From assembly GCA_964344355.1 (NCBI GenBank), contig CAYFNE010000007.1:7225-71224 (forward strand): DNA of 64,000 nucleotides, in the 5' to 3' direction. How positions within the stretch are numbered: the stretch's first letter is position 1; each line of letters opens with the position of its first letter. The notes beneath the pieces are model-generated. The model had not been told where the DNA came from. It saw nothing but the letters and a program-made list of their open reading frames with translations, and did not search any database. This DNA comes from an uncultured Magnetococcales bacterium. Lineage in GTDB: Bacteria > Pseudomonadota > Magnetococcia > Magnetococcales > CAYFNE01. Shown here piece by piece: positions 1 through 64,000 of this stretch. A program made the position numbers and the translations under genes.

Positions 1-50
1 GGGTTGGCCGAGGAGTGGCAGGAGGCGGCAAGGGAGGAGGGACCGTCGGC

Positions 51-1268
51 ATGAACCGGTTTCACTACACCGGCCGCCGCCACGGCCAGCGGGTGGTGGG
101 CGATCTGGAGGGGATCGATGCCGCCGACATCGCCCGGCAACTGCTCGATCGCCGTATCGAACCGCTGACCATCGTTCCCCACACCGGTCCCGCCACCGTT
201 GCCGATTGGCTGCATGGGCGTGGCGGTGGTTGGCCGGGGGTGGATGACCTGATCCTGTTCGCCCGGCAGATGTATGCCCTGATCAAGGCGGGGGTACCCA
301 TGACCCGGGCTTTTCAGGGCTTGATGGACGGGGCGGTCAATCCGCGCATGAAATCGGCCCTGGGGCGGATCGCCGCCGATCTGCAGGGGGGACGGAATCT
401 CTCCGCCGCCCTGGCCGAACATCCGCGTATTTTCGGCCGTCTGTTTCCCCGCATCATTCACATCGGTGAGGAGACCGGACGCCTGGAGGAGTCCTTTCGG
501 CAGCTCTCTCTTTATCTGGAGGTGGACAAGGAGAACCGCCGCCGTATCCGTGAGGCGATGCGGTATCCATTGTTTGTTCTTCTGGCCCTGTTCGCGGCCT
601 TGCTCGTCATCACCTGGTTCGTCATTCCCGCCTTTGCCGGACTGTTCGTCAAGTTTGGTTCCGATCTACCCATGATGACCCGCCTGCTGTTGGGCACCTC
701 CCGGTTCGTCCAGGAGCATGGGCCGGTTTTGTTGATGGGACTGTCATTGACGGTTTATGGTTTCGTCCTGTTCATCCGCCAGCCGGGGGGACGTCTGTGG
801 TGGGATGGGGTGCGGTTGCGGATCCCCTTGGTCGGTTCGATCGTGCATCATTCGACCCTGGCCCGTTTCGCCCGCGCCTTCGCCATGGGGTCCCGTTCCG
901 GTTTGACCGCCGTGCAAACCCTGACCGCCACCGCGGAGGCGGTGGACAATGTTTACCTGGAACGCCGCATTCGCCAAATGCGCGAAGGGGTGGAGCGGGG
1001 GGAGGGGTTGACCCGGTCGGCTCATGGCAGTGGTCTGTTGCCGCCGTTGATGTTGCAGATGATGGCGGTGGGCGAGGAGAGTGGTGATCTGGCCGGCATG
1101 ATGTCGGAGGTGGCCGACTTTTTGGAGCGGGAGGTGGCCTACGAAACCCGGGCATTGAGTGCGGCCATCGAGCCGATATTGATAACTTTTGTGGCAATAC
1201 TGGTATTGGTACTCGCGCTGGGCGTGTTTTTACCCCTGTGGGATCTCGGTTCCGCCGCCCTGCGTTGA
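51..1268 (+). CDS. Type II secretion / type IV pilus platform protein, GspF/PilC family (MshG-like)
   Basis: ORF track 15..1268. Start trimmed to ATG 51 (MNRFHYTGRR...), which has a GGAGG-rich stretch upstream. Polytopic protein with hydrophobic spans (YPLFVLLALFAALLVITWFVIPAF; PILITFVAILVLVLALGVFLPLWDL) and a GspF-like layout. A pilin operon follows directly. Confidence 0.9.
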   Translation: MNRFHYTGRRHGQRVVGDLEGIDAADIARQLLDRRIEPLTIVPHTGPATVADWLHGRGGGWPGVDDLILFARQMYALIKAGVPMTRAFQGLMDGAVNPRMKSALGRIAADLQGGRNLSAALAEHPRIFGRLFPRIIHIGEETGRLEESFRQLSLYLEVDKENRRRIREAMRYPLFVLLALFAALLVITWFVIPAFAGLFVKFGSDLPMMTRLLLGTSRFVQEHGPVLLMGLSLTVYGFVLFIRQPGGRLWWDGVRLRIPLVGSIVHHSTLARFARAFAMGSRSGLTAVQTLTATAEAVDNVYLERRIRQMREGVERGEGLTRSAHGSGLLPPLMLQMMAVGEESGDLAGMMSEVADFLEREVAYETRALSAAIEPILITFVAILVLVLALGVFLPLWDLGSAALR

Positions 1269-1423
1269 GAGATCGATCAAAAACTGAACAGTAAAGATGT
1301 AATAAATATCATGTAAGGCATTAATTTTTGGGTTATGATCTTGTTGTCCGGAAAAACCTACTGAATCCACCGCGATTGGAGTACAATCGTGAAATATAAT
1401 TAATTTGATTTGATCAATCGGGC

Positions 1424-1843
1424 ATGGGGGTTCGTATCTTGGTGATCGAAAATGAAAAACGAGGTATTGAGTGTCCGGATTCGGGTTTCACCCTGATCGA
1501 ACTGGTCATGGTGATCGTTATTCTGGGGGTGTTGGCGGCGGTGGCGGCCCCCCGGTTCAGCGATCTGAGCGTGGAGTCCGAAAGGGCGGCGGCGGACGGG
1601 GTGTATGCGGCGGTCCAGTCGGCGGCCGCCATCAACTTTGCCGCCGCCCGCGCCGGCAAAACCGGTCTCACCCCCATCACCACCGGCCTCACCCTGCTGG
1701 ATGCCATGGATGGAACCCCGGATGGCTGGAGTCCCAGCGGCGCCACTCTCACCCACACCGGCAAGGATGGCACGGTTTACACCATTACCATCGCCACCGG
1801 TGAAACCGCTTCCAACAAAGCCGATCTGACCAAAAACTGGTAA
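1424..1843 (+). CDS. Type IV (MSHA-like) major pilin with prepilin-type N-terminal cleavage/methylation motif
   Basis: Class III signal G|FTLIELVMVIVILGVLAAVAAPRF. 139 aa, with an AT-rich 155-nt region upstream. Leader length is uncertain: ATG 1424 or in-frame GTG 1442. Confidence 0.85.
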   Translation: MGVRILVIENEKRGIECPDSGFTLIELVMVIVILGVLAAVAAPRFSDLSVESERAAADGVYAAVQSAAAINFAAARAGKTGLTPITTGLTLLDAMDGTPDGWSPSGATLTHTGKDGTVYTITIATGETASNKADLTKNW

Positions 1844-1844
1844 A

Positions 1845-2282
1845 ATGGCGCCTGGCCTTTCCAACGACCGGACCGCCGGTTTTTCCCTGATCGAATTGAT
1901 CCTGGTGTTGTTGATCCTCGCCATCCTGGCGGTTGTGGCGGCGCCGCGTTGGCGGGGGGGTGCCCTCACCCTGGCGGCCGGGGCGGGACGGTTGATGCAG
2001 GATATCCGTTATGCGCGGGCCTTGGCCATGAGCCGGGGTGAGGCGTTTACGGTGTTGCGGATCGCCGAAGATGGTTATGAGATACAGGATGCCGACGGTG
2101 GGTTGTTCCCGGCGCAACCCAATCCGGTGTGGCTCAACGGTCTTTCGATCGCCCCTTTTTCGATCTCTTTTGATGAATGGGGTTCCCCCGGAGCGGTGGA
2201 TATCAATGTGAACATCAGCCGGGGAGGTGAAGATGCAACCCTGCGGGTGGTGGGTGTCACCGGCGCGGTAATCGGCTTATGA
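1845..2282 (+). CDS. Minor pilin / pseudopilin, GspH/FimT-like
   Basis: AGFSLIELILVLLILAILAVVAAPRW prepilin motif. RLMQDIRYARALAMSRGEAF resembles the GspH/FimT core. Starts 1 nt after the upstream stop. Confidence 0.8.
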   Translation: MAPGLSNDRTAGFSLIELILVLLILAILAVVAAPRWRGGALTLAAGAGRLMQDIRYARALAMSRGEAFTVLRIAEDGYEIQDADGGLFPAQPNPVWLNGLSIAPFSISFDEWGSPGAVDINVNISRGGEDATLRVVGVTGAVIGL

Positions 2283-2719
2283 CCCGGATATCCACCAGGC
2301 CGATGTCGTGGGGGTTCACCCTCGTCGAACTGATTTTTTTCATCGTTATCATCGGTATCATCGGGGCCGTCATGGGGCCGGTGTTCGGGCGGGCGTTCTC
2401 CAGTCTTCATATCATCGGTGATGGGGTACGGGGCCATTATCTGGCTCAGGAGCGTCTTGAAGAGATGTGTGCCGGAATGCGTGAAACGGATTCAGAAGAC
2501 TGGTTCCCCGGCATACGGGATGAGAGCGAGACCATCACTCTGGACGGCTCCCGGCTCGTTCGTATCGTCCAGGTCCAAGGGGCCGATTTGAATGGGGATG
2601 ATCTCGCTTGCACCGGACTGTCCTACAGTGGGGAGCCGTTCAAATGTGTGACGGTTACGGTGAAACATGCCGACACCGGCGAATTTCTCGGTGATGGACG
2701 CATGGTCCTGGCCCAATGA
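2279..2719 (+). CDS. Minor pilin-like protein (prepilin-type N-terminus)
   Basis: WGFTLVELIFFIVIIGIIGAVMGP motif. ATGA start/stop overlap with the upstream gene (2279-2282). Confidence 0.75.
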   Translation: MTRISTRPMSWGFTLVELIFFIVIIGIIGAVMGPVFGRAFSSLHIIGDGVRGHYLAQERLEEMCAGMRETDSEDWFPGIRDESETITLDGSRLVRIVQVQGADLNGDDLACTGLSYSGEPFKCVTVTVKHADTGEFLGDGRMVLAQ

Positions 2720-3213
2720 TTTGTTTTTCTTGTCGGCAGCGGGGTTTCACCCTGATGGAGATGGTGTTGACCCTGACCGTTCTCGCCATCATCGCCGGAG
2801 CGGGTGCCCGGATCATCGGCGCCGCTTTCAATGCCTGGATGGAAGCCCGGGCCATCGCGCCCCTGGCCACCCGTGGACAGTTGGCCATGGAGCGGATGAT
2901 CCGGGAACTGCGGGTCGGATCCTGTGCGACATTGACACAGCCGGAGGGGCCGATCACCATCCAGGTCCAAAACAGTCTGGGCGAGGTGCTGTTCCGGCAC
3001 GGTCAATCGCCGGTGGACGGTATTTACCGGCGGGAGGATGGTGGCGGCGATAAACTGTTGCTGGCGGGGGTGGCGGCGGCCGATGTGAACTTTTCCATTT
3101 CCACGTCCCGAAGGTGTCTGGTGACCATCCAGTTCGTGTTGACCGATACTTTCGTCGATGGCGGCAGCCTGCGTTATCCCCTGAGGACCGCGATTCATGT
3201 TCGGAAACCGTGA
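2716..3213 (+). CDS. Minor pilin-like protein (prepilin-type N-terminus)
   Basis: RGFTLMEMVLTLTVLAIIAGAGA motif. ATGA overlap with the upstream gene (2716-2719). Confidence 0.75.
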   Translation: MICFSCRQRGFTLMEMVLTLTVLAIIAGAGARIIGAAFNAWMEARAIAPLATRGQLAMERMIRELRVGSCATLTQPEGPITIQVQNSLGEVLFRHGQSPVDGIYRREDGGGDKLLLAGVAAADVNFSISTSRRCLVTIQFVLTDTFVDGGSLRYPLRTAIHVRKP

Positions 3214-3635
3214 TCGATTATAACGAACAAGAGGGTTTCCTGGTGCTCCTGGCGCTGATGGTGCTGGTGGTGGTTATGGCACTGGGGGTCGGCGTGGCGC
3301 ACATGTACCTGCGTGGTTCGGACGTCAGTGCCGAATTTTTGGACCGGGGGGAGTCGCAGGTTCCAAAAAATCTGGCGGAATTGGGTTTTCGGTTTGGCCG
3401 TTCCGAATTACGGAAAAAGGGTTGTGTCACTCCATCTCCGGCAACACGAACTTTGAACGTGTCCGGCCTCGGTACCGTGACGGTGGTTTTCACCAGCTTG
3501 GGCTCCGGCTATTTTCGGATCGTCTCCACCGGTTCAAATGGCGAAGAGCAGTCGAACCTGACCTGTGCGCTGTTCTGCTCCCCACCCCAGCACTGGGGTG
3601 GGGCGGATGATATCTCCGATGTCAGTTGCCAATAG
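3210..3635 (+). CDS. Pilus-associated membrane-anchored protein (PilX/GspK-like N-terminal anchor), function uncertain
   Basis: ORF track 3114..3635. I prefer the in-frame GTG at 3210, which forms a GTGA overlap with the upstream stop (3210-3213). N-terminal hydrophobic anchor EGFLVLLALMVLVVVMALGVGVA. Last gene of the pilin operon. Confidence 0.5.
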   Translation: MIDYNEQEGFLVLLALMVLVVVMALGVGVAHMYLRGSDVSAEFLDRGESQVPKNLAELGFRFGRSELRKKGCVTPSPATRTLNVSGLGTVTVVFTSLGSGYFRIVSTGSNGEEQSNLTCALFCSPPQHWGGADDISDVSCQ

Positions 3636-3836
3636 AAGGGATTGGCGGCGGGGGAAAAGGCTAATCGATTACATGATCCTTGGCGATCCGCATGAATAGA
3701 GCCGCGGTCGCCGCGCCAGTCATGTAGAGGAACTGACGCAAGCTGGATTGCAAACCGTTGAAACCGTGGCGGGTGGTCGTTTCAAGGTGGGCGATTTGTT
3801 CGGAAGAGGCCGGTGTTTCCTCCAGTTGATCCGATC

Positions 3837-6086
3837 TCATTTCGCCACCTTGATATCCAACTCCTCCCCCTTGCGTCCCAAAACCACCGTGCCACCGTGG
3901 CGGAGTTTGCCGAACAGCAGTTCGTCGGCCAGGGGTTGGCGAATTTTGTTTTTGATCAGCCGCTCCATGGGTCGGGCGCCATTTTTTCGGTCGTAGCCGT
4001 GTTCCGCCAGCCAATCGCGGGCCTCATCCGCGACCTCCAGGGAGACGTGCTGTTTTTCCAGGTCGGTCTCCAGGATCATCAAAAATTTGTCCACCACGCG
4101 GATGATGATCTCCGGCGGCAGGGCGGCGAAGGGGATGATGGCGTCGAGGCGGTTGCGGAATTCCGGGGAGAACAGTTTTTTGATCTCCTTCATCTCATCG
4201 CCCTGATGGTCCTGGGTGACGAAACCGACCGAGGCGCGGTCCACCTCCTGGGCGCCGGCGTTGGTGGTCATGATGAGAATGACATTGCGGAAGTTGGCCT
4301 TGCGGCCATTGTTGTCCGTCAGGCTGCCGTGATCCATCACCTGCAGCAACAGGTTGAACACATCGGGGTGGGCCTTTTCGATTTCGTCGAGCAGCAACAC
4401 CGCGTGGGGATTTTTCGTCACCCCCTCGGTGAGCAGCCCGGCCTGATCGAAACCGACGTAACCCGGCGGGGCGCCGATGAGGCGGGAGACGGTGTGGCGC
4501 TCCATGTACTCGCTCATGTCGAAGCGCAACAGTTCCACCGACAGTTCCCGGGCCAACTGCCGCGCCAACTCGGTCTTGCCGACGCCGGTGGGGCCGGAGA
4601 GCAGGAAACAGCCCATCGGCTTTTCCGGGTTGCCCAGTCCGGCCCGGGACAGCTTGATCGCCTGGCACACCTGCGCCAGGGCCTGATCCTGGCCGAACAG
4701 GGCCAGGCGCAGATTGTTTTCCAGGTGTTCCAATACTTCGCGGTCATCCTGGGAGACCGAGCGGGGGGGGATGCGGGCCATGCTGGCGACGACCGTTTCC
4801 ACCTCCTTGATGCCGATGGCTTTTTTGCGTTTTGAGGCGGTCAGCAACCGCATGGCGGCGCCGGCCTCGTCGATGACGTCGATGGCGGAGTCGGGATGTT
4901 TGCGGTCGGTGATGTGGCGGCCGGAGAGTTCGGCGGCGGTACGGATGGCCGGGCCGGTATAATGAATGTCGTGATGCTCCTCGTAGCGGCTTTTCAATCC
5001 TTTGAGAATTTTGACCGTCTCCTCCATGGAGGGTTCGGGCACGTCGATTTTTTGAAAACGGCGCGCCAGGGCGCGATCCTTTTCGAACACCCCCCGGAAC
5101 TCCTCATAGGTGGTGGAACCGATACACCGTATATCCCCGGCGGCCAGCAACGGTTTCAACAGGTTGGAGGCATCCATGGAGCCGGCGCTGGTGGAACCGG
5201 CGCCGATGACGGTGTGGATCTCATCGATGAACAGGATGGCGCCGGTCTGCTCCATCAACCGTTTCAGAACCCCCTTCAGGCGCGCTTCGAAATCGCCGCG
5301 ATATTTGGTGCCGGCCAGCAGGGAGCCCATGTCCAGGGAGTAGACGACGCTGTCGGCCAGGGGTTCCGGTACCTCACCGGCCTGGATTTTCAGGGCCACC
5401 CCTTCGGCGAGATGGGTTTTGCCGACGCCGGCCTCACCGACGAACAGCGGGTTGTTTTTTCGCCGCCGGCAGAGGATCTGGAAGGTGCGGGTCACCTCCT
5501 CTTCCCGGCCGATCAACGGATCGATCTTTCCTTGTGCCGCCTGTTCGTTGAGGTTGAGGGCGTATTGGGCCAGGGGATCGGCCTTGCTTTCACCGCGGTC
5601 GAGGGAACCACCGGTCCCGGCGGTCTCTTCCTCCGCGCGCTGGTCGTCGTTCAACTCGTCGGTGTGGTTGGAGATGGCGGTCTGCACGTCCAGGCGGTGG
5701 ATGTTTTGCCGTTCGAGGAAATGGACGGCGTGTGACTGTTTTTCGCCATACATGGCCGCCAACACGTAGGCGCCGGTGACGGTGGTGCGACCGGCGGCCT
5801 GCACCTGGTAGACGGCGCGTTGGATCACCCGTTGGAAACCGACGGTGGGGGTGATCTCCAGCAGGCCGTCCTCTTTTTCGGCGATCGGCACATGGGCGGC
5901 GAGATGGGTTTCCAGGTCCTTGGAAAGCCGTTTCAGGTTGCAACCGCAATCGAGGAGGATGGCGGTGACCTCGGGATTTTCGATCAGGGCCAGGAGCAGA
6001 TGTTCGACGGTGGCATATTGGTGCCGCCGCAGTTGGGCGCCGCGGATGGCTTTGTTCAGGGAGGATTCGAGCTGTTTACTGATCAT
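3837..6086 (-). CDS. clpA: ATP-dependent Clp protease ATP-binding subunit ClpA
   Basis: 749 aa. Clp N-domain followed by two AAA+ modules with Walker A GEAGVGKT and GPTGVGKT. Sits immediately downstream of clpS. Confidence 0.97.
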   Translation of the reverse strand: MISKQLESSLNKAIRGAQLRRHQYATVEHLLLALIENPEVTAILLDCGCNLKRLSKDLETHLAAHVPIAEKEDGLLEITPTVGFQRVIQRAVYQVQAAGRTTVTGAYVLAAMYGEKQSHAVHFLERQNIHRLDVQTAISNHTDELNDDQRAEEETAGTGGSLDRGESKADPLAQYALNLNEQAAQGKIDPLIGREEEVTRTFQILCRRRKNNPLFVGEAGVGKTHLAEGVALKIQAGEVPEPLADSVVYSLDMGSLLAGTKYRGDFEARLKGVLKRLMEQTGAILFIDEIHTVIGAGSTSAGSMDASNLLKPLLAAGDIRCIGSTTYEEFRGVFEKDRALARRFQKIDVPEPSMEETVKILKGLKSRYEEHHDIHYTGPAIRTAAELSGRHITDRKHPDSAIDVIDEAGAAMRLLTASKRKKAIGIKEVETVVASMARIPPRSVSQDDREVLEHLENNLRLALFGQDQALAQVCQAIKLSRAGLGNPEKPMGCFLLSGPTGVGKTELARQLARELSVELLRFDMSEYMERHTVSRLIGAPPGYVGFDQAGLLTEGVTKNPHAVLLLDEIEKAHPDVFNLLLQVMDHGSLTDNNGRKANFRNVILIMTTNAGAQEVDRASVGFVTQDHQGDEMKEIKKLFSPEFRNRLDAIIPFAALPPEIIIRVVDKFLMILETDLEKQHVSLEVADEARDWLAEHGYDRKNGARPMERLIKNKIRQPLADELLFGKLRHGGTVVLGRKGEELDIKVAK

Positions 6087-6095
6087 GGCGGAGAC

Positions 6096-6410
6096 TCAAT
6101 TTTTTTCCATTCGGCAGCGGAGCGGGTGGCCGTTTTCCCGGGCGTGGCGGTTGACCTGCATCACCTTGGTTTCGGCGATTTCCCGGGGATAGATGCCGCA
6201 GATGCCGGTGCCTTTTTGATGGACATTGAGCATCACCTGGGTGGCTTCCTCCTGGGTTTTGTTGAAAAAGCGCATCAGCAGGTTCACCACGAAATCCATC
6301 GGTGTGAAATCGTCGTTCAGTAGGACAACTTTGAAGAAGGGGGGTTCCTTCACGCGGTCGTCGGAACGGGAGAGCAATGAGGTGTCGCCGTGTGTATCTG
6401 AGTGTCCCAT
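6096..6410 (-). CDS. clpS: ATP-dependent Clp protease adaptor ClpS
   Basis: 104 aa. Core FFKVVLLNDDFTPMDFVVNLLMRFF...ATQVMLNVHQKGTGICGIYPREIAETK is typical ClpS. Canonical clpS-clpA arrangement. Confidence 0.95.
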   Translation of the reverse strand: MGHSDTHGDTSLLSRSDDRVKEPPFFKVVLLNDDFTPMDFVVNLLMRFFNKTQEEATQVMLNVHQKGTGICGIYPREIAETKVMQVNRHARENGHPLRCRMEKN

Positions 6411-6547
6411 GGTTTTGAAACCGGATAATGTGAAAGGGATCGATAATCGGAACCGTTGATCAATGGTATGATCATGTGGGGGAGTGAGTCTACCCGAAAG
6501 TTGCTTTCGTTCCGCTAATTATCGACTGTCAGGAAAAAAATGGACGG

Positions 6548-8236
6548 TTATTTTTCCGCCATGTTCCGCTCTCTGGCGCCGTCGAGCAGTTCCCGGGCGT
6601 TGCGGCGGGCGGCGGCGGTCACCCGGTTGCCGGCCAGCATGCGTGCCAGCTCCTCCTGGCGTTGGCCGTCATCCAGTTGATCGATGGTGATGCGTGGTCG
6701 ATCGTCGATGGTGGCTTTGGTCACTTTCAGATGGTTTTCCCCCCAGGCCGCCACTTGTGGCAGATGGGTGATGGCCAGCACCTGCCGGCCCCGGGCCACG
6801 CGCGCCAGCTTGGAACCGATGCCGGCCGCCACCCGGCCGCCGACGCCGACGTCCACTTCGTCGAAAATCAATGTCGAGAGGATCATCCGGTCGGCCAACA
6901 CCACCCGCAGGGCCAGGGTGATGCGGGAGAGTTCCCCGCCCGAAGCCACCTGTTTCAGGGGTTTCAAGGGTTCGCCGGGATTGGCGCTGACTTCGAAGGC
7001 GGCCTCTTCCGATCCCCGCGGCGAGGGGTCCCCGGGGCGCGGCTTCAGGGTGAGGGCGAACCGGGTGTTGGCCATGTGCAGGTCGCCCAACTGTTTTTCC
7101 ACCGCCCCGGTCAGCCGTTGGGCGGCTTTTTTGCGGCTGACGCTCAACTGTTTGGCCGCTTTTTCGTAAGCGGCGAGGGTTTCGCGCAGGTTTTCTTCCA
7201 GGCGCCGTTCATTTTCCCCGGCATGATCGATGGCATCGATCTCCTGGCGCCACTGCGCTTCCAGTTCCGGCAGTTGGTCCGCTTCGCGGTGATGTTTTCG
7301 GCACAGGCGGCGGATCAGGTCCAACCGTTCCTCCAATGTCTCCAGTTGCGCGGGATCGGTCTCCAACCCTTCCATATAGTGCCGGCACCGTTGCGCGGCA
7401 TCCTCCAGTTCGTAATGGAGCGACCGCACGCTCTCGGCGATGGGCAACAGGGCCGGGTCCAGTTCGGCGATCGATTCCAGAATGGCGGTCGCCTCCCCGG
7501 TAATGGCGCCGGCGGCCCGGGGTGACTCCTGGAGCAGTTCCCAGGCCTCCCGGGTCCCGTCGGCGAGACGGGTGGCATGGGCCAATCTGGAACGGCGGCC
7601 CTCCAGTTCGGCCATTTCACCGACGGTGACGCCGGCGCCGGTCAACTCTTCCAACTGAAAGGTGAGAAAGGCGTGCCGGTCGGCGGCATCCCGGGCCCGT
7701 TGGCGCAACGCGTCCAGTTCACCGCGCAACCGGCGCCATTTTTCCTGATGTTGCGTCACGGTGGCCAGGAGTTCGGGGTGGTCGGCGAAGGCGTCGAGGA
7801 TGGCCAGATGGCTGGCCGGGTCGAGCAGGGCCTGGTTGTCATGTTGACCGTGAACCTCCACCAGCAGGTCGCCCAGTTGCGACAGGGCCGACAGGGGAAT
7901 CTGTGTTTCGTTGATGAAGGCGCGGCTGGGACCGTTGCGGTTCAACACTCGGCGCAGGATCAACTCCGGGCTGTTCTCCTCCAGGGATTGCCGTTGCAGC
8001 CAGGGCCGGCAGGGGTGTTCGGTGGCCGGTTGAAAGGTGGCGGTGACCGTGGCCCGTTCAGCGCCGGTACGGATCAGGGCGCTGTCGGCCCGGGCCCCCA
8101 ACACCAGGGCCAGGGCGTCGATGAGGATCGACTTGCCCGCCCCGGTTTCGCCGCTGAGAATGGTCAGACCGCTGGTGAACTCCAGGTCCAGACGCTGGAT
8201 CAGGGCGATGTTTTCGATGGAGAGCCGTTGCAGCAT
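6548..8236 (-). CDS. recN: DNA repair protein RecN
   Basis: 562 aa. N-terminus MLQRLSIENIALIQRLDLEF...GETGAGKSILIDAL, a long coiled-coil middle, and C-terminal SGGELSRITLAL signature plus LIFDEVDVGVGG Walker B. Confidence 0.95.
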   Translation of the reverse strand: MLQRLSIENIALIQRLDLEFTSGLTILSGETGAGKSILIDALALVLGARADSALIRTGAERATVTATFQPATEHPCRPWLQRQSLEENSPELILRRVLNRNGPSRAFINETQIPLSALSQLGDLLVEVHGQHDNQALLDPASHLAILDAFADHPELLATVTQHQEKWRRLRGELDALRQRARDAADRHAFLTFQLEELTGAGVTVGEMAELEGRRSRLAHATRLADGTREAWELLQESPRAAGAITGEATAILESIAELDPALLPIAESVRSLHYELEDAAQRCRHYMEGLETDPAQLETLEERLDLIRRLCRKHHREADQLPELEAQWRQEIDAIDHAGENERRLEENLRETLAAYEKAAKQLSVSRKKAAQRLTGAVEKQLGDLHMANTRFALTLKPRPGDPSPRGSEEAAFEVSANPGEPLKPLKQVASGGELSRITLALRVVLADRMILSTLIFDEVDVGVGGRVAAGIGSKLARVARGRQVLAITHLPQVAAWGENHLKVTKATIDDRPRITIDQLDDGQRQEELARMLAGNRVTAAARRNARELLDGARERNMAEK

Positions 8237-8428
8237 GGGTCGTGTTCAATCGAATGGGGTGTCGGTACGGCGCACAGCCTAGCGTGACGCCGATGACCGC
8301 GCAAGCGGTGGGAGCGGTTGGGCGGTGTGGATAAGGCTTTTCAAGTGGGCGGGGGAGTGATTTAATGTTTGAATTGAAGTGGATCCCTTTTTCATTCCAA
8401 CCGTTCCGCAACCGCGCGGGGGCGTGCC

Positions 8429-9088
8429 ATGGCCGGTGAAGATTTCAAGAAAAACATTTTTGACCAGTTCGCCCGGGTGGGCAAGGCGTTGGCCAATGGT
8501 TCGCGGTTGGAGATCCTGGAGTTCCTGGCCCAGGGGACCTACACGGTCGAGGCCCTGGCCGAGGTGGCGCGTCTGTCGGTGGCCAACACCTCGCGCCATC
8601 TCCAGATCCTGCGTCAAGCCGGCCTGGTGGAGGGGGAACGTTCGGGCCAGCATGTGATCTATCGCCTGTCGGACCCGCTGGTGGTGGACCTGATGACCAC
8701 CTTGCGCACCCTGGCCGAGCGCCGTTTTGCCGAAGTGGACCGGTTGGTCCGCGATTATCTCACCATCCGCGATGCCCTGGAACCGGTGCCCTGGGAGGAG
8801 TTGCTGGAGCGGGTGCGCGCCGGCACGGTGACGGTGCTGGACGTGCGTCCGGAGGGCGAATATCGGGCCGGCCATCTGCCGCAGGCCGAAAACGTCCCCT
8901 TGAGACAACTGGAAGCGCGCATGGCCGGCCTGCCCCGGGATCGGGAGGTGATCGCCTATTGTCGCGGCCCATACTGTGTGTTGGCCTTCGAGGCTGTGGC
9001 CCGCTTACGAAAAAAAGGATTCAATGCCCGGCGCCTGCGGGACGGGTTTCCGGAGTGGCAACGGGCGGGACTGCCGGTGATTTCCTGA
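8429..9088 (+). CDS. ArsR-family transcriptional regulator fused to a rhodanese domain
   Basis: N-terminal winged HTH (RLEILEFLAQGTYTVEALAEVARLSVANTSRHLQILRQAGLV). C-terminal rhodanese (VLDVRPEGEYRAGHLP...IAYCRGPYC active-site loop). Confidence 0.9.
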   Translation: MAGEDFKKNIFDQFARVGKALANGSRLEILEFLAQGTYTVEALAEVARLSVANTSRHLQILRQAGLVEGERSGQHVIYRLSDPLVVDLMTTLRTLAERRFAEVDRLVRDYLTIRDALEPVPWEELLERVRAGTVTVLDVRPEGEYRAGHLPQAENVPLRQLEARMAGLPRDREVIAYCRGPYCVLAFEAVARLRKKGFNARRLRDGFPEWQRAGLPVIS

Positions 9089-9560
9089 TTTTCGGACAAA
9101 TGATGGGGAAAACGGGTCGAATGAAATGATTTTTGTCAATTTTTGGCGTTATTCGGCAAAAGGTTTCTCCATGATGAACGCAATATTTCGCGGGAATCGC
9201 CGATAAGGGGTGGCGGAAACCGGCTATGAATGGGTGGCCACCGGAAAACCTTTCGATGGTTTCGTTACGGGTGGCCCCGGGATGGCGGGGTCGTTCCGGT
9301 TCTCTGGTTGTCGATTCATTCGCGAAAAAAATAATTAGCATTGATGCTTAAGGGGTATTGCTTGAACATTTGTTTGTGGATAAAACAAATTATCGGTGAC
9401 ACGGCACGCCATTTGTTGCATGATGGCGGGCATGAATATCCGCTCCGGTTCAGCCGTTGCGGGGTGTTGTCGTCAGATCGGCACGATTGAGCGGATTTTT
9501 ATCCTTTGACCACCTGTTCGAATGGGCGGTTTTTTTGTGCTGGAATAAAAGATTTGTGAA

Positions 9561-10187
9561 ATGATTTTCAATGGTATTGACGGGAAAGGCGAAAAAGGGA
9601 ACATGAATGGTCTCGATACCTTCATGAACGGCGAGGAGCCGTCTCGTCAGTCAGCGGCATTGGCGGCGATTCTGGCCGCTCCCCAGTTTCCCGAGAGTGA
9701 TCTGGCCACCTTGCGGCGCATGGATCCGGACATTCCGTCAGACCTGGTTTTTTTGCGGCTCATGTCCACCAACGGATTGTTGCGCAACTGGTCGCCGGCC
9801 GCCAGTGCCTCCTGGGAGAGCCGTTGGGGATTGATCCTGCACGGATTGGCCGTCATGACCCGGGAACGGCGGGCCGCCCATGATCCCGACCTGCCGTTCG
9901 GCGCCGCCCTGATGCGGGCCGGATATGATGAAAACCGTCTCAACCGCCTTCTTCGGGCCAGGGGGGTGACCTTGCGGACCCTGTTGATGCAATCCTGGCA
10001 ATTCATGGCCCGGAAGGGGATATCGTTCGACTGGTCGACGGTGACGACCCTGATTTTGGCCGAGGATCACAACCCGGAACGGTTGGAACGGGCGCGCCAG
10101 GAGATCGCCCGGGACTATTATCGGGCCGACCACCAGGCCGGTCTGTCGGGGTCGCTTCCGGCAATGGATAACGGCAACCGGGGCTGA
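9561..10187 (+). CDS. Hypothetical protein, Cse2/CasB-like (type I-E Cascade small-subunit-like), orphan
   Basis: 208-aa ORF (or 194 aa from ATG 9603). The by-eye motif order parallels CasB/Cse2: LATLRRMDPDIPSDLVFLRL, PFGAALMRAGYDENRLNRLLRA, ISFDWSTVTTLIL, ARDYYRA. The confidence value is for the family call. That it is a real CDS is more likely, about 0.75. Confidence 0.5.
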   Translation: MIFNGIDGKGEKGNMNGLDTFMNGEEPSRQSAALAAILAAPQFPESDLATLRRMDPDIPSDLVFLRLMSTNGLLRNWSPAASASWESRWGLILHGLAVMTRERRAAHDPDLPFGAALMRAGYDENRLNRLLRARGVTLRTLLMQSWQFMARKGISFDWSTVTTLILAEDHNPERLERARQEIARDYYRADHQAGLSGSLPAMDNGNRG

Positions 10188-10375
10188 ACCCCGCTCCTTC
10201 CGCCGGTCCGGGGAAACCGTTTTGTTCCCGGGGTCATCGTCCCCTTTCCATGAACGCGCGATTGTGGATCGATGGTGTGGAAACCATACCGGACCACGAT
10301 CCGCCGCATCCCGTCTCTTTCCAGACATTTCCCGTCCTTCTCCCGGTCCGCGGTCGGGATAGCCGGCCTTTCGGG

Positions 10376-10391
10376 TGGCATGGAACCTGCT
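10376..10391 (+). promoter_or_regulatory. Candidate sigma-54 (-24/-12) promoter for the 10.6-20.3 kb operon
   Basis: TGGCATGgaacCTGCT versus consensus TGGCACG-N4-TTGCW, matching 10 of 12 specified positions. GG (10377-78) and GC (10389-90) have the canonical 12-nt register. Lies 179 nt upstream of ATG 10570. Confidence 0.5.
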
Positions 10392-10569
10392 TTGATTGTT
10401 TCCGTTCAACAATATGACCTTCCACCGGGGCGGTTCGGCAATATTTGCCCGGTTCCCCCCAGGAAATAGGTGCCCATCTCCCCAACAGGAAGGGGTTGGA
10501 ATATTTCAACGAGCCGCCGTGAAAAATACCGATACCGTACAAACCGATTCCAACCGTTCCCAAGGTGAA

Positions 10570-12573
10570 ATGCCGATCAAGGAGATGCTCAATCGGGCCA
10601 TCCACCTGCACCGCGAGGGAAACCCGCAGGAGGCGGTGCGGATTTATGATCAGTGTCTCTCCACCGGTAGCCAGGATGCCAATCTGCTCTATTTGCGCGG
10701 ATCGGCCGCCTTGGACCTCAGAAAACCTCAGGAGGCGGTCACTTTTCTCAGTGCCGCCGTGGCGAAACAACCCGGTGTGGTCACGTTTCAGGAGGCATTG
10801 GCCGCCGCCCTGTTGGCCAGTGGCAACCTGAATGCCGCCGCTCCCCGTTATGAGGAGGCCCTGCGGCTGGAACCCGAGAACGTTTCACTCCTGTTTCAAC
10901 TGGGATGCGTCCTGGTGGACCAGGGGAAAAACGAGGAAGCGGTCGAAAAACTGATCCTGGCGCTCAATCTCTTGAATCAAAGCCGGGATCCGATCAATCA
11001 ACGGCTCCGGGCCTTGGAGCCGAATCCCATCCGGATCGGCGCCTATAAAAAGTTGGCACAGATCAACGCCAAACTCGATAAACGGGTTTTTGAACAACAT
11101 TTTCTTCGGTTGCACAAACACCACGACCCCCGGGAAAAGGCGCCCAATGATTCCAGCTCCGTGGATATGCTCTTTTTGGATGCCAAAATGGCCCTGGAGA
11201 CCGCCCGAAAACAGAACCGCATTCAGCAGACGATTTATATCACCGCCTTGCAGGTTTGTTATTACCTGGGGGAGCCCATTGCCGATGCACCGGAAAATTT
11301 GATCTGCCTGCCGAGAAAAAAGTTGGCCGAATTTTTGACCACCACCCGGATACGGCGTCCGCGGGCGGTCTATTTCGATCCGGCGCGGCCCGATCAGGAG
11401 GCCATTGCCTGGAAAGTGGCCGAAATACTGGAATATATCTATCTGCTCAATCAAAAGACCGGAAACAATTATCTATTGCGAAATCGGGATCTTGAGCCGG
11501 TCCTCAAATCCGGCGAGCCGCTGCGTTTTTTTCTCGGGGCCTCGCGGCGGACGGTGGTGATGCAATACTGTTCGAGAAATCTGGCCAAGGCCCTGGAGCG
11601 GCAGGGTTGTCAGGTCAAATTTCTGATCGAGGAAAATGATCTGGAAGAGGTGGGCTTTCATACCGTCATGCAGGAATACCACGCCTTCAATCCCCACGCC
11701 GTGGTCAACATCAACCATCTCAACAATCTCTGGCTCCATCCCGACGTCTACAATATCACCTGGTGGCAGGATTTCATGCCGACCTTGACCGATCCCAAAC
11801 CCATGCCCTGGCGGGAGCGTGATATCGCCCTGGCCGCCGATCCGAATCTCATCCCCTATCTGGAAAAGACCGGCGCCAAGGATGTTCAGCGCCAGGAGTT
11901 TTGTGTGGATACCCATCTGTTCCGTAGCCGCACTCCCTGGCGGGAGCGTCGCAAGGTGGTGTTCATCGGCGGTTCCTATCTCCACCGTTTGAGCCGCTCT
12001 GCCGGTGAAATCGCAGTGATCCGGGGGGTTAATGAGAGAATGGAAGCCGGTGAACGGGTAACCCGGGAGTTTTTGCAGGAGATGGTTGATCGGTCCGGTC
12101 TGTCATTGCAACAAGGGTTCGAGTTGGGACCGGCCTTGACCTTTGTCGTACGTCAAACCGCCGTCGAATGGTCATGCCTGTTGGCCCCGGAAATGGGTCT
12201 GGAAGTGGAGGTGTATGGTCGGCTTTGGGAACAAAATCCCATTGTTAAACCCTATTTCAAGGGCGAACTGCCCCACGGCGAGGCGGTGGCCGAAGTCTAT
12301 GATCAGGCCAAATATGCCATTGCGGCCACCCCCTATGTGATCGATAGTCAACGGCTGTCGGAAATTTCCGCCTGCGGTGCGGTACCATTGATCTATGATT
12401 CCCGGCACCTGGCCCAAAAACCCCACTGGGACGAGGAGTGCCTGTGGTTTCACTCCCGGGAGACGTTCAAAGCCTGTTTGAACAAACGGCCGGTTAAGGA
12501 TCCCGGCATCATCGCCCGGACCCACTCCTATGATGCCTTCGCCCGGCGGATCCTGGAATGGGTGCGTCGATGA
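10570..12573 (+). CDS. TPR-repeat protein with C-terminal CgeB/GT1-like glycosyltransferase domain
   Basis: ORF track starts at TTG 10396. I prefer ATG 10570 (MPIKEMLNRAIHLHREGNPQEAVRIYDQCL, a typical TPR start) because the sigma-54-like element would place the transcription start near 10400. C-terminal half (RFFLGASRRTVVMQYCSRNLAKALERQGCQVKF...VVFIGGSY...PYVIDSQRLSEISACGAVPLIYD) looks like a CgeB-type glycosyltransferase. Confidence 0.75.
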   Translation: MPIKEMLNRAIHLHREGNPQEAVRIYDQCLSTGSQDANLLYLRGSAALDLRKPQEAVTFLSAAVAKQPGVVTFQEALAAALLASGNLNAAAPRYEEALRLEPENVSLLFQLGCVLVDQGKNEEAVEKLILALNLLNQSRDPINQRLRALEPNPIRIGAYKKLAQINAKLDKRVFEQHFLRLHKHHDPREKAPNDSSSVDMLFLDAKMALETARKQNRIQQTIYITALQVCYYLGEPIADAPENLICLPRKKLAEFLTTTRIRRPRAVYFDPARPDQEAIAWKVAEILEYIYLLNQKTGNNYLLRNRDLEPVLKSGEPLRFFLGASRRTVVMQYCSRNLAKALERQGCQVKFLIEENDLEEVGFHTVMQEYHAFNPHAVVNINHLNNLWLHPDVYNITWWQDFMPTLTDPKPMPWRERDIALAADPNLIPYLEKTGAKDVQRQEFCVDTHLFRSRTPWRERRKVVFIGGSYLHRLSRSAGEIAVIRGVNERMEAGERVTREFLQEMVDRSGLSLQQGFELGPALTFVVRQTAVEWSCLLAPEMGLEVEVYGRLWEQNPIVKPYFKGELPHGEAVAEVYDQAKYAIAATPYVIDSQRLSEISACGAVPLIYDSRHLAQKPHWDEECLWFHSRETFKACLNKRPVKDPGIIARTHSYDAFARRILEWVRR

Positions 12574-13544
12574 ACGCGCCCACCGGGGCGCTGGTCGGTC
12601 GACCCGCCGAGGATTTCGTTGAATCCTATCTGGGTTGGCCGTTGGCGACCCTGCTGAAATTTCCCAAATATATCACCCTGGAGGTGATCAACCGCTGCAA
12701 TGCCGCCTGCATCATGTGCGGCATCGATTTTTCCATCAAGGAAAAGGCGGTCTTGTCTCCGGAGTTGCTCGCACGTCTGGCCGACGAGTTGGGTGAATGG
12801 CGGGATCATGTGGAAAAGGTGATCATCGCCCTGGATGGCGAACCGCTGTTGGACAACCAGGTTCACGAAAAAGTCCGGGTGCTCAAACGGGCCGGCCTGA
12901 GACGGGTCAATGTCACCACCAACGCCAGCCTGCTCTCCCGGGATCGGGCCAGGGCGCTCATTGAAGCGGGTACCGATGAGATCTACATCACCATCGACTC
13001 CCTGAAAAAAGAGATTTACGAGTCCATCCGCAAAAAGCTCGATTTCGATACCGTCCATGGCAACACCATCGAACTGGTCAAGTTGCGTGATGAACTGGGC
13101 GCGGACCTGACCATTCGCGTCTTGATGGTGCAACAGGCCCTGAACCGGGAGGAGGGGGAGGCGTTCAAACGGTACTGGCGGGGAATTCTTTCCGACCGTG
13201 ACCAGATCGCCGTGCAAAGGGCTCACAACTGGGCCAGAAACGCCGATGTCATGACCTTCGGCGATGAACCGGAAATCAACAATATTCCCTGTATCTCCCT
13301 GTGGGGGACGTTGGGAATCCATGCCGATGGCCGGGTGGGGTTGTGCTGTATGGATACCACCTGTGTCCATCCATTGGGCGATTTGAATCACGACACCCTG
13401 GAGGACATCTGGAAATCCCCGGCGATGGCGCGTGCCCGCCGGTTGCATCTTCAGGGGAGACGGGCGGAAATCCCCATCTGTGACGGGTGTACGGTCTGGC
13501 GGGTGGCAAAACGGGAACTGGCTGATACGGGAGGGCCGGGATGA
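12558..13544 (+). CDS. Radical SAM enzyme with SPASM/twitch-type auxiliary cluster domain
   Basis: CxxxCxxC = CNAACIMC. C-terminal C-x13-G-x4-C (CISLWGTLGIHADGRVGLC) plus CDGC. Alternative start ATG 12570 forms an ATGA overlap with the upstream stop. Confidence 0.85.
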   Translation: MGASMNAPTGALVGRPAEDFVESYLGWPLATLLKFPKYITLEVINRCNAACIMCGIDFSIKEKAVLSPELLARLADELGEWRDHVEKVIIALDGEPLLDNQVHEKVRVLKRAGLRRVNVTTNASLLSRDRARALIEAGTDEIYITIDSLKKEIYESIRKKLDFDTVHGNTIELVKLRDELGADLTIRVLMVQQALNREEGEAFKRYWRGILSDRDQIAVQRAHNWARNADVMTFGDEPEINNIPCISLWGTLGIHADGRVGLCCMDTTCVHPLGDLNHDTLEDIWKSPAMARARRLHLQGRRAEIPICDGCTVWRVAKRELADTGGPG

Positions 13545-13568
13545 GTATCGCGCTCCGGGATCGGGACA

Positions 13569-15500
13569 ATGGCTGAACAACTCTACAAGGTGGATCACAT
13601 CATCGACGACGCCTTCGACAATGGGCCGTTCATGGACCATTGCCGGCAATTGCGGCGACGGTTCGCCCTGCGGCCCCGGGTGCTGTTGGTGCAGGTGCCG
13701 CAAATTCCCCTCAACACCTTTGACCCGGTCATCGCCCGTAAACGGGGGTACTACAATTTTCCCCCCACCGGTCTGCAATATCTCCATGAACGGGTCAACG
13801 ACCTGGGCCTGGAGGTGCGCATTCTCAATCTCAACCTGGAGATATTGAAACGGACCATCGACGATGAAACGTTTCACTTCAGTCGTTGGCTGGACATCCT
13901 GACGGCGGAGTTGGATGCCTTTCGACCATCGGTGGTCGGGGTTTCGTGCATGTTCGATGTCGGCATCGAACCGATGCTGGCCATCCTGGATCATCTGCGG
14001 CAACGGGACGATGCCGTGGTGGTGACCGGCGGTTTGATCGCCACTTATGAATGGCCCCATCTGTTCGAAGCCGGCCGTTGTCATTTCGCCGTCGCCGGCG
14101 AGGGGGAAAACAAATTTCGCTTTTTGCTCGCTTCCCTGTTCGAACTGCCCCGGGCCGAGGCGGTGGCCACGCCGGGAATTCATTTTCAGGGGACCGATGC
14201 GGTGTGCGAAACCCGGGGTCCGGTGGATGTGGTCAATTTCGATCTGAACCTGATCGCCAGTTATGACCAGGTGCGCATCGAAGAACATTGCCGTTACGGA
14301 TCCCTCAATCCCTTTGCCCGCATCGCCGGCATCGAAGACACCCCATTCGCGCCAATCCAGTTCCATCGCGGTTGTCGGGCCCTGTGTACCTTCTGCTCGG
14401 TGCATACCTTCATGGGCCGGGGGGTGCGCAATCGCCGGGTCGAAACGGTCTTCGAAGAGATGACCTTCCTGGTGGAACAGCGGGGCATCCGCCATTTTGA
14501 ATGGTTGGATGATGATCTGCTGTTCCGCAAGGAGGCGTTCAAGGATCTGTTGCGGCGGATGATCGCCAAAAACTGGGGAATCACCTGGTCGGCCAACAAT
14601 GGTTTGATCGCCGCCTCCATCGATGATGAACTGATGGCGTTGGTCCAGGATTCCGGCTGCATCGGCTTGAAGATCGGTTTTGAGACCGGCAACCCGGAAC
14701 TGTTGCGGCAGATCAAAAAACCGGGCGGTACCCTGGAAAAATTTCGTCACTGTTGCGCCGTCGTCAACCGTTATCCCAAGGTATTCACCGGCGCCAACCT
14801 GATCATCGGTTTTCCCGGCGAACGGTTCGAGCAGATCATGGACACCTTTCGCTTTTATCTGGAAAACCGCCTGGACTGGGGGGCCTTCAACGCCTGTCAG
14901 GCCATCCGGGGCGCCAGCGCCTTTGCCGAACATGGCGACTATTTCGAGTCGCAGATGAGTGGTGGCGGCAAAAACATCAAGAATTTCATTCCCGTTCGGG
15001 GTGATGCCAGCGGTCATCTGTTGAGTGGCGAAATGGTGCGGACCGGTCTGGATGTTTTCGACATCGACCCAAAATCCGAGCCCGGGGAGGAGCAGGTCAA
15101 GGAGATCTGGTTCACCTTCAATCTGGTGGCCAACTTCATGTTCAACCGCAACCTGAAGGTGGGCGCCCGGGTGGAAAAATTTATCGCCTGGGTGGAGATG
15201 GCCCAGGTACCCTACCCGGACAATCCATACATGTGCCTGTTTTTGGCCCTGGCCAGGCGGATTGCCGGCCGTGATGGCGTGGAACGGTTGCTGGACACCG
15301 CCCGCCGGGTTCTTGAAGGAAGCGGCTATTGGCGGCAGCGGTTCGCCGAGTTCGATCTCGACCGGGGGATGGCCGATTTTCCCGATGATGGTCGGTCGGC
15401 CCAGGCGCTGGTGGAGGGATTGTGCCGCAACGCCCAAAAACGCTTCGCCCACTGGTTCACCCTGGACCACCCGGCGGCCAACGATGGAGAGGGCCGATGA
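13569..15500 (+). CDS. B12-binding-domain radical SAM enzyme (class B-like)
   Basis: 643 aa. N-terminal Rossmann-like B12-binding-type region (RVLLVQVP...GLEVRILNLN...VVVTGGLIATY), then the radical SAM motif CRALCTFC. Confidence 0.85.
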   Translation: MAEQLYKVDHIIDDAFDNGPFMDHCRQLRRRFALRPRVLLVQVPQIPLNTFDPVIARKRGYYNFPPTGLQYLHERVNDLGLEVRILNLNLEILKRTIDDETFHFSRWLDILTAELDAFRPSVVGVSCMFDVGIEPMLAILDHLRQRDDAVVVTGGLIATYEWPHLFEAGRCHFAVAGEGENKFRFLLASLFELPRAEAVATPGIHFQGTDAVCETRGPVDVVNFDLNLIASYDQVRIEEHCRYGSLNPFARIAGIEDTPFAPIQFHRGCRALCTFCSVHTFMGRGVRNRRVETVFEEMTFLVEQRGIRHFEWLDDDLLFRKEAFKDLLRRMIAKNWGITWSANNGLIAASIDDELMALVQDSGCIGLKIGFETGNPELLRQIKKPGGTLEKFRHCCAVVNRYPKVFTGANLIIGFPGERFEQIMDTFRFYLENRLDWGAFNACQAIRGASAFAEHGDYFESQMSGGGKNIKNFIPVRGDASGHLLSGEMVRTGLDVFDIDPKSEPGEEQVKEIWFTFNLVANFMFNRNLKVGARVEKFIAWVEMAQVPYPDNPYMCLFLALARRIAGRDGVERLLDTARRVLEGSGYWRQRFAEFDLDRGMADFPDDGRSAQALVEGLCRNAQKRFAHWFTLDHPAANDGEGR

Positions 15501-16558
15501 GCAAGGCACCCAAGGTATTGATCGGCGGCGGCAAACTGGCTGCCAACCCGGACTATTTCAAGGCGTGGCGGCAGGGGAAAAATCCCGGTCCCCTGGTGGT
15601 GGAGGCGGGCATCGTCAATGGTTGCAACCACAACTGTCTGCACTGTGATTTTCAACAGTTCGAACCCTACGGCGACCGGAAAGGGTTCATTGACGCCGAT
15701 CTGTTTCAGACCTTTTTGCGGGATTTCGCCGGCATGGGCGGCATCGAGGTGTTTTTTGCCGGCAGCGGCGAACCCCTGCTGCATCCCAAATTCGCCGATT
15801 TCGTCAAACTGGCCAACGAACTCGGCTTGAGTTGCACCCTGAGCAGCAACGGCCAGATGCTCAACCGGAAAAATGCCGAAAAAATCCTGCCCTACCTGAA
15901 ATGGATCCGCTGTTCGGTCAATGGTGGTGACGCCAAAACCTATGCCGCCATCCATCGTTGCGGCGAAAAGGAGTTCGACCGTCTGGCGCGGAACCTGGAG
16001 ACGGCGATCAGGATACGCGATGCCGGCGGTCATGAGGCGCGGATCTCCATTCAATATATTTTGTACGATCTCAATTTCGATACCATCGCCGGGGTGGTGG
16101 ACCTGCATGAACGGGCCGGCACCGATCTGCTGGTGTTTCGCAACCGTCTGGACAAGGATGGCGGTAAAAACCGGCTGCCGGAAACGGTACTGCGGCGTTT
16201 GCGCCGGTTGGAGGTCGAACGGGATCGGGTGGAGGTGCGCTGGAACGATTTTCCCGATCAGCCCGATCTACCCACCTGGAGCCGCTGTTACGGACCCAAC
16301 TTTCGCATCAACCTCGACGCCTCGGGCAACATCATCCCCTGCGCCCGGGATTTTTATATCCCCAGTAAGGTGGGCAATATCAACACCGACCGTTTTCCGG
16401 ATATCTGGCGCTCGGAAAAACGGCGGCAGGTCTACCGTCAGATCACCAGTGGACGGGATATTCCCATCTGCGGCAAATGGTGCCAGGTCGCATTTGACAA
16501 CATCTATGTGCAGGGATGGCTGGACAGCCATCCCCTGGAGGAGATTCAACATGGCTGA
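15497..16558 (+). CDS. Radical SAM enzyme with SPASM/twitch-type auxiliary cluster domain (paralog-like to 12558..13544)
   Basis: ORF track 15422..16558. Start set to ATG 15497 (MSKAPKVLIGG), an ATGA overlap with the upstream stop. CNHNCLHC motif. C-terminal C-x13-G-x4-C (CYGPNFRINLDASGNIIPC) plus CGKWC. Confidence 0.85.
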   Translation: MSKAPKVLIGGGKLAANPDYFKAWRQGKNPGPLVVEAGIVNGCNHNCLHCDFQQFEPYGDRKGFIDADLFQTFLRDFAGMGGIEVFFAGSGEPLLHPKFADFVKLANELGLSCTLSSNGQMLNRKNAEKILPYLKWIRCSVNGGDAKTYAAIHRCGEKEFDRLARNLETAIRIRDAGGHEARISIQYILYDLNFDTIAGVVDLHERAGTDLLVFRNRLDKDGGKNRLPETVLRRLRRLEVERDRVEVRWNDFPDQPDLPTWSRCYGPNFRINLDASGNIIPCARDFYIPSKVGNINTDRFPDIWRSEKRRQVYRQITSGRDIPICGKWCQVAFDNIYVQGWLDSHPLEEIQHG

Positions 16559-17663
16559 ACCGGCTATCAACTGGTGGAACGTCGAAGTCGGCGAGGAGGC
16601 CGCGCCGCGCATCGTCGATGCCATCGCCAAGGGTCATATCAGTCAGGGGCCGGTTACCGCCGAGTTCGAGAGCGCCCTGGCCGCTTTGTTGAACGTGCCG
16701 TATGCCGTCTGTACCACCAGCGGTACCATGGCCTTGACCATCTCCCTGTTGGCCCTGGGTATCCAGCCCGGTGATGAAGTGATCATGCCCGACCGGACCT
16801 GGGTGGCCACCGCCAACGCCGCCCTGTTGCTCGGCGCCCGGGTGCGATTGGTGGATGTGCTGCCCGACGGTCCGCCGATCATGGATCATGACCGGATCGA
16901 AGCGGCCATCACCCCGAAAACCCGGGCGATTCTGCCGGTACACCTGAACGGGCGGGCTGTGGCCATGGAGCCGGTATTGACCATCGCCGAAAAACATGGG
17001 TTGGGGGTGGTCGAGGATGCCTGTCCCTCCATCTGTTCCCGCCATCGGGGTCGTTTCGTCGGTACCTTCGGTCGATTCGGCTGTTTTTCCCTGGGCATGG
17101 CCAAACTGCTGGGGACCGGACAGGGGGGGGTGATCGTTTGCCACGATGAGGCCGATTACACCCTGCTGACCCGCATCCGCAACCAGGGATTGAGCGGTTC
17201 GGCCATGAATGAACGGCATGATGTCCGCGGTGGCAACTTTAAATTTACCGATATTCAGGCCGCCCTGGGATTGGCGCAACTCGGTTTGTTGGACAAACGC
17301 ATCGAACATCAAAAGGCCATCCACCAACTCTATCTGGATGGTTTGCGGGGACTCGATGCCGTCACCTTCGTACCGGTGGATATCGAGGCCGGTGAAATAC
17401 CCTTGCGTGCCGATGCCATGAGTCCGGACCGCGACCGTTTCGTGCGCGAGATGGCCGATCGGGGTATCGCCATCGCTCCCCAGTCGCCCAATTTGAGTGA
17501 CTTTCCCTTCATCGCCGACGATGGTCGAACATTTGCCAACGCCAAACGGTTTTCCGATACCATGCTCACCCTGCCGTCGGGTCCCGATCAACCGTTGGTC
17601 AATGTGGAAAAAACGGTTGAAACCATCCGCGCCATCGATCCCCTGTTCAAACGCGCATCGTGA
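16551..17663 (+). CDS. DegT/DnrJ/EryC1/StrS-family PLP-dependent aminotransferase
   Basis: In-frame ATG 16551 (MAEPAINWW...) within ORF-track 15921..17663, with an 8-nt overlap onto the upstream gene. Motifs TTSGTMALTISLLALGIQPGDEVIMP and FSLGMAKLLGTGQGG (PLP-lysine region). Confidence 0.9.
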   Translation: MAEPAINWWNVEVGEEAAPRIVDAIAKGHISQGPVTAEFESALAALLNVPYAVCTTSGTMALTISLLALGIQPGDEVIMPDRTWVATANAALLLGARVRLVDVLPDGPPIMDHDRIEAAITPKTRAILPVHLNGRAVAMEPVLTIAEKHGLGVVEDACPSICSRHRGRFVGTFGRFGCFSLGMAKLLGTGQGGVIVCHDEADYTLLTRIRNQGLSGSAMNERHDVRGGNFKFTDIQAALGLAQLGLLDKRIEHQKAIHQLYLDGLRGLDAVTFVPVDIEAGEIPLRADAMSPDRDRFVREMADRGIAIAPQSPNLSDFPFIADDGRTFANAKRFSDTMLTLPSGPDQPLVNVEKTVETIRAIDPLFKRAS

Positions 17664-19138
17664 CCCTCACCGGTAAAGCCGATTTGTCGATCTGGGGAGC
17701 GTCGGAGGGGACCGCTCCCCTGATCGGCCATCTGCGCCAGGCCGGTTTCCAGATCGGCCATATCGTCTCCCACGAGCGGCGCTGGCAGCGGATCGAAGGT
17801 ATCCAGGTGGTGCCGCCGGAGGCCTACCGGGCCACCATCGATTCGACCATACCGCTGGTCATCGACACCGGCGCCGGGGAGTCCGCCGACGGCCGATCGT
17901 TCCTGGCCGTCCAGGAGCGGATCCGGGATCGCTGGGGGTTGAACGACGTACAGATTCTTCATCCGCTGTTTCTCGCCGATCATCTGTTCCCCCGTTTCGC
18001 CGGCAAGGCCGCCATCATCGGTTGCAACCGTTCCGGCAGCACCTTTTTGTTTCATCTGTGCAAGGCCGTTTTGGATCTGCATCCACAACCGCCGGCCGAA
18101 GGCCTCCAGCGATTTTTGCAAACCAGTGCCCGGGACCATCTGCAAACCGTCGATCAACTCCTCACCGGGGCCTTCCAGGGGGAGGGGGCCGGGGAGGGGG
18201 CTGGCTATTGCGCCCAGGGGGCCACTCGTTTCGGAGGCATGGATTTTTTTGGCGCCGCCGAAAACCGGTTTTTCTTTCTCGCTCCGTTTCCCTGCCGGCG
18301 TTATCTGTTCGACACCGTGCATCGCAGCTATTCGCTGTTGGACCGGTCCATCGTCCAACGGTTGTCCCGGTCCGGTTACGCGCTGTTGACGCCATTGAGA
18401 AATCCACTGGATATCATCGTTTCCAACGCCTTCGAGCTGGAATATGTGTTTTTCCACATGTTTCCGGGCGGCGCCCTCGATCGGGTCGAGTCCGGTGTTC
18501 GAGAGGCGTATGGGCGTCGTTTTCTCGCCGATCCGGCCTGGTTCGAACAGATGGCGCTGTATGTGAAAAGGAACATGGAGGCCTATCTGGAACTGGCCGA
18601 TCACACCACCGGCATTCGCTATGAGATGCTGTTGAGTGATCCGCGGACCGCCATGCGCCGCCTGGCGTCGGCCCTCGACCGGGATGATGATGATGAAACC
18701 CTGGCAGAGATCTGGAAACGCCATGCCTTCAAGCCGCTGGCCGCCTTCAAATCCCACTATTTCCGGCCCGGGGAGGGCAAGTGGAAACAGTATCTGGGCC
18801 GCGAACAGCTGCGTATTCTGGCCGATCTGGACTATGGGGATCTGCTTGATGCCCTGGAGTATCCGCTGGACCTGTCCGGCGGCGGCGCCGACCTGCCGCC
18901 ATTGCCGCCGGTCCCCGGGGCCGATATGGCGCTGATGTTGGCGGTGCGGGATGCCATCTTCAGCCTGCAGTTCGATACCCGGTGCAGCCAAAACCATCCG
19001 GCGGTCACCGTTCAGATGGCGAAACCGCCGCTGTCCGGGCTGGGTTTCAGTTCCAACGATGGCCAATTTTTCAACCGGTTCCAAAGATTGAAAAGCGACG
19101 GCGCCTTTCAGGATCTGTATCAGGCGTTGACCGTTTGA
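17660..19138 (+). CDS. Sulfotransferase-family protein with extra ~120-aa N-terminal domain
   Basis: GTG start forming a GTGA overlap with the upstream stop. PAPS 5'-phosphosulfate-binding-type loop AAIIGCNRSGSTFLFHL. C-terminal FRPGEGKWKQYL is typical of sulfotransferases. Confidence 0.75.
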   Translation: MTLTGKADLSIWGASEGTAPLIGHLRQAGFQIGHIVSHERRWQRIEGIQVVPPEAYRATIDSTIPLVIDTGAGESADGRSFLAVQERIRDRWGLNDVQILHPLFLADHLFPRFAGKAAIIGCNRSGSTFLFHLCKAVLDLHPQPPAEGLQRFLQTSARDHLQTVDQLLTGAFQGEGAGEGAGYCAQGATRFGGMDFFGAAENRFFFLAPFPCRRYLFDTVHRSYSLLDRSIVQRLSRSGYALLTPLRNPLDIIVSNAFELEYVFFHMFPGGALDRVESGVREAYGRRFLADPAWFEQMALYVKRNMEAYLELADHTTGIRYEMLLSDPRTAMRRLASALDRDDDDETLAEIWKRHAFKPLAAFKSHYFRPGEGKWKQYLGREQLRILADLDYGDLLDALEYPLDLSGGGADLPPLPPVPGADMALMLAVRDAIFSLQFDTRCSQNHPAVTVQMAKPPLSGLGFSSNDGQFFNRFQRLKSDGAFQDLYQALTV

Positions 19139-19174
19139 TCGATTCGTTTTTGGGTTTTATCAGAAAGGCCGACG

Positions 19175-20251
19175 ATGAACATCATCGATATTGCGGGAAT
19201 CAACTGCCCGGTTTGTGATTCCGAGGTCGATCTGTTCGAACTGCCGTATCCCATGTTTCGCCACATGGATCATGGTTTTCACCGGCCCGGGCCGAAACAT
19301 GTGGCACACTGTTTCGGTTGTGGTTTGATATTCCGGGTCGCCGGCAAAAAGGCCTTGCGGGAGATCGGCGAAATCTACCGTTCCTTCGAATATTCAGCCA
19401 CCGCCGCCAATTTTCATCTGGTCTCCCAGGGTTCCGAAACCGCCCTGCAGGCCCGCACCGTTTTGCGCCATGTTCAGCGACGCGGCGCGGTGTTGGATGT
19501 TGGCTGTTTTGATGGGCGACTGCTCGACGAGTTGCATCGGGCCGGGTTCGGTGACTGTTTTGGCGTCGATCTGCGCAAACATCACCTGTTGCCGGAGCAT
19601 GTCCGGTTTTTCCCGGACATCGGCCGGATCGGGCACACCTTCGATCTGGTGACCGCCACCGGTTCCATACAGTATCTGCCCGATTTGAATCTGTTTTTCC
19701 GTACTGTCGCCGGTCTGCTCAAGGAGGATGGGGTTCTGTTCATCCAGACCACCAACATTCATACCAAACCGCTGTCGATGGTTCTCGGTGATCTCTACTA
19801 CCATTTTTCGGCCGATATTTTACGGCGGATCGGCGCCCGCCATGGTTTCATCGGTCGTCTGTTGCAGCCGGATTGGAACACCCGGGATATCGTCATGCTG
19901 CTGAAAAAAGGAATCCCGGATTCCCTGCCACCGGTCCAGGATGATGTGCGTCTCTGTCTGGAAAGGATCAAAACCCTGCGTGGTCATCTCGATGGCATCG
20001 GCCAGGAAGAGACGATGGTGTTCGGCACCACCCTGGAGGCCAGTTTCGTGGAGCATTTCCTGGGCGGCAGAACGGTGGGATTCGTGGACGAGAACGAGAA
20101 CAAGAAAAATTTCAAGGACAAGCCGGTCATCCACCCCTCGGCGGTGGCCGAAGGGCGGGTGGTCCTGGTGCCCATGTTTGAAATCGGGCGGGAGTTGACC
20201 GCCCGCCTGAATCGGGAATATGCCGGTCGTTTCGTGAACATTGCGGAGTGA
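19175..20251 (+). CDS. SAM-dependent methyltransferase with N-terminal zinc ribbon (sugar C-methyltransferase-like architecture)
   Basis: CPVCDS...HCFGCG zinc ribbon, SAM motif I VLDVGCFDGRLLDEL, and an extra C-terminal domain as in NDP-hexose C-methyltransferases. Confidence 0.75.
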   Translation: MNIIDIAGINCPVCDSEVDLFELPYPMFRHMDHGFHRPGPKHVAHCFGCGLIFRVAGKKALREIGEIYRSFEYSATAANFHLVSQGSETALQARTVLRHVQRRGAVLDVGCFDGRLLDELHRAGFGDCFGVDLRKHHLLPEHVRFFPDIGRIGHTFDLVTATGSIQYLPDLNLFFRTVAGLLKEDGVLFIQTTNIHTKPLSMVLGDLYYHFSADILRRIGARHGFIGRLLQPDWNTRDIVMLLKKGIPDSLPPVQDDVRLCLERIKTLRGHLDGIGQEETMVFGTTLEASFVEHFLGGRTVGFVDENENKKNFKDKPVIHPSAVAEGRVVLVPMFEIGRELTARLNREYAGRFVNIAE

Positions 20252-20268
20252 TCCGTTCCCGACCGCGA

Positions 20269-20766
20269 TTACGGCCAGGCGGCCCGTTTCAAAAAGGCCG
20301 TCAACGCCGTCGGTTCCTCCGGTGACCATTCCGGGTAAAATCCTTCCGCCTTGCTGAAGGGGCCGGTGATGGTCTCGTGCAGGACCACCGGATCGGTTTC
20401 CGGGACACAGGCGTAACATTCTCCATGAGAGAGCCGGGTCAGGAACGGGCGGTTCCCTTGCCGTTCACCGAGGACGATGAGACGCCGGACGCTGCCGTCA
20501 TCGTTGAAAACCGGTACCCGCAGAACCCCTTCCAAAATCATGATGGAAACGCTCTTGTGACGATGACGGTGGGGACGGTCCAGGGAGCGCCGGGTGTGGA
20601 CGATGATCATCTCCTGGATGGGATCATCATGATCGGGATGCAGGCACAGTCGGGCCCGGCCCAACTCGGAGCTTCTGGCCACCTTTTTGATGTGCTCCAA
20701 CCGTTCCTGGTCGATCAGGGGCTGGGGTTGGGGGGTGAACAGCGCAACGGATGGAATGGTTGTCAT
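20269..20766 (-). CDS. WbuC-family cupin-fold protein
   Basis: 165 aa. GRARLCLHPDHDDPIQEMIIVHTRRSLDRPHRHRHKSVSIMILEG resembles the WbuC cupin found in glycan loci. ATGA overlap with the upstream gene (20763-20766). Confidence 0.7.
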   Translation of the reverse strand: MTTIPSVALFTPQPQPLIDQERLEHIKKVARSSELGRARLCLHPDHDDPIQEMIIVHTRRSLDRPHRHRHKSVSIMILEGVLRVPVFNDDGSVRRLIVLGERQGNRPFLTRLSHGECYACVPETDPVVLHETITGPFSKAEGFYPEWSPEEPTALTAFLKRAAWP

Positions 20767-23700
20767 GAAACGGCCCTGTGTTTCTCTGGTGATCCGGCCC
20801 CCCGCATTTGACGCAACAGGTTCAAATTGGGATGCTTCGAATCCAGGGATTCTATCATGAACAGGGCGGTTTCATAGGTTTTCATATCACCCGCCTGAAG
20901 AGCGGCCAGGGCCAGTATCGACAACAGTTCCGGATTGGTTACACCGAAGGCCACCCCTTTTTTCAACAGTTCCAAGGCTTCCCGTTCCTTCTTGAGGCTC
21001 ACCAGGATCTGTCCGAGTTGAATCCAGGCATCGATCTGGTGTTCATTCAGGTCGATCGCCTGGCGAAACGAGGTCATCGCTCCATTGAGGTCGCCGGCAT
21101 TCATGTGGGCGATGCCGAGTTGGGCATGGACCTCGGCGGCGTCGGGATGGTGTTTCAAGGCCTGCTTCAAGGTTCGCACGGCGGCGGTGGTGTTTTTCAG
21201 GCTGTTTTGCAGGGTGGCCAGGAACAGGGCCAGTTCGAGGTTTTCAGGGAACCGTTGCAGATGGTGCCGCAACTCGGATTCCGCCTTTTGCAGATGGCCG
21301 GTGCGGGTCAAATCGCTGGCTTGGGCGAGCAGGAGCCTGGCCACCAGGTCGGGGCTTTTTCCGAAACCGCACTCGGGTTTTTCAGGCAACAGGGGGACCT
21401 CTTTCCGGGTATCGTTGAACTGATCCCGCCAGGCTCGCCAGAGGATCTCCCGGATTTGCAACCATTCCTGCAGGGGATCTCCCGAGTCATGGGGCCAGGC
21501 TCGCCGCTCCATTTTCAGGCTGAAAAGCAGTGTTGGCAACATCAGGTGCCGCCATAGGCGCGCCCCGACCGGCGCTTTGTATCCCCAGGCCTTTCCTTTG
21601 GCCGCCAACAGCAATTTCAACCGTAGGCGGTCGAAGAGGGGGAGGTGTTTTTCATACCGCTCCTTGAGACTGACCGGGGAAAAGCCGGTTTGACGTTCGC
21701 TGCCGGTATAGGTGCGGTACCACCACTGTTTTCCATCGAAGGTGCTGTTGAGCAGGGAGTCGTTCCAGGAGAGACCGAGCCAGGAGGCGATCCGGCTCAT
21801 CGTTTCCCGGGGATTGGTTTTGAGATTTTCGAAGGTGACCGCCCGGGAACGGTGTGCATACTCCGGCAAGGTCGGGGGGCCGCCAAAAAAATGGTCGTTG
21901 AGCAACCAGGCCAGAATGTCTTGGGTAATGGCTGGTTTACCCGGTTTGACCAAGTGTTCGACATAGTGGGAAAAATGCGATCCCAGGGAGCGGATCGGCT
22001 GTCGCACGATATGGAGAAAGAGGGTATCGGGAAAATCGTGGGTCAACATCCGGCAACGATGCGGATTGACGTTGTGCATCTGGAAAAGGATCAACGGATT
22101 GGCCGGGGCCGTGCGTCCCAACGCTTCATGATAGGCCAGATGCACCGCCTGGAAAAATCGTTGGCGGTTTTGTTCTTCCTCCGGACCGAGATGGTCGAGC
22201 AGGGAACGGATGAACCGGACCGGGGAAACGCCGATGGGCTCGTTTTGATCGGGACCCATATGGGTAAAAGTTTCGCCGTTGGCGCCCGGGCAGGGGTTGC
22301 GGGTATCGAAAAACACTGAATAGAAGCGTATGAAGGAGACGATCCGTTGCTTGGGCGTCTCATCCTTTGTCTGCTCCCAAAAATCGAAAAATTTGGTGAA
22401 ATAGCCGGGTATGCTGAGCACGTCGGGGTGGGAATCGAGCAGGCTCTGCAAAAACAGCGTGCCGCTGTCGCCATAACAGACGATCGCCGCCACCCGTTCC
22501 GGCAGGATGACTTCCGGGTTTTTCCCGGTGTCCATCCGGTCCGTTGCGGAGGGGGACCGCTCTTTGAACAGGTTGAGGGTCGGGTGTTTGGGATGGAGCA
22601 GATCGATCATGAACCGGCCGATATCATAGGTCGGTCCATCATCGTTTTCCCGGGCGGCCAGGGTCAGGTGGATCCAGGCATCCAGATTGTCGACGCCATG
22701 CCGAACCGCCCGTTCCAGTTGTTCCTGGGCGGCCCTGTTTTGGCCCCGGCCAAGCAGAACCTGACCGAGGATGAGGTGCGCCTTGGTCTGGCAGGGATCG
22801 ATTTCGAGGGCTTTTTCACAGGCGGCGGCTGCGGCGACCGGGTCTTGTGGTAATTTTCCATCCTGGGACATGTGGATGGTTGCGCACATGACGTGGAGAT
22901 CGGCACTGTCGGCGGCGAGGGAGAGGGTGGTTTTCAGCGTTTCCAAAGCCGCCTTGGGACTGCCGACCGACAGGTAGAGCGTGGCCAACAACCGGGCCAG
23001 TTGGGGATTTTTGGAAAAGTGATGAAAATGGGGGGTGAGCGCGGATATGGCTTCCGTCCGGCGGTTCGCCGCCATCAATGGCTCGATCTGCTTGATCAGG
23101 CTGCTCACCACCTGATCGGAAGCCTGTTCGAAACCTCGGCCCGGTTGTTCCTCCAGCAACTTCAACTCCGGACGGGTTTCCCGGAACAGATCCTTCCAGG
23201 TCTGCCACAGGATCTGCCGGATGATGAACCAGTCGGCCAATGCGCGGTTACTGTAATTGGGCCAGGCCAGGGTTTCCATGCGGAAGGAGAACAGGAGGAA
23301 CGGAAACAACATCGTTCGGACCCACCGCCAGTTTTGCCAGGCGGATGTCGGATAGTTCCAGTACCGAAGTTTGGCCGACAGGAGAATTTTCAACCGCAGC
23401 CGGTCGAACGGGGTATAGTAGGTGTCATGTTTGCGCTTGAGGGCGGTATCGGAGAAGCCGGTGATCTCCTCTCCCTTTGCGGCCTTGAACCAATATTGCA
23501 AACCATCCAGGGTGCTTTCCAACAGACTGTCGTTCCAGGAGATACCCAACCAATTGCAGACCTTTCGCAGGGTTTCCCGGGGGTTTTTCTTGAGATCCTC
23601 GAGCCGTACCGCCCGGGAGCGATCCGTATAACCGGATAAAACCGGTTTTCCTCCCATTAGAATGGCGTTCATCACCCAGGCGAGGTTATCGGCAAAGATG

Positions 23701-24269
23701 GGTCTTTCATCGGAGTTGCTGCGGTAATGGGAGCCCAGGGACTGGATGGGGTCCCGAATCATGTGCAGAAAAAGGGTGTTTGGAAAATCGCGTACCAGTT
23801 CCCGGGCTCGGCCCGGATGGGGGTTGTGCAGGGAATAGACCAGGACAGGGTTTTCGATGGGGGGACGTCCCAGGGCTTCGTGATAGGCCAGATGCAGCGC
23901 CTGGAACAGAAGTTTGCGCGATACCCGGGGGGTATCGCCGAGCAATCGTTTCATCGCCGGGAAAAAGATCAGTGGATCGATGCCCAGTACCTGGTCCCGG
24001 TTCGGCCCGAGGTTGGTGAACTCCCCACCGACCGGGCACTTGTTTCGCGCATCGAAAAAGGCGGCGAAGTACCGGGTGAGCGCCCCGATCGCATCCTTGG
24101 ACGACAGCCCCTTGGCCTCGTCCCAGAATCGGCAGAAAAACGTTTCCAGATAACCGGGAAGGATCAACAGTTCAGGGTGACCATCCAACAGGCTGTGCAT
24201 GAAATAGGAGCCGCTACGGCCATAGAACATGATCGCAACCACCCGTTCCGGCAAGCTTGATGATGTCAT
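20763..24269 (-). CDS. Tandem-duplicated [sulfotransferase-like + TPR] protein, 1168 aa
   Basis: Two colinear ~583-aa modules, with LPERV at residues 6 and 589. Each has a P-loop-like sulfotransferase N-terminus (MFYGRSGSYFMHSLLDGHPELL / VCYGDSGTLFLQSLLDSHPDVL), a shared HLAYHEALGR, and C-terminal TPR repeats. Confidence 0.8.
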   Translation of the reverse strand: MTSSSLPERVVAIMFYGRSGSYFMHSLLDGHPELLILPGYLETFFCRFWDEAKGLSSKDAIGALTRYFAAFFDARNKCPVGGEFTNLGPNRDQVLGIDPLIFFPAMKRLLGDTPRVSRKLLFQALHLAYHEALGRPPIENPVLVYSLHNPHPGRARELVRDFPNTLFLHMIRDPIQSLGSHYRSNSDERPIFADNLAWVMNAILMGGKPVLSGYTDRSRAVRLEDLKKNPRETLRKVCNWLGISWNDSLLESTLDGLQYWFKAAKGEEITGFSDTALKRKHDTYYTPFDRLRLKILLSAKLRYWNYPTSAWQNWRWVRTMLFPFLLFSFRMETLAWPNYSNRALADWFIIRQILWQTWKDLFRETRPELKLLEEQPGRGFEQASDQVVSSLIKQIEPLMAANRRTEAISALTPHFHHFSKNPQLARLLATLYLSVGSPKAALETLKTTLSLAADSADLHVMCATIHMSQDGKLPQDPVAAAAACEKALEIDPCQTKAHLILGQVLLGRGQNRAAQEQLERAVRHGVDNLDAWIHLTLAARENDDGPTYDIGRFMIDLLHPKHPTLNLFKERSPSATDRMDTGKNPEVILPERVAAIVCYGDSGTLFLQSLLDSHPDVLSIPGYFTKFFDFWEQTKDETPKQRIVSFIRFYSVFFDTRNPCPGANGETFTHMGPDQNEPIGVSPVRFIRSLLDHLGPEEEQNRQRFFQAVHLAYHEALGRTAPANPLILFQMHNVNPHRCRMLTHDFPDTLFLHIVRQPIRSLGSHFSHYVEHLVKPGKPAITQDILAWLLNDHFFGGPPTLPEYAHRSRAVTFENLKTNPRETMSRIASWLGLSWNDSLLNSTFDGKQWWYRTYTGSERQTGFSPVSLKERYEKHLPLFDRLRLKLLLAAKGKAWGYKAPVGARLWRHLMLPTLLFSLKMERRAWPHDSGDPLQEWLQIREILWRAWRDQFNDTRKEVPLLPEKPECGFGKSPDLVARLLLAQASDLTRTGHLQKAESELRHHLQRFPENLELALFLATLQNSLKNTTAAVRTLKQALKHHPDAAEVHAQLGIAHMNAGDLNGAMTSFRQAIDLNEHQIDAWIQLGQILVSLKKEREALELLKKGVAFGVTNPELLSILALAALQAGDMKTYETALFMIESLDSKHPNLNLLRQMRGAGSPEKHRAVS

Positions 24270-24843
24270 TTTTTATGCTTTCTTTTGAACCAGAATCTCT
24301 GGTTTGTTTTCAGAAGTACGGAACACTCCCTTGCTTGGGCCAAGTATGGGGCGGTGAATGGGAGTGTCGGTTTTTCGACTATGGACAAAGGCTATCAATC
24401 AGGAAAATCTTGCAAAAATCAGACCGAATGAAAGGTTGGTACCGTTCAACGCCAATGGTCATTTTGTTTCTCCCCCGACCCAGGACTGAAATCGATCAAC
24501 TTCGTTGGTTTGCAACGGCATGGTTGTCAATTTCCTGGCTTTCCCGGTCGGTTTTAACGGGATGAAAGGGGTTTGATTTTTGCATGATGCGCTCCCGGAT
24601 ACGGTCCTGCGCAGGGCCGGTGGATCGTTGCGCCGCTGGTGGTTTCGTTGCGAACCCGGGGAAAAGCAGGGCTGGATAGGGGTGTGACATGTTTTCATTA
24701 ATGGTATATGTTCATAGCCATTGGTTGACACCCCGGCACTCCTTTGCCCGTTCCGGCAACGGAGACGGCAGTACATTATTTTATCGGACCAATTTTGGAT
24801 CAGCCACTTTGTGATCCTGTTTTCACGTACGAGGAATCAAACC

Positions 24844-25596
24844 ATGAAAACCCAATGGGAATACACCGATCTGGCGGATGCCTATCTGAAACGGCCCGAT
24901 TATTCGGATGAGGCCATTCAGGCCATGTTGAACCATTCCGGTCTGGACGATTCCGCCCATGTCTGTGATGTGGGGGCGGGTGTGGCGCATTTGACCATCA
25001 AGCTGGCCGAACAGGGTTTCCAGGTCGATGCGGTGGAACCCAACGATGCCATGCGCAGCAACGGTATCCGGCGCACGGAACGGTTCGCCAATATCAACTG
25101 GTTCGAAGGGACCGGCGAAGAGACCGGTCGTCCGGACAACGGTTATCATCTGGTGACCTTCGGTTCTTCGTTCAATGTTTGCGACCGGTCCAAGGCGTTG
25201 TTGGAGACCCGGCGCATCTTGAAACCGCGGGGCTGGTTCGCCTGCATGTGGAATCATCGCGATTTGAAGGACCCCATTCAAAAATCGATCGAGGGGATCA
25301 TCGCTTCGCAGATCGACGGTTATGATTATGGCAGCCGTCGTGAGGATCAAACGGAGGTGATCGATCAAAGCGGTCTGTTCGGCGAGGTGTTCAAGATCGA
25401 AGGGGCGGTTTCCCACCGACAGACCATTGCCGACTGTGTGGAGGCCTGGCGCTCCCACGCCACCCTGCAACGCCAGGCCGGCGACCATTTCGGCAGGATC
25501 GTCGACGAGATCGAAAAAATGTTGTTGGGATTGGACGAACCGAACATCATCATTCCCTATACCACCCGGCTGTGGATGGCGCAGTTGCGGGCGTAA
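24844..25596 (+). CDS. Class I SAM-dependent methyltransferase
   Basis: ORF track 24721..25596. Start set to ATG 24844 (MKTQWEYTDLADAYL), preceded by GAGGAA. Motif I VCDVGAGVAHLTIKLAEQGF. Post-I and motif II region ILKPRGWF. Confidence 0.85.
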   Translation: MKTQWEYTDLADAYLKRPDYSDEAIQAMLNHSGLDDSAHVCDVGAGVAHLTIKLAEQGFQVDAVEPNDAMRSNGIRRTERFANINWFEGTGEETGRPDNGYHLVTFGSSFNVCDRSKALLETRRILKPRGWFACMWNHRDLKDPIQKSIEGIIASQIDGYDYGSRREDQTEVIDQSGLFGEVFKIEGAVSHRQTIADCVEAWRSHATLQRQAGDHFGRIVDEIEKMLLGLDEPNIIIPYTTRLWMAQLRA

Positions 25597-25624
25597 CCAT
25601 CCGGCATCGGTTGGCCGGTTGGTT
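25595..25624. terminator. Hairpin filling the spacer between convergent genes (possible bidirectional terminator)
   Basis: AACCA-T-CCGGC atcggttg GCCGG-T-TGGTT: 10 bp of stem with one T.T mismatch. It occupies the 27-nt gap between the stops at 25596 and 25624. No clear U-tract. Confidence 0.35.
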
Positions 25625-26172
25625 CAGGGTTCGGCGTTCACCGCCCGGGGGGGATCCAGCCGTCGACGGGTTTCAAGAATCCGGTCGGCCTGCTCGGACG
25701 GTGATCGGCTGCCATCGTTGTCCAGAATCAGGTCCGGTCGTTTCGGCGCCTGGTAGGCCAAATCGACGCCCATGAGATTGTTCAACTCGCCATCGCGGTT
25801 TTTCTGATAGAGCCGTTTGGAATCGCGGGCGGTGAGGACTGCCATGGGCGCCCGGACATAGACCTCGAAATAGTCCCGGACATTGTCCCGGTTCCAGGCC
25901 TGCACCTCATGGAACAGGGAGATGGTGGCGCAGACCACATCGATCCCCTGATCGACCAGATAGTGGCAGAGCCGGGCATATTTCATGGCCAACCGCAATC
26001 GCTCCTCCGGCGAGTAGGAGCCGGAAACGGCGAACACCCGTCGCAGTTCATCGCCATCGAGCATGACCACATTCGGTTTTTCCGCCTTCAGGGCGGCATA
26101 CAGTTCTCGGCCGATGGTGGTCTTGCCGGCCCCGGAAAGACCGGTCAACCAAAACAAAGTCGCCATAACCAC
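25624..26172 (-). CDS. cysC: Adenylylsulfate (APS) kinase
   Basis: 182 aa. LFWLTGLSGAGKTTIGRELY...VVMLDGDELR...FEVYVRAP is typical CysC. Confidence 0.9.
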   Translation of the reverse strand: MVMATLFWLTGLSGAGKTTIGRELYAALKAEKPNVVMLDGDELRRVFAVSGSYSPEERLRLAMKYARLCHYLVDQGIDVVCATISLFHEVQAWNRDNVRDYFEVYVRAPMAVLTARDSKRLYQKNRDGELNNLMGVDLAYQAPKRPDLILDNDGSRSPSEQADRILETRRRLDPPRAVNAEP

Positions 26173-26175
26173 TCT

Positions 26176-26871
26176 TCATCCACAGTTGAAGAAAGTCCGC
26201 AGCAACCGGCCATCCGCCGCCTCGAACGGCCGGTTGCGCTCCGGATGCCACATGATGCCCAGCACGCGTCCATCGACCTGTTCCAGGGCTTCGATGGTGC
26301 CGTCCTCCGCCCGTGCCGAAACCCGGAACTCCCGGTGGTTCATCTCATTTAAGACATGGTTGTGATAGGAGTTCACCCCCGCCGGACGATCGAGGAGGGA
26401 TCGAAAATGCCCGGTCTCGTCGGCGATGAGTCGATGATTTTGCCCAACATGACCCGCCTTTCGTTTCACGAAGAATCCCAGCCGCCAAGCCAAAAACTGC
26501 ATGCCCCGGCAGACGCCCAACAGCGGCAATCCCCGCTCCCGGGCCAGTTCCAGCAGTTGGCCCTCCTGCTGATCCCGTTGCCGGGAGAGGGGGTCATCGT
26601 TCAATGCGCTCAGATCGTTGCCTCCGGAAAGAATGATGCCGACCGGTTGCAGGGTGTTCACATAATGAACCGCCTCCACCCCCGGCAACAGGGGTACCGG
26701 CAACAGGTCCAGTGAGGCCAGAAAAGCCCCCCAATTTTCATCCAGGCAGGCCCGTGTTTCCGGATAGGTGTCGTTTCCGACCAATCGTTGACTGATCAAT
26801 ACCGCTTTCAATTCAACACCATGACCGTTTTTTCGGAACAGTTCAGCTCCAGCAGGGAGGCGCGGCTCCAA
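26176..26871 (-). CDS. Class I glutamine amidotransferase-like / peptidase C26 (gamma-glutamyl hydrolase family)
   Basis: GVCRGMQFL nucleophile elbow and MWHPE motif. The ATG at 26871 would overlap the upstream gene by 64 nt. An in-frame TTG at 26811 (LKAVLISQRL...) gives a TTGA start/stop overlap and may be the true start. Confidence 0.8.
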   Translation of the reverse strand: MEPRLPAGAELFRKNGHGVELKAVLISQRLVGNDTYPETRACLDENWGAFLASLDLLPVPLLPGVEAVHYVNTLQPVGIILSGGNDLSALNDDPLSRQRDQQEGQLLELARERGLPLLGVCRGMQFLAWRLGFFVKRKAGHVGQNHRLIADETGHFRSLLDRPAGVNSYHNHVLNEMNHREFRVSARAEDGTIEALEQVDGRVLGIMWHPERNRPFEAADGRLLRTFFNCG

Positions 26872-29186
26872 TTATCGAAATATCGTTTGCCACAACCGAT
26901 CACCGATGGCAATCCCAGTTCGGCGGCGCGGATGGCCATGTGCGAGTTGCAACCGCCATACTGGGTGATCAAACCACCGATGTTGCGGCTGAAAATCCAG
27001 TCATAACCCGGGTCGGCACTGGATATGCAGACGATTTTTCCCTGTAGATCCGATTCCAACAGTTCCGGCTCGGTGACCGTCGCCCCCTGGACCCGGGAGA
27101 GGGTGATGAAGTTCGGTTCGCTGCCATTGAGGCAAAAATCGTAGATGTCTTCGGGGCGGAAGATCACCGGTGGCAGATCGATTGCCTGGGAGTGGTTGAA
27201 GGAACGCTTGTTGCGGGCGATGTTATCCCGCAACCGTTCTCCCAGGCCCTGTTCCCCGAGGCTGGCATAGAGGTCCAATACCACCTGAATGTCCAGATAG
27301 GAGAGTTCATCGGCGTTGAGGCCATGGGGTTGGCCGATCTCTTCGAGCAGGGAGAGCACGGCGCTCAAGTGTCGCGTGAAAACGAACTTGCCATATTCCC
27401 GGCCCTCGATGGCCCGGCGGATGAACGCCAGCAAATGGTCCACCGAGACATCCAAACCGTTGGTGACCAGCAGATGGGCGATGTGCTCACGCTGCGGTTG
27501 CGAAAAGGAGAACTCTTTTTCCGGATCGGAACCCTCGTTGGCGCCGATCCCGCCCGCACCCGGCTCGGTCAGGCTGGGAAAATATATCTCGAAGGCCTCA
27601 TCATAGCGTTTGGAGAGAATGTTGTAGGTGCCGGGCCGCAGATGCCCGTAACGAGCGAGAAAATCGGCCGTCGACAGGCCGCCGGTGCGCAACAGCCGCA
27701 CATCGTCGGCCAGGTCCCGGGAGACGGTTTTCAGGGTGCGCATGTAGGCCGACCGTTCCTCCTCGCTGCACACCCCCATGGCCACGAAGGCGTCCAAAAA
27801 CTGTACGGCGATGAAACCGGCCCGGGCCAGCCCGGCGAACGGCAGGGTGCCGTAGCGTTTGCAGTCCTCCATCAACCAGTAGAGTTTTTCCACCTGCGAC
27901 ATGGGGCCTTCCATCACCTCGCCATAGCGCCGTTCCAGATGCTCGACCTTGGCCAGATCGCGTTGAAAATGGCCATCCTTGGAGTGGATGATGCCGTTGG
28001 TGACCTTGAGCAGTCCAAACTTGATCCGGTCCAGTTCGTCCTCACTGAAACCGTGATCGAGCAGTTTTTTGATGCGTTGCCCCAGGCCGGGATAATAACA
28101 GGTGTAGAGAATTTTGAACTCCACCTTGTCATGGTCGCTGGGCTGGCGGGTGAAACGATCCAGATAATAATCCACCAGCTTGTAGGCCAGTTTGTCGTCG
28201 ATCTCTTTGGGGATGAAGGAGTTGAAGGTGACCCGCACATCGATGTAGGGCTTGCCGAACAACGCGATCAACAGCGGGAAACCGCGCATGTTGCGATAGC
28301 CGTAGTTGTCCCGTTGGTAGGCCCAGATGGAGTCGGTGATCAACTCCTTGTAGAGCGACAGCGCCAGGGGCCGGGGGTTGGTACCGATGATTTCGGCCGG
28401 GTTCCAGTCGGGCATGTTGCCGAGAATGGTGCGCGATCCCACCAGATCGGGGTGGGGCAGGTTGAGCTTTTCGATCCGACCGCGAATTTTGTTCAGATAT
28501 CCTTCCAGACGGTCGATCGGCACCGGGGGATGCTTGGAACCGACCACCATGGGCCGTACCTGCAACAGGTGCAGCCGGTCCTGGTCATCGACGGCGAACT
28601 CAATGTCCAGATGTTCAAAGGCGAACCGTTTTTCAAGCTCATCCGCCGTTTCGATCAACCGTTGCAACCACGGTTCGGGGATGGGAATTTCCGCCCGTTT
28701 GAACCGGACCCGGGTGGTGAACTCACTCATGCCCCCGGATGTCACGCCATCGGTGGAACCCAACTGATCATCATAACTGAGCACATAATAAGGAGACAGG
28801 GTGTCCAGGTCGCTGGTGAACAGCACCCCGGCCAGGCGGACCGGCTGGATCTGTTTTTGTACCAATACCTGGTGATTGGCGTCGCCGTCGCCATAGGAGG
28901 CGATGACCCGGTTGATGGCGGCGTGCAGACGTTCCATGTCATCGGTGGGGATGCCGAGCAGGGAGAGATACCGTCCCGCCTGGGAGGCGTTCACGCCATC
29001 CTCGCCCAGGGCGGAACTGCGCACGGCCACCTCCTGGCCGGCGAATTGCCGGTGGAGTTTTTTCAATACGATGCCGGGCGTCTCACGCCATTGACCGACG
29101 CTGAAACAGGCCAATGGTGGAATATCGGCAACCGTCAGTTTGCCTTCCAGTGACTGTAACGTCTCCGCCTTGCTGCCAAATTTCAT
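26808..29186 (-). CDS. PEP-synthase/PPDK-like dikinase (ATP-grasp PPDK_N domain + C-terminal phospho-His swivel domain, no PEP/pyruvate TIM barrel)
   Basis: ORF track 26808..29360. Start set to ATG 29186 (MKFGSKAETLQSLEGKL) with AGGAGG 6 nt upstream. C-terminal GGLITQYGGCNSHMAIRAAELGLPSVIG is the mobile-domain His motif. Confidence 0.85.
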   Translation of the reverse strand: MKFGSKAETLQSLEGKLTVADIPPLACFSVGQWRETPGIVLKKLHRQFAGQEVAVRSSALGEDGVNASQAGRYLSLLGIPTDDMERLHAAINRVIASYGDGDANHQVLVQKQIQPVRLAGVLFTSDLDTLSPYYVLSYDDQLGSTDGVTSGGMSEFTTRVRFKRAEIPIPEPWLQRLIETADELEKRFAFEHLDIEFAVDDQDRLHLLQVRPMVVGSKHPPVPIDRLEGYLNKIRGRIEKLNLPHPDLVGSRTILGNMPDWNPAEIIGTNPRPLALSLYKELITDSIWAYQRDNYGYRNMRGFPLLIALFGKPYIDVRVTFNSFIPKEIDDKLAYKLVDYYLDRFTRQPSDHDKVEFKILYTCYYPGLGQRIKKLLDHGFSEDELDRIKFGLLKVTNGIIHSKDGHFQRDLAKVEHLERRYGEVMEGPMSQVEKLYWLMEDCKRYGTLPFAGLARAGFIAVQFLDAFVAMGVCSEEERSAYMRTLKTVSRDLADDVRLLRTGGLSTADFLARYGHLRPGTYNILSKRYDEAFEIYFPSLTEPGAGGIGANEGSDPEKEFSFSQPQREHIAHLLVTNGLDVSVDHLLAFIRRAIEGREYGKFVFTRHLSAVLSLLEEIGQPHGLNADELSYLDIQVVLDLYASLGEQGLGERLRDNIARNKRSFNHSQAIDLPPVIFRPEDIYDFCLNGSEPNFITLSRVQGATVTEPELLESDLQGKIVCISSADPGYDWIFSRNIGGLITQYGGCNSHMAIRAAELGLPSVIGCGKRYFDNWSRASLLELNCSEKTVMVLN

Positions 29187-29306
29187 CCCGACCTCCTGGA
29201 ACGATTTGGACGGGTCGAGCGGATGTCCCATTCCCTTTGAACGGGATATCCACAAAACACCGTCAGATCCCCGTTTTTGCATCCGGGAATTGGATATTTC
29301 TGGAAA

Positions 29307-29322
29307 AGCAACTCCCGTGCCG
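29307..29322 (-). promoter_or_regulatory. Candidate sigma-54 (-24/-12) promoter for the dikinase-amidotransferase-cysC operon
   Basis: Minus strand reads cGGCACGggagTTGCt, matching 11 of 12 specified positions of TGGCACG-N4-TTGCW with exact GG-N10-GC spacing. About 120 nt upstream of ATG 29186. Confidence 0.6.
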
Positions 29323-29642
29323 TAATTTATAAAACTGTAAAAACAATAAGATGAAAACATTGTGTGCGGATTGGAACCAAGTGGTGGGCATTATTTTCCG
29401 GTTGGAAGGGGTGGGGGGACATTTCTGCCCCTGGCGGGGTGTCCGGGGCTGGACAATCCTTGAGGGGATTCGTTGGTGCGGCCGGAGCACGAAATAACCG
29501 GTGGGTGTCCGGTCCCTCTTTTTTTCTCCGGCCCAACATGGGACACTCTTCTTCCGGGGGATTCGGTTTTATGAGCCGGAGCCTATGATAATCAGTTGCT
29601 TCCGTGTCTCTCCCGGAGGCGAACGCCGTCAGCGATTGGCCC

Positions 29643-30887
29643 ATGGAATATCGTACATTCGGAAAAACCGGTAAAAAAATATCCGTCTTCACCCTGGGGG
29701 GCATGCGGTTTTTGCATGGCGATGGCTTGGTGGAGGAGGAATTACGGGAGGATAGCCTGGAAAATACCCATCAGGTCATCACCACCGCCTTTGCCGCCGG
29801 GTTCAATCTGATCGAGACCGCGCGGGGGTATGGCAAGAGTGAACGGTTGATCGGGCGAACCCTGCCACACCTTTCCCGGTCCCGGGATTCGTATCATGTG
29901 ATGACCAAGGCGCCACCGGTGGAAACGGCCGGGGAGATGCGTCGCATGTTGGAGACGTCCCTGGAACGGTTGGCCCTCGATCATGTGGATTTTTTCGCCG
30001 TGCATGGACTCAATCTGCCGGAACACCTGGAAACGGCCCGGCGACCCGGCGGTTACCTGGATGGGTTGCGGCGTGCCCGGGAGGAAGGGTTGATCGGCCA
30101 CATCGGTTTTTCCACTCACGGACCGTTGCCGGTGATCCTGGCGGCCATCGACAGCGATTTTTTCGAGTTCGTCAATCTTCACTATTATGCGTTCCGCCCC
30201 GGGCTGGAACCGGCGGTGAAAAGGGCGGCACAACAGGACATGGGGGTGTTGATCATCTCCCCGAATGACAAGGGCGGCCGGCTCTACGAGCCGCCGCGGC
30301 GGTTGGCGGAGTTGACCGCGCCGTTGCATCCGGTGCAATACAACGAACGATGGTTGCTGGCGCAACCGGAGGTTCACACCCTCAGCATCGGCATGAACCA
30401 GCCGGATCAATTACAGATTCATCTGGACAGCCTCGACCGCCCTTGTCCGGATGAGCGGGATGAAACGATCCATCAACGGTTGCAACGGGCCGCCGCCGCC
30501 TCTCCCACCCGGCACTGCGGGGTTTGCGCGGCCTGTCTGCCCTGTCCACGGGGCATCGAAATTCCCGAGGTATTGCGTCTCGAACATCTCAGCGCCACCT
30601 TCGACATGCGGTTTTTCGGGCGCTATCGCTACAGCCTGATGATTCCGGGCAACCATTGGGTACCCGGGGCCGCCGGCAACGCCTGCGACCGCTGCGGCGA
30701 CTGTCTGCCGCGATGCCCGGAAAATCTGGATATCCCCTCCCTGCTGTTCACTACCCACCGACGGCTGCGTTCGTTCAAAAAAAGTTTTATCGAAATAGCC
30801 GCCAAAATCCATCAGCGCATACCGCCAAGCTGGATCGACCGCTTGGCGCCGTTGATCGCCCTGTTGCGCCGTTGGTTGACCGGTTGA
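29643..30887 (+). CDS. Aldo/keto reductase with C-terminal Cys-rich (4Fe-4S ferredoxin-like) extension
   Basis: Start set to ATG 29643 (MEYRTFGKTGKKISVFTLGGMRF, a typical AKR N-terminus). C-terminal CGVCAACLPCP and CDRCGDCLPRCP motifs. Confidence 0.85.
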   Translation: MEYRTFGKTGKKISVFTLGGMRFLHGDGLVEEELREDSLENTHQVITTAFAAGFNLIETARGYGKSERLIGRTLPHLSRSRDSYHVMTKAPPVETAGEMRRMLETSLERLALDHVDFFAVHGLNLPEHLETARRPGGYLDGLRRAREEGLIGHIGFSTHGPLPVILAAIDSDFFEFVNLHYYAFRPGLEPAVKRAAQQDMGVLIISPNDKGGRLYEPPRRLAELTAPLHPVQYNERWLLAQPEVHTLSIGMNQPDQLQIHLDSLDRPCPDERDETIHQRLQRAAAASPTRHCGVCAACLPCPRGIEIPEVLRLEHLSATFDMRFFGRYRYSLMIPGNHWVPGAAGNACDRCGDCLPRCPENLDIPSLLFTTHRRLRSFKKSFIEIAAKIHQRIPPSWIDRLAPLIALLRRWLTG

Positions 30888-30903
30888 GGATCGATGGGGG
30901 TGT

Positions 30904-32667
30904 TCACCCCGGTCCATACCTCTGGATCAATGCCTGGTTGATGTGGAAAAACACCCCTTCCCAATCCTGGCGAATCGCCTGTCTGAACAGCCGCAGGCCG
31001 GGATACCAGACCGAATCGGAGCGGTCCAGCATCCAGCGCCAGTCCGGAACCTTTGGCAGCAACAGCCAGCAGGGCCTGTTCAGGGCCCCGGCCAGGTGGA
31101 CCACGGCCGTATCCACGGCAATGACCAGGTCCAGTTGGGTGAGGAGGGCGGCGGTATCGGCGAAATCGTCAACCCGTCCCCCCAGGTCCCGTTCCGGGCC
31201 GATGATTCGCAGCAGGCCGTCGGCATCGCCGCCGGGGTCGGGTTGAAGGGAATAAAAGGCCGCCTTTCGTGCATGCATCTCCACCAGGGCGGTGAACAAC
31301 TCCGGATGGATGGAACGTTGGCGGTCGTTTTTGTGTTCCGGCCGGCCGCGCCAGACCAAGCCGACCTTGAGCCGTTTTTCCGATTCGAAAAACCGGGCGA
31401 AACGGCGGATCCGCTCCGGATCGGCATGGAGATAGGGGACCCGGGCGGGAATCTCTTCGGGCCGGGGGGAAAAGAGGCCGGGCAGCGATCCCAGGGGGAT
31501 GAACCGTTGAAAGGTGGGATGGGGCTTGTTCTCCTCGCGCAGGACGTTCAGTCCCGGAATCGATTCGAACAGCGGTTGCAGGGGGGAGGAACACAAAATG
31601 GAAACCCGACCGCCCCGCTCCCGGACCAGCGGCGCATAACGGACATATTGAATGGCATCGCCGTATCCCTGTTCGGCCAATAACAGGATATGGTTTCCCC
31701 GTAGCGGTTCACCACGCCATTGCGCCTCCAACGGCGGTCGTTGCGGCAACTGCAACTCCGCCATCTCCCACCGGGCCTCCAGGCCGGGCCATCCCGCTTG
31801 GAAACGGCCGGACAGCAGGCGGATTTCCGCCAGCATCAACCGCGACCGGGCGGAGTCGGGATCGCGCTCGACGATCTTGACCAGGATCGATTCCGCCTCC
31901 CGGTAGCGTCCCTGTTCCCGCAGCAGATAGGCGAGATTGAAATCCGATTCGGGACGATGGGGTTCGAGGTCGATGGCCCGGCGCAGATGGATTTCCGCCT
32001 CTTCCATATGGCCGAGACGCGACAGACAGTAGGAGAGGTTGAAATGGGTCTGGGCATCGTCGGCATCCAACCGCAACGCCCGCTGCAAAAAAATGGCCGC
32101 CTCGCCGAATCGTTCCGCTTCCCAATGGATGGCGGCCAACTCCTGGAGGGCCTGAATGGGCCGTTTTTGCAGATGGATGGCGCGATGGAGGATGGAGGTG
32201 GCCCGCCACGGCTGGCCGGCATACCGCACCGCCCGGGCCTGGATCAACAACGCCGCCTCGTGTCCGGGCTGGTTGTCGAGAATGTGGGCGCTGAGTTGCA
32301 ATCCCGCTTCGGTTTCGCCCCTGGCGAACAGGACGTCGATTTTTTTTTCCAGCGCCCGGGGATGATCCGGGGAGCGGGCTAGGCAGACTTCGAGGATTTC
32401 GTGGGCCCGTTCCCGTTCGCGCAGGCAGATCAGGATTTCCACCAGGTCGATGGCCGCTTCTGGATCGGTCGCAAACAGGTTCCCGGCCCGTTGCAACGCC
32501 GCTTCGGCGGTCGCCGTCCTGCCGAGACGGTGTTTGACCAGTCCCAGAAAATAGTGGGCGGTTACCCGTTCCGGCTCCTGTTCGACCAGGGTTTCAAATC
32601 GCGCCTCGGCCGTTGGCAGATCGTTTCGGGCATAGGCGAGAATGGCGTTTTGCAGGGGATTGGACAT
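30904..32667 (-). CDS. TPR-repeat protein with C-terminal glycosyltransferase family 9 (heptosyltransferase)-like domain
   Basis: About 300 aa of TPR repeats, then a GT9-like region: GDAIQYVRYAPLVRERGGRVSILC...VGLVWRGRPEHKND...DFADTAALLTQLDLVIAVDTAVVHLAGALNRPCWLLLP. Confidence 0.8.
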   Translation of the reverse strand: MSNPLQNAILAYARNDLPTAEARFETLVEQEPERVTAHYFLGLVKHRLGRTATAEAALQRAGNLFATDPEAAIDLVEILICLRERERAHEILEVCLARSPDHPRALEKKIDVLFARGETEAGLQLSAHILDNQPGHEAALLIQARAVRYAGQPWRATSILHRAIHLQKRPIQALQELAAIHWEAERFGEAAIFLQRALRLDADDAQTHFNLSYCLSRLGHMEEAEIHLRRAIDLEPHRPESDFNLAYLLREQGRYREAESILVKIVERDPDSARSRLMLAEIRLLSGRFQAGWPGLEARWEMAELQLPQRPPLEAQWRGEPLRGNHILLLAEQGYGDAIQYVRYAPLVRERGGRVSILCSSPLQPLFESIPGLNVLREENKPHPTFQRFIPLGSLPGLFSPRPEEIPARVPYLHADPERIRRFARFFESEKRLKVGLVWRGRPEHKNDRQRSIHPELFTALVEMHARKAAFYSLQPDPGGDADGLLRIIGPERDLGGRVDDFADTAALLTQLDLVIAVDTAVVHLAGALNRPCWLLLPKVPDWRWMLDRSDSVWYPGLRLFRQAIRQDWEGVFFHINQALIQRYGPG

Positions 32668-32782
32668 ACCGGTTTCACGGGTTGCTGGTTCTGGGACATC
32701 CAGTTTATACGGGGCCGGGTCATCGGGTCCAAGGGGGAAATTGCGGCCACCCGAAACGCATGGCGCATGCTCTCTCCCCGTG

Positions 32783-34276
32783 TCAGACCGAGAATTCGTT
32801 CTTCGATCGTCTCGCCAACTCCCGGGCCTCCCGCCGCAATCGGTTGCGATCGATCTTGCCGTTGGCCAGCAAGGGCATCCGTTCGAGAATTTTCAAATGG
32901 TGGGGATGTTTGTATCGGGCCAGGATCGGATTCAGAAAGTCGCGCAGGGTTTCCAGTCGGCCATCCCTTTCCCGGGTGAAAGTGGCGACGAGGAAGGCGA
33001 AACCCACCTCTCCCCATTTTTCATCCGCAACCGCCACCACCACCGCCTGGCTGATATCGGCATGGCTGACCAGCTTTTTTTCCACTTCGCCGGGATAGAC
33101 GTTTTCACCGCCTGAGATGTACATCTCCTTTTTGCGGCCCACCACGTAAAAAAAACCGGCCGCATCCACCCGCACCAGATCGCCGGTGACGAACAGCCCT
33201 TCGCGGATCGACTGTCGGAACAGGGACTCTTCCCGCCAATAACCGGCGCACAGATGCGGACCGCCGATCCACAATTCACCGACCTCATCGACACCGACGG
33301 CGTTGCCGTTTTCATCCACCACCTTGACCCGGGAGTGGGCCATCGGTTTGCCGGTGGCATCGGGCCGTTCGAAGGCATCTTCGGTTTCGTGCAAAAAACA
33401 GTTGGGACCGACTTCGGTCAAGCCGAAACCCTGTTTGAAGGGAATGCCGCGCTGGTGAAAGGCCTGGATCAGGGGCGGGCTCAACGGTGCGCCGCCGGAG
33501 AGAAAAAAACGGATGCGGCTGAAATCGGTGCGGCTGAAATCGACGTGATCCCGGAGGGCCTGAAACATGGTCGGCACCCCCCAAAAGACGGTGATCCCCT
33601 CCCGGTCGATCGCCTTCAGGACCGAGCCGGGATCGAACCGCTCGAACAGGATCAGGGTACCACCGATGGAGAGGAGGGGCAGGGTGAAAACGTTGTAACC
33701 GCCGGTGTGGAAAAAGGGGGTGTTGGCGATGGAGATGTCCTCCGGTCTCAGGACATCCGAAGCGACGGTATGATGCATGTTGGCCATCAACATGCCGGCC
33801 TGCAACAAGACCCCTTTGGGTCGTCCGGTGGTGCCGGAGGTGAACAGCATCAACAACGGTTGATCATCGGTCACCGGCACCGGGGGTCGGGTTGTTTTCG
33901 GGGCTGGATCGAGGGAGTCGATCGATTGATAGACGGGGTGTGGGAAGGGGGCGGCCCCCTCACCGACAAAACAGGCCGGTTGCACCCGATCGATGATGTC
34001 GGCCAACTCGCCGGCGGCCAGACGGTGGTTGAGGGGGACGAAAATGGCGCCGATGCGGTTGCAGGCGAAAAACAGGGTCAGATGTTCCAGGCGGTTGGGG
34101 GCCAGAAAGGCGACCCGGTCGCCGGTGGTCACCCCCTGGCCCAGGAGCCAGCCCCGCCATTCTTCGCTTTCCCGGTGCAGATCGGCATAGGTCAGGCGCC
34201 GACCGGACCGGTCATCGACGATGGCGATTTTGCCGGCGGAGCTTTGGGCGAACACCTGGATGAAATCGCGCCACAT
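32783..34276 (-). CDS. AMP-dependent synthetase/ligase (acyl-CoA synthetase family)
   Basis: 497 aa. AMP-binding motif LFTSGTTGRPKGV, then YGLTE-like GFGLTEVG, and C-terminal GKIDR. Confidence 0.9.
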   Translation of the reverse strand: MWRDFIQVFAQSSAGKIAIVDDRSGRRLTYADLHRESEEWRGWLLGQGVTTGDRVAFLAPNRLEHLTLFFACNRIGAIFVPLNHRLAAGELADIIDRVQPACFVGEGAAPFPHPVYQSIDSLDPAPKTTRPPVPVTDDQPLLMLFTSGTTGRPKGVLLQAGMLMANMHHTVASDVLRPEDISIANTPFFHTGGYNVFTLPLLSIGGTLILFERFDPGSVLKAIDREGITVFWGVPTMFQALRDHVDFSRTDFSRIRFFLSGGAPLSPPLIQAFHQRGIPFKQGFGLTEVGPNCFLHETEDAFERPDATGKPMAHSRVKVVDENGNAVGVDEVGELWIGGPHLCAGYWREESLFRQSIREGLFVTGDLVRVDAAGFFYVVGRKKEMYISGGENVYPGEVEKKLVSHADISQAVVVAVADEKWGEVGFAFLVATFTRERDGRLETLRDFLNPILARYKHPHHLKILERMPLLANGKIDRNRLRREARELARRSKNEFSV

Positions 34277-34278
34277 GG

Positions 34279-35064
34279 TTATCCCAGGAACTCCTGGACC
34301 CGTTGGGCCAGCTCGGCCGGTTTTTCCAAAAAAAACAGATGATCGGTATCGGTAAAAATTTCCACGCGGGCCGCCGGAATTTTTTCCCCCAACAGATGGG
34401 CATTGGCCGCCGGCACCACGGTATCGGTATCTCCCGACAGGATCAGGGTTGGACAGCCGATCCGTTCCAGGTCCAGGGTCCGTTCCATGAAGGCGGTGAC
34501 CGCCCGATATTGCAACATCACCTGTGCCGGGTCCACCCGTTCACGCCGACGCTGGGCCAACACCCGCCGATGGATGTCGGGGTAACGGCTGCTGAACAGG
34601 GGAAAAATGGCCGTGGAGAGGGCCACTTCCGCCCGTTGTTCGGGGGGCATGGCATAGAGGGTCCGCACCTGTTTTTCCCCCAGGCCGGGAAAAATTTTTT
34701 TAAATTCCGCTCCGCCGGAACTGGTGCAGAGCAGGATCAACGCCGTCACCCGTTCCGGGGCGCGCAGGGTCAACAGTTGGGCGATGAACCCGCCCATGCT
34801 CAAACCGGCGACGGCAAAACGGTCCTGGCCGAGATCATCCATCACCGCCAGGGCGTCGTCGGCCAGCGCTTCCAGTCCATAGGGGGCGGCGGCCGGGGGG
34901 GAACGGCCCATGCCACGGTTGTCGGGCAGGATGAATCGATATCGGTCCTGCAACCGATCGGCCAGGGATTCGAACACCCAGTTGGAACTGCCGAATCCGG
35001 CCAGGCACAACAGCGACGGCCCCCGGCCGATGATATCGACGTGATTTTTGAACCGTTTTTTCAC
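34279..35064 (-). CDS. Alpha/beta-fold hydrolase
   Basis: GTG start. Nucleophile elbow GLSMGG. HGFGSS-like oxyanion region LAGFGSSNWVF. C-terminal DHLFFLE. Confidence 0.85.
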   Translation of the reverse strand: MKKRFKNHVDIIGRGPSLLCLAGFGSSNWVFESLADRLQDRYRFILPDNRGMGRSPPAAAPYGLEALADDALAVMDDLGQDRFAVAGLSMGGFIAQLLTLRAPERVTALILLCTSSGGAEFKKIFPGLGEKQVRTLYAMPPEQRAEVALSTAIFPLFSSRYPDIHRRVLAQRRRERVDPAQVMLQYRAVTAFMERTLDLERIGCPTLILSGDTDTVVPAANAHLLGEKIPAARVEIFTDTDHLFFLEKPAELAQRVQEFLG

Positions 35065-35267
35065 CGGGGACCCCGCCTGTCATGTTTTTCCCGAACTGTC
35101 CGCCTTTTCGACTGAAAATGGCGGTAAAGGGTGCCTGCACGGCCTCTTCGACACCCTGAAAAAATAGACGATTCGATTTACGACCGCAAAGTTCATCGTG
35201 AACGGAACAGCTGCCGACGGACCATCGTCGGGGCGGTCTTTACCTTGAATTGTTGGTGTTTTTTTCA

Positions 35268-35283
35268 AGCATTCCGAATGCCA
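35268..35283 (-). promoter_or_regulatory. Weak candidate sigma-54-type element upstream of the hydrolase-ligase-TPR/GT9 unit
   Basis: Minus strand reads TGGCATTcggaATGCT, matching 9 of 12 specified positions with correct GG-N10-GC spacing. It sits inside a perfect palindrome GCATTC-c-GAATGC, about 200 nt upstream of the GTG at 35064. Confidence 0.3.
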
Positions 35284-35416
35284 AAAAGGATTGAATGCCG
35301 GATCGGATTTCGTACCTTGTCCGTCTCGGCTCCCCTTGCAAAAGGGCTTCCGACCGCGGTTCAATCGATCGTTCACTGGCAATCGTCCTCTCCTCCGGGG
35401 AGGCTTGATCGGGAGA

Positions 35417-35980
35417 ATGTCCATGCGGGGCATCAAAAAAGGGGTATTGGTTTTTTTTCTCGTCGCCGGACTGTCGGGTCCAAACAGTGCCCGGGCCTTT
35501 TTCGGCGAGCTGTTCAGCGGTGGTCCCGGCGATGATTCGGAAGTGGTCCATATCGCCATCCAGGGTATCGATGAAAAACCGGGATACTATTGGCAGGGGG
35601 ATATCTTCGGGAGTCTCGACATCCATATCCCCCTGAAAAAGGATGGTGATTTCCAGACCGGTCCGCAAGGACGGTTCGTGGTCTATTATCCGGTCTGCAA
35701 ACAGTGGCGGCGGATCGAACCGAAAACGGCCACCGATGGGACCCCGGCGAAGCGACCGCACCCGGGGGTGAAAATGAAATGCGCCTATCGGTTGGTCGAA
35801 AAATTTTTCGCCGGTTTAAACGGCCGGGTTTACCACCTGTATGATCAAAACGGGGAAAAAGTATTCAATTACAGCTCGATGAGAGGTGAGATCAAAAAAA
35901 CACCCGTTTCGATCGGCAAAAGATTGCTCTCCAGATGGCGGGTCATTTCCAAACATGAATATCCGACCGATGGTTGGTGA
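35417..35980 (+). CDS. Hypothetical exported protein
   Basis: ORF track 35291..35980. Start set to ATG 35417 (GGGAGA upstream). N-terminus MSMRGIKKGVLVFFLVAGLSGPNSARA looks like a Sec signal peptide. No family recognised. Confidence 0.6.
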   Translation: MSMRGIKKGVLVFFLVAGLSGPNSARAFFGELFSGGPGDDSEVVHIAIQGIDEKPGYYWQGDIFGSLDIHIPLKKDGDFQTGPQGRFVVYYPVCKQWRRIEPKTATDGTPAKRPHPGVKMKCAYRLVEKFFAGLNGRVYHLYDQNGEKVFNYSSMRGEIKKTPVSIGKRLLSRWRVISKHEYPTDGW

Positions 35981-36002
35981 GGGACCGTTGGCCGGTCCGT
36001 TT

Positions 36003-36593
36003 TCACCCCTCTTGGCGCAACAGGTGATATCCCAACTCGTGCCGGCCCGAAGGGTGCGGCACCCGCATGGGTGGACCCTCCGGCCATTGCCAGTGTGAGT
36101 GGGGGAACAGGGTTTCCATGCGTTCCACCGCACAGTGGAACGGCGGTCCCCCGGGTTGGCCGGTCTGCATGAACAGGGCGAACAGGCCGCCACCCGGTTT
36201 CAACCAACGCCACAACCGATCGGCATAGTTTTCCCAACTGTCCGGATGCAGGGCGCACAGACTGGTCTGTTCATAGATATGGTCGAAGGGGTGGTCCGGT
36301 TCCCAGGTCAGCAGATCGGTTTGATGGATGGTGGCGGAAAGACCGTGTTGGGCCAGCAGACCGCGCAGGGCATCGACGGCGGTGCCGGTGATGTCGACGG
36401 CGGTGATCTGAAAACCGCGTTCCGCCAGGGTGGCGACCTCGTAGCCGCGGCCACAACCGGGGATCAACACGCGGCCGGGTCGCAAACCGCCCTTTTCCAA
36501 CCACGAAAACAGCGCCGGGCTGCTGGCGCCCCGATCCCAGCCGGTCTGGCCACTCCGATACCGCTCCTCCCAGGTTTCCCTTTGTTCGCTCAT
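36003..36593 (-). CDS. TPMT-family (thiopurine/halide-type) SAM-dependent methyltransferase
   Basis: WEERYRSGQTGWDRGASSPALFSWL...GRVLIPGCGRGYEVATLAERGFQITAVDI is TPMT-like. ATGA overlap with the upstream gene (36590-36593). Confidence 0.75.
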   Translation of the reverse strand: MSEQRETWEERYRSGQTGWDRGASSPALFSWLEKGGLRPGRVLIPGCGRGYEVATLAERGFQITAVDITGTAVDALRGLLAQHGLSATIHQTDLLTWEPDHPFDHIYEQTSLCALHPDSWENYADRLWRWLKPGGGLFALFMQTGQPGGPPFHCAVERMETLFPHSHWQWPEGPPMRVPHPSGRHELGYHLLRQEG

Positions 36594-36973
36594 TCGATCG
36601 TCAGCCGCATCCGCGACCAGGGATGGTCGGCGGCGGCCAGTTTTTCCGCCAGTCCCTCCTCCTGGAAACGGCCAAAGGCGGTGGAGTTGTCGAACAGGGT
36701 CAATTCACCCCGCTCCGGGTCCATCGAATACCGTCCGCCACCCAATACCCGCACGCCGGGGTCCTCCACCGCCAGCCGCTCCCGGGTCACCCATTGCCGG
36801 GGGATGGCTTCGGTGGCGCAAAACCAGTCCAGAATCTGGTTGTGAAAACGGTGTATCCCTTTGGTGGAAAACAGCCAATATTCATGTCCATTCCATTGCA
36901 CCTGAATGAATTTTCCCGTCGGTGCGGGCGCTGCCGCCACGGAGGGGTGGGTGATGATGTTCGCACCGTTCAT
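36590..36973 (-). CDS. Janus/Ocnus (PHPT1)-like protein, putative phosphohistidine phosphatase
   Basis: 127 aa. GKFIQVQW, HRFHNQILDWF and VLGGGRYSMDPERGELTLFDNSTAFGRF parallel human PHPT1 (recalled from memory): GVFKYVLIRV, AEYHADIYDKV and [28 protein letters not shown]. Confidence 0.55.
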   Translation of the reverse strand: MNGANIITHPSVAAAPAPTGKFIQVQWNGHEYWLFSTKGIHRFHNQILDWFCATEAIPRQWVTRERLAVEDPGVRVLGGGRYSMDPERGELTLFDNSTAFGRFQEEGLAEKLAAADHPWSRMRLTIE

Positions 36974-37264
36974 CGGGTCCGTTTTCTCCCAAGCCGTTGA
37001 TCCCGGTCCCGATCCTAGCTCTCCTGAGCGGCCAGGGCAATGAAGTGGCTTTTGTCAGGCTTTTCTGCTGACCGAATTAAACCGCGTCCATTTCGGGATT
37101 CGTAGTTTCTGCGACATCCGATCGTTTCGGAGCAAGCCGGTACGGCAGGGCGGGGTTACGTCCCCGCCGAATGGCTCAAGGATGTAATGGCGGGGACTTC
37201 GATTCCCGAGAAGGATGTGGTTTAATGCCTTCGGCGGGAAAAGTAACCTCATCTGGAAGAACGA

Positions 37265-38200
37265 ATGGCTAATCAAGACAGCAGCTGCAAGCAGATCTTC
37301 AGTTATCCCGATATGGTACGGGATCTGCTCGTTGGGTTCATCAAGGAAGATTGGATCGAACAACTGGATTACACCACTCTGGAGAAGGTTGGCGGCAGCT
37401 ATGTGACCGACGATCTTCGTGAACGGATGGATGATGTCATCTGGCGGGTCCGCTGGGGTCGGGAGTGGCTCTATGTCTATGTGATCCTGGAATTCCAGAC
37501 CACGGTGGATCGGTTCATGGCGGTACGCATGGATGTCTATGTGATGTTGCTCTACCAGGACCTGATCAAGTCCAATCAGATCGGCAAGGGAGAAAAATTA
37601 CCGCCCGTGCTGCCGGTTGTGCTATACAATGGGAAGGCGGAGTGGGCAGCGGCTCTGGATGTGGCGGACGTGATCCTCCCCGCTCCGGTCGGTCTGGGGC
37701 GCTACCGTCCGCGGATGCGGTATCTGCTCATCGACGAAAATCGCCTCGGACAAACGGACTTGATTCTGGACCGCAACCTGGCGGCAGCTCTGTTTCGGTT
37801 GGAAAGGAGCAGGACCCCCGAAGATGTCCGCACCGTGGTCCGGGAGTTGATCGACTGGTTGAAAGCGCCAGCGCAGACCGGATTGCGTCGAGCGTTCTCC
37901 GTGTGGCTTGGCCGGGTGCTGTTGCCCAGGAAGCTGCCCGGGCAGAAGGTGCCGGAAATTATGGATTTACAGGAGGTGGACGCCATGTTGGCCGAGACGG
38001 TGCAGGAATGGACAAAACAGTGGAAAGAGGAAGGACGCCAGGAGGAAGCTGCGTCATTTCTGCTGCGTCTGCTTCAACGGCGATTTGGATTCTTGCCTGC
38101 CGACCTCATTGAAAAGGTCCGGTCGGCAGATAGAGGTACCCTGGAAACATGGGGTTATCGGGTTTTGGACGCTCAAGCATTGGACGATATATTTGTGTGA
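37265..38200 (+). CDS. Rpn-family (YhgA-like) recombination-promoting nuclease, PD-(D/E)XK fold, with DUF4351-like C-terminus
   Basis: CKQIFSYPDMVRDLLVGFI...DDVIWRVRW...WLYVYVILEFQTTVDRFMAVRMDVYVMLLYQDL is typical of Rpn/transposase_31. The C-terminal FLLRLLQRRFGFLPADLIEKV is DUF4351-like. Confidence 0.8.
   Translation: MANQDSSCKQIFSYPDMVRDLLVGFIKEDWIEQLDYTTLEKVGGSYVTDDLRERMDDVIWRVRWGREWLYVYVILEFQTTVDRFMAVRMDVYVMLLYQDLIKSNQIGKGEKLPPVLPVVLYNGKAEWAAALDVADVILPAPVGLGRYRPRMRYLLIDENRLGQTDLILDRNLAAALFRLERSRTPEDVRTVVRELIDWLKAPAQTGLRRAFSVWLGRVLLPRKLPGQKVPEIMDLQEVDAMLAETVQEWTKQWKEEGRQEEAASFLLRLLQRRFGFLPADLIEKVRSADRGTLETWGYRVLDAQALDDIFV
37985..38200 (+). CDS. Possible intragenic small ORF (RpnS-like, 71 aa) translated in frame from within the Rpn gene
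   Basis: AGGAGG at 37971-37976, then an 8-nt spacer, then the in-frame ATG 37985. The product MLAETVQEWTKQWKEE... covers exactly the C-terminal domain. Confidence 0.35.
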   Translation: MLAETVQEWTKQWKEEGRQEEAASFLLRLLQRRFGFLPADLIEKVRSADRGTLETWGYRVLDAQALDDIFV

Positions 38201-38415
38201 TACCCGGTTTTTTCGCCTCACGAAATAGTGATTACAGAGGCTTGGCCCGCCAGCGGGATGAGGGAAAGGTTTCCCTGAAACCTGGTTGGGTTCACACAAC
38301 GATTTGCGGTGGTTGGAGCCCGAGCGGTCTACCTGTGGGACGCCCGATGGCCAACTGGTTTCGTGCGCCTGTCGGATGACTTGGAGAAATAATCCCTTTA
38401 ACTGGAAAACAAGGC

Positions 38416-40347
38416 ATGTTTGATGATCCCCACCAGGTTCTTGAGCGGGTTTTCGGTTTTCGAAAATTTCGTGACGGACAGAAGGCGGTGATCGACCGGC
38501 TTCTGGCGGGAAAACCGGTACTGGCGATTTTTCCGACCGGTGGCGGCAAGAGCCTTTGTTATCAATTGCCGGCCTTGCTGTTTGACGGTTTGACCCTGGT
38601 CATCTCGCCACTCATTGCCTTGATGAAGGACCAGATTGATTTCCTGGTCGGCCGCGGGGTGGCGGCGGCTCGCCTGGATTCGAGTTTGGACCTCGAACGG
38701 ACACGGGCGGTTTACCGGGATCTCGAAGCCGGACGGATCAAGCTTTTGTATATCTCTCCCGAACGTTTGGGGAATGAACGGTTTCTGCAATCGTTGCGTC
38801 GTTGGAAACTCTCTCTCCTGGCCATTGACGAGGTACATTGCGTCAGTGAATGGGGGCACAATTTTCGGCCGGACTACCTGAAGATCGCCACCCTGGCCCA
38901 ACTGTTGAACGTGACGCGTGTCCTGGGATTGACCGCAACGGCCACCCCAACGGTTGCCGGAGATATCGCCACAGCCTTCGGCATTCGGGCCGAGGATGTG
39001 GTTCAGACCGGTTTTTACCGTCCCAATCTCAATTTGATCGTAACCCCCGTTGCTGACGGAAAACGCCAGGAACATCTGTTGAAGCGTCTGCGCGAACGAC
39101 CGTCGGGGCCGACCATCGTCTATGTCACCCTGCAACGAACCGCCGAGGAGGTGGCGGCGTTTCTGGTGACCCATGATCTGGATGCCCATCCCTACCATGC
39201 CGGGATGAACAACGAGGAACGGCATGCGATTCAAGATGCCTTCATGGCTTCGGACCGAATGGTGGTGGTGGCGACCATCGCCTTCGGTATGGGCGTGGAC
39301 AAAGCCGACATCCGGGCGGTTTATCATTATAATCTTCCCAAGGGTCTGGAGGGATATGCCCAGGAGATCGGCCGGGCCGGACGGGATGGCCGTGAGTCGG
39401 TTTGCGAACTCCTGGCCTCGCCCGGGGATGTGGTGGTATTGGAGAATTTCATCTATGGCGATACGCCGACCAGGGAGGCGGTCACCACCATTTTGGCGGA
39501 TATTTTCGGTCGTGGCCCGACCTTTGACGTCTCCATCCATACATTGTCCAACCGGCATGATATCCGGCCGTTGGTGGTCAAGACCATTTTCGCCTATCTG
39601 GAGTTGGCGGGGGTGATCCGGTCCACGGGGCCTTTCTACACCGAGTTTCGTTTCCAACCACAAAAATCCTCTCGTGAGATCCTGGCCGGTTTCGATGCCG
39701 GGCGGGCCGAATTTTTGCGGCGTGTTTTTCAACAGGCGCAACGGGGTCGAACCTGGTTTTTTCTCGACGTGGATCGGGTCGGCCAGATCACCGGTCAGTC
39801 CAGGGAACGGATCGTGAATGCCCTGGATTACCTGGAACGGCGGGGAGACCTGATCCTGAAGGTTGGCGGTGTGCGGCAGGGCTATCGGTTGGTGGATGGT
39901 TCGCCGCTTGATTTGAACCATCTCAGGGAGATGTTGAATACCCGTTTTCAGCAACGGGAGGCCCAGGATATCGCCCGGGTACGAACCGTTCTGGAGTTCG
40001 CGGCCCATGATGGCTGTCTGACCCGGTTTCTCCTGGCCTATTTCGGTGAGCGGCGGGGGGAATGCGGTCATTGCGGTCATTGCCGGGGCGGGAAAGCGGG
40101 TAAATTGCCGGCCATCCGCCATCCTGCCTTGGGGAACGAGGCGGCGGAAATGCTCGGTCGGCTTCGGGACGAAGGACACCAGGCCCTGGCCACATCGCGT
40201 CAGTTGGCCCGTTTTCTGTGTGGCCTCTCTTCGCCAGCGACGACCCGGGCCCGATTGCGCCGACATCCACGATTCGGTATCTGGACCACGGTACCGTTTC
40301 ATCGGGTCCTGGCTTTCGTCGAACAGCGGCAACGGACCGTTCGCTGA
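38416..40347 (+). CDS. recQ: RecQ-family ATP-dependent DNA helicase
   Basis: FGFRKFRDGQKAVIDRLLAGKPVLAIFPTGGGKSLCYQLPA (motifs 0/I), DEVH box AIDEVHCVSEWGHNFRPDY, and a Zn-binding CGHCGHC region. Confidence 0.9.
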   Translation: MFDDPHQVLERVFGFRKFRDGQKAVIDRLLAGKPVLAIFPTGGGKSLCYQLPALLFDGLTLVISPLIALMKDQIDFLVGRGVAAARLDSSLDLERTRAVYRDLEAGRIKLLYISPERLGNERFLQSLRRWKLSLLAIDEVHCVSEWGHNFRPDYLKIATLAQLLNVTRVLGLTATATPTVAGDIATAFGIRAEDVVQTGFYRPNLNLIVTPVADGKRQEHLLKRLRERPSGPTIVYVTLQRTAEEVAAFLVTHDLDAHPYHAGMNNEERHAIQDAFMASDRMVVVATIAFGMGVDKADIRAVYHYNLPKGLEGYAQEIGRAGRDGRESVCELLASPGDVVVLENFIYGDTPTREAVTTILADIFGRGPTFDVSIHTLSNRHDIRPLVVKTIFAYLELAGVIRSTGPFYTEFRFQPQKSSREILAGFDAGRAEFLRRVFQQAQRGRTWFFLDVDRVGQITGQSRERIVNALDYLERRGDLILKVGGVRQGYRLVDGSPLDLNHLREMLNTRFQQREAQDIARVRTVLEFAAHDGCLTRFLLAYFGERRGECGHCGHCRGGKAGKLPAIRHPALGNEAAEMLGRLRDEGHQALATSRQLARFLCGLSSPATTRARLRRHPRFGIWTTVPFHRVLAFVEQRQRTVR

Positions 40348-40485
40348 ACCGGTCCGTTTGGTCAGAGGCGATCGAGAGAGACCTGGCACGGGCATTCGAA
40401 CCAGGGCTGAACCGGAGACCGCTGTTGACAACCCCCTGTTTCAGAAATTCAAGCACTTCCTGACGTCCTTCCATGGGTGGTGTGA

Positions 40486-43400
40486 TCATTTGCTCACCGG
40501 CGCCAGAAAAACGAAATCATTTCGGGAGTGCGGCCATTTTTCCAGAATGGTGGCCGCCAGCGGGCTGCCGGTTCGGCGTTGGTGATGTCGCAGGCGGATC
40601 TTCAATCGGTCGATTTCGACCGGGGTTGGATCCACGGGACGGACGCTGGCGGAAATCCGTTGCGAAACGTCGGCTCCCCCGGGGTTGTAAAAGATGGTGC
40701 GACCGCCGGTCATGCCGGCGCCGACCTCCCGGCCCGGCACCGACAGACAGATGGTCTCGCCACCGGTTTGGTACTCACTGAGAAAATCGTTGGCGCCATT
40801 GACGACGATGCGGCAACCGCTGTTGCGGATGGCGCACCGTTCGCCGACGAAGCCGGGTATATCGATCTCACCGCCGATGGCGCCATAACCGACCGTATTG
40901 CCGGCCATCACCTGCCGGTCGGCATCGCGGAGACCTCGGGGCGGGATCAACGTCAACCGGCCGCCGCTCATGGCCGAACCCGGGGCATCGTTGGTCAACC
41001 CCTCCAGGGTGATTGCCAATCCCGCCACACAACCGAACCCCAGTTTTTGCCCCCCATATCCGCGGGCGATGATGGCGATGGTTTCGCCTTCCGGATAACC
41101 ATCCGGCCAGCAACGGACCATCTCGCCGGCGATCATGGCCCCGAAGGAGAGATCAAAATTGTCCAGACGGATCTCCAGGCGGGTGCTCTCGCCTTGGCGG
41201 ATCACCGGCAACAGTTGATCGAGAACCTCGCGGTTCCGGCCCTGGGTCACCTCCTGGCGTTTGCAGATTTCAAACGGGGTTTTGCCGTTGGGCAACGGGG
41301 TTTGCGGCGGCTCCGCCACCCGTTTCAACAAAAAATCCAGGTTCAACCGCCGCAGGTGGGCCGCCCCGTCGGCCGGCTTCACCCGCAACAGATCGGTCCG
41401 ACCGGTGAGTTGATGCAACCGTTCCAACCCCAGGGCGCCGGTGATCCGGGCCGCATCGGCGGCCAGGGCCAGGAGATAGTTTTTGATCCGTTGGATGCGT
41501 TCCTCCAGGGTGGGCGGCGGTTGCCGCTCTTTTTTCGGCAGGCCGGAGATGGTTTCCGGACAGTCGCCGGTGTGACATTGGGCGCAGGCGATGCAGCCCA
41601 TGGCCACCATCAGCGTCGTCCCCAAGGAAAATTCGTCGGCCCCCAGGGCGGCATATTTGACCACATCGGCGCCGCTTTTGATGGAACTGGCTACCCGCAG
41701 TTTGACGAAACGGCGCAAACCGTGCCGCAACAGCGCTTGATGAACCTCCGCCAATCCGGTTTCCGCATAGTGGGCCGCATGTTCCCGGGAACTCTCCGGA
41801 GTGGCGGCGGTGCCACCGTCCAGACCATCGATTTCGATGATATCGGCAAACATTTTCGCCGCGCCGACCGAGATGACACCGACGCCATAACGGGCGGCGA
41901 TCTTCACCGATACCAGGGCGGTGGGATTGATGCTCTTCAGATCGTGGATCAACTGTTTGAGATCCTCGATGCTGTAGATGTCCTGATGGGTTTGTGGCGA
42001 AATCAGGGTGGTGCCCGGGGCGCAATGGCGGTTGCGGGCGATCACTTCATCCACTTTCACCCCCAACAATTGTCCCCCTTCGCCCGGTTTGGCCCCCTGG
42101 GCGATCTTGATCTGGATCTCCCGGGCATGGACCAGATAACGGGCCTCGACACCGAAACGTCCCGAGGCGACCTGTCGGATTTGGCTGGCGAAGCGGCTGC
42201 GATCGCGATCCTTCGATTCCCCGCCCTCGCCGGAGTTGCCGCGTCCGCCCAGGTCGTTGAAGGCCGCCGCCACCGCCCGGTGGGCCTCATCCTTCAGGGC
42301 GCCATGGGACATGGCGGCGCCAACGAAATAGCGGGCGACGATCTCCTCGGGGCTTTCGAGAACGGTACGGGCGCCGGAGGGGGGATAGCGGAAGTCGAGC
42401 AGGTGGAGAATTTTGAACGGTTCCCCGCGCTCCTCCTCGATCAGGGCCAGGGGCCGTGGATCACCATCGGCGGCGGCCTGTTCGATCCGTTTGCGCACCG
42501 GGTTCCAGAAGGTGGGTTCCTTGAGTTCCCCGGCCTTTTTGCGGCAATCATAAAATTCCAGCAGCTCGGCCAGGTTCCGGCCACCCAGGCCGTATACATC
42601 GGCCACCCCCAGGATCCCGAGGATGTCGGCGCCGAGGCCGAACGGCATGAACAGTTGTGAATCCCGATAGCCGGCGGTGGTGGTCACCCCCATTTTCGAC
42701 ATGATCTTCAACAACGCCTTGTCCAGCCCGGACTGCAGGTTGGCGCGCAAGGTTTCAACCGCCAGAGGGGCGGCGGCGTCGCGGTTTTTTTTCTCCAGCA
42801 GAAAGGCGTTGTCCCAGATCTGCTTGGGGAACAGGGCATTGGCTCCGAAGGCGATGTTGACCGCCAGATCGTGGGGTTGGCGCATGTCGCGGCATTTGAG
42901 GATCAGGGAGATTCGTTGCCGCAGGTGTTTTTCGATGAGCCGGTGGTGCAACCAGGCGCAGAGCAGGGGACCGGGCAGGGGCCAATGTCCATCGGGCAAT
43001 GCATCATCATGGAGAATGAACAGGGCGGCGCCGCCGGCGATCCCCTCCTGAATCCGCCGCAGGATTTCCGCCAGTTTCTGCCGGCAGTTGTGGGCCGCTT
43101 CCCGGCCGTCGTTTCCCTTGGGAAAGCCGATGGCGATGCGCATCGTCTCCGGCCGCTGTTCCAACCAGTGGATTTCCGCCACCCCCAGGGCCGGGCTGGT
43201 CAGGGCCAGGGCCTGATCCGAAGTGCGGTCGCCGAGAAGGGTGTTGAGGTCGAAAAATTTTTTTTCGCGGATGAAATCGACCGGCGGGTTGGTGATCTGG
43301 GCGAACTCCTGGAGGAAAAAATCATAGACCGCGGTGGGATTTTTCGAGAGTGCCGCCGCTGGTCTTGACTTACCCATGGCCACCGTCGGTTCATTGCCGG

Positions 43401-44826
43401 TGCCCATCAATATTTCGATGGCCCTTTGGTGCTGCCGGGTGAAACCGCTGCAGATATTGTCCCGTTCCACCCGCTGTTCATCGACCACGGGGGGCGACGG
43501 CGGGGTTTTCGGGGGATCGATGATGCGCAGGCGGTCCATGGCCGCCCGCAACGGTTCCCGACCGGCCAGATTTTCCCGCAAGGCATCGCTGTCGAAGGAG
43601 AGGCGGCCCCGGCCGTCCACCTGCAACAGTTGCCCCGAACCCAGTTTGCCGGTGGTCTCGATCTCTTCCGGCGTTGGTTGGAAGGCGCCCACCTCCGAGG
43701 CGATGAATACGGTGCCGTTGCGCAGACGGGTCCAGCGCAGGGGCCGCAAACCGATGCGATCCTCCTTGGCCACCAGCACCCGGCCATCGGTGGCCAGGAC
43801 ACCGCTCGGTCCCTCCCACTGGCCCAGGGTGCCGTGCCGGAATTTTTGCAGGCGATAATAGCGGACGATCTCCGGATCCGGACTTCCGGCGTCGGTGCGC
43901 CAGGCCGGGGGGATCATCATCGCCAGGGTCAGGGTCAAACTTTCCCCCTGGCGGTGGAACTGTTCCGCCACCCGGTCCAGGTCGGCGCTGTCACTGCCAC
44001 CGGGCATCAAAATATCGGTGACGCCGGGATCATCCTTGATCCGGCCTTCGATGTTGCGTACCGCATCGCGGTTGGCGGCGATGGAATTGATCTCACCGTT
44101 GTGCGCCAGCAGCCGGAAGGGTTGCGCCAGGGGCCAGTGTGGATAGGTGTTGGTGCTGAAGCGGCGGTGAAAAACGTAACACCGACTGTTCAGCGGGTTG
44201 GCCTCATCGTGGAAATCCCGGTAAAAGGTGGCGAACTGTTCGCCGGTGAGCATGCCCTTGTAGTTGAGCACCCGGCTGGAGAGGGAGGGGATGTGGGTGG
44301 TTTCATCGGGGAAAATTTTTTCGATCCGTTTCCGCGCCTGGAACAGGCGTCCCTCGAAGGTATCGCCATCCATGCCCGGTGGACGGGCCAGCAGCAGGTG
44401 CCGGATTCGGGGCCGGTTTTCCCGTGCCCGCACGCCCAGGCCGGCGGCCCGGACGTCCAGGGGAACGGTCCGCCAGCAGAGCACGGTCAATCCCTGGTGT
44501 TCCAGGACCTCGACGGCCCGTTTTTCCAGCATCTCGGCCTGCACCGCATCCCGCGGCAGGAAAAATACCCCGACCCCCAGGTTTTCGAACGGTTCGTCGG
44601 CCAGGCTCACCTCCGGCCGCCGTTCCCGAACCCACTGCCGGGCCGCTCGGGGCATGCGCATCAACACTCCGGCGCCGTCGCCGCTGACCCGACCCTCGGC
44701 GTCCAGCACCCCGGACCCCCGGTGTTCCATCCGTTTCAGGGCTTTGAGAATGGGGGCCACCGCCATGGTTTCCGGTGCGTACACCCCTCCGATGGCACAG
44801 GCATCGGGTTCAACGATCCGTGTCAT
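40486..44826 (-). CDS. gltB: Glutamate synthase large subunit
   Basis: ORF track extends to 44928. Start set to ATG 44826 (MTRIVEPDACAIGGV, with the amidotransferase Cys after a short propeptide). Class II GATase, central, FMN-binding and C-terminal GXGXG-type domains are recognisable along about 1446 aa. Confidence 0.92.
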   Translation of the reverse strand: MTRIVEPDACAIGGVYAPETMAVAPILKALKRMEHRGSGVLDAEGRVSGDGAGVLMRMPRAARQWVRERRPEVSLADEPFENLGVGVFFLPRDAVQAEMLEKRAVEVLEHQGLTVLCWRTVPLDVRAAGLGVRARENRPRIRHLLLARPPGMDGDTFEGRLFQARKRIEKIFPDETTHIPSLSSRVLNYKGMLTGEQFATFYRDFHDEANPLNSRCYVFHRRFSTNTYPHWPLAQPFRLLAHNGEINSIAANRDAVRNIEGRIKDDPGVTDILMPGGSDSADLDRVAEQFHRQGESLTLTLAMMIPPAWRTDAGSPDPEIVRYYRLQKFRHGTLGQWEGPSGVLATDGRVLVAKEDRIGLRPLRWTRLRNGTVFIASEVGAFQPTPEEIETTGKLGSGQLLQVDGRGRLSFDSDALRENLAGREPLRAAMDRLRIIDPPKTPPSPPVVDEQRVERDNICSGFTRQHQRAIEILMGTGNEPTVAMGKSRPAAALSKNPTAVYDFFLQEFAQITNPPVDFIREKKFFDLNTLLGDRTSDQALALTSPALGVAEIHWLEQRPETMRIAIGFPKGNDGREAAHNCRQKLAEILRRIQEGIAGGAALFILHDDALPDGHWPLPGPLLCAWLHHRLIEKHLRQRISLILKCRDMRQPHDLAVNIAFGANALFPKQIWDNAFLLEKKNRDAAAPLAVETLRANLQSGLDKALLKIMSKMGVTTTAGYRDSQLFMPFGLGADILGILGVADVYGLGGRNLAELLEFYDCRKKAGELKEPTFWNPVRKRIEQAAADGDPRPLALIEEERGEPFKILHLLDFRYPPSGARTVLESPEEIVARYFVGAAMSHGALKDEAHRAVAAAFNDLGGRGNSGEGGESKDRDRSRFASQIRQVASGRFGVEARYLVHAREIQIKIAQGAKPGEGGQLLGVKVDEVIARNRHCAPGTTLISPQTHQDIYSIEDLKQLIHDLKSINPTALVSVKIAARYGVGVISVGAAKMFADIIEIDGLDGGTAATPESSREHAAHYAETGLAEVHQALLRHGLRRFVKLRVASSIKSGADVVKYAALGADEFSLGTTLMVAMGCIACAQCHTGDCPETISGLPKKERQPPPTLEERIQRIKNYLLALAADAARITGALGLERLHQLTGRTDLLRVKPADGAAHLRRLNLDFLLKRVAEPPQTPLPNGKTPFEICKRQEVTQGRNREVLDQLLPVIRQGESTRLEIRLDNFDLSFGAMIAGEMVRCWPDGYPEGETIAIIARGYGGQKLGFGCVAGLAITLEGLTNDAPGSAMSGGRLTLIPPRGLRDADRQVMAGNTVGYGAIGGEIDIPGFVGERCAIRNSGCRIVVNGANDFLSEYQTGGETICLSVPGREVGAGMTGGRTIFYNPGGADVSQRISASVRPVDPTPVEIDRLKIRLRHHQRRTGSPLAATILEKWPHSRNDFVFLAPVSK

Positions 44827-45074
44827 TGTCGACGGCTCCCGGTAAAAGGGTTTTGGACGATCCGGCAACGATCGGCATGATTCGATTCCGGTCCCCTCAG
44901 GATGCGGCCTGTAAAGGGGTTGGATCAACTGAAATCGTTTTTCGTTCCTTATATTTTACCTGAACGGGTACCCGCCCCGGATCGGACAGGGGGTTCCGGC
45001 CGGTCCGTCGACGGCGGAGCGGGGGAGAGGGGATTCATCGGTATGGGGTTGAATCGGGACCGGAAGAGGGGGGA

Positions 45075-47447
45075 TCATGGTCGCACGGTCATTCTCAGTG
45101 TTTTTTCCGCCAGTGCGGCCTCTTCCATCAGCGACGGCAGCAGGTTTTCGGCCTTTTTGAACCGTTTGAAACGGCCGAGGATACCGAGTTTCAAGGCCAG
45201 TTCGGCCAGGGAGGCCATACCCAGTTGGTGGCTGGATCCTTTGAGACCGTTGGCTTCGATATACAGACTCCGGCCCTCTTTGCGGGCGATGGCCTCTTTC
45301 ATGGCCGTGAGCTGTCGTGGCAAATTTTCCAGGAAGGTTTCGACCACCTCCGTGGAAAAGTGATCCAAGGTCGGCAGCAAGGTTTGCAGGGAGTCGGCAA
45401 AGGGGCCGTCGGTCACCGGAACCGGCGGGGATTCGGTTCGTTCTTCTCCATGCAGCCAACGGTTGATCATGTTTTCAAACGTTTGCACCTCGATCGGCTT
45501 GGTCATGTAGTCATCCATGCCGGCCTCCAGACATTTTTCCCGATCCGATGCCATGCCCAGGGCGGTTACGGCCACCACCGGTGTTTTGGGGCGGGTTTTG
45601 CTCTTTTTTTCCATCTGTCGCAATCTCCGGCAGGCGTCGAAACCGTCCATCACCGGCATCAGGCAGTCCATCAAGACCAGATCGAAGGCATGCCCGTTCA
45701 ATTTTTCCAGGGCCTCCTGGCCATTGGTGGCCAACTCCGGTTCGATGCCCATTCGTTGCAGCAGGCGGGTGGTCAGCAGTCGGTTGACCGGGTTGTCCTC
45801 CACCACCATGACCTTGGCCGTTTTTGTCTGAATCACCCGCGGATCGATTTTTTGCACCCGGCTTTTTGCCGGTGCCCGGCCCGTACTCGTCAGCGGCAGT
45901 ATGAAATGAAAGGTGCTGCCCCGGCCCGGCTCGCTCTCCACCCAGATGCGTCCACGCATGATATCGATGAACCGTTTGCACAGGGCCAGTCCCATTCCGG
46001 TGCCGCCGAAATGACGGGAACTGGTGGAATCGACCTGGGTGAACGGGTCAAAAATGAGGGCCTGTTTATCCTCGGCTATGCCGATGCCGGTATCATGAAC
46101 CGAAAAATGCAGGGCGTGTACGTCGGAATAGTCGCGGGCGTGATCGACCTGTAGATGGACGGAACCCCGGTGGGTGAACTTGATGGCATTTCCCAGCAGG
46201 TTCAACAGTACCAGCCGCAAGCGCCGCACGTCACCTTTGAGGTACTCATCCAGACCGTCGGCGAGGCGGCGGGTCAGGGTCAACTCTTTTTGCCGGGCGC
46301 GGGGGGTCTGGATGCTGATCACGTTGTCGATGAGGGCCGGCAATGAAAACGAACGGTTTTCCGGCGGGGCTCCCGGCTCGGAACGGGAAAGCTCCAGAAT
46401 GTCATCGATCAATCCCAGCAGGGCGTGACTGGATTCCCCGAGGGTGGAAACATATTTGCCCTGCTCCAGGTCCAGTTCGGTGCTTTTCAGGAGCTCGGTC
46501 ATGCCGACGATGGCATTCATGGGCGTGCGGATTTCATGGCTCATGATGGCCAAAAATTCACTTTTCGTCCGGCTTCCGGCCTCGGCCAGCTCTTTGGCCA
46601 GGCGCAACTCCTCGGTTCGTTCCGCTACCAGTTCCTGCAGATGATCCCGGTGGCGGTGCAGCTCGGCCTCGACCCGTTTTTGCCGGGTGATGTCCCGTAT
46701 CAGTTCAAAAATGCGCAACGGCTGGTCCTGATCATCCCTGACCAGCCAGGCCCGAACCCGGGCGGGAAAGGTCGACCCGTCCTTTCGGCGATATCTTTTC
46801 TCCCTCAGACCGGTGCAGCCGTGCTGAAACAGGCGCTCATTGGTCGATTGGATCTCCACTTGCCGTTCCTCATCGCCCAGCAACCGTTGCCGCGGCAGGC
46901 TGCGGATTTCCTCCAGATCGTAACCGAGCATGTTGAGATAGGCGGGATTGGCATCTTCGATCCGGCCGTCGAGGTTGACATAGGCGATGCCATCCCGGCT
47001 GGTTTCGAACAGGCTGCGATGTTTCTCTTCGGAGGCCTTGATGATCGATTGGGCCTTTTTTCGTTCCAGGATCAACCGCACCAACTGCCGCATGACCGCC
47101 CAGTTGATCGGTTTGGTGACATACTCTTCGGCCCCGGCCTTGAAGGCCCGATCCACGGAGACATCATCTTCCAGGGCGGTCACCATGATGATCGGCAAAT
47201 CCTGGCCCCGGGGATGGTTTTTGATCGTTTCGCAAGCCTGGAACCCATCCATGTCCGGCATGATGGCATCCATCAGGATCAGATCGGGCAGATGTTTGCG
47301 GAACAGGGTCACGGCCTCTTCCCCGCCCGACGCCTCAATGACCTCGAAACCGCTGCCGTTCAGGAACTGCATCACCACTTCACGGCTGATTTCATCGTCA
47401 TCCACGACCAGGATGAGCGGGCGTTCGCGGCTGTTGGGGTTGCTCAT
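45075..47447 (-). CDS. Hybrid sensor histidine kinase: REC-PAS-HisKA-HATPase-REC-HPt
   Basis: ORF track extends to 47906. Start set to ATG 47447 ([19 protein letters not shown]). H-box [14 protein letters not shown]. HATPase motifs DTGIGI and GTGMGL. Second REC VMVVEDN...DCLMPVMDG. HPt KGSSHQLG. An in-frame ATG at 47653 is an alternative start. Confidence 0.88.
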
Positions 47448-48138
47448 GGGCGGTTCTTTTTCGGGTGAAAAGGGTGGGAGGTCGCCGATGGGGCATCCAA
47501 GCCGTTGTCGCACCGACCGGTCTTGAACAGGTTTCAAGTGGGCCGGTTGAAAATCCTCCTCTCGACCAGGGCGCCTTCCATGGTTGGCGCCGGGTGGTCG
47601 ATCGGGGTGTCGAAAAACCAGCGGCTGAAATGATTCGGTAATCACCTCCATGCAATTACCGAACCCAACCGTTTCGAGCTGAACCCGAAAACGGTTGCAC
47701 CGCGAATCACCCGTTGCCAACCCTCCCTGGTTGGCGCGAGGTGTCCGGAGATTTCGTGAACCACTCTCACCGTTCGGGCGCCGTGGGTGGAAGGTTCGCC
47801 GTGAACCGGGTTGGCCGTTTCGGCCGGTACCCCGGGGATCCCATGATTCCGATAAGAAGCTGCTGAAAAACCTTACGACAGCCTCTTGCGATCCATGGAT
47901 GGACAATCTTCAAGATAAGGCATGATCGGTTGCATGGGGTATCGCGTGGATGCTCGACAAAGTGTCACGCAGTATAATGGACGAGCGATAAGCTGGTAAA
48001 GGGCTCAGCGGCAGTGAAGGTGGGAATGGTGTGACGGTGTGTAACGAAAGTCAGATGATTTTTTTGCAAAGTCCAAAGATACATCATCCTGCACGGGTCA
48101 TTGTCGACCTCTTTTGATTTGATCGTATCTTATTGATT

Positions 48139-48759
48139 TTATTGGACCAGTCCCAGACGGACGGCATAGTTGGTCATTTCGGCCTTGGTGCGCATGCCGA
48201 GTTTTTCGCGCAATCGGGTTTTGTGGGTATTGACGGTGCTGGGGCTGATGTTCAAGGCCCGGGCGATCTCCTTGTCGGTGAGGCCGGCGGCGATGCGGGC
48301 CAGCACCTGCTGTTCGCGGCTGGAGAGCCTTTTACGGGGGCCGGCGCGATGGATCGCCTCGATCTTGTCGGCCAGCACGGGGCTGAGGAAGCGGCGGCCC
48401 GAGTGGATGGTCCGTACCGCCTGGATCAACTCTTCGAAGGTGTTTTCCTTGAGAATATGGCCCAGCGCTCCCGCCTCTTCGGCTTGCAGGACCAGGGCCG
48501 GATCGTTGTGGCTGGTGAGAATGGCCACCCGTACGTTGGGAAGTTCACGGTTGATGCGGGCGGTCAATTCGATGCCATCCATGCCGGGCATGGAGATATC
48601 GACGATGGCCACATCCACCGGACAATCGCGGATCCGTTGCCAGGCCTCCTGGCCGTCACCAACCTGACAAATCACCTCGATGTCCGGTTCGGCGTTCAAC
48701 AGTCCGGCGAGACCCTGGCGGAACAGGGCGTGATCATCGGCGAGAAAGATACGAATCAT
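48139..48759 (-). CDS. NarL/LuxR-family response regulator
   Basis: Start set to ATG 48759 (MIRIFLADDHALFRQG). REC ...VDISMPGMDG. C-terminal LuxR HTH LSSREQQVLARIAAGLTDKEIARALNISPSTVNTHK. Confidence 0.9.
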   Translation of the reverse strand: MIRIFLADDHALFRQGLAGLLNAEPDIEVICQVGDGQEAWQRIRDCPVDVAIVDISMPGMDGIELTARINRELPNVRVAILTSHNDPALVLQAEEAGALGHILKENTFEELIQAVRTIHSGRRFLSPVLADKIEAIHRAGPRKRLSSREQQVLARIAAGLTDKEIARALNISPSTVNTHKTRLREKLGMRTKAEMTNYAVRLGLVQ

Positions 48760-49002
48760 GTCCGTTCGATCGAATTGGCGGTTGAGGATGGCCGTTCCGG
48801 GTCTGTTTTTATTGTTTTGGGGGTTCTTCCGCAACCGTGGCGAAGACCCGGAACCCGAGGCCGGATCTTCGCACGATTGGACGGTTTCGCCAAGGTTGGT
48901 TCAAAGGGTATCGATATTCCCGATGTCCGGGAAGGGTCATTCGTTCGGGGTGCGGTTCGGATCCCGGGTTTGCCGATGGTGGAAAAACAGGTTCACGAAC
49001 GT

Positions 49003-49911
49003 CTACAGCACGGTACCCCGCACCTGGTTCCTGCCACTGCTCTTCGACAGGTAGAGCATCCGGTCGGCGGTCTCCAGCAGGGGTTCGGGGGTCGAACCCC
49101 TGGTCGGGGTCATCGTTGCATAGCCGATGCTGGTGGTGACGACATCGGCGGAGGTGGAACCGGCATGGGGGATGCGCAACGCCTCGACCCGTTCGCGCAA
49201 GTTTTGGGCGAGGATTTCGGTGCCCTTGCAATCCACATGGTAAAGGATGAGGGCGAACTCTTCGCCACCGATGCGGGCCAGGAAATCGGACGGTCGGCGG
49301 ATTCCCCCTTTCAAGGCCTGGGCGACCCGTTTCAAACAGTCATCGCCACGGGCATGACCGTATTGATCATTGAACCGTTTGAAATGGTCGATATCCAGCA
49401 TGATCAGGGACAGGCCGGTTTTTTCCCGCATCGAGCGCCGCCACTCCCGGTCCAGGGTTTCATCGAAATGACGGCGGTTGGATATGCCGGTCAGGCCATC
49501 CGTAACCACCAACCGTTCCAACTCCTCCAGTTTGCGTTTGTAGGTCAGGTGCAGGTGAATCCGCGCCCGTATCTCCCCGGGACTCAGGGAACGGTCGATA
49601 TAATCGGTCACGCCGGTCTTGGCGGAAAAACAGTCATCGTTGGAGTGTCCCGTGGAGACCAGGAGCACCAGGGGTGTGTTTTTCCAGGACGGTTTGGAGT
49701 TCAAGTGACGATGCATTTTTTGAATGTCCATATCGGCCACGGCCACATCCAGGAATATCAGGTCTGGTTGGTTTTTTTCGGCGATTTCCAGGGCTTCCGA
49801 ACCGTTGGTGGCGACGATGACGTCATGATGATCGATCAAGGGGATTGAAATTTGATCGATCTGTTCGGGAATGGTATCGACCACCAGGATCGTTGGTTTT
49901 TTGCCGTTCAT
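49003..49911 (-). CDS. Response regulator-diguanylate cyclase (REC-GGDEF, GGEEF active site, RxxD I-site)
   Basis: REC TILVVDT...LDVAVADMD (atypical). GGDEF domain with RRPSDFLARIGGEEFALIL. Confidence 0.88.
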   Translation of the reverse strand: MNGKKPTILVVDTIPEQIDQISIPLIDHHDVIVATNGSEALEIAEKNQPDLIFLDVAVADMDIQKMHRHLNSKPSWKNTPLVLLVSTGHSNDDCFSAKTGVTDYIDRSLSPGEIRARIHLHLTYKRKLEELERLVVTDGLTGISNRRHFDETLDREWRRSMREKTGLSLIMLDIDHFKRFNDQYGHARGDDCLKRVAQALKGGIRRPSDFLARIGGEEFALILYHVDCKGTEILAQNLRERVEALRIPHAGSTSADVVTTSIGYATMTPTRGSTPEPLLETADRMLYLSKSSGRNQVRGTVL

Positions 49912-49974
49912 GTCCTGAGCCTTTCATTGCTGTCGTTGTCGTTCTTATTCGGATAATGCCCGTTTCACCTTCGC

Positions 49975-52900
49975 TCAGGCGGCATATTGCATGAGCTGGA
50001 CGGGTTGCGGTTTCAGGTGGGCCTTGACCCGATCGACCATGCCGGGCTCACCCGCCGGGCTGTTGGATCGCGGCGTCATGGTGCTGAAAACCTCCGACAA
50101 ACCACGCACCTCCAACACCAGGTTGCGGGAAGCGATTTCCAGGTCCTGCAACAGTCGGAGATGTTCATCCCGGCAGTTCTCCCGTTCCTGCTCGAACCGA
50201 TCGAGCCGGGATTGAATGTCATTTCCCTGTTTGCTGGCCTGGCCGAGAAGTTCGTTGATCCTGCGGTTGGTCAACGCGTTGTCCCGGGGTGGGAAACCGC
50301 CTTTCCGAACGAGGGTCCGGCGGCGCATGTTTTGTGAAATCACCTGGCGCTGGATTTCACTGCAGGCATTCTGAAGGGCATACACCCGCTGGTTGATCGC
50401 CAGGTTGGTTTGCCGTTCGATGTGCTGGATCTCTGCGAGCGTGTCGGCGAATTTGCTTTCCAGCTTTCGTAACCGTTCGACGATGATCGGCTGGCCGCTT
50501 TTGCCCTTGTGGATTTGACGGCTGATCTGATCGAGGTCCAAACCGTCGACGCCGGTGTAGAGAATGGTCCGGACCTGATCGAGATGCTGAAAGGCCGCCA
50601 ATACCTCGTTGAAATCCCGGACGATGCGGCGATACCGTTTTTCGAGGGTACGGATCCGGCCCACCTTGTTCACTCCCAACAACTCCGGCAACCGTTGGGC
50701 GATGTCCAGCAGGGGGAGAAGGCTGTTTTTTTCCAGGTTCGGCAGGTCGGTCCGATGAATCCGCACGGCCTCGGAACCGAAGGCGCGAATCATTTTTTTC
50801 AGTTCGTCATCATCGCCGGTCAATGAATCCAGGCCGCGTAACCAACTGCGGCGGGTGTGTTTGAAATCCGAAAACGGTTCCATGAAGGTTTTTTGGAACA
50901 GGTACCCACTCACCCGTTTCATCCAGGAGGGTGCGACCGGGGTGAATGCCGGCCAACCGAGAAAAACGCCCAGGGTCACCGTTTTGGGATTTTTCCTGCG
51001 GTTCTTCCGAAGGTTGTCGATGTCCCGGGCGCCATTGTTGCCATCATGGTATAGCGCGTTGATCATCAGGGGGGTCGCCTCACCGGTCTGAAGGGTGGTG
51101 TTGAATGCCGATGGCTCCATGCCATGGGCGATGTGGAAATCCCGGGCGAACCGGACCTGGTTCCACATCTGTCCGCGTTCGATATCCCGGAAATGGGCGC
51201 GGAAAGTGGGAACCGTCAAGACATGTTCGGAATCCAGGCCGGGGATGATGCTGTGCAGGAGCCGCCGCAGATGAACCTCTCGGTTGTTGGAAAAAAGGTG
51301 CAGTGTCCGTATGCGATCGATACATCCCTCCATGTCGGCGATGCGAACGGTGAGGAACAGGCTCCGGAACCAGGTGACGGTCCGAACCAGGGCGGAGCGG
51401 TCCTTGCGGTCCCGCAGGATCGGCCGGATATCCTCCAGCATCCGGTAGAAGGCATCCTGCAGGCAGCGCCGGTTGGGCATCGCCACCTCCGGCAGCATCC
51501 TGCGCAGTTCCGGATTTTTGAAATAGTCCTCACTGCGATTGATGAAGGCGGTCTCCCACTCCAACACATCGCCCAGGGCGGTGATCACCGTCTGCCGGTC
51601 CTCGATGCCCAACCGGGCGGTGCGGCGGGCCAGGAGCAGCACGTCGGCCAGGTCCATGCCGGCGGCCAGGGCCAACACCGTCATCAGGATCAAATGGGCC
51701 CAGATGGGTCCGTACTGGTTGGTGAAAAACCGTTTCAGGTCTTCCATGCTCCGGTGGCTGGCCCGGGGAATGGCATGGCGTTTGAGCGCCTCGATGGCGG
51801 AAATTTCCGGGGCGATGGTGATCTCGATGTAATAGTTGTTGAAACGGGCGCCGCCGGCCTTGTCCACCTGTTCGAGGATGTCCACATACCGGGAAACCAA
51901 CCCCTGGAGTTCCTTCATGATCCGGTCATAGTTCACCCGGTGCCGTTCCATCTCCCGGACCACCCGTTCCACCACCTTGTTCACCTGATAGTGTTCCAGA
52001 AAGAAGATGCGGTTGATGCCCGGGAAGAGGGTGTTTTTATCCAAAAGGTTTTTTTCCATCTCATTGAAATGATGACGCGCCCGGGATGTGGTCTGATCAA
52101 GACTTTTCTTGTGTTCGAGGGCGAGTTTTTCCAGTTTGTCGGCCACTGGAACCGAGAGGTCGATGCCGGAGCTGCTCAACATGTAGTCCACCTGTCTGGC
52201 CAGGGGGCCATTGCCGAAGGTGTGGCGAACGTCGCGGCTGCCCGGTTCATAACCGCCGTAGATAATGAACTTCTTTCCCCAAAACCGGGGTCCCGGATAG
52301 GCGATGTTGCTGGAAGCCCGACCTTCCCGTTCATCCTTGGGCAGGGCGTAATAGCGCGCCAAAATGGTCTCGATGGTCCCTTCCAGTTGCGCGTGCAGAC
52401 CATACAGGGAGTCCATGTCTCCCGATGCCACCGCCTTGGAGGAGCCGATGGCGGCGTTGACCTGGTGGCGAATGTCCTCGACCTGCCGGCTCAACTCCAT
52501 CTGTTTGGAAAAGAGGGTGACGAAACCGTCATAGTTGGTCTTGATCGAAACCGCCATCAGCACCGCTGCCAGGGCCGTCCAGCGCGGGTGGCGCATGAAG
52601 GTGTTGCGGATCCCTTTGAGCACCCCGCCGGATTCGGCGATGTTGCGGAACACCCGTCCCTTGAAGTCGAGGATTGCCGAAGAGAACAGGACACCGACGG
52701 CGAAGGAGAGGAGGGTTCGGGCGAGCTCCCCCTCTTCCCCGAGAAAGGGTTGGCCGAACAACGCTTTTCCGAAAGGGGTTTGAACCAGTTCGTTCATTCC
52801 CCAGGCGGTGGTGACGGTCGATCCGCAAAAAAGGAGGGCCACCAGGGGCGGTTTGGCCGAGGAGAACAGTTTGGAAACGGTTTCGGACAGGCGATGCCGG

Positions 52901-53364
52901 AACTGGGGATAGGGATGGGGCTCGGTCCAGATCTCGCGGAAGGTCGGATGAAGGATCGATGGCCGGGGCAACTGATCGAGGACATCGGCATGGATGGCCT
53001 GAAACCGTTGTTCGATCTTTTTCAAACTGTCGCGGAACAGGTGGCGTGCCAACTTGTGCAGCGGATCGTTGTCTAAACGGGATTCATCGCCGATCTCAAC
53101 GGCCTTTTTAAAGGTGTTCATGTGGCTCGTGAACGGTTTTCCGGTCGGTGCCTTGCCGGCGTCGTGACCAATGTCCCGGTTTGAGCCGGGGCCCTGCATC
53201 ATCGGTTGTTGAACGTTTTTCGAATACCAGTGGACGATTTTACGGATGGTCACATTCAAACCACCCTCGCCGATTTCGCTGGCCGAGTTCCAACCAGTTT
53301 GCAGAACGGTCAGCGCTTTTTTGCCGTAGTACTCAAAAAAGGGGTTTTTGTGCGACTTTTTCAT
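49975..53364 (-). CDS. Large hypothetical membrane/coiled-coil protein (1129 aa), no family recognised
   Basis: Uninterrupted 1129-aa ORF. Hydrophobic spans: PPLVALLFCGSTVTTAWGM, LLSFAVGVLFSSAILDF, WTALAAVLMAVSIKTNY, IWAHLILMTVLALAAGMDLADVLLLA. Long heptad-like charged stretches. No P-loop or other catalytic motif seen. Confidence 0.75.
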   Translation of the reverse strand: MKKSHKNPFFEYYGKKALTVLQTGWNSASEIGEGGLNVTIRKIVHWYSKNVQQPMMQGPGSNRDIGHDAGKAPTGKPFTSHMNTFKKAVEIGDESRLDNDPLHKLARHLFRDSLKKIEQRFQAIHADVLDQLPRPSILHPTFREIWTEPHPYPQFRHRLSETVSKLFSSAKPPLVALLFCGSTVTTAWGMNELVQTPFGKALFGQPFLGEEGELARTLLSFAVGVLFSSAILDFKGRVFRNIAESGGVLKGIRNTFMRHPRWTALAAVLMAVSIKTNYDGFVTLFSKQMELSRQVEDIRHQVNAAIGSSKAVASGDMDSLYGLHAQLEGTIETILARYYALPKDEREGRASSNIAYPGPRFWGKKFIIYGGYEPGSRDVRHTFGNGPLARQVDYMLSSSGIDLSVPVADKLEKLALEHKKSLDQTTSRARHHFNEMEKNLLDKNTLFPGINRIFFLEHYQVNKVVERVVREMERHRVNYDRIMKELQGLVSRYVDILEQVDKAGGARFNNYYIEITIAPEISAIEALKRHAIPRASHRSMEDLKRFFTNQYGPIWAHLILMTVLALAAGMDLADVLLLARRTARLGIEDRQTVITALGDVLEWETAFINRSEDYFKNPELRRMLPEVAMPNRRCLQDAFYRMLEDIRPILRDRKDRSALVRTVTWFRSLFLTVRIADMEGCIDRIRTLHLFSNNREVHLRRLLHSIIPGLDSEHVLTVPTFRAHFRDIERGQMWNQVRFARDFHIAHGMEPSAFNTTLQTGEATPLMINALYHDGNNGARDIDNLRKNRRKNPKTVTLGVFLGWPAFTPVAPSWMKRVSGYLFQKTFMEPFSDFKHTRRSWLRGLDSLTGDDDELKKMIRAFGSEAVRIHRTDLPNLEKNSLLPLLDIAQRLPELLGVNKVGRIRTLEKRYRRIVRDFNEVLAAFQHLDQVRTILYTGVDGLDLDQISRQIHKGKSGQPIIVERLRKLESKFADTLAEIQHIERQTNLAINQRVYALQNACSEIQRQVISQNMRRRTLVRKGGFPPRDNALTNRRINELLGQASKQGNDIQSRLDRFEQERENCRDEHLRLLQDLEIASRNLVLEVRGLSEVFSTMTPRSNSPAGEPGMVDRVKAHLKPQPVQLMQYAA

Positions 53365-53423
53365 TGTTTCTTCCTTTCACCCGTTGTCCGGTTCCGGTTG
53401 CCGATTCCCGGCGTGGCGGTTGA

Positions 53424-53672
53424 TCATCCATTCAAAAGGGGGTTGGTCGTTTCCCGATTGACGCCACCCGTGAGCAGCCGGCAGACGGCGGCGAACAAAA
53501 TCAGGTGAGCGGTGTGGCGGGCCAGGGTGTCTAGGTGATGGTCCCGTTGATTTTTTGGTGTTTTCATGGTGGTTTCCGTCAGATGGACCGGGATCGGCGT
53601 TACTGGAGCCGTTATCGCGGTGGCCGGTGTCCGGCGGGGATCGATGTGGGTCCCGTCGCTCGTTCCGTTCAT
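53424..53672 (-). CDS. Hypothetical small protein (82 aa) translationally coupled to the DnaJ-like gene
   Basis: ATGA start/stop overlap with the upstream gene (53669-53672). C-terminal hydrophobic stretch AHLILFAAVCRLLTGGV. No similarity to CbpM recognised. Confidence 0.4.
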   Translation of the reverse strand: MNGTSDGTHIDPRRTPATAITAPVTPIPVHLTETTMKTPKNQRDHHLDTLARHTAHLILFAAVCRLLTGGVNRETTNPLLNG

Positions 53673-54673
53673 GATGCGGCTCCCATCTCGCAGTGGTGCT
53701 GGGCGGTCGTTCGTTCGGGTTGCCAGTTGGTGGTCGGCATGGCGCCCGGTTTTCCTTTCATCCAGCGGGACAACTCCTCACGGGTATCCGAGCTCAGTTC
53801 CGGCAGGATCACTTTCAAGGTGATGATTTGCCGGCCGGGGTCGGCCCCCGGCAAACCATGTCCTTTCAAGATCAATTTTTTGCCGCTGTGGCTGTGCGGG
53901 GGAATTTTGATCTTGACCGGACCGCCGAGGGTCGGAACCGTGACCGTGGCTCCGAACACCGCCTCCCACAGGTTGATTGAAAGTTCGACATGGCTGTCAC
54001 GTCCATCGAGATGAAACAGATCGTGGGGGCGGATGTGGATGGTGAAATAGAGATTTTCCATCGGCGCCCCGCCGGAGGTGGGTTTGCGCCGCAGATGGAT
54101 GGTCTGCCCCTCGATCACCCCGGGCGGAATTTCAACCCGTATCCGCGCCACTTTTTTTCGAGTCCGGGTGTAGATGGCGAACTGTTTATGGCAACCGTTG
54201 AACGCCTCTTCCAGGGTGATGTCGAGGCGGTGGGCCTTGGCCAGGGAGAGGGGCGGGGGGAACCAGGAAGCGCCGCCGTGGCCATTGTGATAGTGGTTCG
54301 TCGGTTGCTGGTCGTTGCCGGGGTCATCGTCCCGGCTCCTGAACAGAAAACCATCCAGGGGTTCACCGAACCCTCCGGCGGTGGAGCCGGGTCGGGGTTC
54401 GTTCCCCTCTTCGTGGAAGGTCGAAGCACCCGGGGTTGGCGCCGGTTTGACCCAGCTGCGGAAGGCCCGGTCGTAAATGGCCCGTTTTTTGGGGTTTTTG
54501 AGCGTTTCATAGGCTTCGTTCAGCTCTTTGAAACGGGCCTCGCTGCCCGGGGCGCGATTGACGTCCGGGTGGCTTTGCAACGCCAACTGGCGAAACCGTT
54601 TTTTGATTTCGTCGATGCCCGCGGTGATCTCGACACCGAGAATTCGATAGTAATCCTTGTAACTCCTGTCCAT
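53669..54673 (-). CDS. DnaJ-class co-chaperone without zinc finger (CbpA-like)
   Basis: ORF track extends to 54790. Start set to ATG 54673 (MDRSYKDYYRILGV). J-domain with HPD (ALQSHPDVN), no Cys-rich zinc-finger region after the J-domain, and C-terminal DnaJ_C-like beta domains. Confidence 0.88.
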   Translation of the reverse strand: MDRSYKDYYRILGVEITAGIDEIKKRFRQLALQSHPDVNRAPGSEARFKELNEAYETLKNPKKRAIYDRAFRSWVKPAPTPGASTFHEEGNEPRPGSTAGGFGEPLDGFLFRSRDDDPGNDQQPTNHYHNGHGGASWFPPPLSLAKAHRLDITLEEAFNGCHKQFAIYTRTRKKVARIRVEIPPGVIEGQTIHLRRKPTSGGAPMENLYFTIHIRPHDLFHLDGRDSHVELSINLWEAVFGATVTVPTLGGPVKIKIPPHSHSGKKLILKGHGLPGADPGRQIITLKVILPELSSDTREELSRWMKGKPGAMPTTNWQPERTTAQHHCEMGAAS

Positions 54674-54977
54674 GATGGCACCTGTGGTTTGAGTGTTTAA
54701 GGAAACCATCCGCTTGTCCCGGTTGTGGGTCGGGAGCCGCCGCCAATGGATCCGCTTGATTACCGAATCCATAGTCAGGAAACGTGCCATAGATGAAAGG
54801 TCTGTTTTTTGTATTTAAAAACAATGCATTGAAAAGATCGGCCGTTTGCTGGCGAGCTACGGGAGGGAGGTTGCAAAATGAGCGGGGAAAAGGGGAAACG
54901 ACCGGGTTTATTGCCGTTTCAAGCGTAATATCAATAAGTTGTATCGTTTGGTCGGAATTGTCACCGGTCGCAATTCG

Positions 54978-56414
54978 CTACCGGCCTCTCTTTTTGTCTT
55001 CGGCGCCGATACGACGCATGAGGGTGTGGCGGGAGATGCCGATCAGGGCGGCGGCGGCCCGCTGATTGCCGTCCACACGCCGGAGCGCCTCCTGGATCAA
55101 CAAGCGGGTGGTTTTTTCCACGGTCGGCAGGGGGTCGGGCAGGGTTTGAAACGGGTTGGCATCGGTGTCATCGACAGCGGGGGAAACACTCTCTTCACCG
55201 GTGTTGCTGCGGTGCCGGATGACCTTTTTGAAGGAGTCCGTGGAGAGCACGCCGGCGGTGTGCCGGGCCACGGCATCCGTGACCAAGGCGTGCAGCTCCC
55301 GGATGTTCCCGGGAAAGGCGTAGGATTTGAGCCACTGGAACAGTTCCGGCGGTGGGGTGGGCACCTTTTTGTCGAGGGAGGCGGCCGCCTCTTCGAGGAA
55401 ATATCGAACCAGCAGGGGAATATCCTCCTTGCGCTCGCGCAGGGCCGGCAACCGCACCTGGTGGGAGGAGAGGCGATAGAACAGATCGGGACGGAACGTA
55501 CCGGCATTCATGCGTTCCTCCAGGTCCCGGTGGGTGGCGCAAACCACCCGGGCATCGGTGGTTTGGGAGAGGTCCGAACCCAGGGGATGATATTTTCGTT
55601 CTTGCAGCAAGCGCAGCAATTTGACCTGGGAAGCGTGTTCCAGGTCGCCGATTTCATCGAGAAACAGGGTGCCCCCCTCGGCCTGGGCCACCATTCCCTT
55701 TCGATTTTGATCGGCGCCGGAAAAGGCCCCTTTGCGATGGCCGAACAGGGTATCGGAAAACATGTTGTCGTCGATGCCGGCCACATTGACCGCCACCAGT
55801 TCCCCCTGGCGGCCACTGGCCTTGTGGATGGCCTGTACCAGCAACTCCTTGCCGACGCCGGTTTCGCCGGTCACCAGGATCGGATCCTTGGAATGGGCCA
55901 CGGCTTCGATATATTTGAAAATGGCCCGCATCTCCCCGTTCCGGGTCAAAATGTGCGAAAAGGCCTCGGGGTTTTGCAACCCTTCGGCCAGCAAGGAGCC
56001 TTTCAAAGCCCGGATCTCCCGTTCCATGGCCCGGCGCTCCAACGCCCGTTCGATGCAGGAGAGAAATCGGGTCTCCTCGACCGGTTTCACCAGATAGTCG
56101 AAGGCCCCGTCGTGCATGCACTGGACGGCTGTTTCCACATTGTCGACGGCGGTCATCATGATGACCGGGATATCGGGGAATCTGTTTTTGATTTCCGGCA
56201 ACAGCTTGTGCCCGGGCAGTTCCGGCATCAGGACGTCCAACACCACGACGCCAACCCCACTCTTTTCCAAAAAGGGCAGCAACTCCCGCCCCCTTTGAAA
56301 GGTTTTGACCGGACCGAAACCGTGGGTACGCAACAGCACCCGCGAGGTCATCAAAATATCGGCTTCATCATCGACCAGGACGATCGGCAGCTGGTTGGCA
56401 TCGTTGTGTGACAT
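54978..56414 (-). CDS. Sigma-54-dependent response regulator (NtrC family)
   Basis: ORF track extends to 56618. Start set to ATG 56414 ([21 protein letters not shown]). AAA+ Walker [15 protein letters not shown] (GAFTGA-type sigma-54 contact loop). C-terminal [20 protein letters not shown]. Confidence 0.92.
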
Positions 56415-56451
56415 GATTGATCCCGTGTTGGCGTTGTCACCGGACCGGCCG

Positions 56452-58566
56452 TCATCGACCGACGGTGGGGCTGATTCCTTTCGTCGGTTCCACCTCGTGG
56501 CCCAGGGGCAGGATGACCTCGACCGTGGTGCCGCGCCCCTCCAGGGAGTCCAACCGCATGCGGCCGCCATGCTCCTTGATGATGGTATTGGTGATCGACA
56601 GTCCCAATCCGACCCCATCGCTGTTTTGGCGGGTGGTGAAAAAGGGGCGTTTCACCTTGTTGAGATTTTCCCTTGGAATACCGACCCCTTCATCCCGCAC
56701 CACCACGCGGATGGTTTCGTTGGGTCCATCGATTTCGCAGGTGACGGAAACGCCCTTTTTCCGGTTGGCGAGGGATTGCAGGGCGTTGTGGAACAGATTG
56801 ATCCAGACCTGCTCGATCTGTTGCGGGTTTCCGGAGATGAAGAGGGGTGGGCCGCTGAAGTCGGGCAGGTCGAAATGGTCGGTATGGCGGACGATCTCGT
56901 TTTGCAGGATGGCGACGGCGGACTGCAGGGATTCAAAAATGTTGACCGGCTGGTCCAGCCGTTCTTCATCCTTGCGCCCGGAACGTTTGATGTGGGCGAC
57001 GATGTTTTTGATGCGGTCGGAGTTGTTGCGGATGATGGCCAGCAGGTCCCGGGTGGTCTCATCGGCCTCATCGAGTGGCATGCCGGCCAGGGCAAGGGGG
57101 CCGTTCTGCCGCTGGCTCTCTTCCAGGACCGGCTGAACATCTTCCCAGATGCGTATCAAAGAGGAGGCGGCGAATCGCAAACTGTTGTTCGGGTTGTTGA
57201 TTTCATGGGCGACACTGGCGGCCAGCACGCCGATGGAGGCCAGACGCGAGGTGTGGATGGCCTGCATCCGCAAGGAACGTTTTTCGGTGATGTCGGTGGC
57301 GATGACCAGGGCCTGGGGGCTGTCCCCTTCCCGGGGTTGCAGGGGGGCGAGACGAAACTCCCACCAGGATTCGTCGTCTCCGGTGCTGATGAACCCCTCC
57401 ACGTCACCCTTTTCGAACACCTGTTCCAGTTGAGTTCGATAACGGTTGTGCAGCGCCTTCGGGAAAAGGGTTAAAAAAGAGTCACCCGGCTGGATGTTGG
57501 CGAAAGGGGCCGGGGCGGTGCGATTGAGGAACACGATTTTGCCGGTGCGATCCAGGACCATGAGATGATCGGGGGTGTTTTCGAACAGGTTGCGCAGTTT
57601 TTCCTCGGAAGCCCGCAACGCCTGCTCGGCGGCCTTTCGGGCGGAAATGTCCCGGACCGTGCCCATGAACAGTTTTTTGTTCGCCAGCGGCACCTCCGAA
57701 ACCGACAGCTCCAGGGGAACCGCTGAACCATCCTTGCGAACGCCGGTGGTTTCGATGGTTCGTCCCAAAAAGTTCGGCGTGTCCGGTTTCAGGAGTTGTT
57801 CGAAAGGATTTTCCGGGTCGGTCGGCGATGAGGGGCGGGGCATCAACCGCCACGCTTCGGTGCCGATCAACTCGTCGGGGGCATAGGCGAAAATTTTTTC
57901 CAGCCCCGGGTTGACCGACTCTATTCGTCCGGAGGTATTGATGGTGATGATGCCATCGACGGCCATTTCAAAAATGGCCTTGAGTTGGGAGTTGCTGGCG
58001 ATGAGCTGTTTTTCCGCCTGTTTACGTTCATTCACCTCCTGCTGGAGGGAGCGGTTCAGGGTTTTCAACTCGCCCGAGCGCATCTCCACCAGCTCTTCCA
58101 GATGGCTGGTGAAATGGTGCAACTCCAGGCGCTGACGGCGCAGCATGATCTGGGTGTTGACCCGGGCCCGTACCACATAGGGCTTGGCCGGTTTGGTGAT
58201 GAAATCGACCGCCCCCATTTCCAGGGCCCGCGCTTCATCCACCGGCCGGCCGCTGGCGGTCAAAAAGATGATCGGTATGTCGCAGGCCAATTGCGTTCGT
58301 TTCAAACGGCCGCATACTTCGAAACCATCCATCCCCGGCATCATGATGTCCAGCAGGATCAGGTCCGGCGGTTGCGATGCGGCCAGATCGAGCGCATCGG
58401 GGCCATTGGTGGCGATGACGAGATCGTAGTCGTCGCCGAGGATGTTTCCCAGGACTTCGATGTTTCCCGGCAGATCATCGACGATCAAAATGCGCGCCCG
58501 TTCACCGTTGTCCGATTCCGGCCATTCCGACAGCCGTTTTGAAAACAGTCGTTCCAGGGAGGACAT
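56452..58566 (-). CDS. REC-PAS-PAS-HisKA-HATPase sensor histidine kinase (soluble)
   Basis: ORF track extends to 58635. Start set to ATG 58566 (MSSLERLF...). REC ILIVDDLP...DIMMPGMDG. H-box VAHEINNPNN. HATPase motifs DEGVGI and GVGLGLS. Confidence 0.88.
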   Translation of the reverse strand: MSSLERLFSKRLSEWPESDNGERARILIVDDLPGNIEVLGNILGDDYDLVIATNGPDALDLAASQPPDLILLDIMMPGMDGFEVCGRLKRTQLACDIPIIFLTASGRPVDEARALEMGAVDFITKPAKPYVVRARVNTQIMLRRQRLELHHFTSHLEELVEMRSGELKTLNRSLQQEVNERKQAEKQLIASNSQLKAIFEMAVDGIITINTSGRIESVNPGLEKIFAYAPDELIGTEAWRLMPRPSSPTDPENPFEQLLKPDTPNFLGRTIETTGVRKDGSAVPLELSVSEVPLANKKLFMGTVRDISARKAAEQALRASEEKLRNLFENTPDHLMVLDRTGKIVFLNRTAPAPFANIQPGDSFLTLFPKALHNRYRTQLEQVFEKGDVEGFISTGDDESWWEFRLAPLQPREGDSPQALVIATDITEKRSLRMQAIHTSRLASIGVLAASVAHEINNPNNSLRFAASSLIRIWEDVQPVLEESQRQNGPLALAGMPLDEADETTRDLLAIIRNNSDRIKNIVAHIKRSGRKDEERLDQPVNIFESLQSAVAILQNEIVRHTDHFDLPDFSGPPLFISGNPQQIEQVWINLFHNALQSLANRKKGVSVTCEIDGPNETIRVVVRDEGVGIPRENLNKVKRPFFTTRQNSDGVGLGLSITNTIIKEHGGRMRLDSLEGRGTTVEVILPLGHEVEPTKGISPTVGR

Positions 58567-58604
58567 GGTCAACAAGGGCTCCGGTTCGGGTGGGAAGGGG
58601 GGGG

Positions 58605-59528
58605 TCACAGTTGGATTCCCATGGTTTGATCGCACCCTTTTCCCCGCGCCTCGTCCAACATTCTGTGGGCGGATTTGATGATGGTCCGGACTTTGTTTTT
58701 CAGGCTGGGGATGATGGAAGCGAAACCGATGCTGATGGTGACGTGACCGTTGGCTTCCGAGTTGGGGAAAGGTATGTTCAGATAGTTGACGCAGGTGGAT
58801 AATTTGTCCGCCATGATACCGGCCTGCTCAAAATTCAACTGGGGCAGGATGGCGATGAATTCATCATCCGCATATCGGGCCAGGAGGTCGGTGGGGCGGC
58901 GCAGATGGGCGCCGACGGCCATGGCGACCCGTTTCAAACAGTCGTCTCCCGCCACCCGGCCACAGTGATCGTTGTAGGCCCTGAACCGGTCGACATCCAA
59001 CACGATCAGGGTGAGCCAGGAGTCCTCCCGCCGGCTTCGTCGCCACTCCCGGTCGAGAAACTCCTCGAAATAAATTCGATTGTAGGCACTCGTCAATGGA
59101 TCGGTGCGGACCATTTTTTCGAGGGCATGGCGCTGACGCCTGTTTTCCAGATGCATTCGGACCCTGACCTTGAGTATGGCCGGCCGGAAAGGGCGGGTGA
59201 TATAATCGACCGCTCCCATCTCCAATCCTTTCCTTTCATCGATTTCACTGTCGCGGATGGTGACGAAAATGATCGGGATTTCGCGGGTTTTGGTGTTGGA
59301 TTGCAGACGGCGGCAGGTTTCGTAACCATCCATTCCCGGCATGCTGATGTCCAACAGGATGAGCTCCGGCTGGTGTCTTTGTGCCGTGTCCAGCGCATCG
59401 AGACCATTGGTGGCCACCACCAGCTCGTACTCGTCGCCCAATATCGAAGCCAACAGATCGATGTTGGAGAGCACATCATCGACCAGAAGGATCCGTGGTG
59501 TGGATTTTTCAATCATCATCCGTGTCAT
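58605..59528 (-). CDS. REC-GGDEF response regulator with degenerate active site (ADDEF) and retained RxxD I-site
   Basis: REC RILLVDDVL...LDISMPGMDG. GGDEF domain reads LRRPTDLLARYADDEFIAIL. ATGA overlap with the upstream kinase (59525-59528). Confidence 0.88.
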   Translation of the reverse strand: MTRMMIEKSTPRILLVDDVLSNIDLLASILGDEYELVVATNGLDALDTAQRHQPELILLDISMPGMDGYETCRRLQSNTKTREIPIIFVTIRDSEIDERKGLEMGAVDYITRPFRPAILKVRVRMHLENRRQRHALEKMVRTDPLTSAYNRIYFEEFLDREWRRSRREDSWLTLIVLDVDRFRAYNDHCGRVAGDDCLKRVAMAVGAHLRRPTDLLARYADDEFIAILPQLNFEQAGIMADKLSTCVNYLNIPFPNSEANGHVTISIGFASIIPSLKNKVRTIIKSAHRMLDEARGKGCDQTMGIQL

Positions 59529-62500
59529 CCCCGTGATACGCCAAAAACAGTGGCCAAAGTTTTCAAATGAATTTTTGCGTTGCGAAAATCGTAGCGTCCC
59601 AGGCAGCTTTCCAGTCGTTCGGTGGTTTCCCGTATTTCAGGGTTGGTCAGCAGCGGGGAAATTCGCGCGAAGACCATTTTTGATTTATAGTTTTGACGCT
59701 CCACCAGTTCGGTCAGTTCCTGGATGGCTGCCTTGATGTCCGTGGTGCCGATTTTTCCCCGGTCCGTCTCATCATCTTCGGGGATGGTGGTTCGTTTTTT
59801 GATCTGCAAACCATCAATCGTCTTCACGGTTTCCTGAAGGGTCTTTTCGAATTCCGTTATCAGAGCGGGAAAGTCGTCCGTCTCCTTCTCTTCGAGGGCC
59901 TCTTCGAGACGGGCGGCGCTGTCGCGCAGCCGAACGGCGGAGACGGCGGCGGCAACCCCTTTTATGGTATGCACCAGATGGTGGGCCCCTTTCAATCCGT
60001 TCGGGTCACGGTTTTGCATGATCTTACGGATTTTCCGGGCGCCATCGGCATAATCCCGTCTCAACTCCAGGAGGAGATTTTTCAGCAGCCACACCTTCCC
60101 GCCCAATCGTTCCAGGGCTTCGGCGATCTGAAAACCGGGCAGGTCCAGCGGCAACTCCGAAGGGGGTGACGGACCGGCTGGTTTGACGGCCGATGTCGTG
60201 GGCGGGGGAATGGCTTTTTGTTTTCTCTCGGGCAGCCACTGGGCCAATACTTCATAGAGGGTCTGTCTCCGGACCGGTTTGGAGATGTGGTCGTTCATCC
60301 CCACATCCAGGCACCGTTGCCGATATCCCTCGACGGCGTGAGCGGTCATGGCGATGATCGGCAGTTTCTGGAACCGGTTGTCCGAGCGGATGCGGCGGGT
60401 GGTTTCGAATCCACCCATTCCCGGCATCTGGATATCCATCAGGACCAGATCAAAGGTGCTCCGTTCCAGAATGGTCAGGGCCTCTTCCCCGTTGTTGGCG
60501 GTCTCGACCCAGATGCCCACGTCCTGGATGATCTCTGTTGCCACCACCTGATTGATCATGTTGTCCTCGACCAGCAGGATGCGCGCTCCACCCACCTCGC
60601 GGGTGATTTTTTCATAATCGATGAAAACCTTGGACGGTTGATAAATGGGGGCGATGGTCTTGTCGAACACTTCGACGATCGAGTCAAAAATTTGGGAAAT
60701 GGTGGCCGGCTTTGAAACGAAACCATCCACCCCGGCCTCCCGGGCACGGGATTTGATGCCTTCCTCCAGTCCAAAGGGGATCAATTGAATGATTTTCGGG
60801 GGGTCATGCTTGGTGGAATGTTTGTTGAGGGCATCCTTGATCAGCAGGGCCGTCTCCTCGCCATCCATGCCCGGCATCAACCAATCCACCAGCACCAGCT
60901 GGAAGGGGCGTTCCTTTTCCAGGGATTGACGATAGGTCAACAGGGCCCGTTCACCGGAGTTGACCCCCTGGACATCCAGATTGAGCACCCGCATCAGGTC
61001 CTGGAAGGCGGTCAGGTTGGCGGTGTTGTCGTCCACCACCAGGGTGCGTATCCGTTGCAGGTCGTCGGGGAGCATCAGGTCTCTCTTCTCCCGTTCCATT
61101 CGTCGAATGAACGGAATGGTGAATGAAAAGGTGCTGCCTGAGTTCGGCCTGCTCTCCACCCGGATTGAGCCGCCCATCATTTCCACCAGCCGTTTGGAGA
61201 TGACCAGTCCCAACCCCGTGCCCTGGTTGTCCTGGGTGTCCATCTCCAGTCGATCGAAAGGTTGGAACAGTCGTTCCATCTTTTCCGGGGCGATGCCGAT
61301 GCCGGTATCGCGGACCCGGATATTCAGTTCGACCCGCTCCTCGGTCATGTTCGTTGGATGCACCCCCAGCTCGATCTCGCCGGCGGAGGTGAACTTGATG
61401 GCATTGCCGATCAGGTTCATCAGGATCTGCTCGAAACGAAAACTGTCGCCGGTCACCGTCAGGTTGTGGGCTTCCGCGATGTGGAGGATGAATTCGATGT
61501 TTTTTTCCACCAGCTTCGGCCGGAACAACTCCACCATGTTGTCCAGGACGTCGCGGAGATGAAATTCAATTTTCGTCAGTTCCAACCGGTCCGCTTCAAT
61601 TTTCGACAGGTCCAGAATGTCATTGATGATGCGCAAAAGGGTATTGGAGGCGCTGACCACTTTCGTCAGATGGTCCCGGGCCTTGGCCGGCAGGTCGGTG
61701 CGCAGGGCCATGTCGGTCAACCCCATGATGGCGTTGAGCGGCGTGCGGATCTCATGACTCATCCTGGCCAGGAACTGGCTCTTGGTGCGGTTGGCGGTTT
61801 CGGCGGCCACCTTGTCCCGTTGCCAGCTTTCGATCTGGCTGCGTTCAATCAATGTCGCCAGGGTGTTGGCGATGGCGAGGAGAAACTCCTCGTGGACGGG
61901 ATCGTGTTGATAGTCGGTTTTTATGTAGAGGCTCAACACCCCCAGCAACTGCTCTCCGGAACGGATCGGGACACAGTAGTGGCCATGGGGCGGGGTGTTG
62001 TCATGCCGGACCACATGTTGCGGGTCCTTGTCGAAAGCCAAAATCACCTTGTTGCTCAAGGCCGCCTGGCCACAGAGGCAGTAGCCGAAAGGGATGTCCG
62101 CGCAGGGGGCGGTCCAGGACTCCTCGCTGCCGGTCCAGGCGACACAGGTCAGTTTTTTGGCCGTATTGTCGGCCAGGAAAATGCTGCCGAAATCCTTCAG
62201 GAACCCCCAGGGTATCGAAATGATCAATTTCAGGGATTCATTGAGCTGTTCTTCAAGGGGTTTGGCTTCCAGGGCGATGCCCAGCAAACGGATGATGATA
62301 TTTTGCGTTTGCAGGGTTTGTCCCTCTTTTTCCTGGGCCCGCCTCCGGTCTTCGATCTCCTTCTCCAACAGTTTGGTTTTGATGTAGATCCGTCGTTCCA
62401 GGTCGGTATCGATCTTGGCCAACCGCTCTTCCACGAGAATTTGTTCCGAGGCATCCACACAACTGCCCGAGTAACCCAAAAATTCCCAGTCGCGATTGAA

Positions 62501-63589
62501 GAAGGGCACGCCGGTTTCGTGCATCCAACGATAGGAGCCGTCCCGGGCCTGCAGCCGGTATTTGCAGGAGTACCGTTCCCGCTCGCTGAAAGCCTTGGCG
62601 ATCTCCGCTTCGAGTTTTTCCAGGTCGCCGGGGTGAATGCTCGTTTTCCAGCCGCCGTCCATTTCACTTTCCATGACGTTGCCGGTGTAATCCAACCAAC
62701 ATTTATTGAAAAAATATCGATTGGCATTGGCATCGCAGAGCCAGATCAGGTTTGGGATCGAATCGGCGTGTATTCGGAACCGGCTGGTCTGATCGGTGGC
62801 CGTCAACTCCCACTTGACCGGGTTGACGAAGGTGAAGGTGGTTACGGAGGCCCGGCCCATGATGTTGGTGGTGGTGGAGATGCAGCACTGGGTGTAAATT
62901 TTTTTCCCCTGGGCGTTGATCAGGTAGAATTCATAGATCCGTTTGTCTTTTCTGGGGATCCAGTCCAGGGCGCTTTTCAGGGGTTTGTGGTCCTCCTCGG
63001 AGACCAGATCAAAGGGTATTTTGCCGATCAAACTCCGACGCGGGGTACCCAGGACCCCACAGATGATATCATTGGCGTCGAAAATTTGATGGTTGTTGGA
63101 ATCCATCAACACATAGCCCTGTTTTTCGGCGTGGAGTATATCGGCGCAGGTTTCAAACTTTTCCGACTGTCTGCGTCTTCTGACGAAGGAGGAGGCGTGG
63201 TAGCGCAGGCGGGCGACCATCTCCACCTTGTCCGGAAGTTTGATCAGGTAGTTGCTGGCGCCATAGGCGAACCCTTCAGCCCGGGTGAAGGGGTCCTCCT
63301 CCGTGGTCAGGATGATAATGGGCAGGGCTTCCGTCAGACGGCTGTTGCGGAACATCTGCAACAGGACCATGCCATCGATATGGGGCATGTTCAGGTCCAG
63401 CAGGATGACGACGGGGCGAACCTTCAACACCGCCTGCATGGCGTTTTCCGGTTGCTGACAGTAGTGAAGCTCCAGGTCAGGGGCGTCACGAAGAATTCTT
63501 CGGATCAACTTTTCGGTCAGAGGTTGATCATCGATGAGCAGGATTCGATAGACCTCGGGAGTTTGATTGTCCATACCAAGTTTTCCCAA
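59525..63589 (-). CDS. Large hybrid histidine kinase: REC-PAS-GAF-HisKA-HATPase-REC-REC-HPt (1354 aa)
   Basis: REC RILLIDDQP...LDLNMPHIDG. H-box [14 protein letters not shown]. HATPase motifs DTGIGI and GTGLGL. Two further REC domains (TLVVDDN...DWLMPGMDG; ILLVEDN...DIQMPGMGG). HPt HLVHTIKGVAAAV. Confidence 0.9.
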   Translation of the reverse strand: MGKLGMDNQTPEVYRILLIDDQPLTEKLIRRILRDAPDLELHYCQQPENAMQAVLKVRPVVILLDLNMPHIDGMVLLQMFRNSRLTEALPIIILTTEEDPFTRAEGFAYGASNYLIKLPDKVEMVARLRYHASSFVRRRRQSEKFETCADILHAEKQGYVLMDSNNHQIFDANDIICGVLGTPRRSLIGKIPFDLVSEEDHKPLKSALDWIPRKDKRIYEFYLINAQGKKIYTQCCISTTTNIMGRASVTTFTFVNPVKWELTATDQTSRFRIHADSIPNLIWLCDANANRYFFNKCWLDYTGNVMESEMDGGWKTSIHPGDLEKLEAEIAKAFSERERYSCKYRLQARDGSYRWMHETGVPFFNRDWEFLGYSGSCVDASEQILVEERLAKIDTDLERRIYIKTKLLEKEIEDRRRAQEKEGQTLQTQNIIIRLLGIALEAKPLEEQLNESLKLIISIPWGFLKDFGSIFLADNTAKKLTCVAWTGSEESWTAPCADIPFGYCLCGQAALSNKVILAFDKDPQHVVRHDNTPPHGHYCVPIRSGEQLLGVLSLYIKTDYQHDPVHEEFLLAIANTLATLIERSQIESWQRDKVAAETANRTKSQFLARMSHEIRTPLNAIMGLTDMALRTDLPAKARDHLTKVVSASNTLLRIINDILDLSKIEADRLELTKIEFHLRDVLDNMVELFRPKLVEKNIEFILHIAEAHNLTVTGDSFRFEQILMNLIGNAIKFTSAGEIELGVHPTNMTEERVELNIRVRDTGIGIAPEKMERLFQPFDRLEMDTQDNQGTGLGLVISKRLVEMMGGSIRVESRPNSGSTFSFTIPFIRRMEREKRDLMLPDDLQRIRTLVVDDNTANLTAFQDLMRVLNLDVQGVNSGERALLTYRQSLEKERPFQLVLVDWLMPGMDGEETALLIKDALNKHSTKHDPPKIIQLIPFGLEEGIKSRAREAGVDGFVSKPATISQIFDSIVEVFDKTIAPIYQPSKVFIDYEKITREVGGARILLVEDNMINQVVATEIIQDVGIWVETANNGEEALTILERSTFDLVLMDIQMPGMGGFETTRRIRSDNRFQKLPIIAMTAHAVEGYRQRCLDVGMNDHISKPVRRQTLYEVLAQWLPERKQKAIPPPTTSAVKPAGPSPPSELPLDLPGFQIAEALERLGGKVWLLKNLLLELRRDYADGARKIRKIMQNRDPNGLKGAHHLVHTIKGVAAAVSAVRLRDSAARLEEALEEKETDDFPALITEFEKTLQETVKTIDGLQIKKRTTIPEDDETDRGKIGTTDIKAAIQELTELVERQNYKSKMVFARISPLLTNPEIRETTERLESCLGRYDFRNAKIHLKTLATVFGVSRG

Positions 63590-64000
63590 TCATTTATGGC
63601 TGGGCGGCATGTGGTCGACACCGGTTGAAATGGATGGAGCTTGACATTTTTTGTCGGTTCGATACCAGTATTTCCACGTATCCTGTTGTTCGGCCATTTC
63701 ATCTGCTGCTAATAAAATAATGTATCATTCCTATTGAAGGGGGGCTTGAATTTCCCAGTGAAGAACTGACGGAAAAAAAGATATTCTGCCAAAGTGTTTT
63801 TTTCTTTGCCAAGTATCCAAATCGGGGAGCCGGCATGATTTGACCGTGGCTGAAGAGAAATGAACGGGTGTGGAAAAAACAGGGATCAACGAATTTCGAA
63901 TAATTTGTCAAACTGCATGATATTCAAAACCTTTTTGACTGGATCATTGCTGTTGGAAAGGACCACTCTTGCGCCAATTTTCGTGGCCCATGCCCGCAGA

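What the first reader, a model, noticed from the sequence alone, without database searches (positions are those of the whole stretch)
20763..24269. 1168-aa protein is an internal tandem duplication of a [sulfotransferase-like + TPR] module, with the second PAPS-loop basic residue lost
Seen: residues ~1-583 and ~584-1168 (boundary near nt 22520) are colinear. Examples are LPERVVAIMFYGRSGSYFMHSLLDGHPELL vs LPERVAAIVCYGDSGTLFLQSLLDSHPDVL, and ALHLAYHEALGR vs AVHLAYHEALGR. Further pairs are DFPNTLFLHMIRDPIQSLGSH vs DFPDTLFLHIVRQPIRSLGSH, and both halves end in KHPxLNL after TPR repeats. In half 2 the Arg of the G-R-S-G-S loop is Asp (G-D-S-G-T). Known: the Lys/Arg in the 5'-phosphosulfate-binding loop of sulfotransferases contacts PAPS and contributes to catalysis. 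Inference: either a two-site enzyme placing two sulfates, or an active half paired with a pseudo-enzyme half acting as a substrate-binding module. Together with 17660..19138 the island has three sulfotransferase-like domains.
Basis: partly seen in the sequence, partly recalled or inferred. Interest (0 to 1): 0.55.

Follow-up and report, generated by a model that had tools for sequence, protein, structure and literature searches.

The report
Fused double phosphoramidate-transferase-like enzyme, labelled sulfotransferase
One 1168-residue protein is two joined copies of a sulfotransferase-fold-plus-TPR module, and its gene neighbours suggest that it transfers a phosphoramidate group from a PAPS look-alike donor rather than sulfate.

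Summary
The minus-strand ORF 20763-24269 encodes 1168 aa made of two colinear [sulfotransferase-fold + TPR] modules (42% identity over 576 aa, E 1e-143). Module 2 has Asp601 where module 1 has Arg18, in the loop that binds the donor's 5' group.

- **Origin.** The ~590-aa module exists as single genes in Magnetococcales, and one relative carries two separate adjacent copies in a syntenic locus. The window protein is therefore a fusion of tandem paralogues. Only 2 of 154 family representatives have two modules.
- **The lost Arg.** About 13% of family representatives lack Arg/Lys at this position. One of them is fused to the donor-making kinase. The loss alone does not mark a dead enzyme, although Asp is unique to module 2, which also has further unusual changes near the nucleotide site.
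- **The donor.** The neighbouring 'APS kinase' belongs to a conserved cassette: glutamine-kinase-like protein, C26 amidohydrolase, CysC-like kinase and methyltransferase. This matches the Campylobacter jejuni Cj1415-Cj1420 pathway, which makes 3'-phospho-CDP-amidate. Cassette genes lie within 10 kb in 11 of 12 family contexts examined, and 25 of 80 cassette loci hold a family member.

The likely function is phosphoramidate transfer, not sulfation. This is inferred and has not been shown biochemically.

The parts
20763..24269 (-). Whole gene: 1168-aa two-module protein (ST-fold + TPR, twice)
   Evidence: ORF list and translation; self-alignment E 1e-143; identical protein on 4 contigs
23145..24260 (-). 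Module 1 sulfotransferase-fold domain (residues 4-375), canonical for its family
   Evidence: Family profile A1 matches residues 4-374, 517 bits; Pfam PF13469 52.9 bits; departs from the family at only 1 of 37 columns that are >=80% conserved
24207..24221 (-). Module 1 loop G17-R18-S19-G20-S21, equivalent to the 5'-phosphosulfate-binding loop
   Evidence: Aligns with RSG[ST] of OLS sulfotransferase 4gox and TPST2; Arg in 132 of 152 family domains with a residue at this column
22560..23102 (-). Module 1 TPR region (residues ~390-570), ending KHPTLNL
   Evidence: TPR_19, TPR_14 and TPR_16 hits; colinear with the module 2 TPR and with single-module P0048
22506..22559 (-). Junction linker (residues 571-588: ERSPSATDRMDTGKNPEV). 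It contains Met579, a possible relic start codon of a once separate second gene
   Evidence: Sequence read directly; the relative L002 has two separate genes with a 113-nt gap at this position. The relic-start reading is inference
21375..22511 (-). Module 2 sulfotransferase-fold domain (residues 587-965), with a remodelled donor site
   Evidence: Profile A1 matches residues 586-964, 522 bits; Pfam PF13469 44.1 bits; AF2 model of residues 584-1168 has pLDDT 93.6 and pTM 0.90. It departs at 5 of 37 conserved columns (D601, T667, R760, F813, N815) and has T812 where 154 of 156 domains have R/K. It keeps H732, R756, P758, S764 and E814
22458..22472 (-). Module 2 loop G600-D601-S602-G603-T604
   Evidence: Asp here is unique among the 152 aligned family domains with a residue at this column; the loop motif, where it could be extracted in the ~60 closer relatives, reads G-R-[SAG]-G-[ST] in all but one, P0217 (GTSGS)
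20802..21353 (-). Module 2 TPR region (residues ~973-1156), canonical TPRs, ending KHPNLNL
   Evidence: TPR_1, TPR_2, TPR_14 and TPR_19 hits; Foldseek top matches are TPR proteins such as MamA, OGT and consensus TPR designs
20269..20766 (-). Downstream gene overlapping the stop codon by 4 nt: WbuC-family cupin (165 aa), probably co-transcribed
   Evidence: TIGR04366 100.8 bits, above cut-off 42; DUF6016 in precomputed Pfam
24844..25596 (+). SAM methyltransferase (UbiE/Methyltransf_11 type), a cassette member comparable to Cj1419/Cj1420
   Evidence: Pfam; homologues in 59 of 80 cassette loci; 34% identical to the methyltransferase in L002
25624..26166 (-). CysC-like kinase of the cassette type, a probable CDP-amidate 3'-kinase (Cj1415-like) rather than an APS kinase
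   Evidence: PRK05541 194 bits (above 127) but TIGR00455 apsK 120.7 bits, below cut-off 138.7; median 47% identity to 69 cassette kinases, 53% to the kinase fused to P0003, 31% to E. coli CysC; present in 68 of 80 cassette loci
26176..26811 (-). C26 glutamine-amidotransferase-like hydrolase (Cj1417-like gamma-glutamyl-CDP-amidate hydrolase)
   Evidence: NF045546 E 2e-40, 138.9 bits, below cut-off 250; Pfam Peptidase_C26; present in 71 of 80 cassette loci
26808..29186 (-). PPDK_N + PEP-utilizer protein (Cj1418-like L-glutamine kinase family)
   Evidence: NF004508 938.8 bits, above cut-off 501; Pfam; 45% identical to the L002 homologue; 573 relatives found among genome representatives
17660..19138 (+). 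Third sulfotransferase-fold protein of the island (492 aa, Sulfotransfer_1 type), not a member of the A1 family
   Evidence: Pfam PF00685 E 7.5e-9; no A1-profile hit in the window other than the 1168-aa ORF
10396..12573 (+). TPR + Glyco_trans_1_2 protein (725 aa), context only: the same architecture recurs next to cassettes elsewhere
   Evidence: Pfam; two such genes in L086 and three Glyco_trans_1_2 genes (no TPR on record) in L092

Best explanation
The gene encodes a head-to-tail fusion of two paralogous ~585-aa modules. Each module is a sulfotransferase-fold nucleotide-dependent group transferase followed by a TPR domain. The modules arose by tandem gene duplication; related Magnetococcales carry the module as one gene or as two adjacent genes, and here the two became one reading frame.

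The donor is most likely not PAPS. It is probably its structural analogue 3'-phospho-cytidine-5'-diphosphoramidate, made by the adjacent cassette: a Cj1418-like glutamine kinase, a Cj1417-like hydrolase and a Cj1415-like CysC-type kinase, with a cytidylyltransferase encoded elsewhere. Each module would bind the donor through the conserved 3'-phosphate motif (R172/S180 and R756/S764) and the glycine-rich loop. It would then transfer the phosphoramidate group to a hydroxyl of a glycan or glycoprotein, and the neighbouring SAM methyltransferase would O-methylate the product, giving a MeOPN-type decoration.

The TPR domains probably hold the acceptor protein or partner enzymes, as the TPR domain of FlmG holds flagellin. 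Module 1 is canonical. Module 2 keeps the fold and the invariant residues but has a remodelled donor pocket (R->D601, Q->R760, R->T812, L->F813, D->N815). I take it to be still functional, serving a second acceptor position or a variant donor, in the way C. jejuni uses two paralogous MeOPN transferases for two sugars.

Shown: the duplication, the fold, the synteny and the family-cassette linkage. Inferred: the donor identity, the acceptor, and activity of module 2.
For: Duplication and fold.

Module as a unit: single-module proteins P0048, P0178, P0152, P0159 and P0187 (586-595 aa, Magnetococcales) are colinear end to end with each half. L002 and L003 have two adjacent ST-TPR genes, 113 nt apart, flanked by homologues of the window's C26 hydrolase, methyltransferase and PPDK-like gene.

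Cassette identity: NF004508 at 939 bits, NF045546 at E 2e-40 and PRK05541 at 194 bits. In 80 genome loci found with the PPDK-like protein, the kinase occurs in 68, the C26 hydrolase in 71, NTP_transf_3 in 73 and the methyltransferase in 59. The roles of Cj1415-Cj1418 in making CDP-phosphoramidate 3'-phosphate are taken from PMC11800397.

Family-cassette linkage: an A1-family protein lies within 10 kb in 25 of 80 cassette loci, against 0-17 of 80 for other island genes. Going the other way, 11 of 12 informative contexts of family members contain cassette genes: the window, L002, L005, L069, L086, the P0005 locus, L089, L090, L091, L092 and L093; the exception is L004.

Fusion evidence: P0003 is an ST domain fused to the cassette kinase inside a complete cassette operon. 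CysQ-like Inositol_P genes in L086 and L093 fit a 3',5'-bisphosphonucleotide by-product.

No sulfate activation: no cysD, cysN or sat in the 64-kb window.

Two transferases per cassette is a recurring state: L002, L090, the two-module P0032, and C. jejuni Cj1421/Cj1422 with different acceptor sugars.

Module 2 is not decaying: its mean distance to outgroups is 1.22, against 1.16 for module 1 and 1.22-1.30 for single-module relatives, and its AF2 model has pLDDT 93.6.
Against: - No biochemical data exist for any member of this family, so the donor assignment rests on gene neighbourhood alone.
- The window has no homologue of the cassette cytidylyltransferase (an HMM of 74 sequences gave no hit at E <= 10). 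The pathway is therefore incomplete within these 64 kb.
- Homology to the genetically proven MeOPN transferases Cj1421/Cj1422 could not be tested or shown.
- The hit to the Cj1417-type model is below its curated cut-off.
- All sequence models that hit the domain are named sulfotransferase, and the nearest solved structures are true PAPS enzymes.
- An acidic Asp601 at the donor loop, together with T812 and N815, is unique within its own subfamily and could mean loss of catalysis in module 2.
Confidence: 0.5

Rival explanations
1. Same donor chemistry (phosphoramidate from the PAPS analogue), but module 2 is a non-catalytic pseudo-enzyme. It would be a former subunit of a homodimer-like pair, now fused, that only binds nucleotide or acceptor, or scaffolds module 1.
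For: Module 2 departs from the family at 5 of 37 columns that are >=80% conserved, against 1 for module 1. It also has T812 where 154 of 156 domains have R/K. The changes sit in the three nucleotide-site motifs. Asp at the loop position is unique among 152 domains, and close relatives read G-R-[SAG]-G-[ST] in all but one (P0217, GTSGS). Own knowledge: in TPST2 and cytosolic sulfotransferases the equivalent Arg/Lys contacts the leaving-group oxygen, and mutating it cripples catalysis.
Against: The Arg is dispensable in about 13% of family representatives, including the kinase-fused P0003. More distant cassette-linked members also vary at the R222 and D225 positions, for example KLENLH in L027. 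Module 2 keeps H732, R756, P758, S764 and E814 and evolves no faster than its relatives. It carries Arg at two positions (852, 859) where the Arg-less subclade has gained conserved Arg; this is suggestive only.
Confidence: 0.25
2. One reading: a genuine PAPS-dependent sulfotransferase with two catalytic or binding sites, supplied with PAPS by the neighbouring APS kinase.
For: Pfam Sulfotransfer_3 and Sulfotransfer_1 hits. The closest solved structures are PAPS enzymes: OLS ST 4gox at E 1e-11, TPST2 at 1e-8 and CurM ST at 8e-8. A CysC-family kinase lies 1.4 kb away. The cytidylyltransferase needed for the phosphoramidate donor is missing from the window.
Against: The kinase is of the cassette type and fails the curated APS-kinase equivalog cut-off. 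It sits directly beside the glutamine-kinase-like and C26 hydrolase genes, as in 68 of 80 cassette loci. No sulfate adenylyltransferase or sulfate permease is present, unlike a genuine sulfation cluster such as C. jejuni HS:19 cysD-cysN-permease-cysC-sulfotransferase. The family is cassette-linked in 11 of 12 contexts.
Confidence: 0.17
3. The fusion is an artefact. Two separate adjacent genes would have been joined by a sequencing or assembly error that removed a stop codon.
For: A relative has two separate genes at the same place. Met579 in the linker looks like a former start codon. All records may derive from one sample.
Against: The identical 1168-aa product is on record from NCBI, ENA and Logan assemblies, on 4 contigs. 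The linker is in frame for 18 codons without a stop or a homopolymer run. A second, independent two-module protein (P0032) exists.
Confidence: 0.04

Closest known systems
Campylobacter jejuni O-methyl phosphoramidate (MeOPN) system: Cj1415-Cj1418 donor synthesis, Cj1419/Cj1420 methyltransferases, Cj1421/Cj1422 transferases
   Same: The window has homologues of the glutamine-kinase-type protein, the C26 hydrolase, the CysC-like kinase and a SAM methyltransferase next to the transferase candidate. Two paralogous transferases per locus, as with Cj1421 (GalfNAc) and Cj1422 (heptose), have a parallel in the two modules (PMC11800397).
   Different: No cytidylyltransferase in the window. The transferase candidate here is a sulfotransferase-fold + TPR protein. 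Its relation to Cj1421/Cj1422 (592-603 aa in strain 81-176; PMC13317227) is unknown and could not be tested. The two transferases are fused into one polypeptide. The organism is a probable Magnetococcales MAG, not a Campylobacter, and there is no kps capsule locus.
PAPS-dependent sulfotransferases of the Sulfotransfer_3 type with solved structures: OLS ST (4gox), CurM ST (4gbm), human TPST1/TPST2 (3ap1, 5wri)
   Same: Same fold by profile (E 1e-11 to 4e-7). The glycine-rich loop R-S-G-[ST] aligns, as do the R...S 3'-phosphate motif and the xYE[DQ]L strand. The strand order in the AF2 model agrees.
   Different: The Glu base of TPST2 and CurM ST (own knowledge: 8 residues after the conserved His of the HP motif) has no conserved counterpart here. 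An invariant His148/His732 sits where cytosolic sulfotransferases have their catalytic His. The domain has a ~120-residue C-terminal extension and a TPR domain. The genomic context points to a cytidine-based donor.
TPR-tethered protein-modifying transferases: FlmG flagellin glycosyltransferase, O-GlcNAc transferase, SPINDLY
   Same: A TPR array is joined to a catalytic domain. In FlmG the TPR domain binds the protein acceptor and the catalytic domain sets donor specificity (bioRxiv 10.1101/2022.03.25.485807). TPR + Glyco_trans_1_2 and TPR + GT41 genes lie in the same loci. Foldseek matches the TPR part to OGT, SPY and MamA.
   Different: The catalytic domain is of the sulfotransferase fold, not GT-B. 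The TPR is C-terminal here, whereas most family members have it N-terminal (89 of 154). No acceptor is known.
Other members of the same family annotated 'sulfotransferase' or 'TPR repeat protein', including the two-module P0032
   Same: The same ST-like domain: 775 representatives at E <= 1e-30. P0032 also has two ST domains that are each other's closest relatives, and it sits directly upstream of a complete cassette.
   Different: P0032 is ordered TPR-ST-TPR-ST and keeps Arg in both loops. The window protein is ordered ST-TPR-ST-TPR, with Asp in the second loop. It has no relative above 50% identity anywhere in the databases searched.

Membership tests
Sulfotransferase fold (Pfam PF13469 Sulfotransfer_3) | Profile match above the curated gathering score | tested here: met
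   Half 1 scores 52.9 bits and half 2 scores 44.1 bits against a cut-off of 27. Profile hits to solved sulfotransferases at E 1e-11 to 4e-7.
Sulfotransferase fold (Pfam PF13469 Sulfotransfer_3) | 5'-phosphosulfate-binding loop with a basic residue ([KR]-x-G-[ST]) | tested here: inconclusive
   Met in module 1 (G-R18-S-G-S). Not met in module 2 (G-D601-S-G-T). The basic residue is absent in about 13% of family representatives, so it does not define this family.
Sulfotransferase fold (Pfam PF13469 Sulfotransfer_3) | 3'-phosphate-binding motif (Arg ... Ser eight residues later) | tested here: met
   R172/S180 and R756/S764. R is invariant and S is present in 151 of 156 family domains. The motif aligns with the TPST2 motif.
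Sulfotransferase fold (Pfam PF13469 Sulfotransfer_3) | PAPS is the donor and sulfate is transferred | not testable with these tools
   Context argues against it: cassette-type kinase, no sulfate adenylyltransferase, and cassette linkage of the family.
MeOPN-type phosphoramidate system (C. jejuni Cj1415-Cj1422) | L-glutamine kinase homologue (PPDK_N + PEP-utilizer, Cj1418 type) | tested here: met
   NF004508 at 938.8 bits, above cut-off 501, with the matching Pfam architecture. That this model is the Cj1418 family is inferred from its constant company with the other three cassette genes.
MeOPN-type phosphoramidate system (C. jejuni Cj1415-Cj1422) | gamma-glutamyl-CDP-amidate hydrolase (Cj1417 type) | tested here: inconclusive
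   NF045546 at E 2e-40 but 138.9 bits, below cut-off 250. The gene is in the expected position, and homologues occur in 71 of 80 cassette loci.
MeOPN-type phosphoramidate system (C. jejuni Cj1415-Cj1422) | CysC-like CDP-amidate 3'-kinase (Cj1415 type) | tested here: met
   Cassette-type kinase: median 47% identity to 69 cassette kinases against 31% to E. coli CysC. It passes PRK05541 and fails the apsK equivalog cut-off. Substrate specificity itself was not tested.
MeOPN-type phosphoramidate system (C. jejuni Cj1415-Cj1422) | CTP:phosphoglutamine cytidylyltransferase (Cj1416 type) | tested here: not met
   No hit in the 64-kb window by tblastn or by an HMM of 74 cassette sequences at E <= 10. 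It is present in 73 of 80 cassette loci and in relative L002, which in turn lacks the kinase. It may lie elsewhere in the genome.
MeOPN-type phosphoramidate system (C. jejuni Cj1415-Cj1422) | Transferase homologous to Cj1421/Cj1422 | tested here: inconclusive
A profile search from cassette-linked ST-like proteins found no Campylobacter protein. NCBIfam has no model that hits the domain.
TPR-tethered protein-modifying enzymes (FlmG/OGT type) | TPR array joined to a catalytic transferase domain | tested here: met
   TPR hits in both modules. One rigid module in the AF2 model, pTM 0.90. Foldseek matches to OGT, SPY and MamA TPRs.
TPR-tethered protein-modifying enzymes (FlmG/OGT type) | The TPR domain binds the protein acceptor | not testable with these tools
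   Analogy only.
Pseudo-enzyme domain (module 2) | Loss of residues that are indispensable for catalysis in the family | tested here: inconclusive
   The family-invariant residues are kept (H732, R756, P758, E814). Changes occur at strongly but not universally conserved positions (D601, R760, T812, F813, N815).

The most novel reading that the evidence does not exclude
This 'sulfotransferase' family (thousands of database clusters, mostly TPR-linked) may in fact be the cognate phosphoramidate transferases of a MeOPN-type cassette that is widespread across bacterial phyla. That would explain why the phosphoramidate donor is 3'-phosphorylated: it mimics PAPS so that a sulfotransferase-fold enzyme can use it. 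The window protein would be a rare fused pair in which module 2 has rebuilt its donor pocket. Asp601 would replace the Arg that normally faces the transferred group, and could accept a hydrogen bond from the P-NH2 group or select a modified donor. One polypeptide would then install two different decorations.
Probability: 0.45. Interest if true: 0.75.

Novelty: new variant of a known kind. Interest (0 to 1): 0.6.

Why it matters
If the reading is right, three consequences follow.

1. A large family now auto-annotated as sulfotransferases would need re-annotation as phosphoramidate (P-N group) transferases.
2. MeOPN-like glycan decoration, studied almost only in Campylobacter, would be widespread. 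573 relatives of the glutamine-kinase-type gene were found among species-representative genomes, from Acidobacteriota to Lachnospiraceae and Magnetococcales.
3. The 3'-phosphate on the phosphoramidate donor would get a structural rationale.

The fused two-module protein is also a natural test case. Module 1 serves as an internal control for asking what the loop Arg does, and whether a duplicated transferase subunit drifts toward a new specificity or toward a pseudo-enzyme.

Tried and rejected
- **Single-sequence AlphaFold of the full protein:** pLDDT 44, unusable.
- **Foldseek of the good half-2 model:** the listed top 50 matches are almost all TPR-containing proteins, so it gave no independent structural match for the ST domain.
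- **'APS kinase nearby means PAPS supply':** my first reading, rejected after the cassette analysis.
- **Half 2 evolving much faster:** a first NJ tree gave branch lengths of 0.53 against 0.30. A relative-rate comparison did not uphold this (1.22 against 1.16).
- **Order of duplication and speciation:** unresolved. Bootstrap support is 20% for h1+h2 and 43% for h1+(P0048,P0178).
- **Compensating basic residues:** the Arg-less subclade gained Arg at columns 262 and 268, and half 2 has Arg at both. However, the close relative P0048 also appears to have Arg at the second of these (my reading of the alignment) while keeping Arg18. This is suggestive only.
- **Link to Cj1421/Cj1422:** the last large homology search, from cassette-linked ST-like proteins, found no Campylobacter hit. 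NCBIfam has no model for the domain. No paper in the library connects MeOPN transferases with a sulfotransferase fold. My recollection that Cj1421/Cj1422 are TagF-like was not borne out: the CGPTase in PMC8949473 is a different gene.
- **Organism name:** exact look-ups returned no source names. Magnetococcales is inferred from the nearest homologues.
- **Campylobacterales cassette loci without an A1 hit:** one (L028) has a Sulfotransfer_1-type protein in the same position. Others have unrelated neighbours such as asparagine synthase or B12-dependent radical SAM enzymes.

Full report
**1. The observation**

The finding lies on the minus strand. ORF 20763..24269 starts with ATG and encodes 1168 aa. 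Residues 1-583 and 584-1168 align colinearly over 576 columns at 42% identity, E 1e-143. Both halves end in KHPxLNL, and the loop G-R18-S-G-S of half 1 is G-D601-S-G-T in half 2. Each half alone passes Pfam's gathering score for Sulfotransfer_3 (52.9 and 44.1 bits against 27) and carries TPR hits.

**2. Fold**

A profile of the domain (alignment A1) hits solved PAPS-dependent sulfotransferases: OLS ST 4gox at E 1e-11, TPST2 at 1e-8, CurM ST at 8e-8 and TPST1 at 2e-7 to 4e-7. The glycine-rich loop, the R...S 3'-phosphate motif and the xYE[DQ]L strand all align.

AlphaFold with a 62-sequence alignment gives a confident model of half 2 (pLDDT 93.6, pTM 0.90). It shows strand-loop-helix at the N-terminus, parallel strands ending at H732 and R756, and a helical TPR array.

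**3. The module is a pre-existing unit, and the protein is a fusion of tandem paralogues**

An exhaustive profile search finds a large family: 7064 representatives at E <= 1e-3 and 775 at E <= 1e-30. Among the 154 representatives analysed:
- 89 carry a long N-terminal extension (TPR where examined, e.g. P0005-P0008) in front of the ST domain;
- 56 are stand-alone;
- 9 have a C-terminal extension.

Single-module proteins of 586-595 aa (P0048, P0178, P0152, P0159, P0187) come from Magnetococcales. The four aligned in full (P0048, P0178, P0152, P0159) are colinear with each half from end to end.

In Magnetococcales assembly GCA_015231175.1 (L002), two such genes sit side by side, 113 nt apart. 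They are flanked by homologues of the window's C26 hydrolase, methyltransferase and PPDK-like gene. The window protein corresponds to that pair joined by an 18-codon linker, which still contains a Met (residue 579) where a second start codon would be.

Only two of the 154 representatives have two ST domains: this protein and P0032 (TPR-ST-TPR-ST, 1732 aa). The pairs h1/h2, P0152/P0159 and the two domains of P0032 are each most similar, or nearly so, to their own partner. The two-copy state therefore arose repeatedly, or has been homogenised. Whether the h1/h2 duplication predates the split from P0048/P0178 is unresolved.

**4. What the lost Arg means**

In the family alignment the Arg18 column reads R 132, S 9, P 4, T 3, I 2, N 1, D 1. 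The single Asp is half 2. A subclade with the motif QNYG[SPTI]SG lacks the Arg altogether. It includes P0003, whose ST domain is fused to a kinase inside a complete cassette operon. Cassette-linked relatives also show PGSTGS, MSNSGS and GPGGN loops.

Half 2 is nevertheless odd for its own subfamily. In all but one of the close relatives whose loop could be read the motif is G-R-[SAG]-G-[ST]; the exception is P0217, GTSGS. Of 37 columns conserved at >=80%, half 1 departs at one and half 2 at five (D601, T667, R760, F813, N815). Half 2 also has T812 where 154 of 156 domains have R or K. Most of these changes fall in the three motifs that line the nucleotide site in sulfotransferases.

Half 2 keeps the invariant H732, R756, P758 and E814, and S764. 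It folds confidently and is no more divergent from outgroups than its relatives (1.22 against 1.16-1.30). It looks remodelled rather than decayed. Whether it is catalytic cannot be decided here.

**5. The context changes the chemistry**

Next to the gene lie:
- a methyltransferase (24844-25596, + strand);
- a CysC-like kinase (25624-26166, - strand);
- a C26 amidohydrolase (26176-26811, - strand);
- a PPDK_N/PEP-utilizer protein (26808-29186, - strand).

NCBIfam places the last in NF004508 (939 bits) and the hydrolase nearest to gamma-glutamyl-CDP-amidate hydrolase (E 2e-40, below cut-off). The kinase falls in subfamily PRK05541, while it fails the APS-kinase equivalog cut-off.

These are the enzyme types of the C. 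jejuni pathway Cj1418, Cj1417 and Cj1415. [quoted passage not shown] That donor is a cytidine analogue of PAPS (own knowledge).

Using the PPDK-like protein as a probe, 573 relatives were found in species-representative genomes. Counts for the 80 best loci are given below.

| Gene type | Loci with a homologue (of 80) |
|---|---|
| Window-type kinase | 68 |
| C26 hydrolase | 71 |
| NTP_transf_3 cytidylyltransferase | 73 |
| Methyltransferase | 59 |
| A1-family sulfotransferase-like protein | 25 |
| Other island genes (control) | 0-17 |

The A1-family gene often abuts or overlaps a cassette gene.

The window kinase is 47% identical (median) to the cassette kinases, 53% to the kinase fused to P0003 and 31% to E. 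coli CysC. The window contains no cysD, cysN, sat or sulfate permease, unlike a true sulfation cluster.

**6. The reverse test**

I looked up the genomic context of family members chosen without regard to context. Cassette genes lie within 10 kb in the following cases:
- the window itself;
- P0152/P0159 (L002);
- P0178 (L005), whose stop codon overlaps the start of the PPDK-like gene;
- P0205 (L069);
- P0003 (L086), the ST-kinase fusion in a full cassette with a CysQ-like phosphatase;
- P0005, a TPR-ST protein followed by kinase, methyltransferase, PPDK-like gene, hydrolase and cytidylyltransferase;
- P0203 (L089);
- P0210 (L090), which has two ST-like paralogues;
- P0225 (L091);
- P0185 (L092), with DegT, radical-SAM/SPASM and Glyco_trans_1_2 genes as in the window;
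- P0032 (L093), the other two-module protein.

Only P0048 (L004) lacks the cassette, and P0007 sits too near a contig end to tell. Eleven of twelve informative contexts is far beyond chance.

The most economical reading is that this sulfotransferase-fold family is the transferase that consumes the cassette's PAPS-like donor. The CysQ-like genes in two loci fit a 3',5'-bisphosphonucleotide by-product (inference).

**7. Proposed mechanism**

Each module binds 3'-phospho-CDP-amidate through its 3'-phosphate motif and glycine-rich loop. The invariant His (148/732) sits where cytosolic sulfotransferases have their catalytic base and could activate the acceptor hydroxyl. The phosphoramidate is transferred, and a neighbouring methyltransferase completes a MeOPN-like group.

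The TPR domain, rigidly packed on the catalytic domain (pTM 0.90), would hold a protein acceptor or partner enzymes. FlmG offers a precedent, since its TPR domain binds flagellin. TPR-glycosyltransferase genes recur in these loci.

Two transferases per cassette recur: L002, L090, P0032, and C. jejuni Cj1421/Cj1422, which modify different sugars. I therefore favour two modules for two acceptor positions, with module 2 carrying a rebuilt donor pocket. All of this is inferred. Only the architecture, the conservation pattern and the gene linkage are shown.

**8. Caveats**

- The window has no cytidylyltransferase homologue. Relative L002 has one but lacks the kinase, so the cassette appears dispersed in this order, but the gap remains.
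- Homology to the genetically proven MeOPN transferases could not be tested.
- No member of the family has been assayed.
- The organism is inferred to be a Magnetococcales MAG only from nearest homologues.

**9. Verdict**

The structural interpretation (tandem duplication, sulfotransferase fold) is supported. The pseudo-enzyme inference is weakened but not excluded. The sulfate/PAPS chemistry is probably wrong.

The protein is a rare fused variant of a widespread, unstudied class that is likely mis-annotated. I rate it as a new variant of a known kind, with interest 0.6.

Noticed in passing
window 9561-10187 (+): A solitary ORF (208 aa) matches the type I-E CRISPR protein Cse2/CasB (TIGR02548 45.8 bits, above cut-off 28.5; Pfam CRISPR_Cse2 E 4e-10). 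None of the other ORFs scanned in the window matched a cas family, and I did not search for a CRISPR array.
   Followed up: no
window 49975-53364 (-): A 1129-aa ORF with no Pfam hit at all. It lies between response-regulator/GGDEF and DnaJ-like genes.
   Followed up: no
window 13569-15500 (+); also L028 5067-7457: The island's B12-binding radical SAM enzyme is closest to P-methyltransferase families (PhpK family TIGR04479 E 2.5e-27; Sden_1168 family NF038361 E 6e-24; both far below cut-off). A B12-dependent radical SAM gene also sits beside a Sulfotransfer_1-type gene and the cassette in a Sulfuricurvum locus. This may point to further chemistry on the phosphorus group.
   Followed up: partly
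L086 7217-7969 and L093 9477-10262: CysQ-like Inositol_P phosphatase genes are embedded in two cassette operons. This would fit removal of a 3',5'-bisphosphocytidine by-product, as CysQ removes PAP after sulfation.
   Followed up: no
L045, L060, L061, L063, L066, L067, L071, L073, L076, L077, L082-L085 (mostly Acidobacteriota-type MAGs), around locus position 9.3-12.3 kb: The match to the window kinase falls in the same stop-to-stop ORF as the PPDK-like gene (single ORFs of ~2.9-3.3 kb, against 2.3 kb for the PPDK-like gene alone), which suggests an N-terminal kinase fusion. It would be another fusion tying the CysC-like kinase to the phosphoramidate pathway.
   Followed up: no
window 24256-24244 and 22501-22489 (- strand): Both modules begin with the same 13-nt string GCCGGAACGGGTG (encoding PERV), despite only 42% protein identity overall.
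   Followed up: no
window 37265-38200 (+): A YhgA-like transposase (Transposase_31 + DUF4351) lies just beyond the biosynthetic island, which spans roughly 10.4-36.6 kb. The island is flanked by housekeeping genes (ClpA/B-like, RecN-like, RecQ-like, glutamate synthase), so it may be a mobile or variable region.
   Followed up: no
L037 4914-7550 (+): In a Campylobacterales MAG, an 879-aa Sulfatase-family (PF00884) protein lies directly upstream of the cassette-linked ST-like gene. That family includes phosphoethanolamine-type transferases.
   Followed up: no
L090 770-2077 and 3108-4427: A marine (TARA) contig carries two separate ST-like paralogues (435 and 439 aa) beside one complete cassette. 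This is another instance of two transferases per donor pathway.
   Followed up: partly

Follow-up and report, generated by a model that had tools for sequence, protein, structure and literature searches.

A three-gene operon related to the Campylobacter phosphoramidate pathway in an uncultured Magnetococcales bacterium

The stretch of 64,000 nucleotides analysed here (the window), from an uncultured Magnetococcales bacterium, carries a three-gene operon on the minus strand (29186 to 25624), which encodes an L-glutamine kinase (GlnK) homologue, a hydrolase homologue and a CysC-like kinase. The question that it raises is whether such a set of genes serves sulfate activation or another chemistry. 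A first-pass annotation had correctly recognized the three-gene operon, and had considered that PAPS supply is half-encoded here, that APS is drawn from the housekeeping pathway and that the island sulfates as well as phosphorylates its product. None of these three proposals is upheld: the signatures with which solved APS kinases bind APS are missing from the kinase, whose clade is linked to glutamine kinase by synteny or gene fusion in 70 of the 80 related loci compared. Rather than one half of sulfate activation, the operon represents a relative of the pathway by which Campylobacter decorates surface sugars with a rare phosphoramidate (P-N) group; of the four enzymes that synthesize the activated phosphoramidate donor, as known for the capsular O-methyl-phosphoramidate (MeOPN) of Campylobacter jejuni, it quite probably encodes three. 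This reading is built on what the cassette displays in homology, domain content, catalytic residues, synteny, gene fusion, fold and the absence of a cytidylyltransferase, and the substrates of the three enzymes are assigned by analogy with their C. jejuni counterparts.

The three enzymes of the operon

The GlnK homologue of the Cj1418 type (26808..29186, minus strand) is a 792-aa protein formed by an ATP-grasp domain, a helical substrate domain and a swivel phospho-His domain, whose His749 is invariant among homologues. Pfam detects the PPDK_N and PEP-utilizers mobile domains, the PEP-utilizers_C barrel being absent, and in the AlphaFold (AF2) model (pLDDT 86.8) the central domain (residues 331–666) is all-helical and therefore contains no barrel; no (beta/alpha)8 barrel is found in the model as a whole. 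The domain search that the first-pass annotation had proposed for 26808..29186 thus returned no PEP-binding barrel domain, in agreement with its description of a PPDK_N plus swivel-His protein devoid of the TIM barrel. Its view of a barrel-less phospho-His enzyme acting on a non-pyruvate substrate is likewise supported, the best PDB fold match being rifampin phosphotransferase (RPH, 5HV1; full-length, E 1.7e-22). The NCBIfam profile NF004508 matches the protein over its full length with 937 bits (cut-off 501), and many relatives with 45–65% identity are annotated as "glutamine kinase" by JGI. Translation from ATG 29186, as previously argued, is backed by a preceding AGGAGG (29197-29192, minus strand), by the public gene call and by about 240 homologues of 770–800 aa that align from residue 1–5 of the 792-aa protein; the gene call and the homologues led to the rejection of an 850-aa ORF starting at 29360.

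The second gene (26176..26811, minus strand) encodes a protein with a class-I GATase fold (Peptidase_C26/GATase in Pfam), and its TTG start overlaps the GlnK stop codon as T-TGA at 26811-26808. The coupled start suggested in the first-pass annotation holds, its position being shared by 68 homologues. The label of C26 amidotransferase-like protein given there is correct as to fold, but not as to function, because gamma-glutamyl-CDP-amidate hydrolase leads the curated matches by a margin of about 85 bits (NF045546, E 2e-40, 138.9 bits, the next family reaching 55 bits). The score falls under the narrow equivalog cut-off of 250, and so do those of all non-Campylobacter relatives tested. The catalytic triad, with Cys in LGVCRGMQ and His-x-Glu in MWHPER, is kept in the 68 homologues. 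By sequence, this "amidotransferase" is assigned as a gamma-glutamyl-CDP-amidate hydrolase of the Cj1417 type.

The CysC-like P-loop kinase (25624..26166, minus strand) matches the Pfam family APS_kinase with an E value of 8e-34, and passes the cut-off of NF004041/PRK05541 (194 bits vs 127) while failing that of the apsK equivalog TIGR00455 (120.7 vs 138.7). The motifs GF, N(I/V)RR, SPY (ISPY) and GFTG of solved APS kinases are replaced by SY, AMK, SLF and LMG, and the protein bears the signatures of the cassette clade (AMK, CATISLF, WNRDN and LMG). Thus, the name cysC given in the first-pass annotation is valid only at the level of the fold. On the basis of profiles, motifs and synteny, the protein is assigned as a putative cytidine diphosphoramidate 3'-kinase of the Cj1415 type rather than as an APS kinase.

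The conserved cassette and its missing cytidylyltransferase

The cassette was compared with 80 related loci from more than 15 phyla; a Methanoperedens contig (L045) was also among the matches. The hydrolase is present in 69 of these loci, adjoining GlnK, and the CysC-like kinase is syntenic or fused with GlnK in 70; in about 20 of the latter it is fused to the N-terminus of GlnK. The protein P0084 is a further kinase-GlnK fusion. A nucleotidyltransferase (NTP_transferase) occurs in 72 of the 80 loci. The order methyltransferase-kinase-GlnK-hydrolase-nucleotidyltransferase, together with Sulfotransfer_3, is found in all three closest relatives, and an Azospirillum plasmid carries the same set. 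In the closest relatives the nucleotidyltransferase lies directly 3' of the hydrolase, a position occupied here by the kinase, and the methyltransferase is inverted in the window. The latter, a class-I SAM methyltransferase by Pfam (24844..25596, plus strand), is convergent with the operon; its homologues occur in 63 of the 80 loci, for the most part placed between kinase and GlnK genes, and also in loci L083-L086, and it is the candidate O-methylase of the phosphoramidate.

Next to it, a 1168-aa protein (20763..24269, minus strand; Sulfotransfer_3 in Pfam, E 6.7e-26) combines two sulfotransferase-fold domains (aa 7-335 and 589-925) with TPR repeats, and its gene overlaps by 4 nt that of a WbuC-family cupin (DUF6016; 20269..20766, minus strand; TIGR04366, E 5e-29). 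Both domains are homologous to cassette-adjoining proteins of 400-870 aa in 28 of the 80 loci, and homologues also stand beside the cassette in the three closest relatives. Two nucleotide motifs are conserved, GRSGS as the 5'-phosphate loop and RDP..S for the 3'-phosphate, and the closest solved relatives are the sulfotransferases TPST and CurM. In at least 37 of the 80 loci the cassette comes with genes of the sulfotransferase fold (within 5 kb in 36 of them), and the proteins that they encode keep both nucleotide motifs. These proteins, the 1168-aa one included, are candidate phosphoramidyl transferases, but they could also be ordinary PAPS-dependent enzymes.

By the pathway chemistry described in the literature (PMC6429109; bioRxiv 10.1101/2024.11.05.622173; PMC3907429), the GlnK homologue would carry out the Cj1418 reaction, after which a cytidylyltransferase of the Cj1416 type, not encoded here, would couple CMP to yield CDP-L-glutamine. 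The GATase-fold enzyme, through its Cys-His-Glu triad, would then free glutamate to leave cytidine diphosphoramidate (Cj1417 reaction), and the CysC-like kinase would phosphorylate the 3'-OH to give 3'-phospho-cytidine-5'-diphosphoramidate, a structural analogue of PAPS (Cj1415 reaction). The O-methyl group would probably come from the convergent methyltransferase, the fifth conserved gene of the cassette, and the TPR protein with the double sulfotransferase fold would most likely move the phosphoramidate from the PAPS-like donor to a glycan or glycoprotein product of the surrounding island.

Searches of the window for a Cj1416-type cytidylyltransferase, by tblastn and with a profile HMM against all six translated frames, gave only E values above 1, and the gene is likewise absent from the flanking 7 kb and 10 kb of the contig (~17 kb); one step of the pathway is therefore lacking here. 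The search covered ~81 kb, all but ~15.6 kb of the contig. Since the cassette genes co-occur with a nucleotidyltransferase in relatives, the missing gene is the cytidylyltransferase and not ATP sulfurylase. As the first-pass annotation had noted for sat/cysDN, no ATP sulfurylase or CysD/N domain occurs in any ORF scanned.

Two other explanations of the cassette have to be weighed. A true APS kinase could make PAPS for the island sulfotransferases, with APS from a housekeeping ATP sulfurylase and the dikinase-like protein separately phosphorylating the product. The APS_kinase match, the two nearby proteins with sulfotransferase Pfam domains and the uncompleted phosphoramidate route speak for it; yet we regard it as very improbable, given the missed TIGR00455 cut-off, the replaced APS-contacting motifs, the linkage of the kinase clade to GlnK, hydrolase and nucleotidyltransferase, the absence of ATP sulfurylase from the 25 commonest neighbour families of the 80 loci, and a gamma-glutamyl hydrolase-like enzyme that would be left without a role. 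Alternatively, the cassette may have decayed or been rearranged, loss of the cytidylyltransferase rendering it non-functional or repurposed to end at N-phospho-glutamine. The altered gene order and the absence of a gene that directly follows the hydrolase in all closest relatives fit such a history, which is nevertheless unlikely: none of the three ORFs is truncated or disrupted, the catalytic residues and the translational coupling have been kept, the partner transferase is likewise intact and even duplicated, and, nucleotidyltransferases being common, one encoded elsewhere in the genome could serve.

A possible sigma-54 promoter

Transcription of the operon probably begins at a sigma-54-type -24/-12 element, CGGCACGggagTTGCT (29307..29322, minus strand), located 120 bp upstream of ATG 29186. 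Read from 29322 to 29307, CGGCACGGGAGTTGCT agrees with 11 of the 12 specified positions of TGGCACG-N4-TTGCW, including the GG-N10-GC spacing, and is the only match in the window with at most one mismatch. The first-pass annotation was right about the motif and its exact spacing, but "strong" goes too far, as 0.68 such matches are expected in shuffled windows (at least one in 50% of shuffles) and 0.42 in Markov simulations (at least one in 33%). Because 0.42-0.68 matches are expected per window, the motif alone is not beyond chance. A sigma-54 promoter is plausible from its position, and a transcription start is predicted near 29296. Further upstream, at 115-190 bp from the -24 element, the 10-nt sequence GGGTGTCCGG occurs twice in exact form (29437-29446 and 29503-29512, with a spacing of 66 bp) and nowhere else in the 64-kb window. 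This direct repeat, of modest statistical weight, is possibly an activator-binding site.

A serious contender, towards which we lean slightly less than evenly, is that the match arose by chance and that a promoter of the sigma-70 or a different type, unrecognised within the 417-bp intergenic region (29187-29603), drives the operon. Besides the chance expectation, it is favoured by the absence of the motif upstream of the cassette in the 80 distant and 4 closer relatives and of an IHF-like site between the GGGTGTCCGG repeat and the motif. On the other hand, no sigma-70-like -35/-10 was found on the minus strand of this intergenic region, and sigma-54-like motifs precede all three island operons: TGGCATggaacCTGCT (10376..10391, plus strand; 10/12) lies 127 bp ahead of position 10519, the called start of a seven-gene operon (10519-20251, plus strand), and the weaker TGGCATtcggaATGCT (35268..35283, minus strand; 9/12) lies 203 bp upstream of a hydrolase / acyl-AMP ligase / TPR-GT9 operon (35064 to 30904). 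Upstream intergenic zones, with 4.1% of strand positions, hold two of the five matches of at least 10/12 (P ~0.02, post hoc) and three of the 27 of at least 9/12 (P ~0.10, post hoc), each of the three preceding one island operon. Finally, an NtrC-type activator (54978..56414, minus strand; receiver, AAA+ Sigma54_activat and HTH_8) shows that the organism uses sigma-54, which does not imply a tie to this operon.

Comparison with known systems

The GlnK homologue shares with rifampin phosphotransferase (RPH-Lm, PDB 5HV1/5FBS) its three-domain architecture and, presumably, the swivel-His phosphotransfer, but it is only ~15% identical, reaches 36 bits where the RPH equivalog has its cut-off at 999, and sits in a biosynthetic cassette rather than in a resistance context. 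Similarly, the window kinase has the P-loop fold of APS kinase CysC and of the kinase domain of PAPS synthase (PDB 2PEY, 5CB6, 2YVU), and would by analogy also phosphorylate the 3'-OH of a nucleoside 5'-phospho-anhydride to give a PAPS analogue; it departs from CysC in its replaced APS-binding residues, in missing the TIGR00455 cut-off and in its linkage to glutamine kinase instead of sat/cysDN.

The MeOPN genes Cj1415-Cj1418 of C. jejuni NCTC 11168 (Taylor, Raushel and co-workers, 2017–2019; via PMC6429109, PMC12409886 and PMC3907429) are among the closest known parallels. They show the same types of enzyme, namely a glutamine kinase with ATP-grasp and swivel-His domains but no barrel, a gamma-glutamyl-CDP-amidate hydrolase of GATase fold, a CysC-like 3'-kinase and an associated SAM methyltransferase, likewise in a surface-glycan locus. 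This likeness is one of enzyme type and not of direct sequence alignment, no C. jejuni sequence being among the matches listed in the homology searches. The window differs in the absence of the Cj1416-type cytidylyltransferase, in the order GlnK-hydrolase-kinase with a convergent methyltransferase, in its candidate partner transferase (the double sulfotransferase-fold TPR protein), in a host that is an uncultured environmental bacterium with ~59% G+C, and in the possible control by sigma-54. Another glutamine kinase / hydrolase set from outside Campylobacter belongs to a four-gene MeOPN-like cluster of a Borg, an extrachromosomal element of Methanoperedens, with functions proposed from structure (bioRxiv 10.1101/2024.11.05.622173). 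In the available part of that account the Borg cluster has no reported sulfotransferase-fold partner and, unlike the window, retains the cytidylyltransferase, in one case fused to PEP mutase.

Enzyme types encoded by the operon

Judged indirectly, by curated family models, source names and conserved motifs, the three genes lying on the minus strand from 29186 to 25624 are of the enzyme types of the Campylobacter jejuni O-methyl-phosphoramidate pathway (Cj1415-Cj1418): a glutamine kinase homologue (GlnK, Cj1418 type, 26808..29186), a GATase-fold hydrolase (Cj1417 type, 26176..26811) and a CysC-like P-loop kinase (Cj1415 type, 25624..26166). This pathway begins with ATP and glutamine, which give N-phospho-glutamine (EC 2.7.3.13) and then CDP-glutamine, and ends with the conversion of CDP-glutamine to cytidine diphosphoramidate and 3'-phospho-cytidine diphosphoramidate (PMC6429109). 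Its genetics in C. jejuni have been described (PMC3907429), and it is also summarised in the Borg preprint (bioRxiv 10.1101/2024.11.05.622173).

The first-pass annotation had placed the start of the large protein at ATG 29186 instead of 29360, from which an 850-aa ORF can be read, and both the public gene call and the lengths of homologues agree with that choice. The public call (metagenome contig ERZ930068 / ERR2281803) gives a 792-aa product from 29186, while the approximately 240 GlnK homologues among the matches listed measure 752-815 aa and align from residue 1-5, the one exception being a 980-aa kinase fusion; the AGGAGG upstream of this ATG is present at 29197-29192 (minus strand). The same call begins the downstream 211-aa product at a TTG overlapping the GlnK stop (26811), as had been proposed, and then a 180-aa product at 26166. 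Pfam recovers the expected domains, namely PPDK_N and the PEP-utilizers mobile domain without a barrel in the large protein, Peptidase_C26/GATase in the second and APS_kinase in the third.

GlnK is covered end to end by NCBIfam NF004508 (937 bits against a cut-off of 501), and many of its relatives at 45-65% identity carry the JGI name 'glutamine kinase'. Its three parts are an ATP-grasp domain, a substrate domain and, at the C-terminus, a swivel-His domain; a PEP/pyruvate TIM barrel is lacking. His749 of the motif GGxNSHMAIR is invariant across 20 homologues. In the AlphaFold model (pLDDT 86.8, pTM 0.83), the N-terminal ATP-grasp part leads into an all-helical centre (331-666), and the C-terminal domain is a small alpha/beta one; neither this model nor Pfam reveals the PEP-binding barrel that the first-pass annotation had named as refuting its reading. 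At full length, the model matches structures of Listeria rifampin phosphotransferase only (E 1.7e-22), and the earlier structural analogy with rifampicin phosphotransferase was thus right.

The best family of the hydrolase is the gamma-glutamyl-CDP-amidate hydrolase NF045546 (138.9 bits, E 2e-40), the next family reaching 55 bits and the lead over any true amidotransferase being about 85 bits; the score lies under the narrow equivalog cut-off of 250, as do those of homologues from Campylobacterales MAGs (185-190 bits). Its catalytic residues are kept, with Cys as the nucleophile (in LGVCRGMQ) and His-x-Glu (in MWHPER). The kinase scores above the cut-off of the subfamily model PRK05541. In a motif alignment, it was compared, together with 66 kinases from the cassette (these gene types plus a Cj1416-type cytidylyltransferase, or NTase, and a methyltransferase in related loci), with four solved APS kinases. 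The window kinase and the cassette kinases share AM(K/R), CATISLF, WNR(D/E)N and a hydrophobic pair in place of the N(I/V)RR, (F/A)ISPY and GFTG of APS kinases, and the window kinase has SY and LMG at two aromatic positions beside the APS-type motifs, where APS kinases have GF and FTG. PDB sequence searches returned no solved structure of the Cj1415, Cj1417 or Cj1418 type.

As regards PEP synthase and PPDK, Pfam finds no PEP-utilizers_C in GlnK, the model is barrel-less and the scores are 30-53 bits against equivalog cut-offs of 456-1063. The rifamycin phosphotransferase RPH has only the fold in common with GlnK, which scores 36 bits on NF041857 (cut-off 999) and 21 bits on NF000283 (cut-off 1700); over all PEP synthase, PPDK and rifampin-phosphotransferase equivalogs, GlnK obtains just 20-53 bits. 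As for the third gene, its Pfam domain would suit an adenylyl-sulfate kinase (CysC), but with 120.7 bits it stays under the 138.7 bits that TIGR00455, the equivalog model of APS kinases, requires, and its APS-binding motif positions are substituted relative to the four solved enzymes. Taken together, the curated cut-offs and the motifs lead us to reject membership in PEP synthase/PPDK, RPH and true CysC. The first-pass annotation had read the operon as a half-encoded PAPS supply, correctly reporting that ATP sulfurylase (cysDN/sat) is missing, as no ATP sulfurylase or CysD/N occurs in any window ORF; the curated models and the source names nevertheless lead away from the sulfate pathway. As far as sequence can tell, a half-encoded PAPS supply is ruled against, and the operon can be recognised as belonging to the known phosphoramidate-donor pathway, in rearranged form and without a cytidylyltransferase.

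A candidate sigma-54 promoter and the surrounding window

The minus strand at 29322-29307 reads CGGCACGGGAGTTGCT, an element located 120 bp upstream of ATG 29186 and inside a 417-bp divergent intergenic region. The agreement at 11 of 12 consensus positions, with exact spacing of the -24 GG and -12 GC, was verified, and the element is the sole match in the window to TGGCACG-N4-TTGCW at one mismatch or fewer. Such matches are expected at 0.68 per window in shuffles, half of which hold at least one, and at 0.42 in Markov-chain simulations. Of the 'strong sigma-54-type promoter' announced at first pass, the motif itself is thus real and well formed, whereas its strength as evidence does not stand, the motif alone being within chance in both simulations. 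A simple scan of the minus strand of the intergenic region found no sigma-70-like site. The 10-nt sequence GGGTGTCCGG has just two exact copies in the window, which form a direct repeat 66 bp apart and 115-190 bp upstream of the -24/-12 element; no IHF-like site was found between this repeat and the promoter motif.

Two further sigma-54-like -24/-12 motifs lie in intergenic positions, TGGCATggaacCTGCT at 10376-10391 (plus strand), 127 bp upstream of the 7-gene operon 10519-20251, and TGGCATtcggaATGCT at 35268-35283 (minus strand), 203 bp upstream of the operon 35064->30904; the GGGTGTCCGG repeat is absent near both. Each of the glycan island's three large operons is preceded by one of the three motifs, an arrangement that suggests a putative RpoN regulon. 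The upstream intergenic zones, which make up 4.1% of positions, hold 2 of the 5 window matches of at least 10/12 (P ~0.02, post hoc) and 3 of the 27 of at least 9/12 (P ~0.10, post hoc). A sigma-54 motif upstream of the cassette is not conserved in 80 distant and 5 closer loci, although protein identity to these relatives does not exceed 54%. An NtrC-type activator gene is present in the window, as a candidate link to the promoter only. All in all, we give the promoter at 29322-29307 about an even chance, or slightly better, of being functional.

The 7-gene operon (10519-20251, plus strand) is tightly packed and encodes a TPR-glycosyltransferase, a radical-SAM/SPASM protein, a B12-binding radical SAM protein, a second radical-SAM/SPASM protein, a DegT aminotransferase, a Sulfotransfer_1 protein and a methyltransferase. 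A YhgA-like Transposase_31 + DUF4351 gene (37265-38200, plus strand) lies on the island's right edge beside a RecQ helicase gene and may mark the boundary. Elsewhere, an isolated Cse2-like gene (9561-10187, plus strand; CRISPR_Cse2, E 4e-10) stands in a window where no further cas genes or repeat array were noticed, and a 1129-aa ORF (49975-53364, minus strand), a gene in the public record too, has a GGDEF response regulator gene on one side and a DnaJ-like gene on the other and is without a Pfam match at E <= 0.001. The left end of the window (1-3635), together with the contig beyond it (L087), is occupied by a type IV pilus / T2SS cluster, in which genes for a secretin, an MshE-type ATPase and T2SSF are joined by five small N_methyl pilin-like genes. 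Scanning the window for Rfam families and tRNA genes detected none.

The missing cytidylyltransferase and the related loci

The gene really missing from the window is the Cj1416-type nucleotidyltransferase. Neither tblastn with six representatives nor a profile of the cassette-linked homologues, run against the six-frame translation, found one (E > 1 in both cases), and none lies in the 7 kb to the left or the 10 kb to the right, the search covering this contig except for about 15.6 kb. The left flank carries pilus/T2SS genes, and the right flank RecQ, hemerythrin, NnrS and others. Where relatives have the NTase, behind the hydrolase, the window has the kinase, and its methyltransferase (24844-25596, plus strand) is inverted; the locus is thus rearranged.

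Relatives were detected in at least 596 species-representative genomes, and synteny was counted in the 80 best loci. These 80 belong to Bdellovibrionota, Bacteroidota, Campylobacterota, Nitrospirota, Omnitrophota, Spirochaetota, Desulfobacterota, Bacillota (many of them Lachnospiraceae), Acidobacteriota, Pseudomonadota, Cyanobacteriota-like lineages and Planctomycetota, plus one Methanoperedens contig. An NTP_transferase of about 245 aa occurs in 72 of them, the kinase in 70, the hydrolase in 69 and a homologue of the window methyltransferase in 63. Kinase and GlnK are coupled, sharing one operon in the window, being syntenic in those 70 loci and forming the N-terminal and remaining parts of a single protein of about 975 aa in roughly 20. 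Such fusions occur in Acidobacteriota, Gemmatimonadota, Eremiobacterota and some Proteobacteria (loci L029, L034, L039, L046, L048, L049, L052, L056, L058, L061, L062, L066-L069, L071, L073-L075, L077, L080 and L082, and protein P0084 from the homology search). No Campylobacter protein is among the matches listed, either in the homology searches with the window GlnK, a Campylobacterales GlnK profile and a Campylobacterales sulfotransferase-like protein or in the genome scan.

In 22 loci, the cassette stands in the surroundings of a glycan locus, which comprise sugar-nucleotide epimerases/dehydratases, methyltransferases, AsnB, DegT, radical-SAM enzymes, GT2 and sulfotransferases, and ATP sulfurylase is not among the 25 commonest neighbour families. 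In a Campylobacterales MAG, an Inositol_P gene (CysQ-like bisphosphate nucleotidase; L030:12932-13678, plus strand) sits between the cassette hydrolase and the NTase, as would fit the removal of a nucleotide by-product, a 3',5'-bisphosphate. A full cassette in a cultured bacterium is provided by plasmid AZO_p6 of Azospirillum lipoferum 4B (L089, 27861-36158), under generic PGAP names; this cassette includes an 846-aa 'adenylyl-sulfate kinase', the first 650 residues of which match no Pfam family, and two Sulfotransfer_1 proteins are encoded nearby. Public annotation, there as elsewhere, names cassette genes 'PEP-utilizing enzyme', 'gamma-glutamyl-GABA hydrolase family' and 'adenylyl-sulfate kinase', and such generic names invite a sulfate-pathway misreading of the kind made at first pass.

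Sulfotransferase-fold partners and the breadth of the cassette

Next to the operon, a 1168-aa protein (20763-24269) contains two paralogous domains (aa 7-335 and 589-925, 47% identical) together with TPR repeats, and matches Sulfotransfer_3 at E 6.7e-26. Of the nucleotide-donor site, it keeps the GRSGS 5'-phosphate loop and the RDPxxxxxS 3'-phosphate motif, and the closest solved relatives of the domain are tyrosylprotein sulfotransferase (TPST) and CurM. A profile of the domain finds a homologue in 28 of the 80 loci, 27 of these at most 5 kb from GlnK; a second, Sulfotransfer_1-like family adds 9 loci, so that at least 37 of the 80 have one or more sulfotransferase-fold genes, within 5 kb in 36 of the 37. 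The three closest relatives (53-54% identity) all combine a compact methyltransferase-kinase-GlnK-hydrolase-NTase module with a 410-445-aa Sulfotransfer_3 protein, the counterpart in the window being the duplicated TPST-like domain fused to TPR. The second window sulfotransferase (17660-19138) shows no link to either cassette-associated family.

An APS_kinase domain beside sulfotransferase domains is insufficient evidence for sulfation. Since the end product of the pathway is isosteric with PAPS, the sulfotransferase-fold proteins would transfer phosphoramidate, not sulfate, handling 3'-phospho-CDP-amidate just as sulfotransferases handle PAPS. From their association with the cassette, we regard a role as phosphoramidyl transferases using this donor as a genuine possibility, if somewhat short of an even chance. 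The transfer step has no biochemical description in the MeOPN literature cited, and the recurrent pairing offers testable candidates for it. If the proposal holds, surface glycans or proteins decorated with a P-N (O-methyl-phosphoramidate-like) group would be widespread beyond Campylobacter, in at least 596 species-level genomes from Bacteria and, in some cases, Archaea; the decoration in this organism would belong to a sigma-54-controlled glycan island. What makes the locus interesting is how widely the cassette occurs outside Campylobacter, its recurrent sulfotransferase-fold partners and a possible sigma-54 regulon for the island.

According to reviews, O-methyl phosphoramidate modification is so far known only from Campylobacter species, and the glutamine kinase is termed 'C. 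jejuni-specific' (PMC6429109, PMC9561416). Hundreds of unrelated genomes carry the cassette, which suggests that P-N glycan chemistry reaches much further. On the archaeal side, the Candidatus Methanoperedens contig (L045) carries GlnK and the hydrolase, in agreement with the MeOPN-like cluster described in the Borg preprint (bioRxiv 10.1101/2024.11.05.622173).

What the first reader, a model, noticed from the sequence alone, without database searches (positions are those of the whole stretch)
48139..54790. Operon-like string DnaJ/CbpA-like - 82-aa ORF - 1129-aa unassignable membrane/coiled-coil protein - REC-GGDEF - NarL/LuxR, directly downstream of an NtrC-type activator
Seen: five co-directional minus-strand genes. 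The J-protein stop overlaps (ATGA) the 82-aa ORF start. The 1129-aa protein has about four hydrophobic spans in two groups separated by long charged, heptad-like regions. It has no P-loop or other catalytic motif that I can recognise. A GGEEF cyclase and a LuxR-type regulator follow. Known: CbpA-type J-proteins usually pair with a small modulator (CbpM). J-domains recruit Hsp70 to dedicated clients. Inference: the giant protein may be a dedicated DnaK client or scaffold whose state is read out through c-di-GMP and a LuxR regulator. That would be a chaperone-linked signalling module I cannot match to a described system.
Basis: partly seen in the sequence, partly recalled or inferred. Interest (0 to 1): 0.55.

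Follow-up and report, generated by a model that had tools for sequence, protein, structure and literature searches.

The report
Sigma-54 operon with orphan membrane protein
A magnetotactic coccus has a conserved, probably sigma-54-controlled operon that pairs a CbpA-like co-chaperone and a c-di-GMP synthase with a 1129-residue membrane protein from an uncharacterised family found only in this bacterial order; in relatives this protein carries c-di-GMP-binding PilZ domains and often sits beside the magnetosome genes.

Summary
The five co-directional minus-strand genes exist, and their domain assignments are correct.

- The J-protein starts at Met41 (54670), because a conserved -24/-12 element overlaps the ATG at 54790.
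- The 82-aa ORF is unconserved and probably not a gene.
- The LuxR gene is not syntenic elsewhere.

The REC-PAS kinase, NtrC-type activator, J-protein, 1129-aa protein and REC-(GGDEF) are syntenic in three related loci. All four orthologous loci share TGGCAC[G/A/T]NTTCCTGA and two upstream activator-like sites, so a sigma-54 operon is likely.

The 1129-aa protein is not a dynamin or SMC. It has no Pfam, NCBIfam, PADLOC, PDB or Foldseek match, even with a core model of pLDDT 87. It belongs to a family found only in Magnetococcales, with at least three or four paralogs in several genomes. Its strongly conserved core has four membrane helices and a loop inferred to be periplasmic. Its cytoplasmic tail is variable.

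That tail ends in PilZ domains in about half the members, including those of Magnetococcus marinus MC-1 and Magnetofaba australis IT-1. Members without PilZ are instead followed directly by a REC gene or a cNMP-binding gene.

I therefore read the large protein as a signal-controlled effector rather than a reported-on chaperone client. The J-protein link is real but confined to this clade. The protein's function remains inferred.

The parts
56452..58635 (-). REC-PAS-PAS histidine kinase. The public gene call is 704 aa, so the start is about 58566. Probable sensor kinase of the module.
   Evidence: Pfam REC, PAS_4/PAS_9, HisKA and HATPase_c. Orthologous and syntenic in L004 (68% identity) and L001 (55%).
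54978..56618 (-). NtrC-type sigma-54 enhancer-binding protein (REC, AAA+, HTH_8). The public gene call is 478 aa, so the start is about 56414.
   Evidence: Pfam Sigma54_activat 3e-57, REC, AAA_lid_14 and HTH_8. A GAFSGA loop is visible in the translation. About 70% identical orthologs sit directly upstream of the J gene in L004 and L001.
54966..54982 (-). Candidate activator site 1 (UAS-like). Near-palindrome GGTAGCGAATTGCGACC overlapping the EBP stop codon.
   Evidence: Conserved in all four orthologous loci, including L002, which has no EBP gene upstream. There it is the perfect palindrome GGTCGCA-ATC-TGCGACC (A5).
54862..54880 (-). Candidate activator site 2, CATTTTGCAACCTCCCTCC. It repeats the TGCAACC half-site.
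   Evidence: GCAACCnCCCTCC is invariant in the four loci.
54775..54789 (-). Sigma-54-type -24/-12 element, TGGCACGTTTCCTGA. It has the -24 GG, but -12 reads GA instead of GC.
   Evidence: Present at the equivalent position in 4 of 4 orthologous loci. Background frequency of the pattern is 0.02 per kb over 2.05 Mb. It was missed by the strict consensus scan because it has 3 mismatches.
53669..54670 (-). CbpA-type (class B) J-domain co-chaperone, 333 aa from Met41. The HPD motif is intact and there is no zinc finger.
   Evidence: Pfam DnaJ 1e-22 and DnaJ_C 5e-36. It scores below all NCBIfam equivalog cut-offs. It is 53% identical to the syntenic L004 protein and only about 41% to generic CbpA proteins.
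53424..53672 (-). 82-aa ORF overlapping the J stop codon (ATGA). Probably not a conserved gene.
   Evidence: No family hit. Singleton cluster. No homolog in any related locus. Coding score -0.05. No Rfam match in the spacer.
49975..53364 (-). 1129-aa member of a Magnetococcales-only membrane protein family. Inferred layout: N-terminus in the cytoplasm, TM1-3 (172-282), a conserved loop of about 275 aa inferred to be extracytoplasmic (283-557), TM4 (558-578), then a helical cytoplasmic tail of about 550 aa. This paralog has no PilZ domain.
   Evidence: distribution. (models). (no fold match). (topology and conservation). (29% identity over 848 aa, E 7e-108, to MC-1 ABK44745.1).
49003..49911 (-). 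REC-GGDEF diguanylate cyclase with GGEEF and an RxxD I-site. The receiver is atypical: DD is DT and the KP lysine is R. It starts 63 nt after the large gene.
   Evidence: Pfam GGDEF 1e-49 and REC 3e-10. Alignment. Orthologs follow the large gene in L004 (64% identity) and L002 (52%). In L001 it is truncated to REC only.
48139..48759 (-). NarL/LuxR-type response regulator. The public gene call is 206 aa, although the ORF is open to 48834. It is co-directional, lies after a 243-nt gap, and is not a conserved member of the module.
   Evidence: Pfam REC and GerE. Gap and start. No counterpart in L001 or L002. The L004 contig ends too early to tell.

Best explanation
The region is a two-component-controlled operon.

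1. Regulation (inferred). The REC-PAS kinase is inferred to phosphorylate the NtrC-type activator. The activator would bind two conserved upstream sites and fire a sigma-54-type promoter at about 54775-54789.
2. Transcript (inferred). The transcript would encode the J-protein, the 1129-aa membrane protein and the REC-GGDEF cyclase.
3. The large protein (fold and function unknown). It belongs to a family found only in magnetotactic cocci, and its conserved 'business end' is the four-helix membrane core plus a loop of about 275 residues. I infer that loop to be extracytoplasmic from the positive-inside rule and from the cytoplasmic PilZ domains of paralogs.
4. Input side (inferred from genomic association). 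The variable cytoplasmic tail is where signals enter. In roughly half the family it ends in one to three canonical PilZ domains. In PilZ-less clades the very next gene encodes a receiver (REC-GGDEF, REC only, or REC-HATPase_c_2) or a cNMP-binding-hemerythrin protein. I therefore propose the large protein is an effector controlled from the cytoplasm, with inside-out logic like LapD. In this paralog the separately encoded REC-GGDEF would replace the fused PilZ, docking through its atypical receiver and/or supplying c-di-GMP locally.
5. The J-protein (inferred). It is a diverged CbpA paralog recruited into this operon. It most plausibly brings DnaK to help fold, insert or remodel the long helical cytoplasmic parts of the large protein.

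Shown here: gene content, synteny, the conserved promoter and UAS-like motifs, family distribution, the PilZ/REC/cNMP association, the conservation profile, and the absence of any known fold.

Inferred: operon transcription, topology, direction of signalling, physical interactions, and the role of DnaK.
For: Synteny:
- HK-EBP-J-large protein-REC-GGDEF in the window and L004.
- HK-EBP-[TA pair]-short J-large protein-REC in L001.
- 137-aa ORF-large protein-REC-GGDEF in L002.

Promoter:
- The -24/-12-like element is present in 4 of 4 orthologous loci against a background of 0.02 per kb.
- Two conserved UAS-like sites are also kept in L002, which lacks the adjacent EBP.
- The EBP has REC, AAA+ and HTH_8 domains and a GAFSGA loop.

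Family distribution:
- 52 loci in the genome scan, all Magnetococcales, with 3-4 loci from each of several MAGs.
- 106 cluster representatives at E <= 0.001 (90 at E <= 1e-10) among 1.84 billion proteins.
- Named members are all Magnetococcales, including MC-1 and IT-1.

Signal receivers:
- PilZ scores above the Pfam gathering threshold in P0008, P0026, P0030, P0023, P0048 and P0049.
- A family-specific HMM finds PilZ in 46 of the 118 proteins then held (42 of the 101 numbered P0001-P0102). The consensus shows RRxxER and DxSxxG.
- Among non-redundant complete loci, 15 PilZ-less members have a REC gene starting no more than 100 nt downstream. None of the 22 PilZ-bearing members has one that close. 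Four have a REC domain starting about 200-240 nt downstream, followed by a sigma-54 AAA+ match, so an EBP gene is inferred.
- 8 of the remaining 11 PilZ-less members abut a cNMP-binding-hemerythrin gene.

Conservation and topology:
- Mean top-residue fraction is 0.67 for TM1-3, 0.57 for the loop (57 columns at 90% or more) and 0.65 for TM4, against 0.30-0.46 for the cytoplasmic tail.
- Charge distribution fits an N-in, C-in topology.

J-protein:
- The HPD motif is intact.
- It is 53% identical to the syntenic ortholog but only about 41-42% to other CbpA-like proteins.
- A generic Magnetococcales CbpA-like gene sits beside dnaK and hsp20 instead.
Against: - The -12 element reads TGA rather than the near-universal TGC, and no transcript data exist.
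- The J-protein is absent from one ortholog (L002), truncated in another (L001), and absent from every other clade. It is therefore not essential to the family's function.
- The PilZ/REC complementarity rests on only about three independent clades, so the Fisher p of 0.008 is not phylogenetically corrected.
- The window protein has no recognisable c-di-GMP-binding site of its own.
- Topology and the 'periplasmic' assignment are inferred only. TM1 and TM3 are weakly hydrophobic.
- No function for the conserved core could be derived. All Foldseek matches have E > 0.05 and TM <= 0.29.
- The window's REC lacks one acidic-pocket Asp and the conserved Lys, and the L001 receiver lacks the phospho-acceptor Asp. 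Phospho-control of this partner is therefore uncertain.
Confidence: 0.45

Rival explanations
1. The large protein is a dedicated DnaK/J-protein client or scaffold. Its folding state is sensed and reported outward through the REC-GGDEF cyclase and the LuxR regulator, making a chaperone-linked signalling module.
For: The J-protein lies directly upstream of the large protein in 3 of 4 orthologous loci and behind the same promoter-like element. The large protein has about 700 residues of long cytoplasmic helices that could need chaperoning. An active-looking GGEEF cyclase follows.
Against: LuxR is not conserved. The J-protein is missing in L002 and in every other clade. Fused PilZ domains in paralogs are inputs, not outputs. 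The 82-aa 'modulator' is not conserved and not CbpM-like.
Confidence: 0.12
2. Outside-in receptor. The conserved extracytoplasmic helical domain senses a periplasmic cue, and the cytoplasmic helical tail transmits it to the partner REC-GGDEF. Fused PilZ domains merely tune the receptor, as in PilZ-tailed chemoreceptors.
For: The layout (TM, extracytoplasmic helical bundle, TM, long cytoplasmic helices) resembles chemoreceptors and sensor kinases. The gene sits among two-component genes.
Against: In sensors the ligand-binding domain is usually the most variable part. Here the membrane and loop core is the most conserved part and the cytoplasmic tail the most variable. There is no kinase, HAMP or MCP-signal domain in any member tested. 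The partners differ by clade (REC-GGDEF, REC, REC-HATPase_c_2, cNMP-binding), which fits interchangeable inputs better than a single output.
Confidence: 0.2
3. Loose co-regulation only. The J-protein is an ordinary CbpA-like stress chaperone that happens to share a sigma-54 stress or adaptation regulon with an unrelated membrane protein and a cyclase, with no specific J-to-large-protein relationship.
For: The J-protein has the generic CbpA architecture, and thousands of homologs reach about 40% identity. It is dispensable in L002 and decaying in L001, where it is 190 aa.
Against: It is a distinct paralog. A separate CbpA-like gene beside dnaK and hsp20 exists in the order. It has stayed directly upstream of the large gene across loci where the large protein has diverged to 48-58% identity.
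Confidence: 0.18

Closest known systems
Magnetococcus marinus MC-1 ABK44745.1 / WP_011713866.1 ('type IV pilus assembly PilZ', 1416 aa) and Magnetofaba australis IT-1 OSM08621.1
   Same: Same protein family. MC-1 is 29% identical over 848 aa with E 7e-108, across the same N-terminal region, TM core and conserved loop. These appear to be the PilZ proteins reported beside the mamAB clusters of IT-1 and MC-1, where they were noted but not characterised (PMC5088516). I did not match the accessions to that paper's ORF numbers.
   Different: They carry a C-terminal PilZ domain and lie near magnetosome genes. The window paralog has no PilZ, has no mam genes within the 64 kb, and is flanked by a J-protein and a REC-GGDEF. 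The 'type IV pilus' label in the annotation is only the old name of the PilZ domain.
LapD-type inside-out c-di-GMP effectors
   Same: The proposed logic is shared: an inner-membrane protein whose cytoplasmic receiver module controls a conserved periplasmic output domain.
   Different: No sequence or fold similarity, and no HAMP or degenerate GGDEF-EAL domains. The receiver here is PilZ, REC or cNMP-binding. No periplasmic partner is known. This is an analogy only.
PilZ-fused effectors (BcsA, Alg44, YcgR, PilZ-tailed chemoreceptors)
   Same: In the paralogs, a C-terminal PilZ with RxxxR and DxSxxG motifs is attached to a membrane protein.
   Different: The attached protein is none of the known glycosyltransferase, motor-brake or MCP types. 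The window member lacks PilZ altogether.
CbpA-CbpM co-chaperone pair of E. coli
   Same: A class B J-protein (J-domain with HPD, DnaJ_C, no zinc finger) followed by a small overlapping ORF.
   Different: It scores 149 bits against the 403-bit cut-off of the CbpA equivalog model. The small ORF has no CbpM or MerR-like similarity and is not conserved. It is embedded in a sigma-54 operon with a large membrane protein.
PspF / sigma-54 / pspA-type arrangement
   Same: An enhancer-binding protein gene lies directly upstream of a sigma-54 promoter with UAS sites, and that promoter drives genes for a membrane-associated, largely helical protein.
   Different: The EBP here has a receiver domain and a cognate kinase, which PspF lacks. 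The large protein is unrelated to PspA. The -12 element is non-canonical.
Dedicated structural J-proteins such as Mycoplasma TopJ
   Same: A J-domain protein devoted to assembling one large helical cellular structure. TopJ models hit only the J-domain.
   Different: No shared architecture beyond the J-domain. The dedication to one client is only inferred here.

Membership tests
   No Pfam, NCBIfam or PADLOC hit. A PDB profile search found only coiled-coil noise. Foldseek best E was 0.42-0.54. The only GxxxxGK stretch, GPRFWGKK, lacks S/T and lies in the loop inferred to be extracytoplasmic.
Magnetococcales large PilZ-associated membrane protein family (unnamed) | Full-length homology across the N-terminal region, TM1-3, conserved loop motifs (GPRYWGK, TNYDG, LEHYQ, VDKxG) and TM4 | tested here: met
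   The window protein keeps the invariant columns of alignment A1.
PilZ-domain c-di-GMP receptors | PilZ domain with RxxxR and (D/N)xSxxG motifs | tested here: not met
   The window protein, and the whole window in six frames, has no PilZ. The feature is met in paralogs.
CbpA (curved-DNA-binding protein) equivalog | Score above the NCBIfam equivalog cut-off, plus a CbpM partner | tested here: not met
   NF007618 scored 149 bits against a cut-off of 403. ORF82 has no family hit.
Class B (type II) J-domain proteins | J-domain with HPD, C-terminal substrate-binding DnaJ_C domains, no CXXCXGXG zinc finger | tested here: met
   Pfam DnaJ and DnaJ_C only. HPD is seen in 'LQSHPDVNR'.
Active GGDEF diguanylate cyclases | GG[DE]EF active site; an RxxD I-site is optional | tested here: met
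   'RRPSDFLARIGGEEF'. Pfam GGDEF 1e-49. Enzymatic activity was not tested.
Canonical phospho-accepting receiver domains | Acidic pair (D12/D13), phospho-acceptor D57, T/S87 and K109, in CheY numbering | tested here: inconclusive
   D57 and S/T are present, but DD is DT and K109 is R in the window protein.
NtrC-type bacterial enhancer-binding proteins | REC + sigma-54-interaction AAA+ with a GAFTGA loop + Fis-type HTH | tested here: met
   Pfam. A GAFSGA variant is visible in the translation.
Sigma-54 promoters | -24 GG and -12 GC spaced as TGGCAC-N5-TTGC | tested here: inconclusive
   TGGCAC and the spacing are met, and the element is conserved in 4 of 4 loci. However, -12 is TGA rather than TGC. 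Sigma-54 dependence cannot be tested with these tools.
NarL/LuxR response regulators | REC + GerE HTH | tested here: met
   Its membership of the conserved module was tested and not met.

The most novel reading that the evidence does not exclude
The 1129-aa protein represents a previously undescribed class of inside-out transmembrane effector with a new fold, exclusive to magnetotactic cocci. Its conserved membrane and extracytoplasmic core would carry out a lineage-specific envelope, magnetosome-membrane or motility function. It would be switched from the cytoplasm by interchangeable receivers: fused PilZ, or a partner REC or cNMP-binding protein. In this paralog a dedicated J-protein/Hsp70 step under sigma-54 control would be part of the switch.
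Probability: 0.2. Interest if true: 0.75.

Novelty: new variant of a known kind. Interest (0 to 1): 0.52.

Why it matters
Magnetotactic cocci are the most abundant magnetotactic bacteria, yet they lack the chain-organising proteins known from Magnetospirillum. How their behaviour and organelles are regulated is largely unknown.

This analysis turns an anonymous ORF into a defined, order-specific protein family:
- several MAGs carry at least three or four paralogs;
- members often sit at the edge of magnetosome gene clusters;
- members are almost always wired to a nucleotide or phospho-signal receiver.

The family has members in two cultured strains (MC-1 and IT-1), so binding, localisation and structural experiments are possible. 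If the inside-out reading holds, the family would add a new output class to c-di-GMP signalling. It would also give a first handle on second-messenger control in this order.

The J-protein link, if specific, would be a rare bacterial case of a co-chaperone dedicated to one membrane protein.

Tried and rejected
- Pfam, NCBIfam and PADLOC scans of the large protein and ORF82 found nothing.
- A profile search of PDB sequences returned only coiled-coil or low-complexity hits in the C-terminal tail.
- Foldseek found no match with E below 0.05. This covered the full-length model (pLDDT 73) against PDB, and the core model (pLDDT 87) against PDB and BFVD.
- The ZorA or stator-like idea was prompted by conserved polar residues in the TM helices. 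It has no support from PADLOC or Foldseek and could not be tested further.
- A strict sigma-54 consensus scan with up to 2 mismatches gave chance-level counts and missed the real candidate. The sigma-70 and terminator scan was at chance level and showed no terminator in the gaps between the large gene, the GGDEF gene and the LuxR gene.
- Rfam found nothing in 47500-57000.
- The CbpM idea for ORF82 is rejected.
- The 137-aa ORF of L002 is neither a decayed J-protein nor an ORF82 homolog.
- A profile-based word search for more named homologs saturated on candidates and added nothing.
- Pfam scanning through an alignment of unrelated window proteins (A2) was abandoned, because that mode reports only family counts.
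- Literature searches found no description of the family beyond a passing mention of a PilZ protein near mamAB.

Full report
**1. Observation**

Pfam assigns the following:
- REC+GerE to 48139-48834.
- REC+GGDEF to 49003-49911.
- DnaJ+DnaJ_C, with no zinc finger, to 53669-54790.
- REC+Sigma54_activat+AAA_lid+HTH_8 to 54978-56618.
- Nothing to the 1129-aa (49975-53364) or 82-aa (53424-53672) products.

NCBIfam also has nothing for those two products. It places the J-protein far below every equivalog cut-off; the CbpA model scores 149 bits against a cut-off of 403.

The ATGA overlap between the J-gene stop and the ORF82 start is real.

The large protein has hydrophobic spans at about 172-194, 214-236 and 262-282, and then at 558-578. 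Otherwise it is entirely helical.

The wider context is a long co-directional signalling string:
- hybrid kinase (59525-63589);
- a REC-GGDEF with a degenerate ADDEF site (58605-59528);
- REC-PAS kinase;
- EBP;
- J-protein, large protein and REC-GGDEF;
- LuxR-type regulator;
- hybrid kinase (45075-47906).

The window matches a contig from ENA metagenome run ERR2281803.

**2. Corrections to the anatomy**

*J-protein start.* I aligned the region upstream of the J gene with the equivalent regions of three related loci. This shows a conserved element, TGGCAC[G/A/T]NTTCCTGA, that overlaps the ATG at 54790. It also shows conserved sequence around the internal Met41 codon. The J-protein therefore most likely starts at 54670 and is 333 aa.

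*ORF82.* It is a singleton in a collection of about 15 billion proteins. It has no tblastn match in any of about 60 related loci. Its coding score is weak, at -0.05 against 0.34-0.53 for neighbouring genes. The orthologous loci have only 73 nt and 17 nt between the J gene and the large gene, so there is no room for it. It is not CbpM-like. I regard it as probably non-coding or strain-specific.

*LuxR gene.* It lies after a 243-nt gap and has no counterpart in the orthologous loci.

**3. Synteny and regulation**

The closest homologs of the large protein have these contexts:

| Locus | Identity to window protein | Gene order |
|---|---|---|
| L004 | 58% | HK-EBP-J-large-REC-GGDEF, as in the window |
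| L001, Magnetococcus sp. MYC-9 | 48% | REC-Hpt, HK, EBP, an inserted TacA/GNAT pair, a 190-aa J-protein, large, a REC-only gene |
| L002/L003/L010, DC0425bin3 | 43% | unrelated 137-aa ORF, large, REC-GGDEF |

- In L001 the REC-only gene's C-terminus aligns with the REC-GGDEF linker, which implies the GGDEF was lost.
- The kinase and the EBP are 55-70% identical across the first three loci.
- The -24/-12-like element occurs at the equivalent position in all four loci. Its background frequency is 0.02 per kb over 2.05 Mb of related sequence.
- Two further motifs are conserved upstream. One is a near-palindrome, GGTnGCA-N3-TGCnACC, at the EBP stop codon. The other is TTTGCAACCnCCCTCC, about 100 bp further on.
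- Both motifs are retained even in L002, where no EBP gene is adjacent.

This is the classic layout of an EBP-dependent sigma-54 promoter. The caveat is that -12 reads TGA rather than TGC, which is why the strict consensus scan missed it. No terminator-like structure was found on the coding strand between the large gene, the GGDEF gene and the LuxR gene. No Rfam family matches in the region.

**4. The large protein and its family**

*No known fold*
- The full-length AlphaFold model has pLDDT 73 and is all-helical.
- A deeper alignment gave a core model of residues 80-700 with pLDDT 86.7 and pTM 0.70.
- Foldseek found nothing significant in PDB (best E 0.42, TM-scores at most 0.21) or in BFVD (best E 0.056).
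- A sequence-profile search of PDB found only coiled-coil noise in the tail.
- PADLOC found nothing.

*Distribution*
- Homologs are confined to Magnetococcales. All 21 word-search hits that carry a name are Magnetococcales.
- All 52 loci from the GTDB species-representative scan are Magnetococcales MAGs, with three or four loci from each of several MAGs.
- An exhaustive HMMER search of 1.84 billion representatives found only 106 proteins at E <= 0.001. Of these, 90 have E <= 1e-10; the weakest hits are probably coiled-coil noise.
- Every named member is from Magnetococcales.
- Two members come from cultured strains. They are M. marinus MC-1 ABK44745.1 (29% identity over 848 aa, E 7e-108) and Magnetofaba australis IT-1 OSM08621.1.
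- These appear to be the otherwise unstudied 'PilZ proteins' once noted beside the mamAB clusters of those strains (PMC5088516). I did not match the accessions to that paper's ORF numbers.

**5. The signalling link**

*PilZ domains*
- Pfam detects C-terminal PilZ domains above the gathering threshold in several paralogs.
- A family-specific HMM finds one to three PilZ copies in 46 of the 118 proteins then held, or 42 of the 101 numbered P0001-P0102. The consensus shows RRxxER and DxSxxG.
- On a neighbour-joining tree PilZ-bearing members are spread over the whole family, so PilZ is probably ancestral and was lost in several clades.

*What replaces PilZ.* Counts below are for non-redundant, complete loci.

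| Group | Loci | Downstream neighbour |
|---|---|---|
| PilZ-less | 15 | REC gene starting no more than 100 nt downstream |
| PilZ-less | 11 | no REC gene close by |
| PilZ-bearing | 4 | REC domain starting about 200-240 nt downstream, followed by a sigma-54 AAA+ match, so an EBP gene is inferred |
| PilZ-bearing | 18 | no REC gene close by |

- The 15 REC neighbours are REC-GGDEF in the window clade, REC-HATPase_c_2 in a clade next to magnetosome gene clusters, and REC only in a third clade.
- No PilZ-bearing member has a REC gene within 100 nt.
- 8 of the 11 PilZ-less members without a REC neighbour have a cNMP-binding-hemerythrin gene abutting their 3' end.
- These patterns rest on about three or four independent clades, so the raw Fisher p of 0.008 overstates the evidence.

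*Conservation*
- The profile is the reverse of a typical sensor. The mean top-residue fraction is 0.67 for TM1-3, 0.57 for the 283-557 loop (57 columns at 90% or more) and 0.65 for TM4.
- The cytoplasmic tail scores only 0.30-0.46.
- Charge distribution, together with the cytoplasmic location of PilZ, supports an N-in, C-in topology with the 283-557 loop outside.

**6. Interpretation**

The most economical reading has these parts:
- The large protein is an effector whose conserved membrane and extracytoplasmic core does the work.
- Its variable cytoplasmic tail receives signals, either through fused PilZ or through separately encoded REC or cNMP-binding partners. This is inside-out logic comparable to LapD.
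- In the window paralog the REC-GGDEF takes the partner role. Its receiver is atypical: DD is DT and the conserved Lys is Arg. The L001 ortholog has lost both the phospho-acceptor Asp and the GGDEF domain. This hints that the receiver fold, rather than cyclase output, is the conserved partner feature.
- The J-protein is a diverged CbpA-type paralog. It is 53% identical to its syntenic ortholog and about 41% to all others. A generic Magnetococcales CbpA-like gene sits next to dnaK and hsp20 instead.
- The J-protein's placement as first gene of the operon suggests it recruits DnaK for folding, insertion or remodelling of the large protein. This association is limited to one small clade and was not tested.

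**7. Rival readings**

- An outside-in receptor model has the extracytoplasmic domain sensing a cue and controlling the cyclase.
- A third model is mere co-regulation of a generic stress co-chaperone.

The rivals are weakened by three findings: LuxR and ORF82 are not conserved, the conservation profile is reversed, and the J-protein is a persistent distinct paralog. None of the three is excluded.

**8. Novelty and verdict**

The logic of the parts is known: a two-component system driving a sigma-54 operon, and PilZ or REC control of an effector. The effector family itself is new, restricted to one order and without a recognisable fold. Its combination with a dedicated-looking J-protein has not, to my knowledge, been described.

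I classify the finding as a new variant of a known kind, of moderate interest. The most valuable product is the definition of this family and its recurrent ties to second-messenger receivers and magnetosome gene clusters.

Noticed in passing
L006/L012, L007/L019, L008, L009, L020, L023, L027, L035, L059, L060 (also L005, L016, L017, L025 and L034 at about 8-13 kb): Many paralogs of the large protein lie at the edge of magnetosome gene clusters. The neighbours include MamF/MmsF, MamB/M-type CDF, MamS/X, magnetochrome, MamK-like actin and PF28196. A small PEGA-domain gene, and often Sel1 and GapR-like genes, sit just upstream. The window itself has no mam genes.
   Followed up: partly
window 58605-59528 (-): A second REC-GGDEF protein has a degenerate active site (ADDEF instead of GGEEF) but keeps the RxxD I-site. 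It may be a c-di-GMP sensor rather than a cyclase.
   Followed up: no
L001 6321-7084: A TacA1 antitoxin / GNAT acetyltransferase toxin pair is inserted between the EBP gene and the J gene in Magnetococcus sp. MYC-9, upstream of the conserved promoter region.
   Followed up: no
L040, L041, L043, L045, L048, L050, L054, L061 (3' flank of the large gene); L037 and L049 (cNMP-binding only): A cNMP-binding + hemerythrin protein is encoded directly against the 3' end of PilZ-less paralogs, on either strand. This suggests O2, iron or cyclic-nucleotide input to some family members.
   Followed up: partly
L015, L017, L018, L055: In one PilZ-bearing clade a REC domain starts about 200-240 nt after the large gene, followed by a sigma-54 AAA+ match. 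I infer an NtrC-type EBP gene there; no Pfam scan was run on these ORFs.
   Followed up: no
L005 10001-17658; L021; L028: Two or more family paralogs share a contig. They are tandem in L005 and L021, which indicates recent local duplication.
   Followed up: no
window 12528-15509 (-) and 38398-40431 (-): Two further large ORFs, of 993 aa and 677 aa, have no Pfam match at E <= 1e-4. They may be other lineage-specific proteins.
   Followed up: no
window 20763-24269 (-), 30904-32667 (-), 10396-12573 (+): There is a cluster of TPR-rich proteins fused to sulfotransferase or glycosyltransferase domains. This may reflect a surface or flagellin glycan modification system.
   Followed up: no
Receiver domains in window 49003-49911 and 58605-59528, and in L002 and L008: Several Magnetococcales receiver domains have 'TRP' or 'DRS' where CheY has the conserved 'VKP' lysine. 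This may be a lineage-specific receiver subtype.
   Followed up: no
TM helices of the large protein (window residues T185/T186, D233/K235, S273/T276/N277/D279, D571/D574): Invariant polar and acidic residues lie inside the predicted membrane helices. This is compatible with an ion path or a stator-like function, but no homology supports it.
   Followed up: partly
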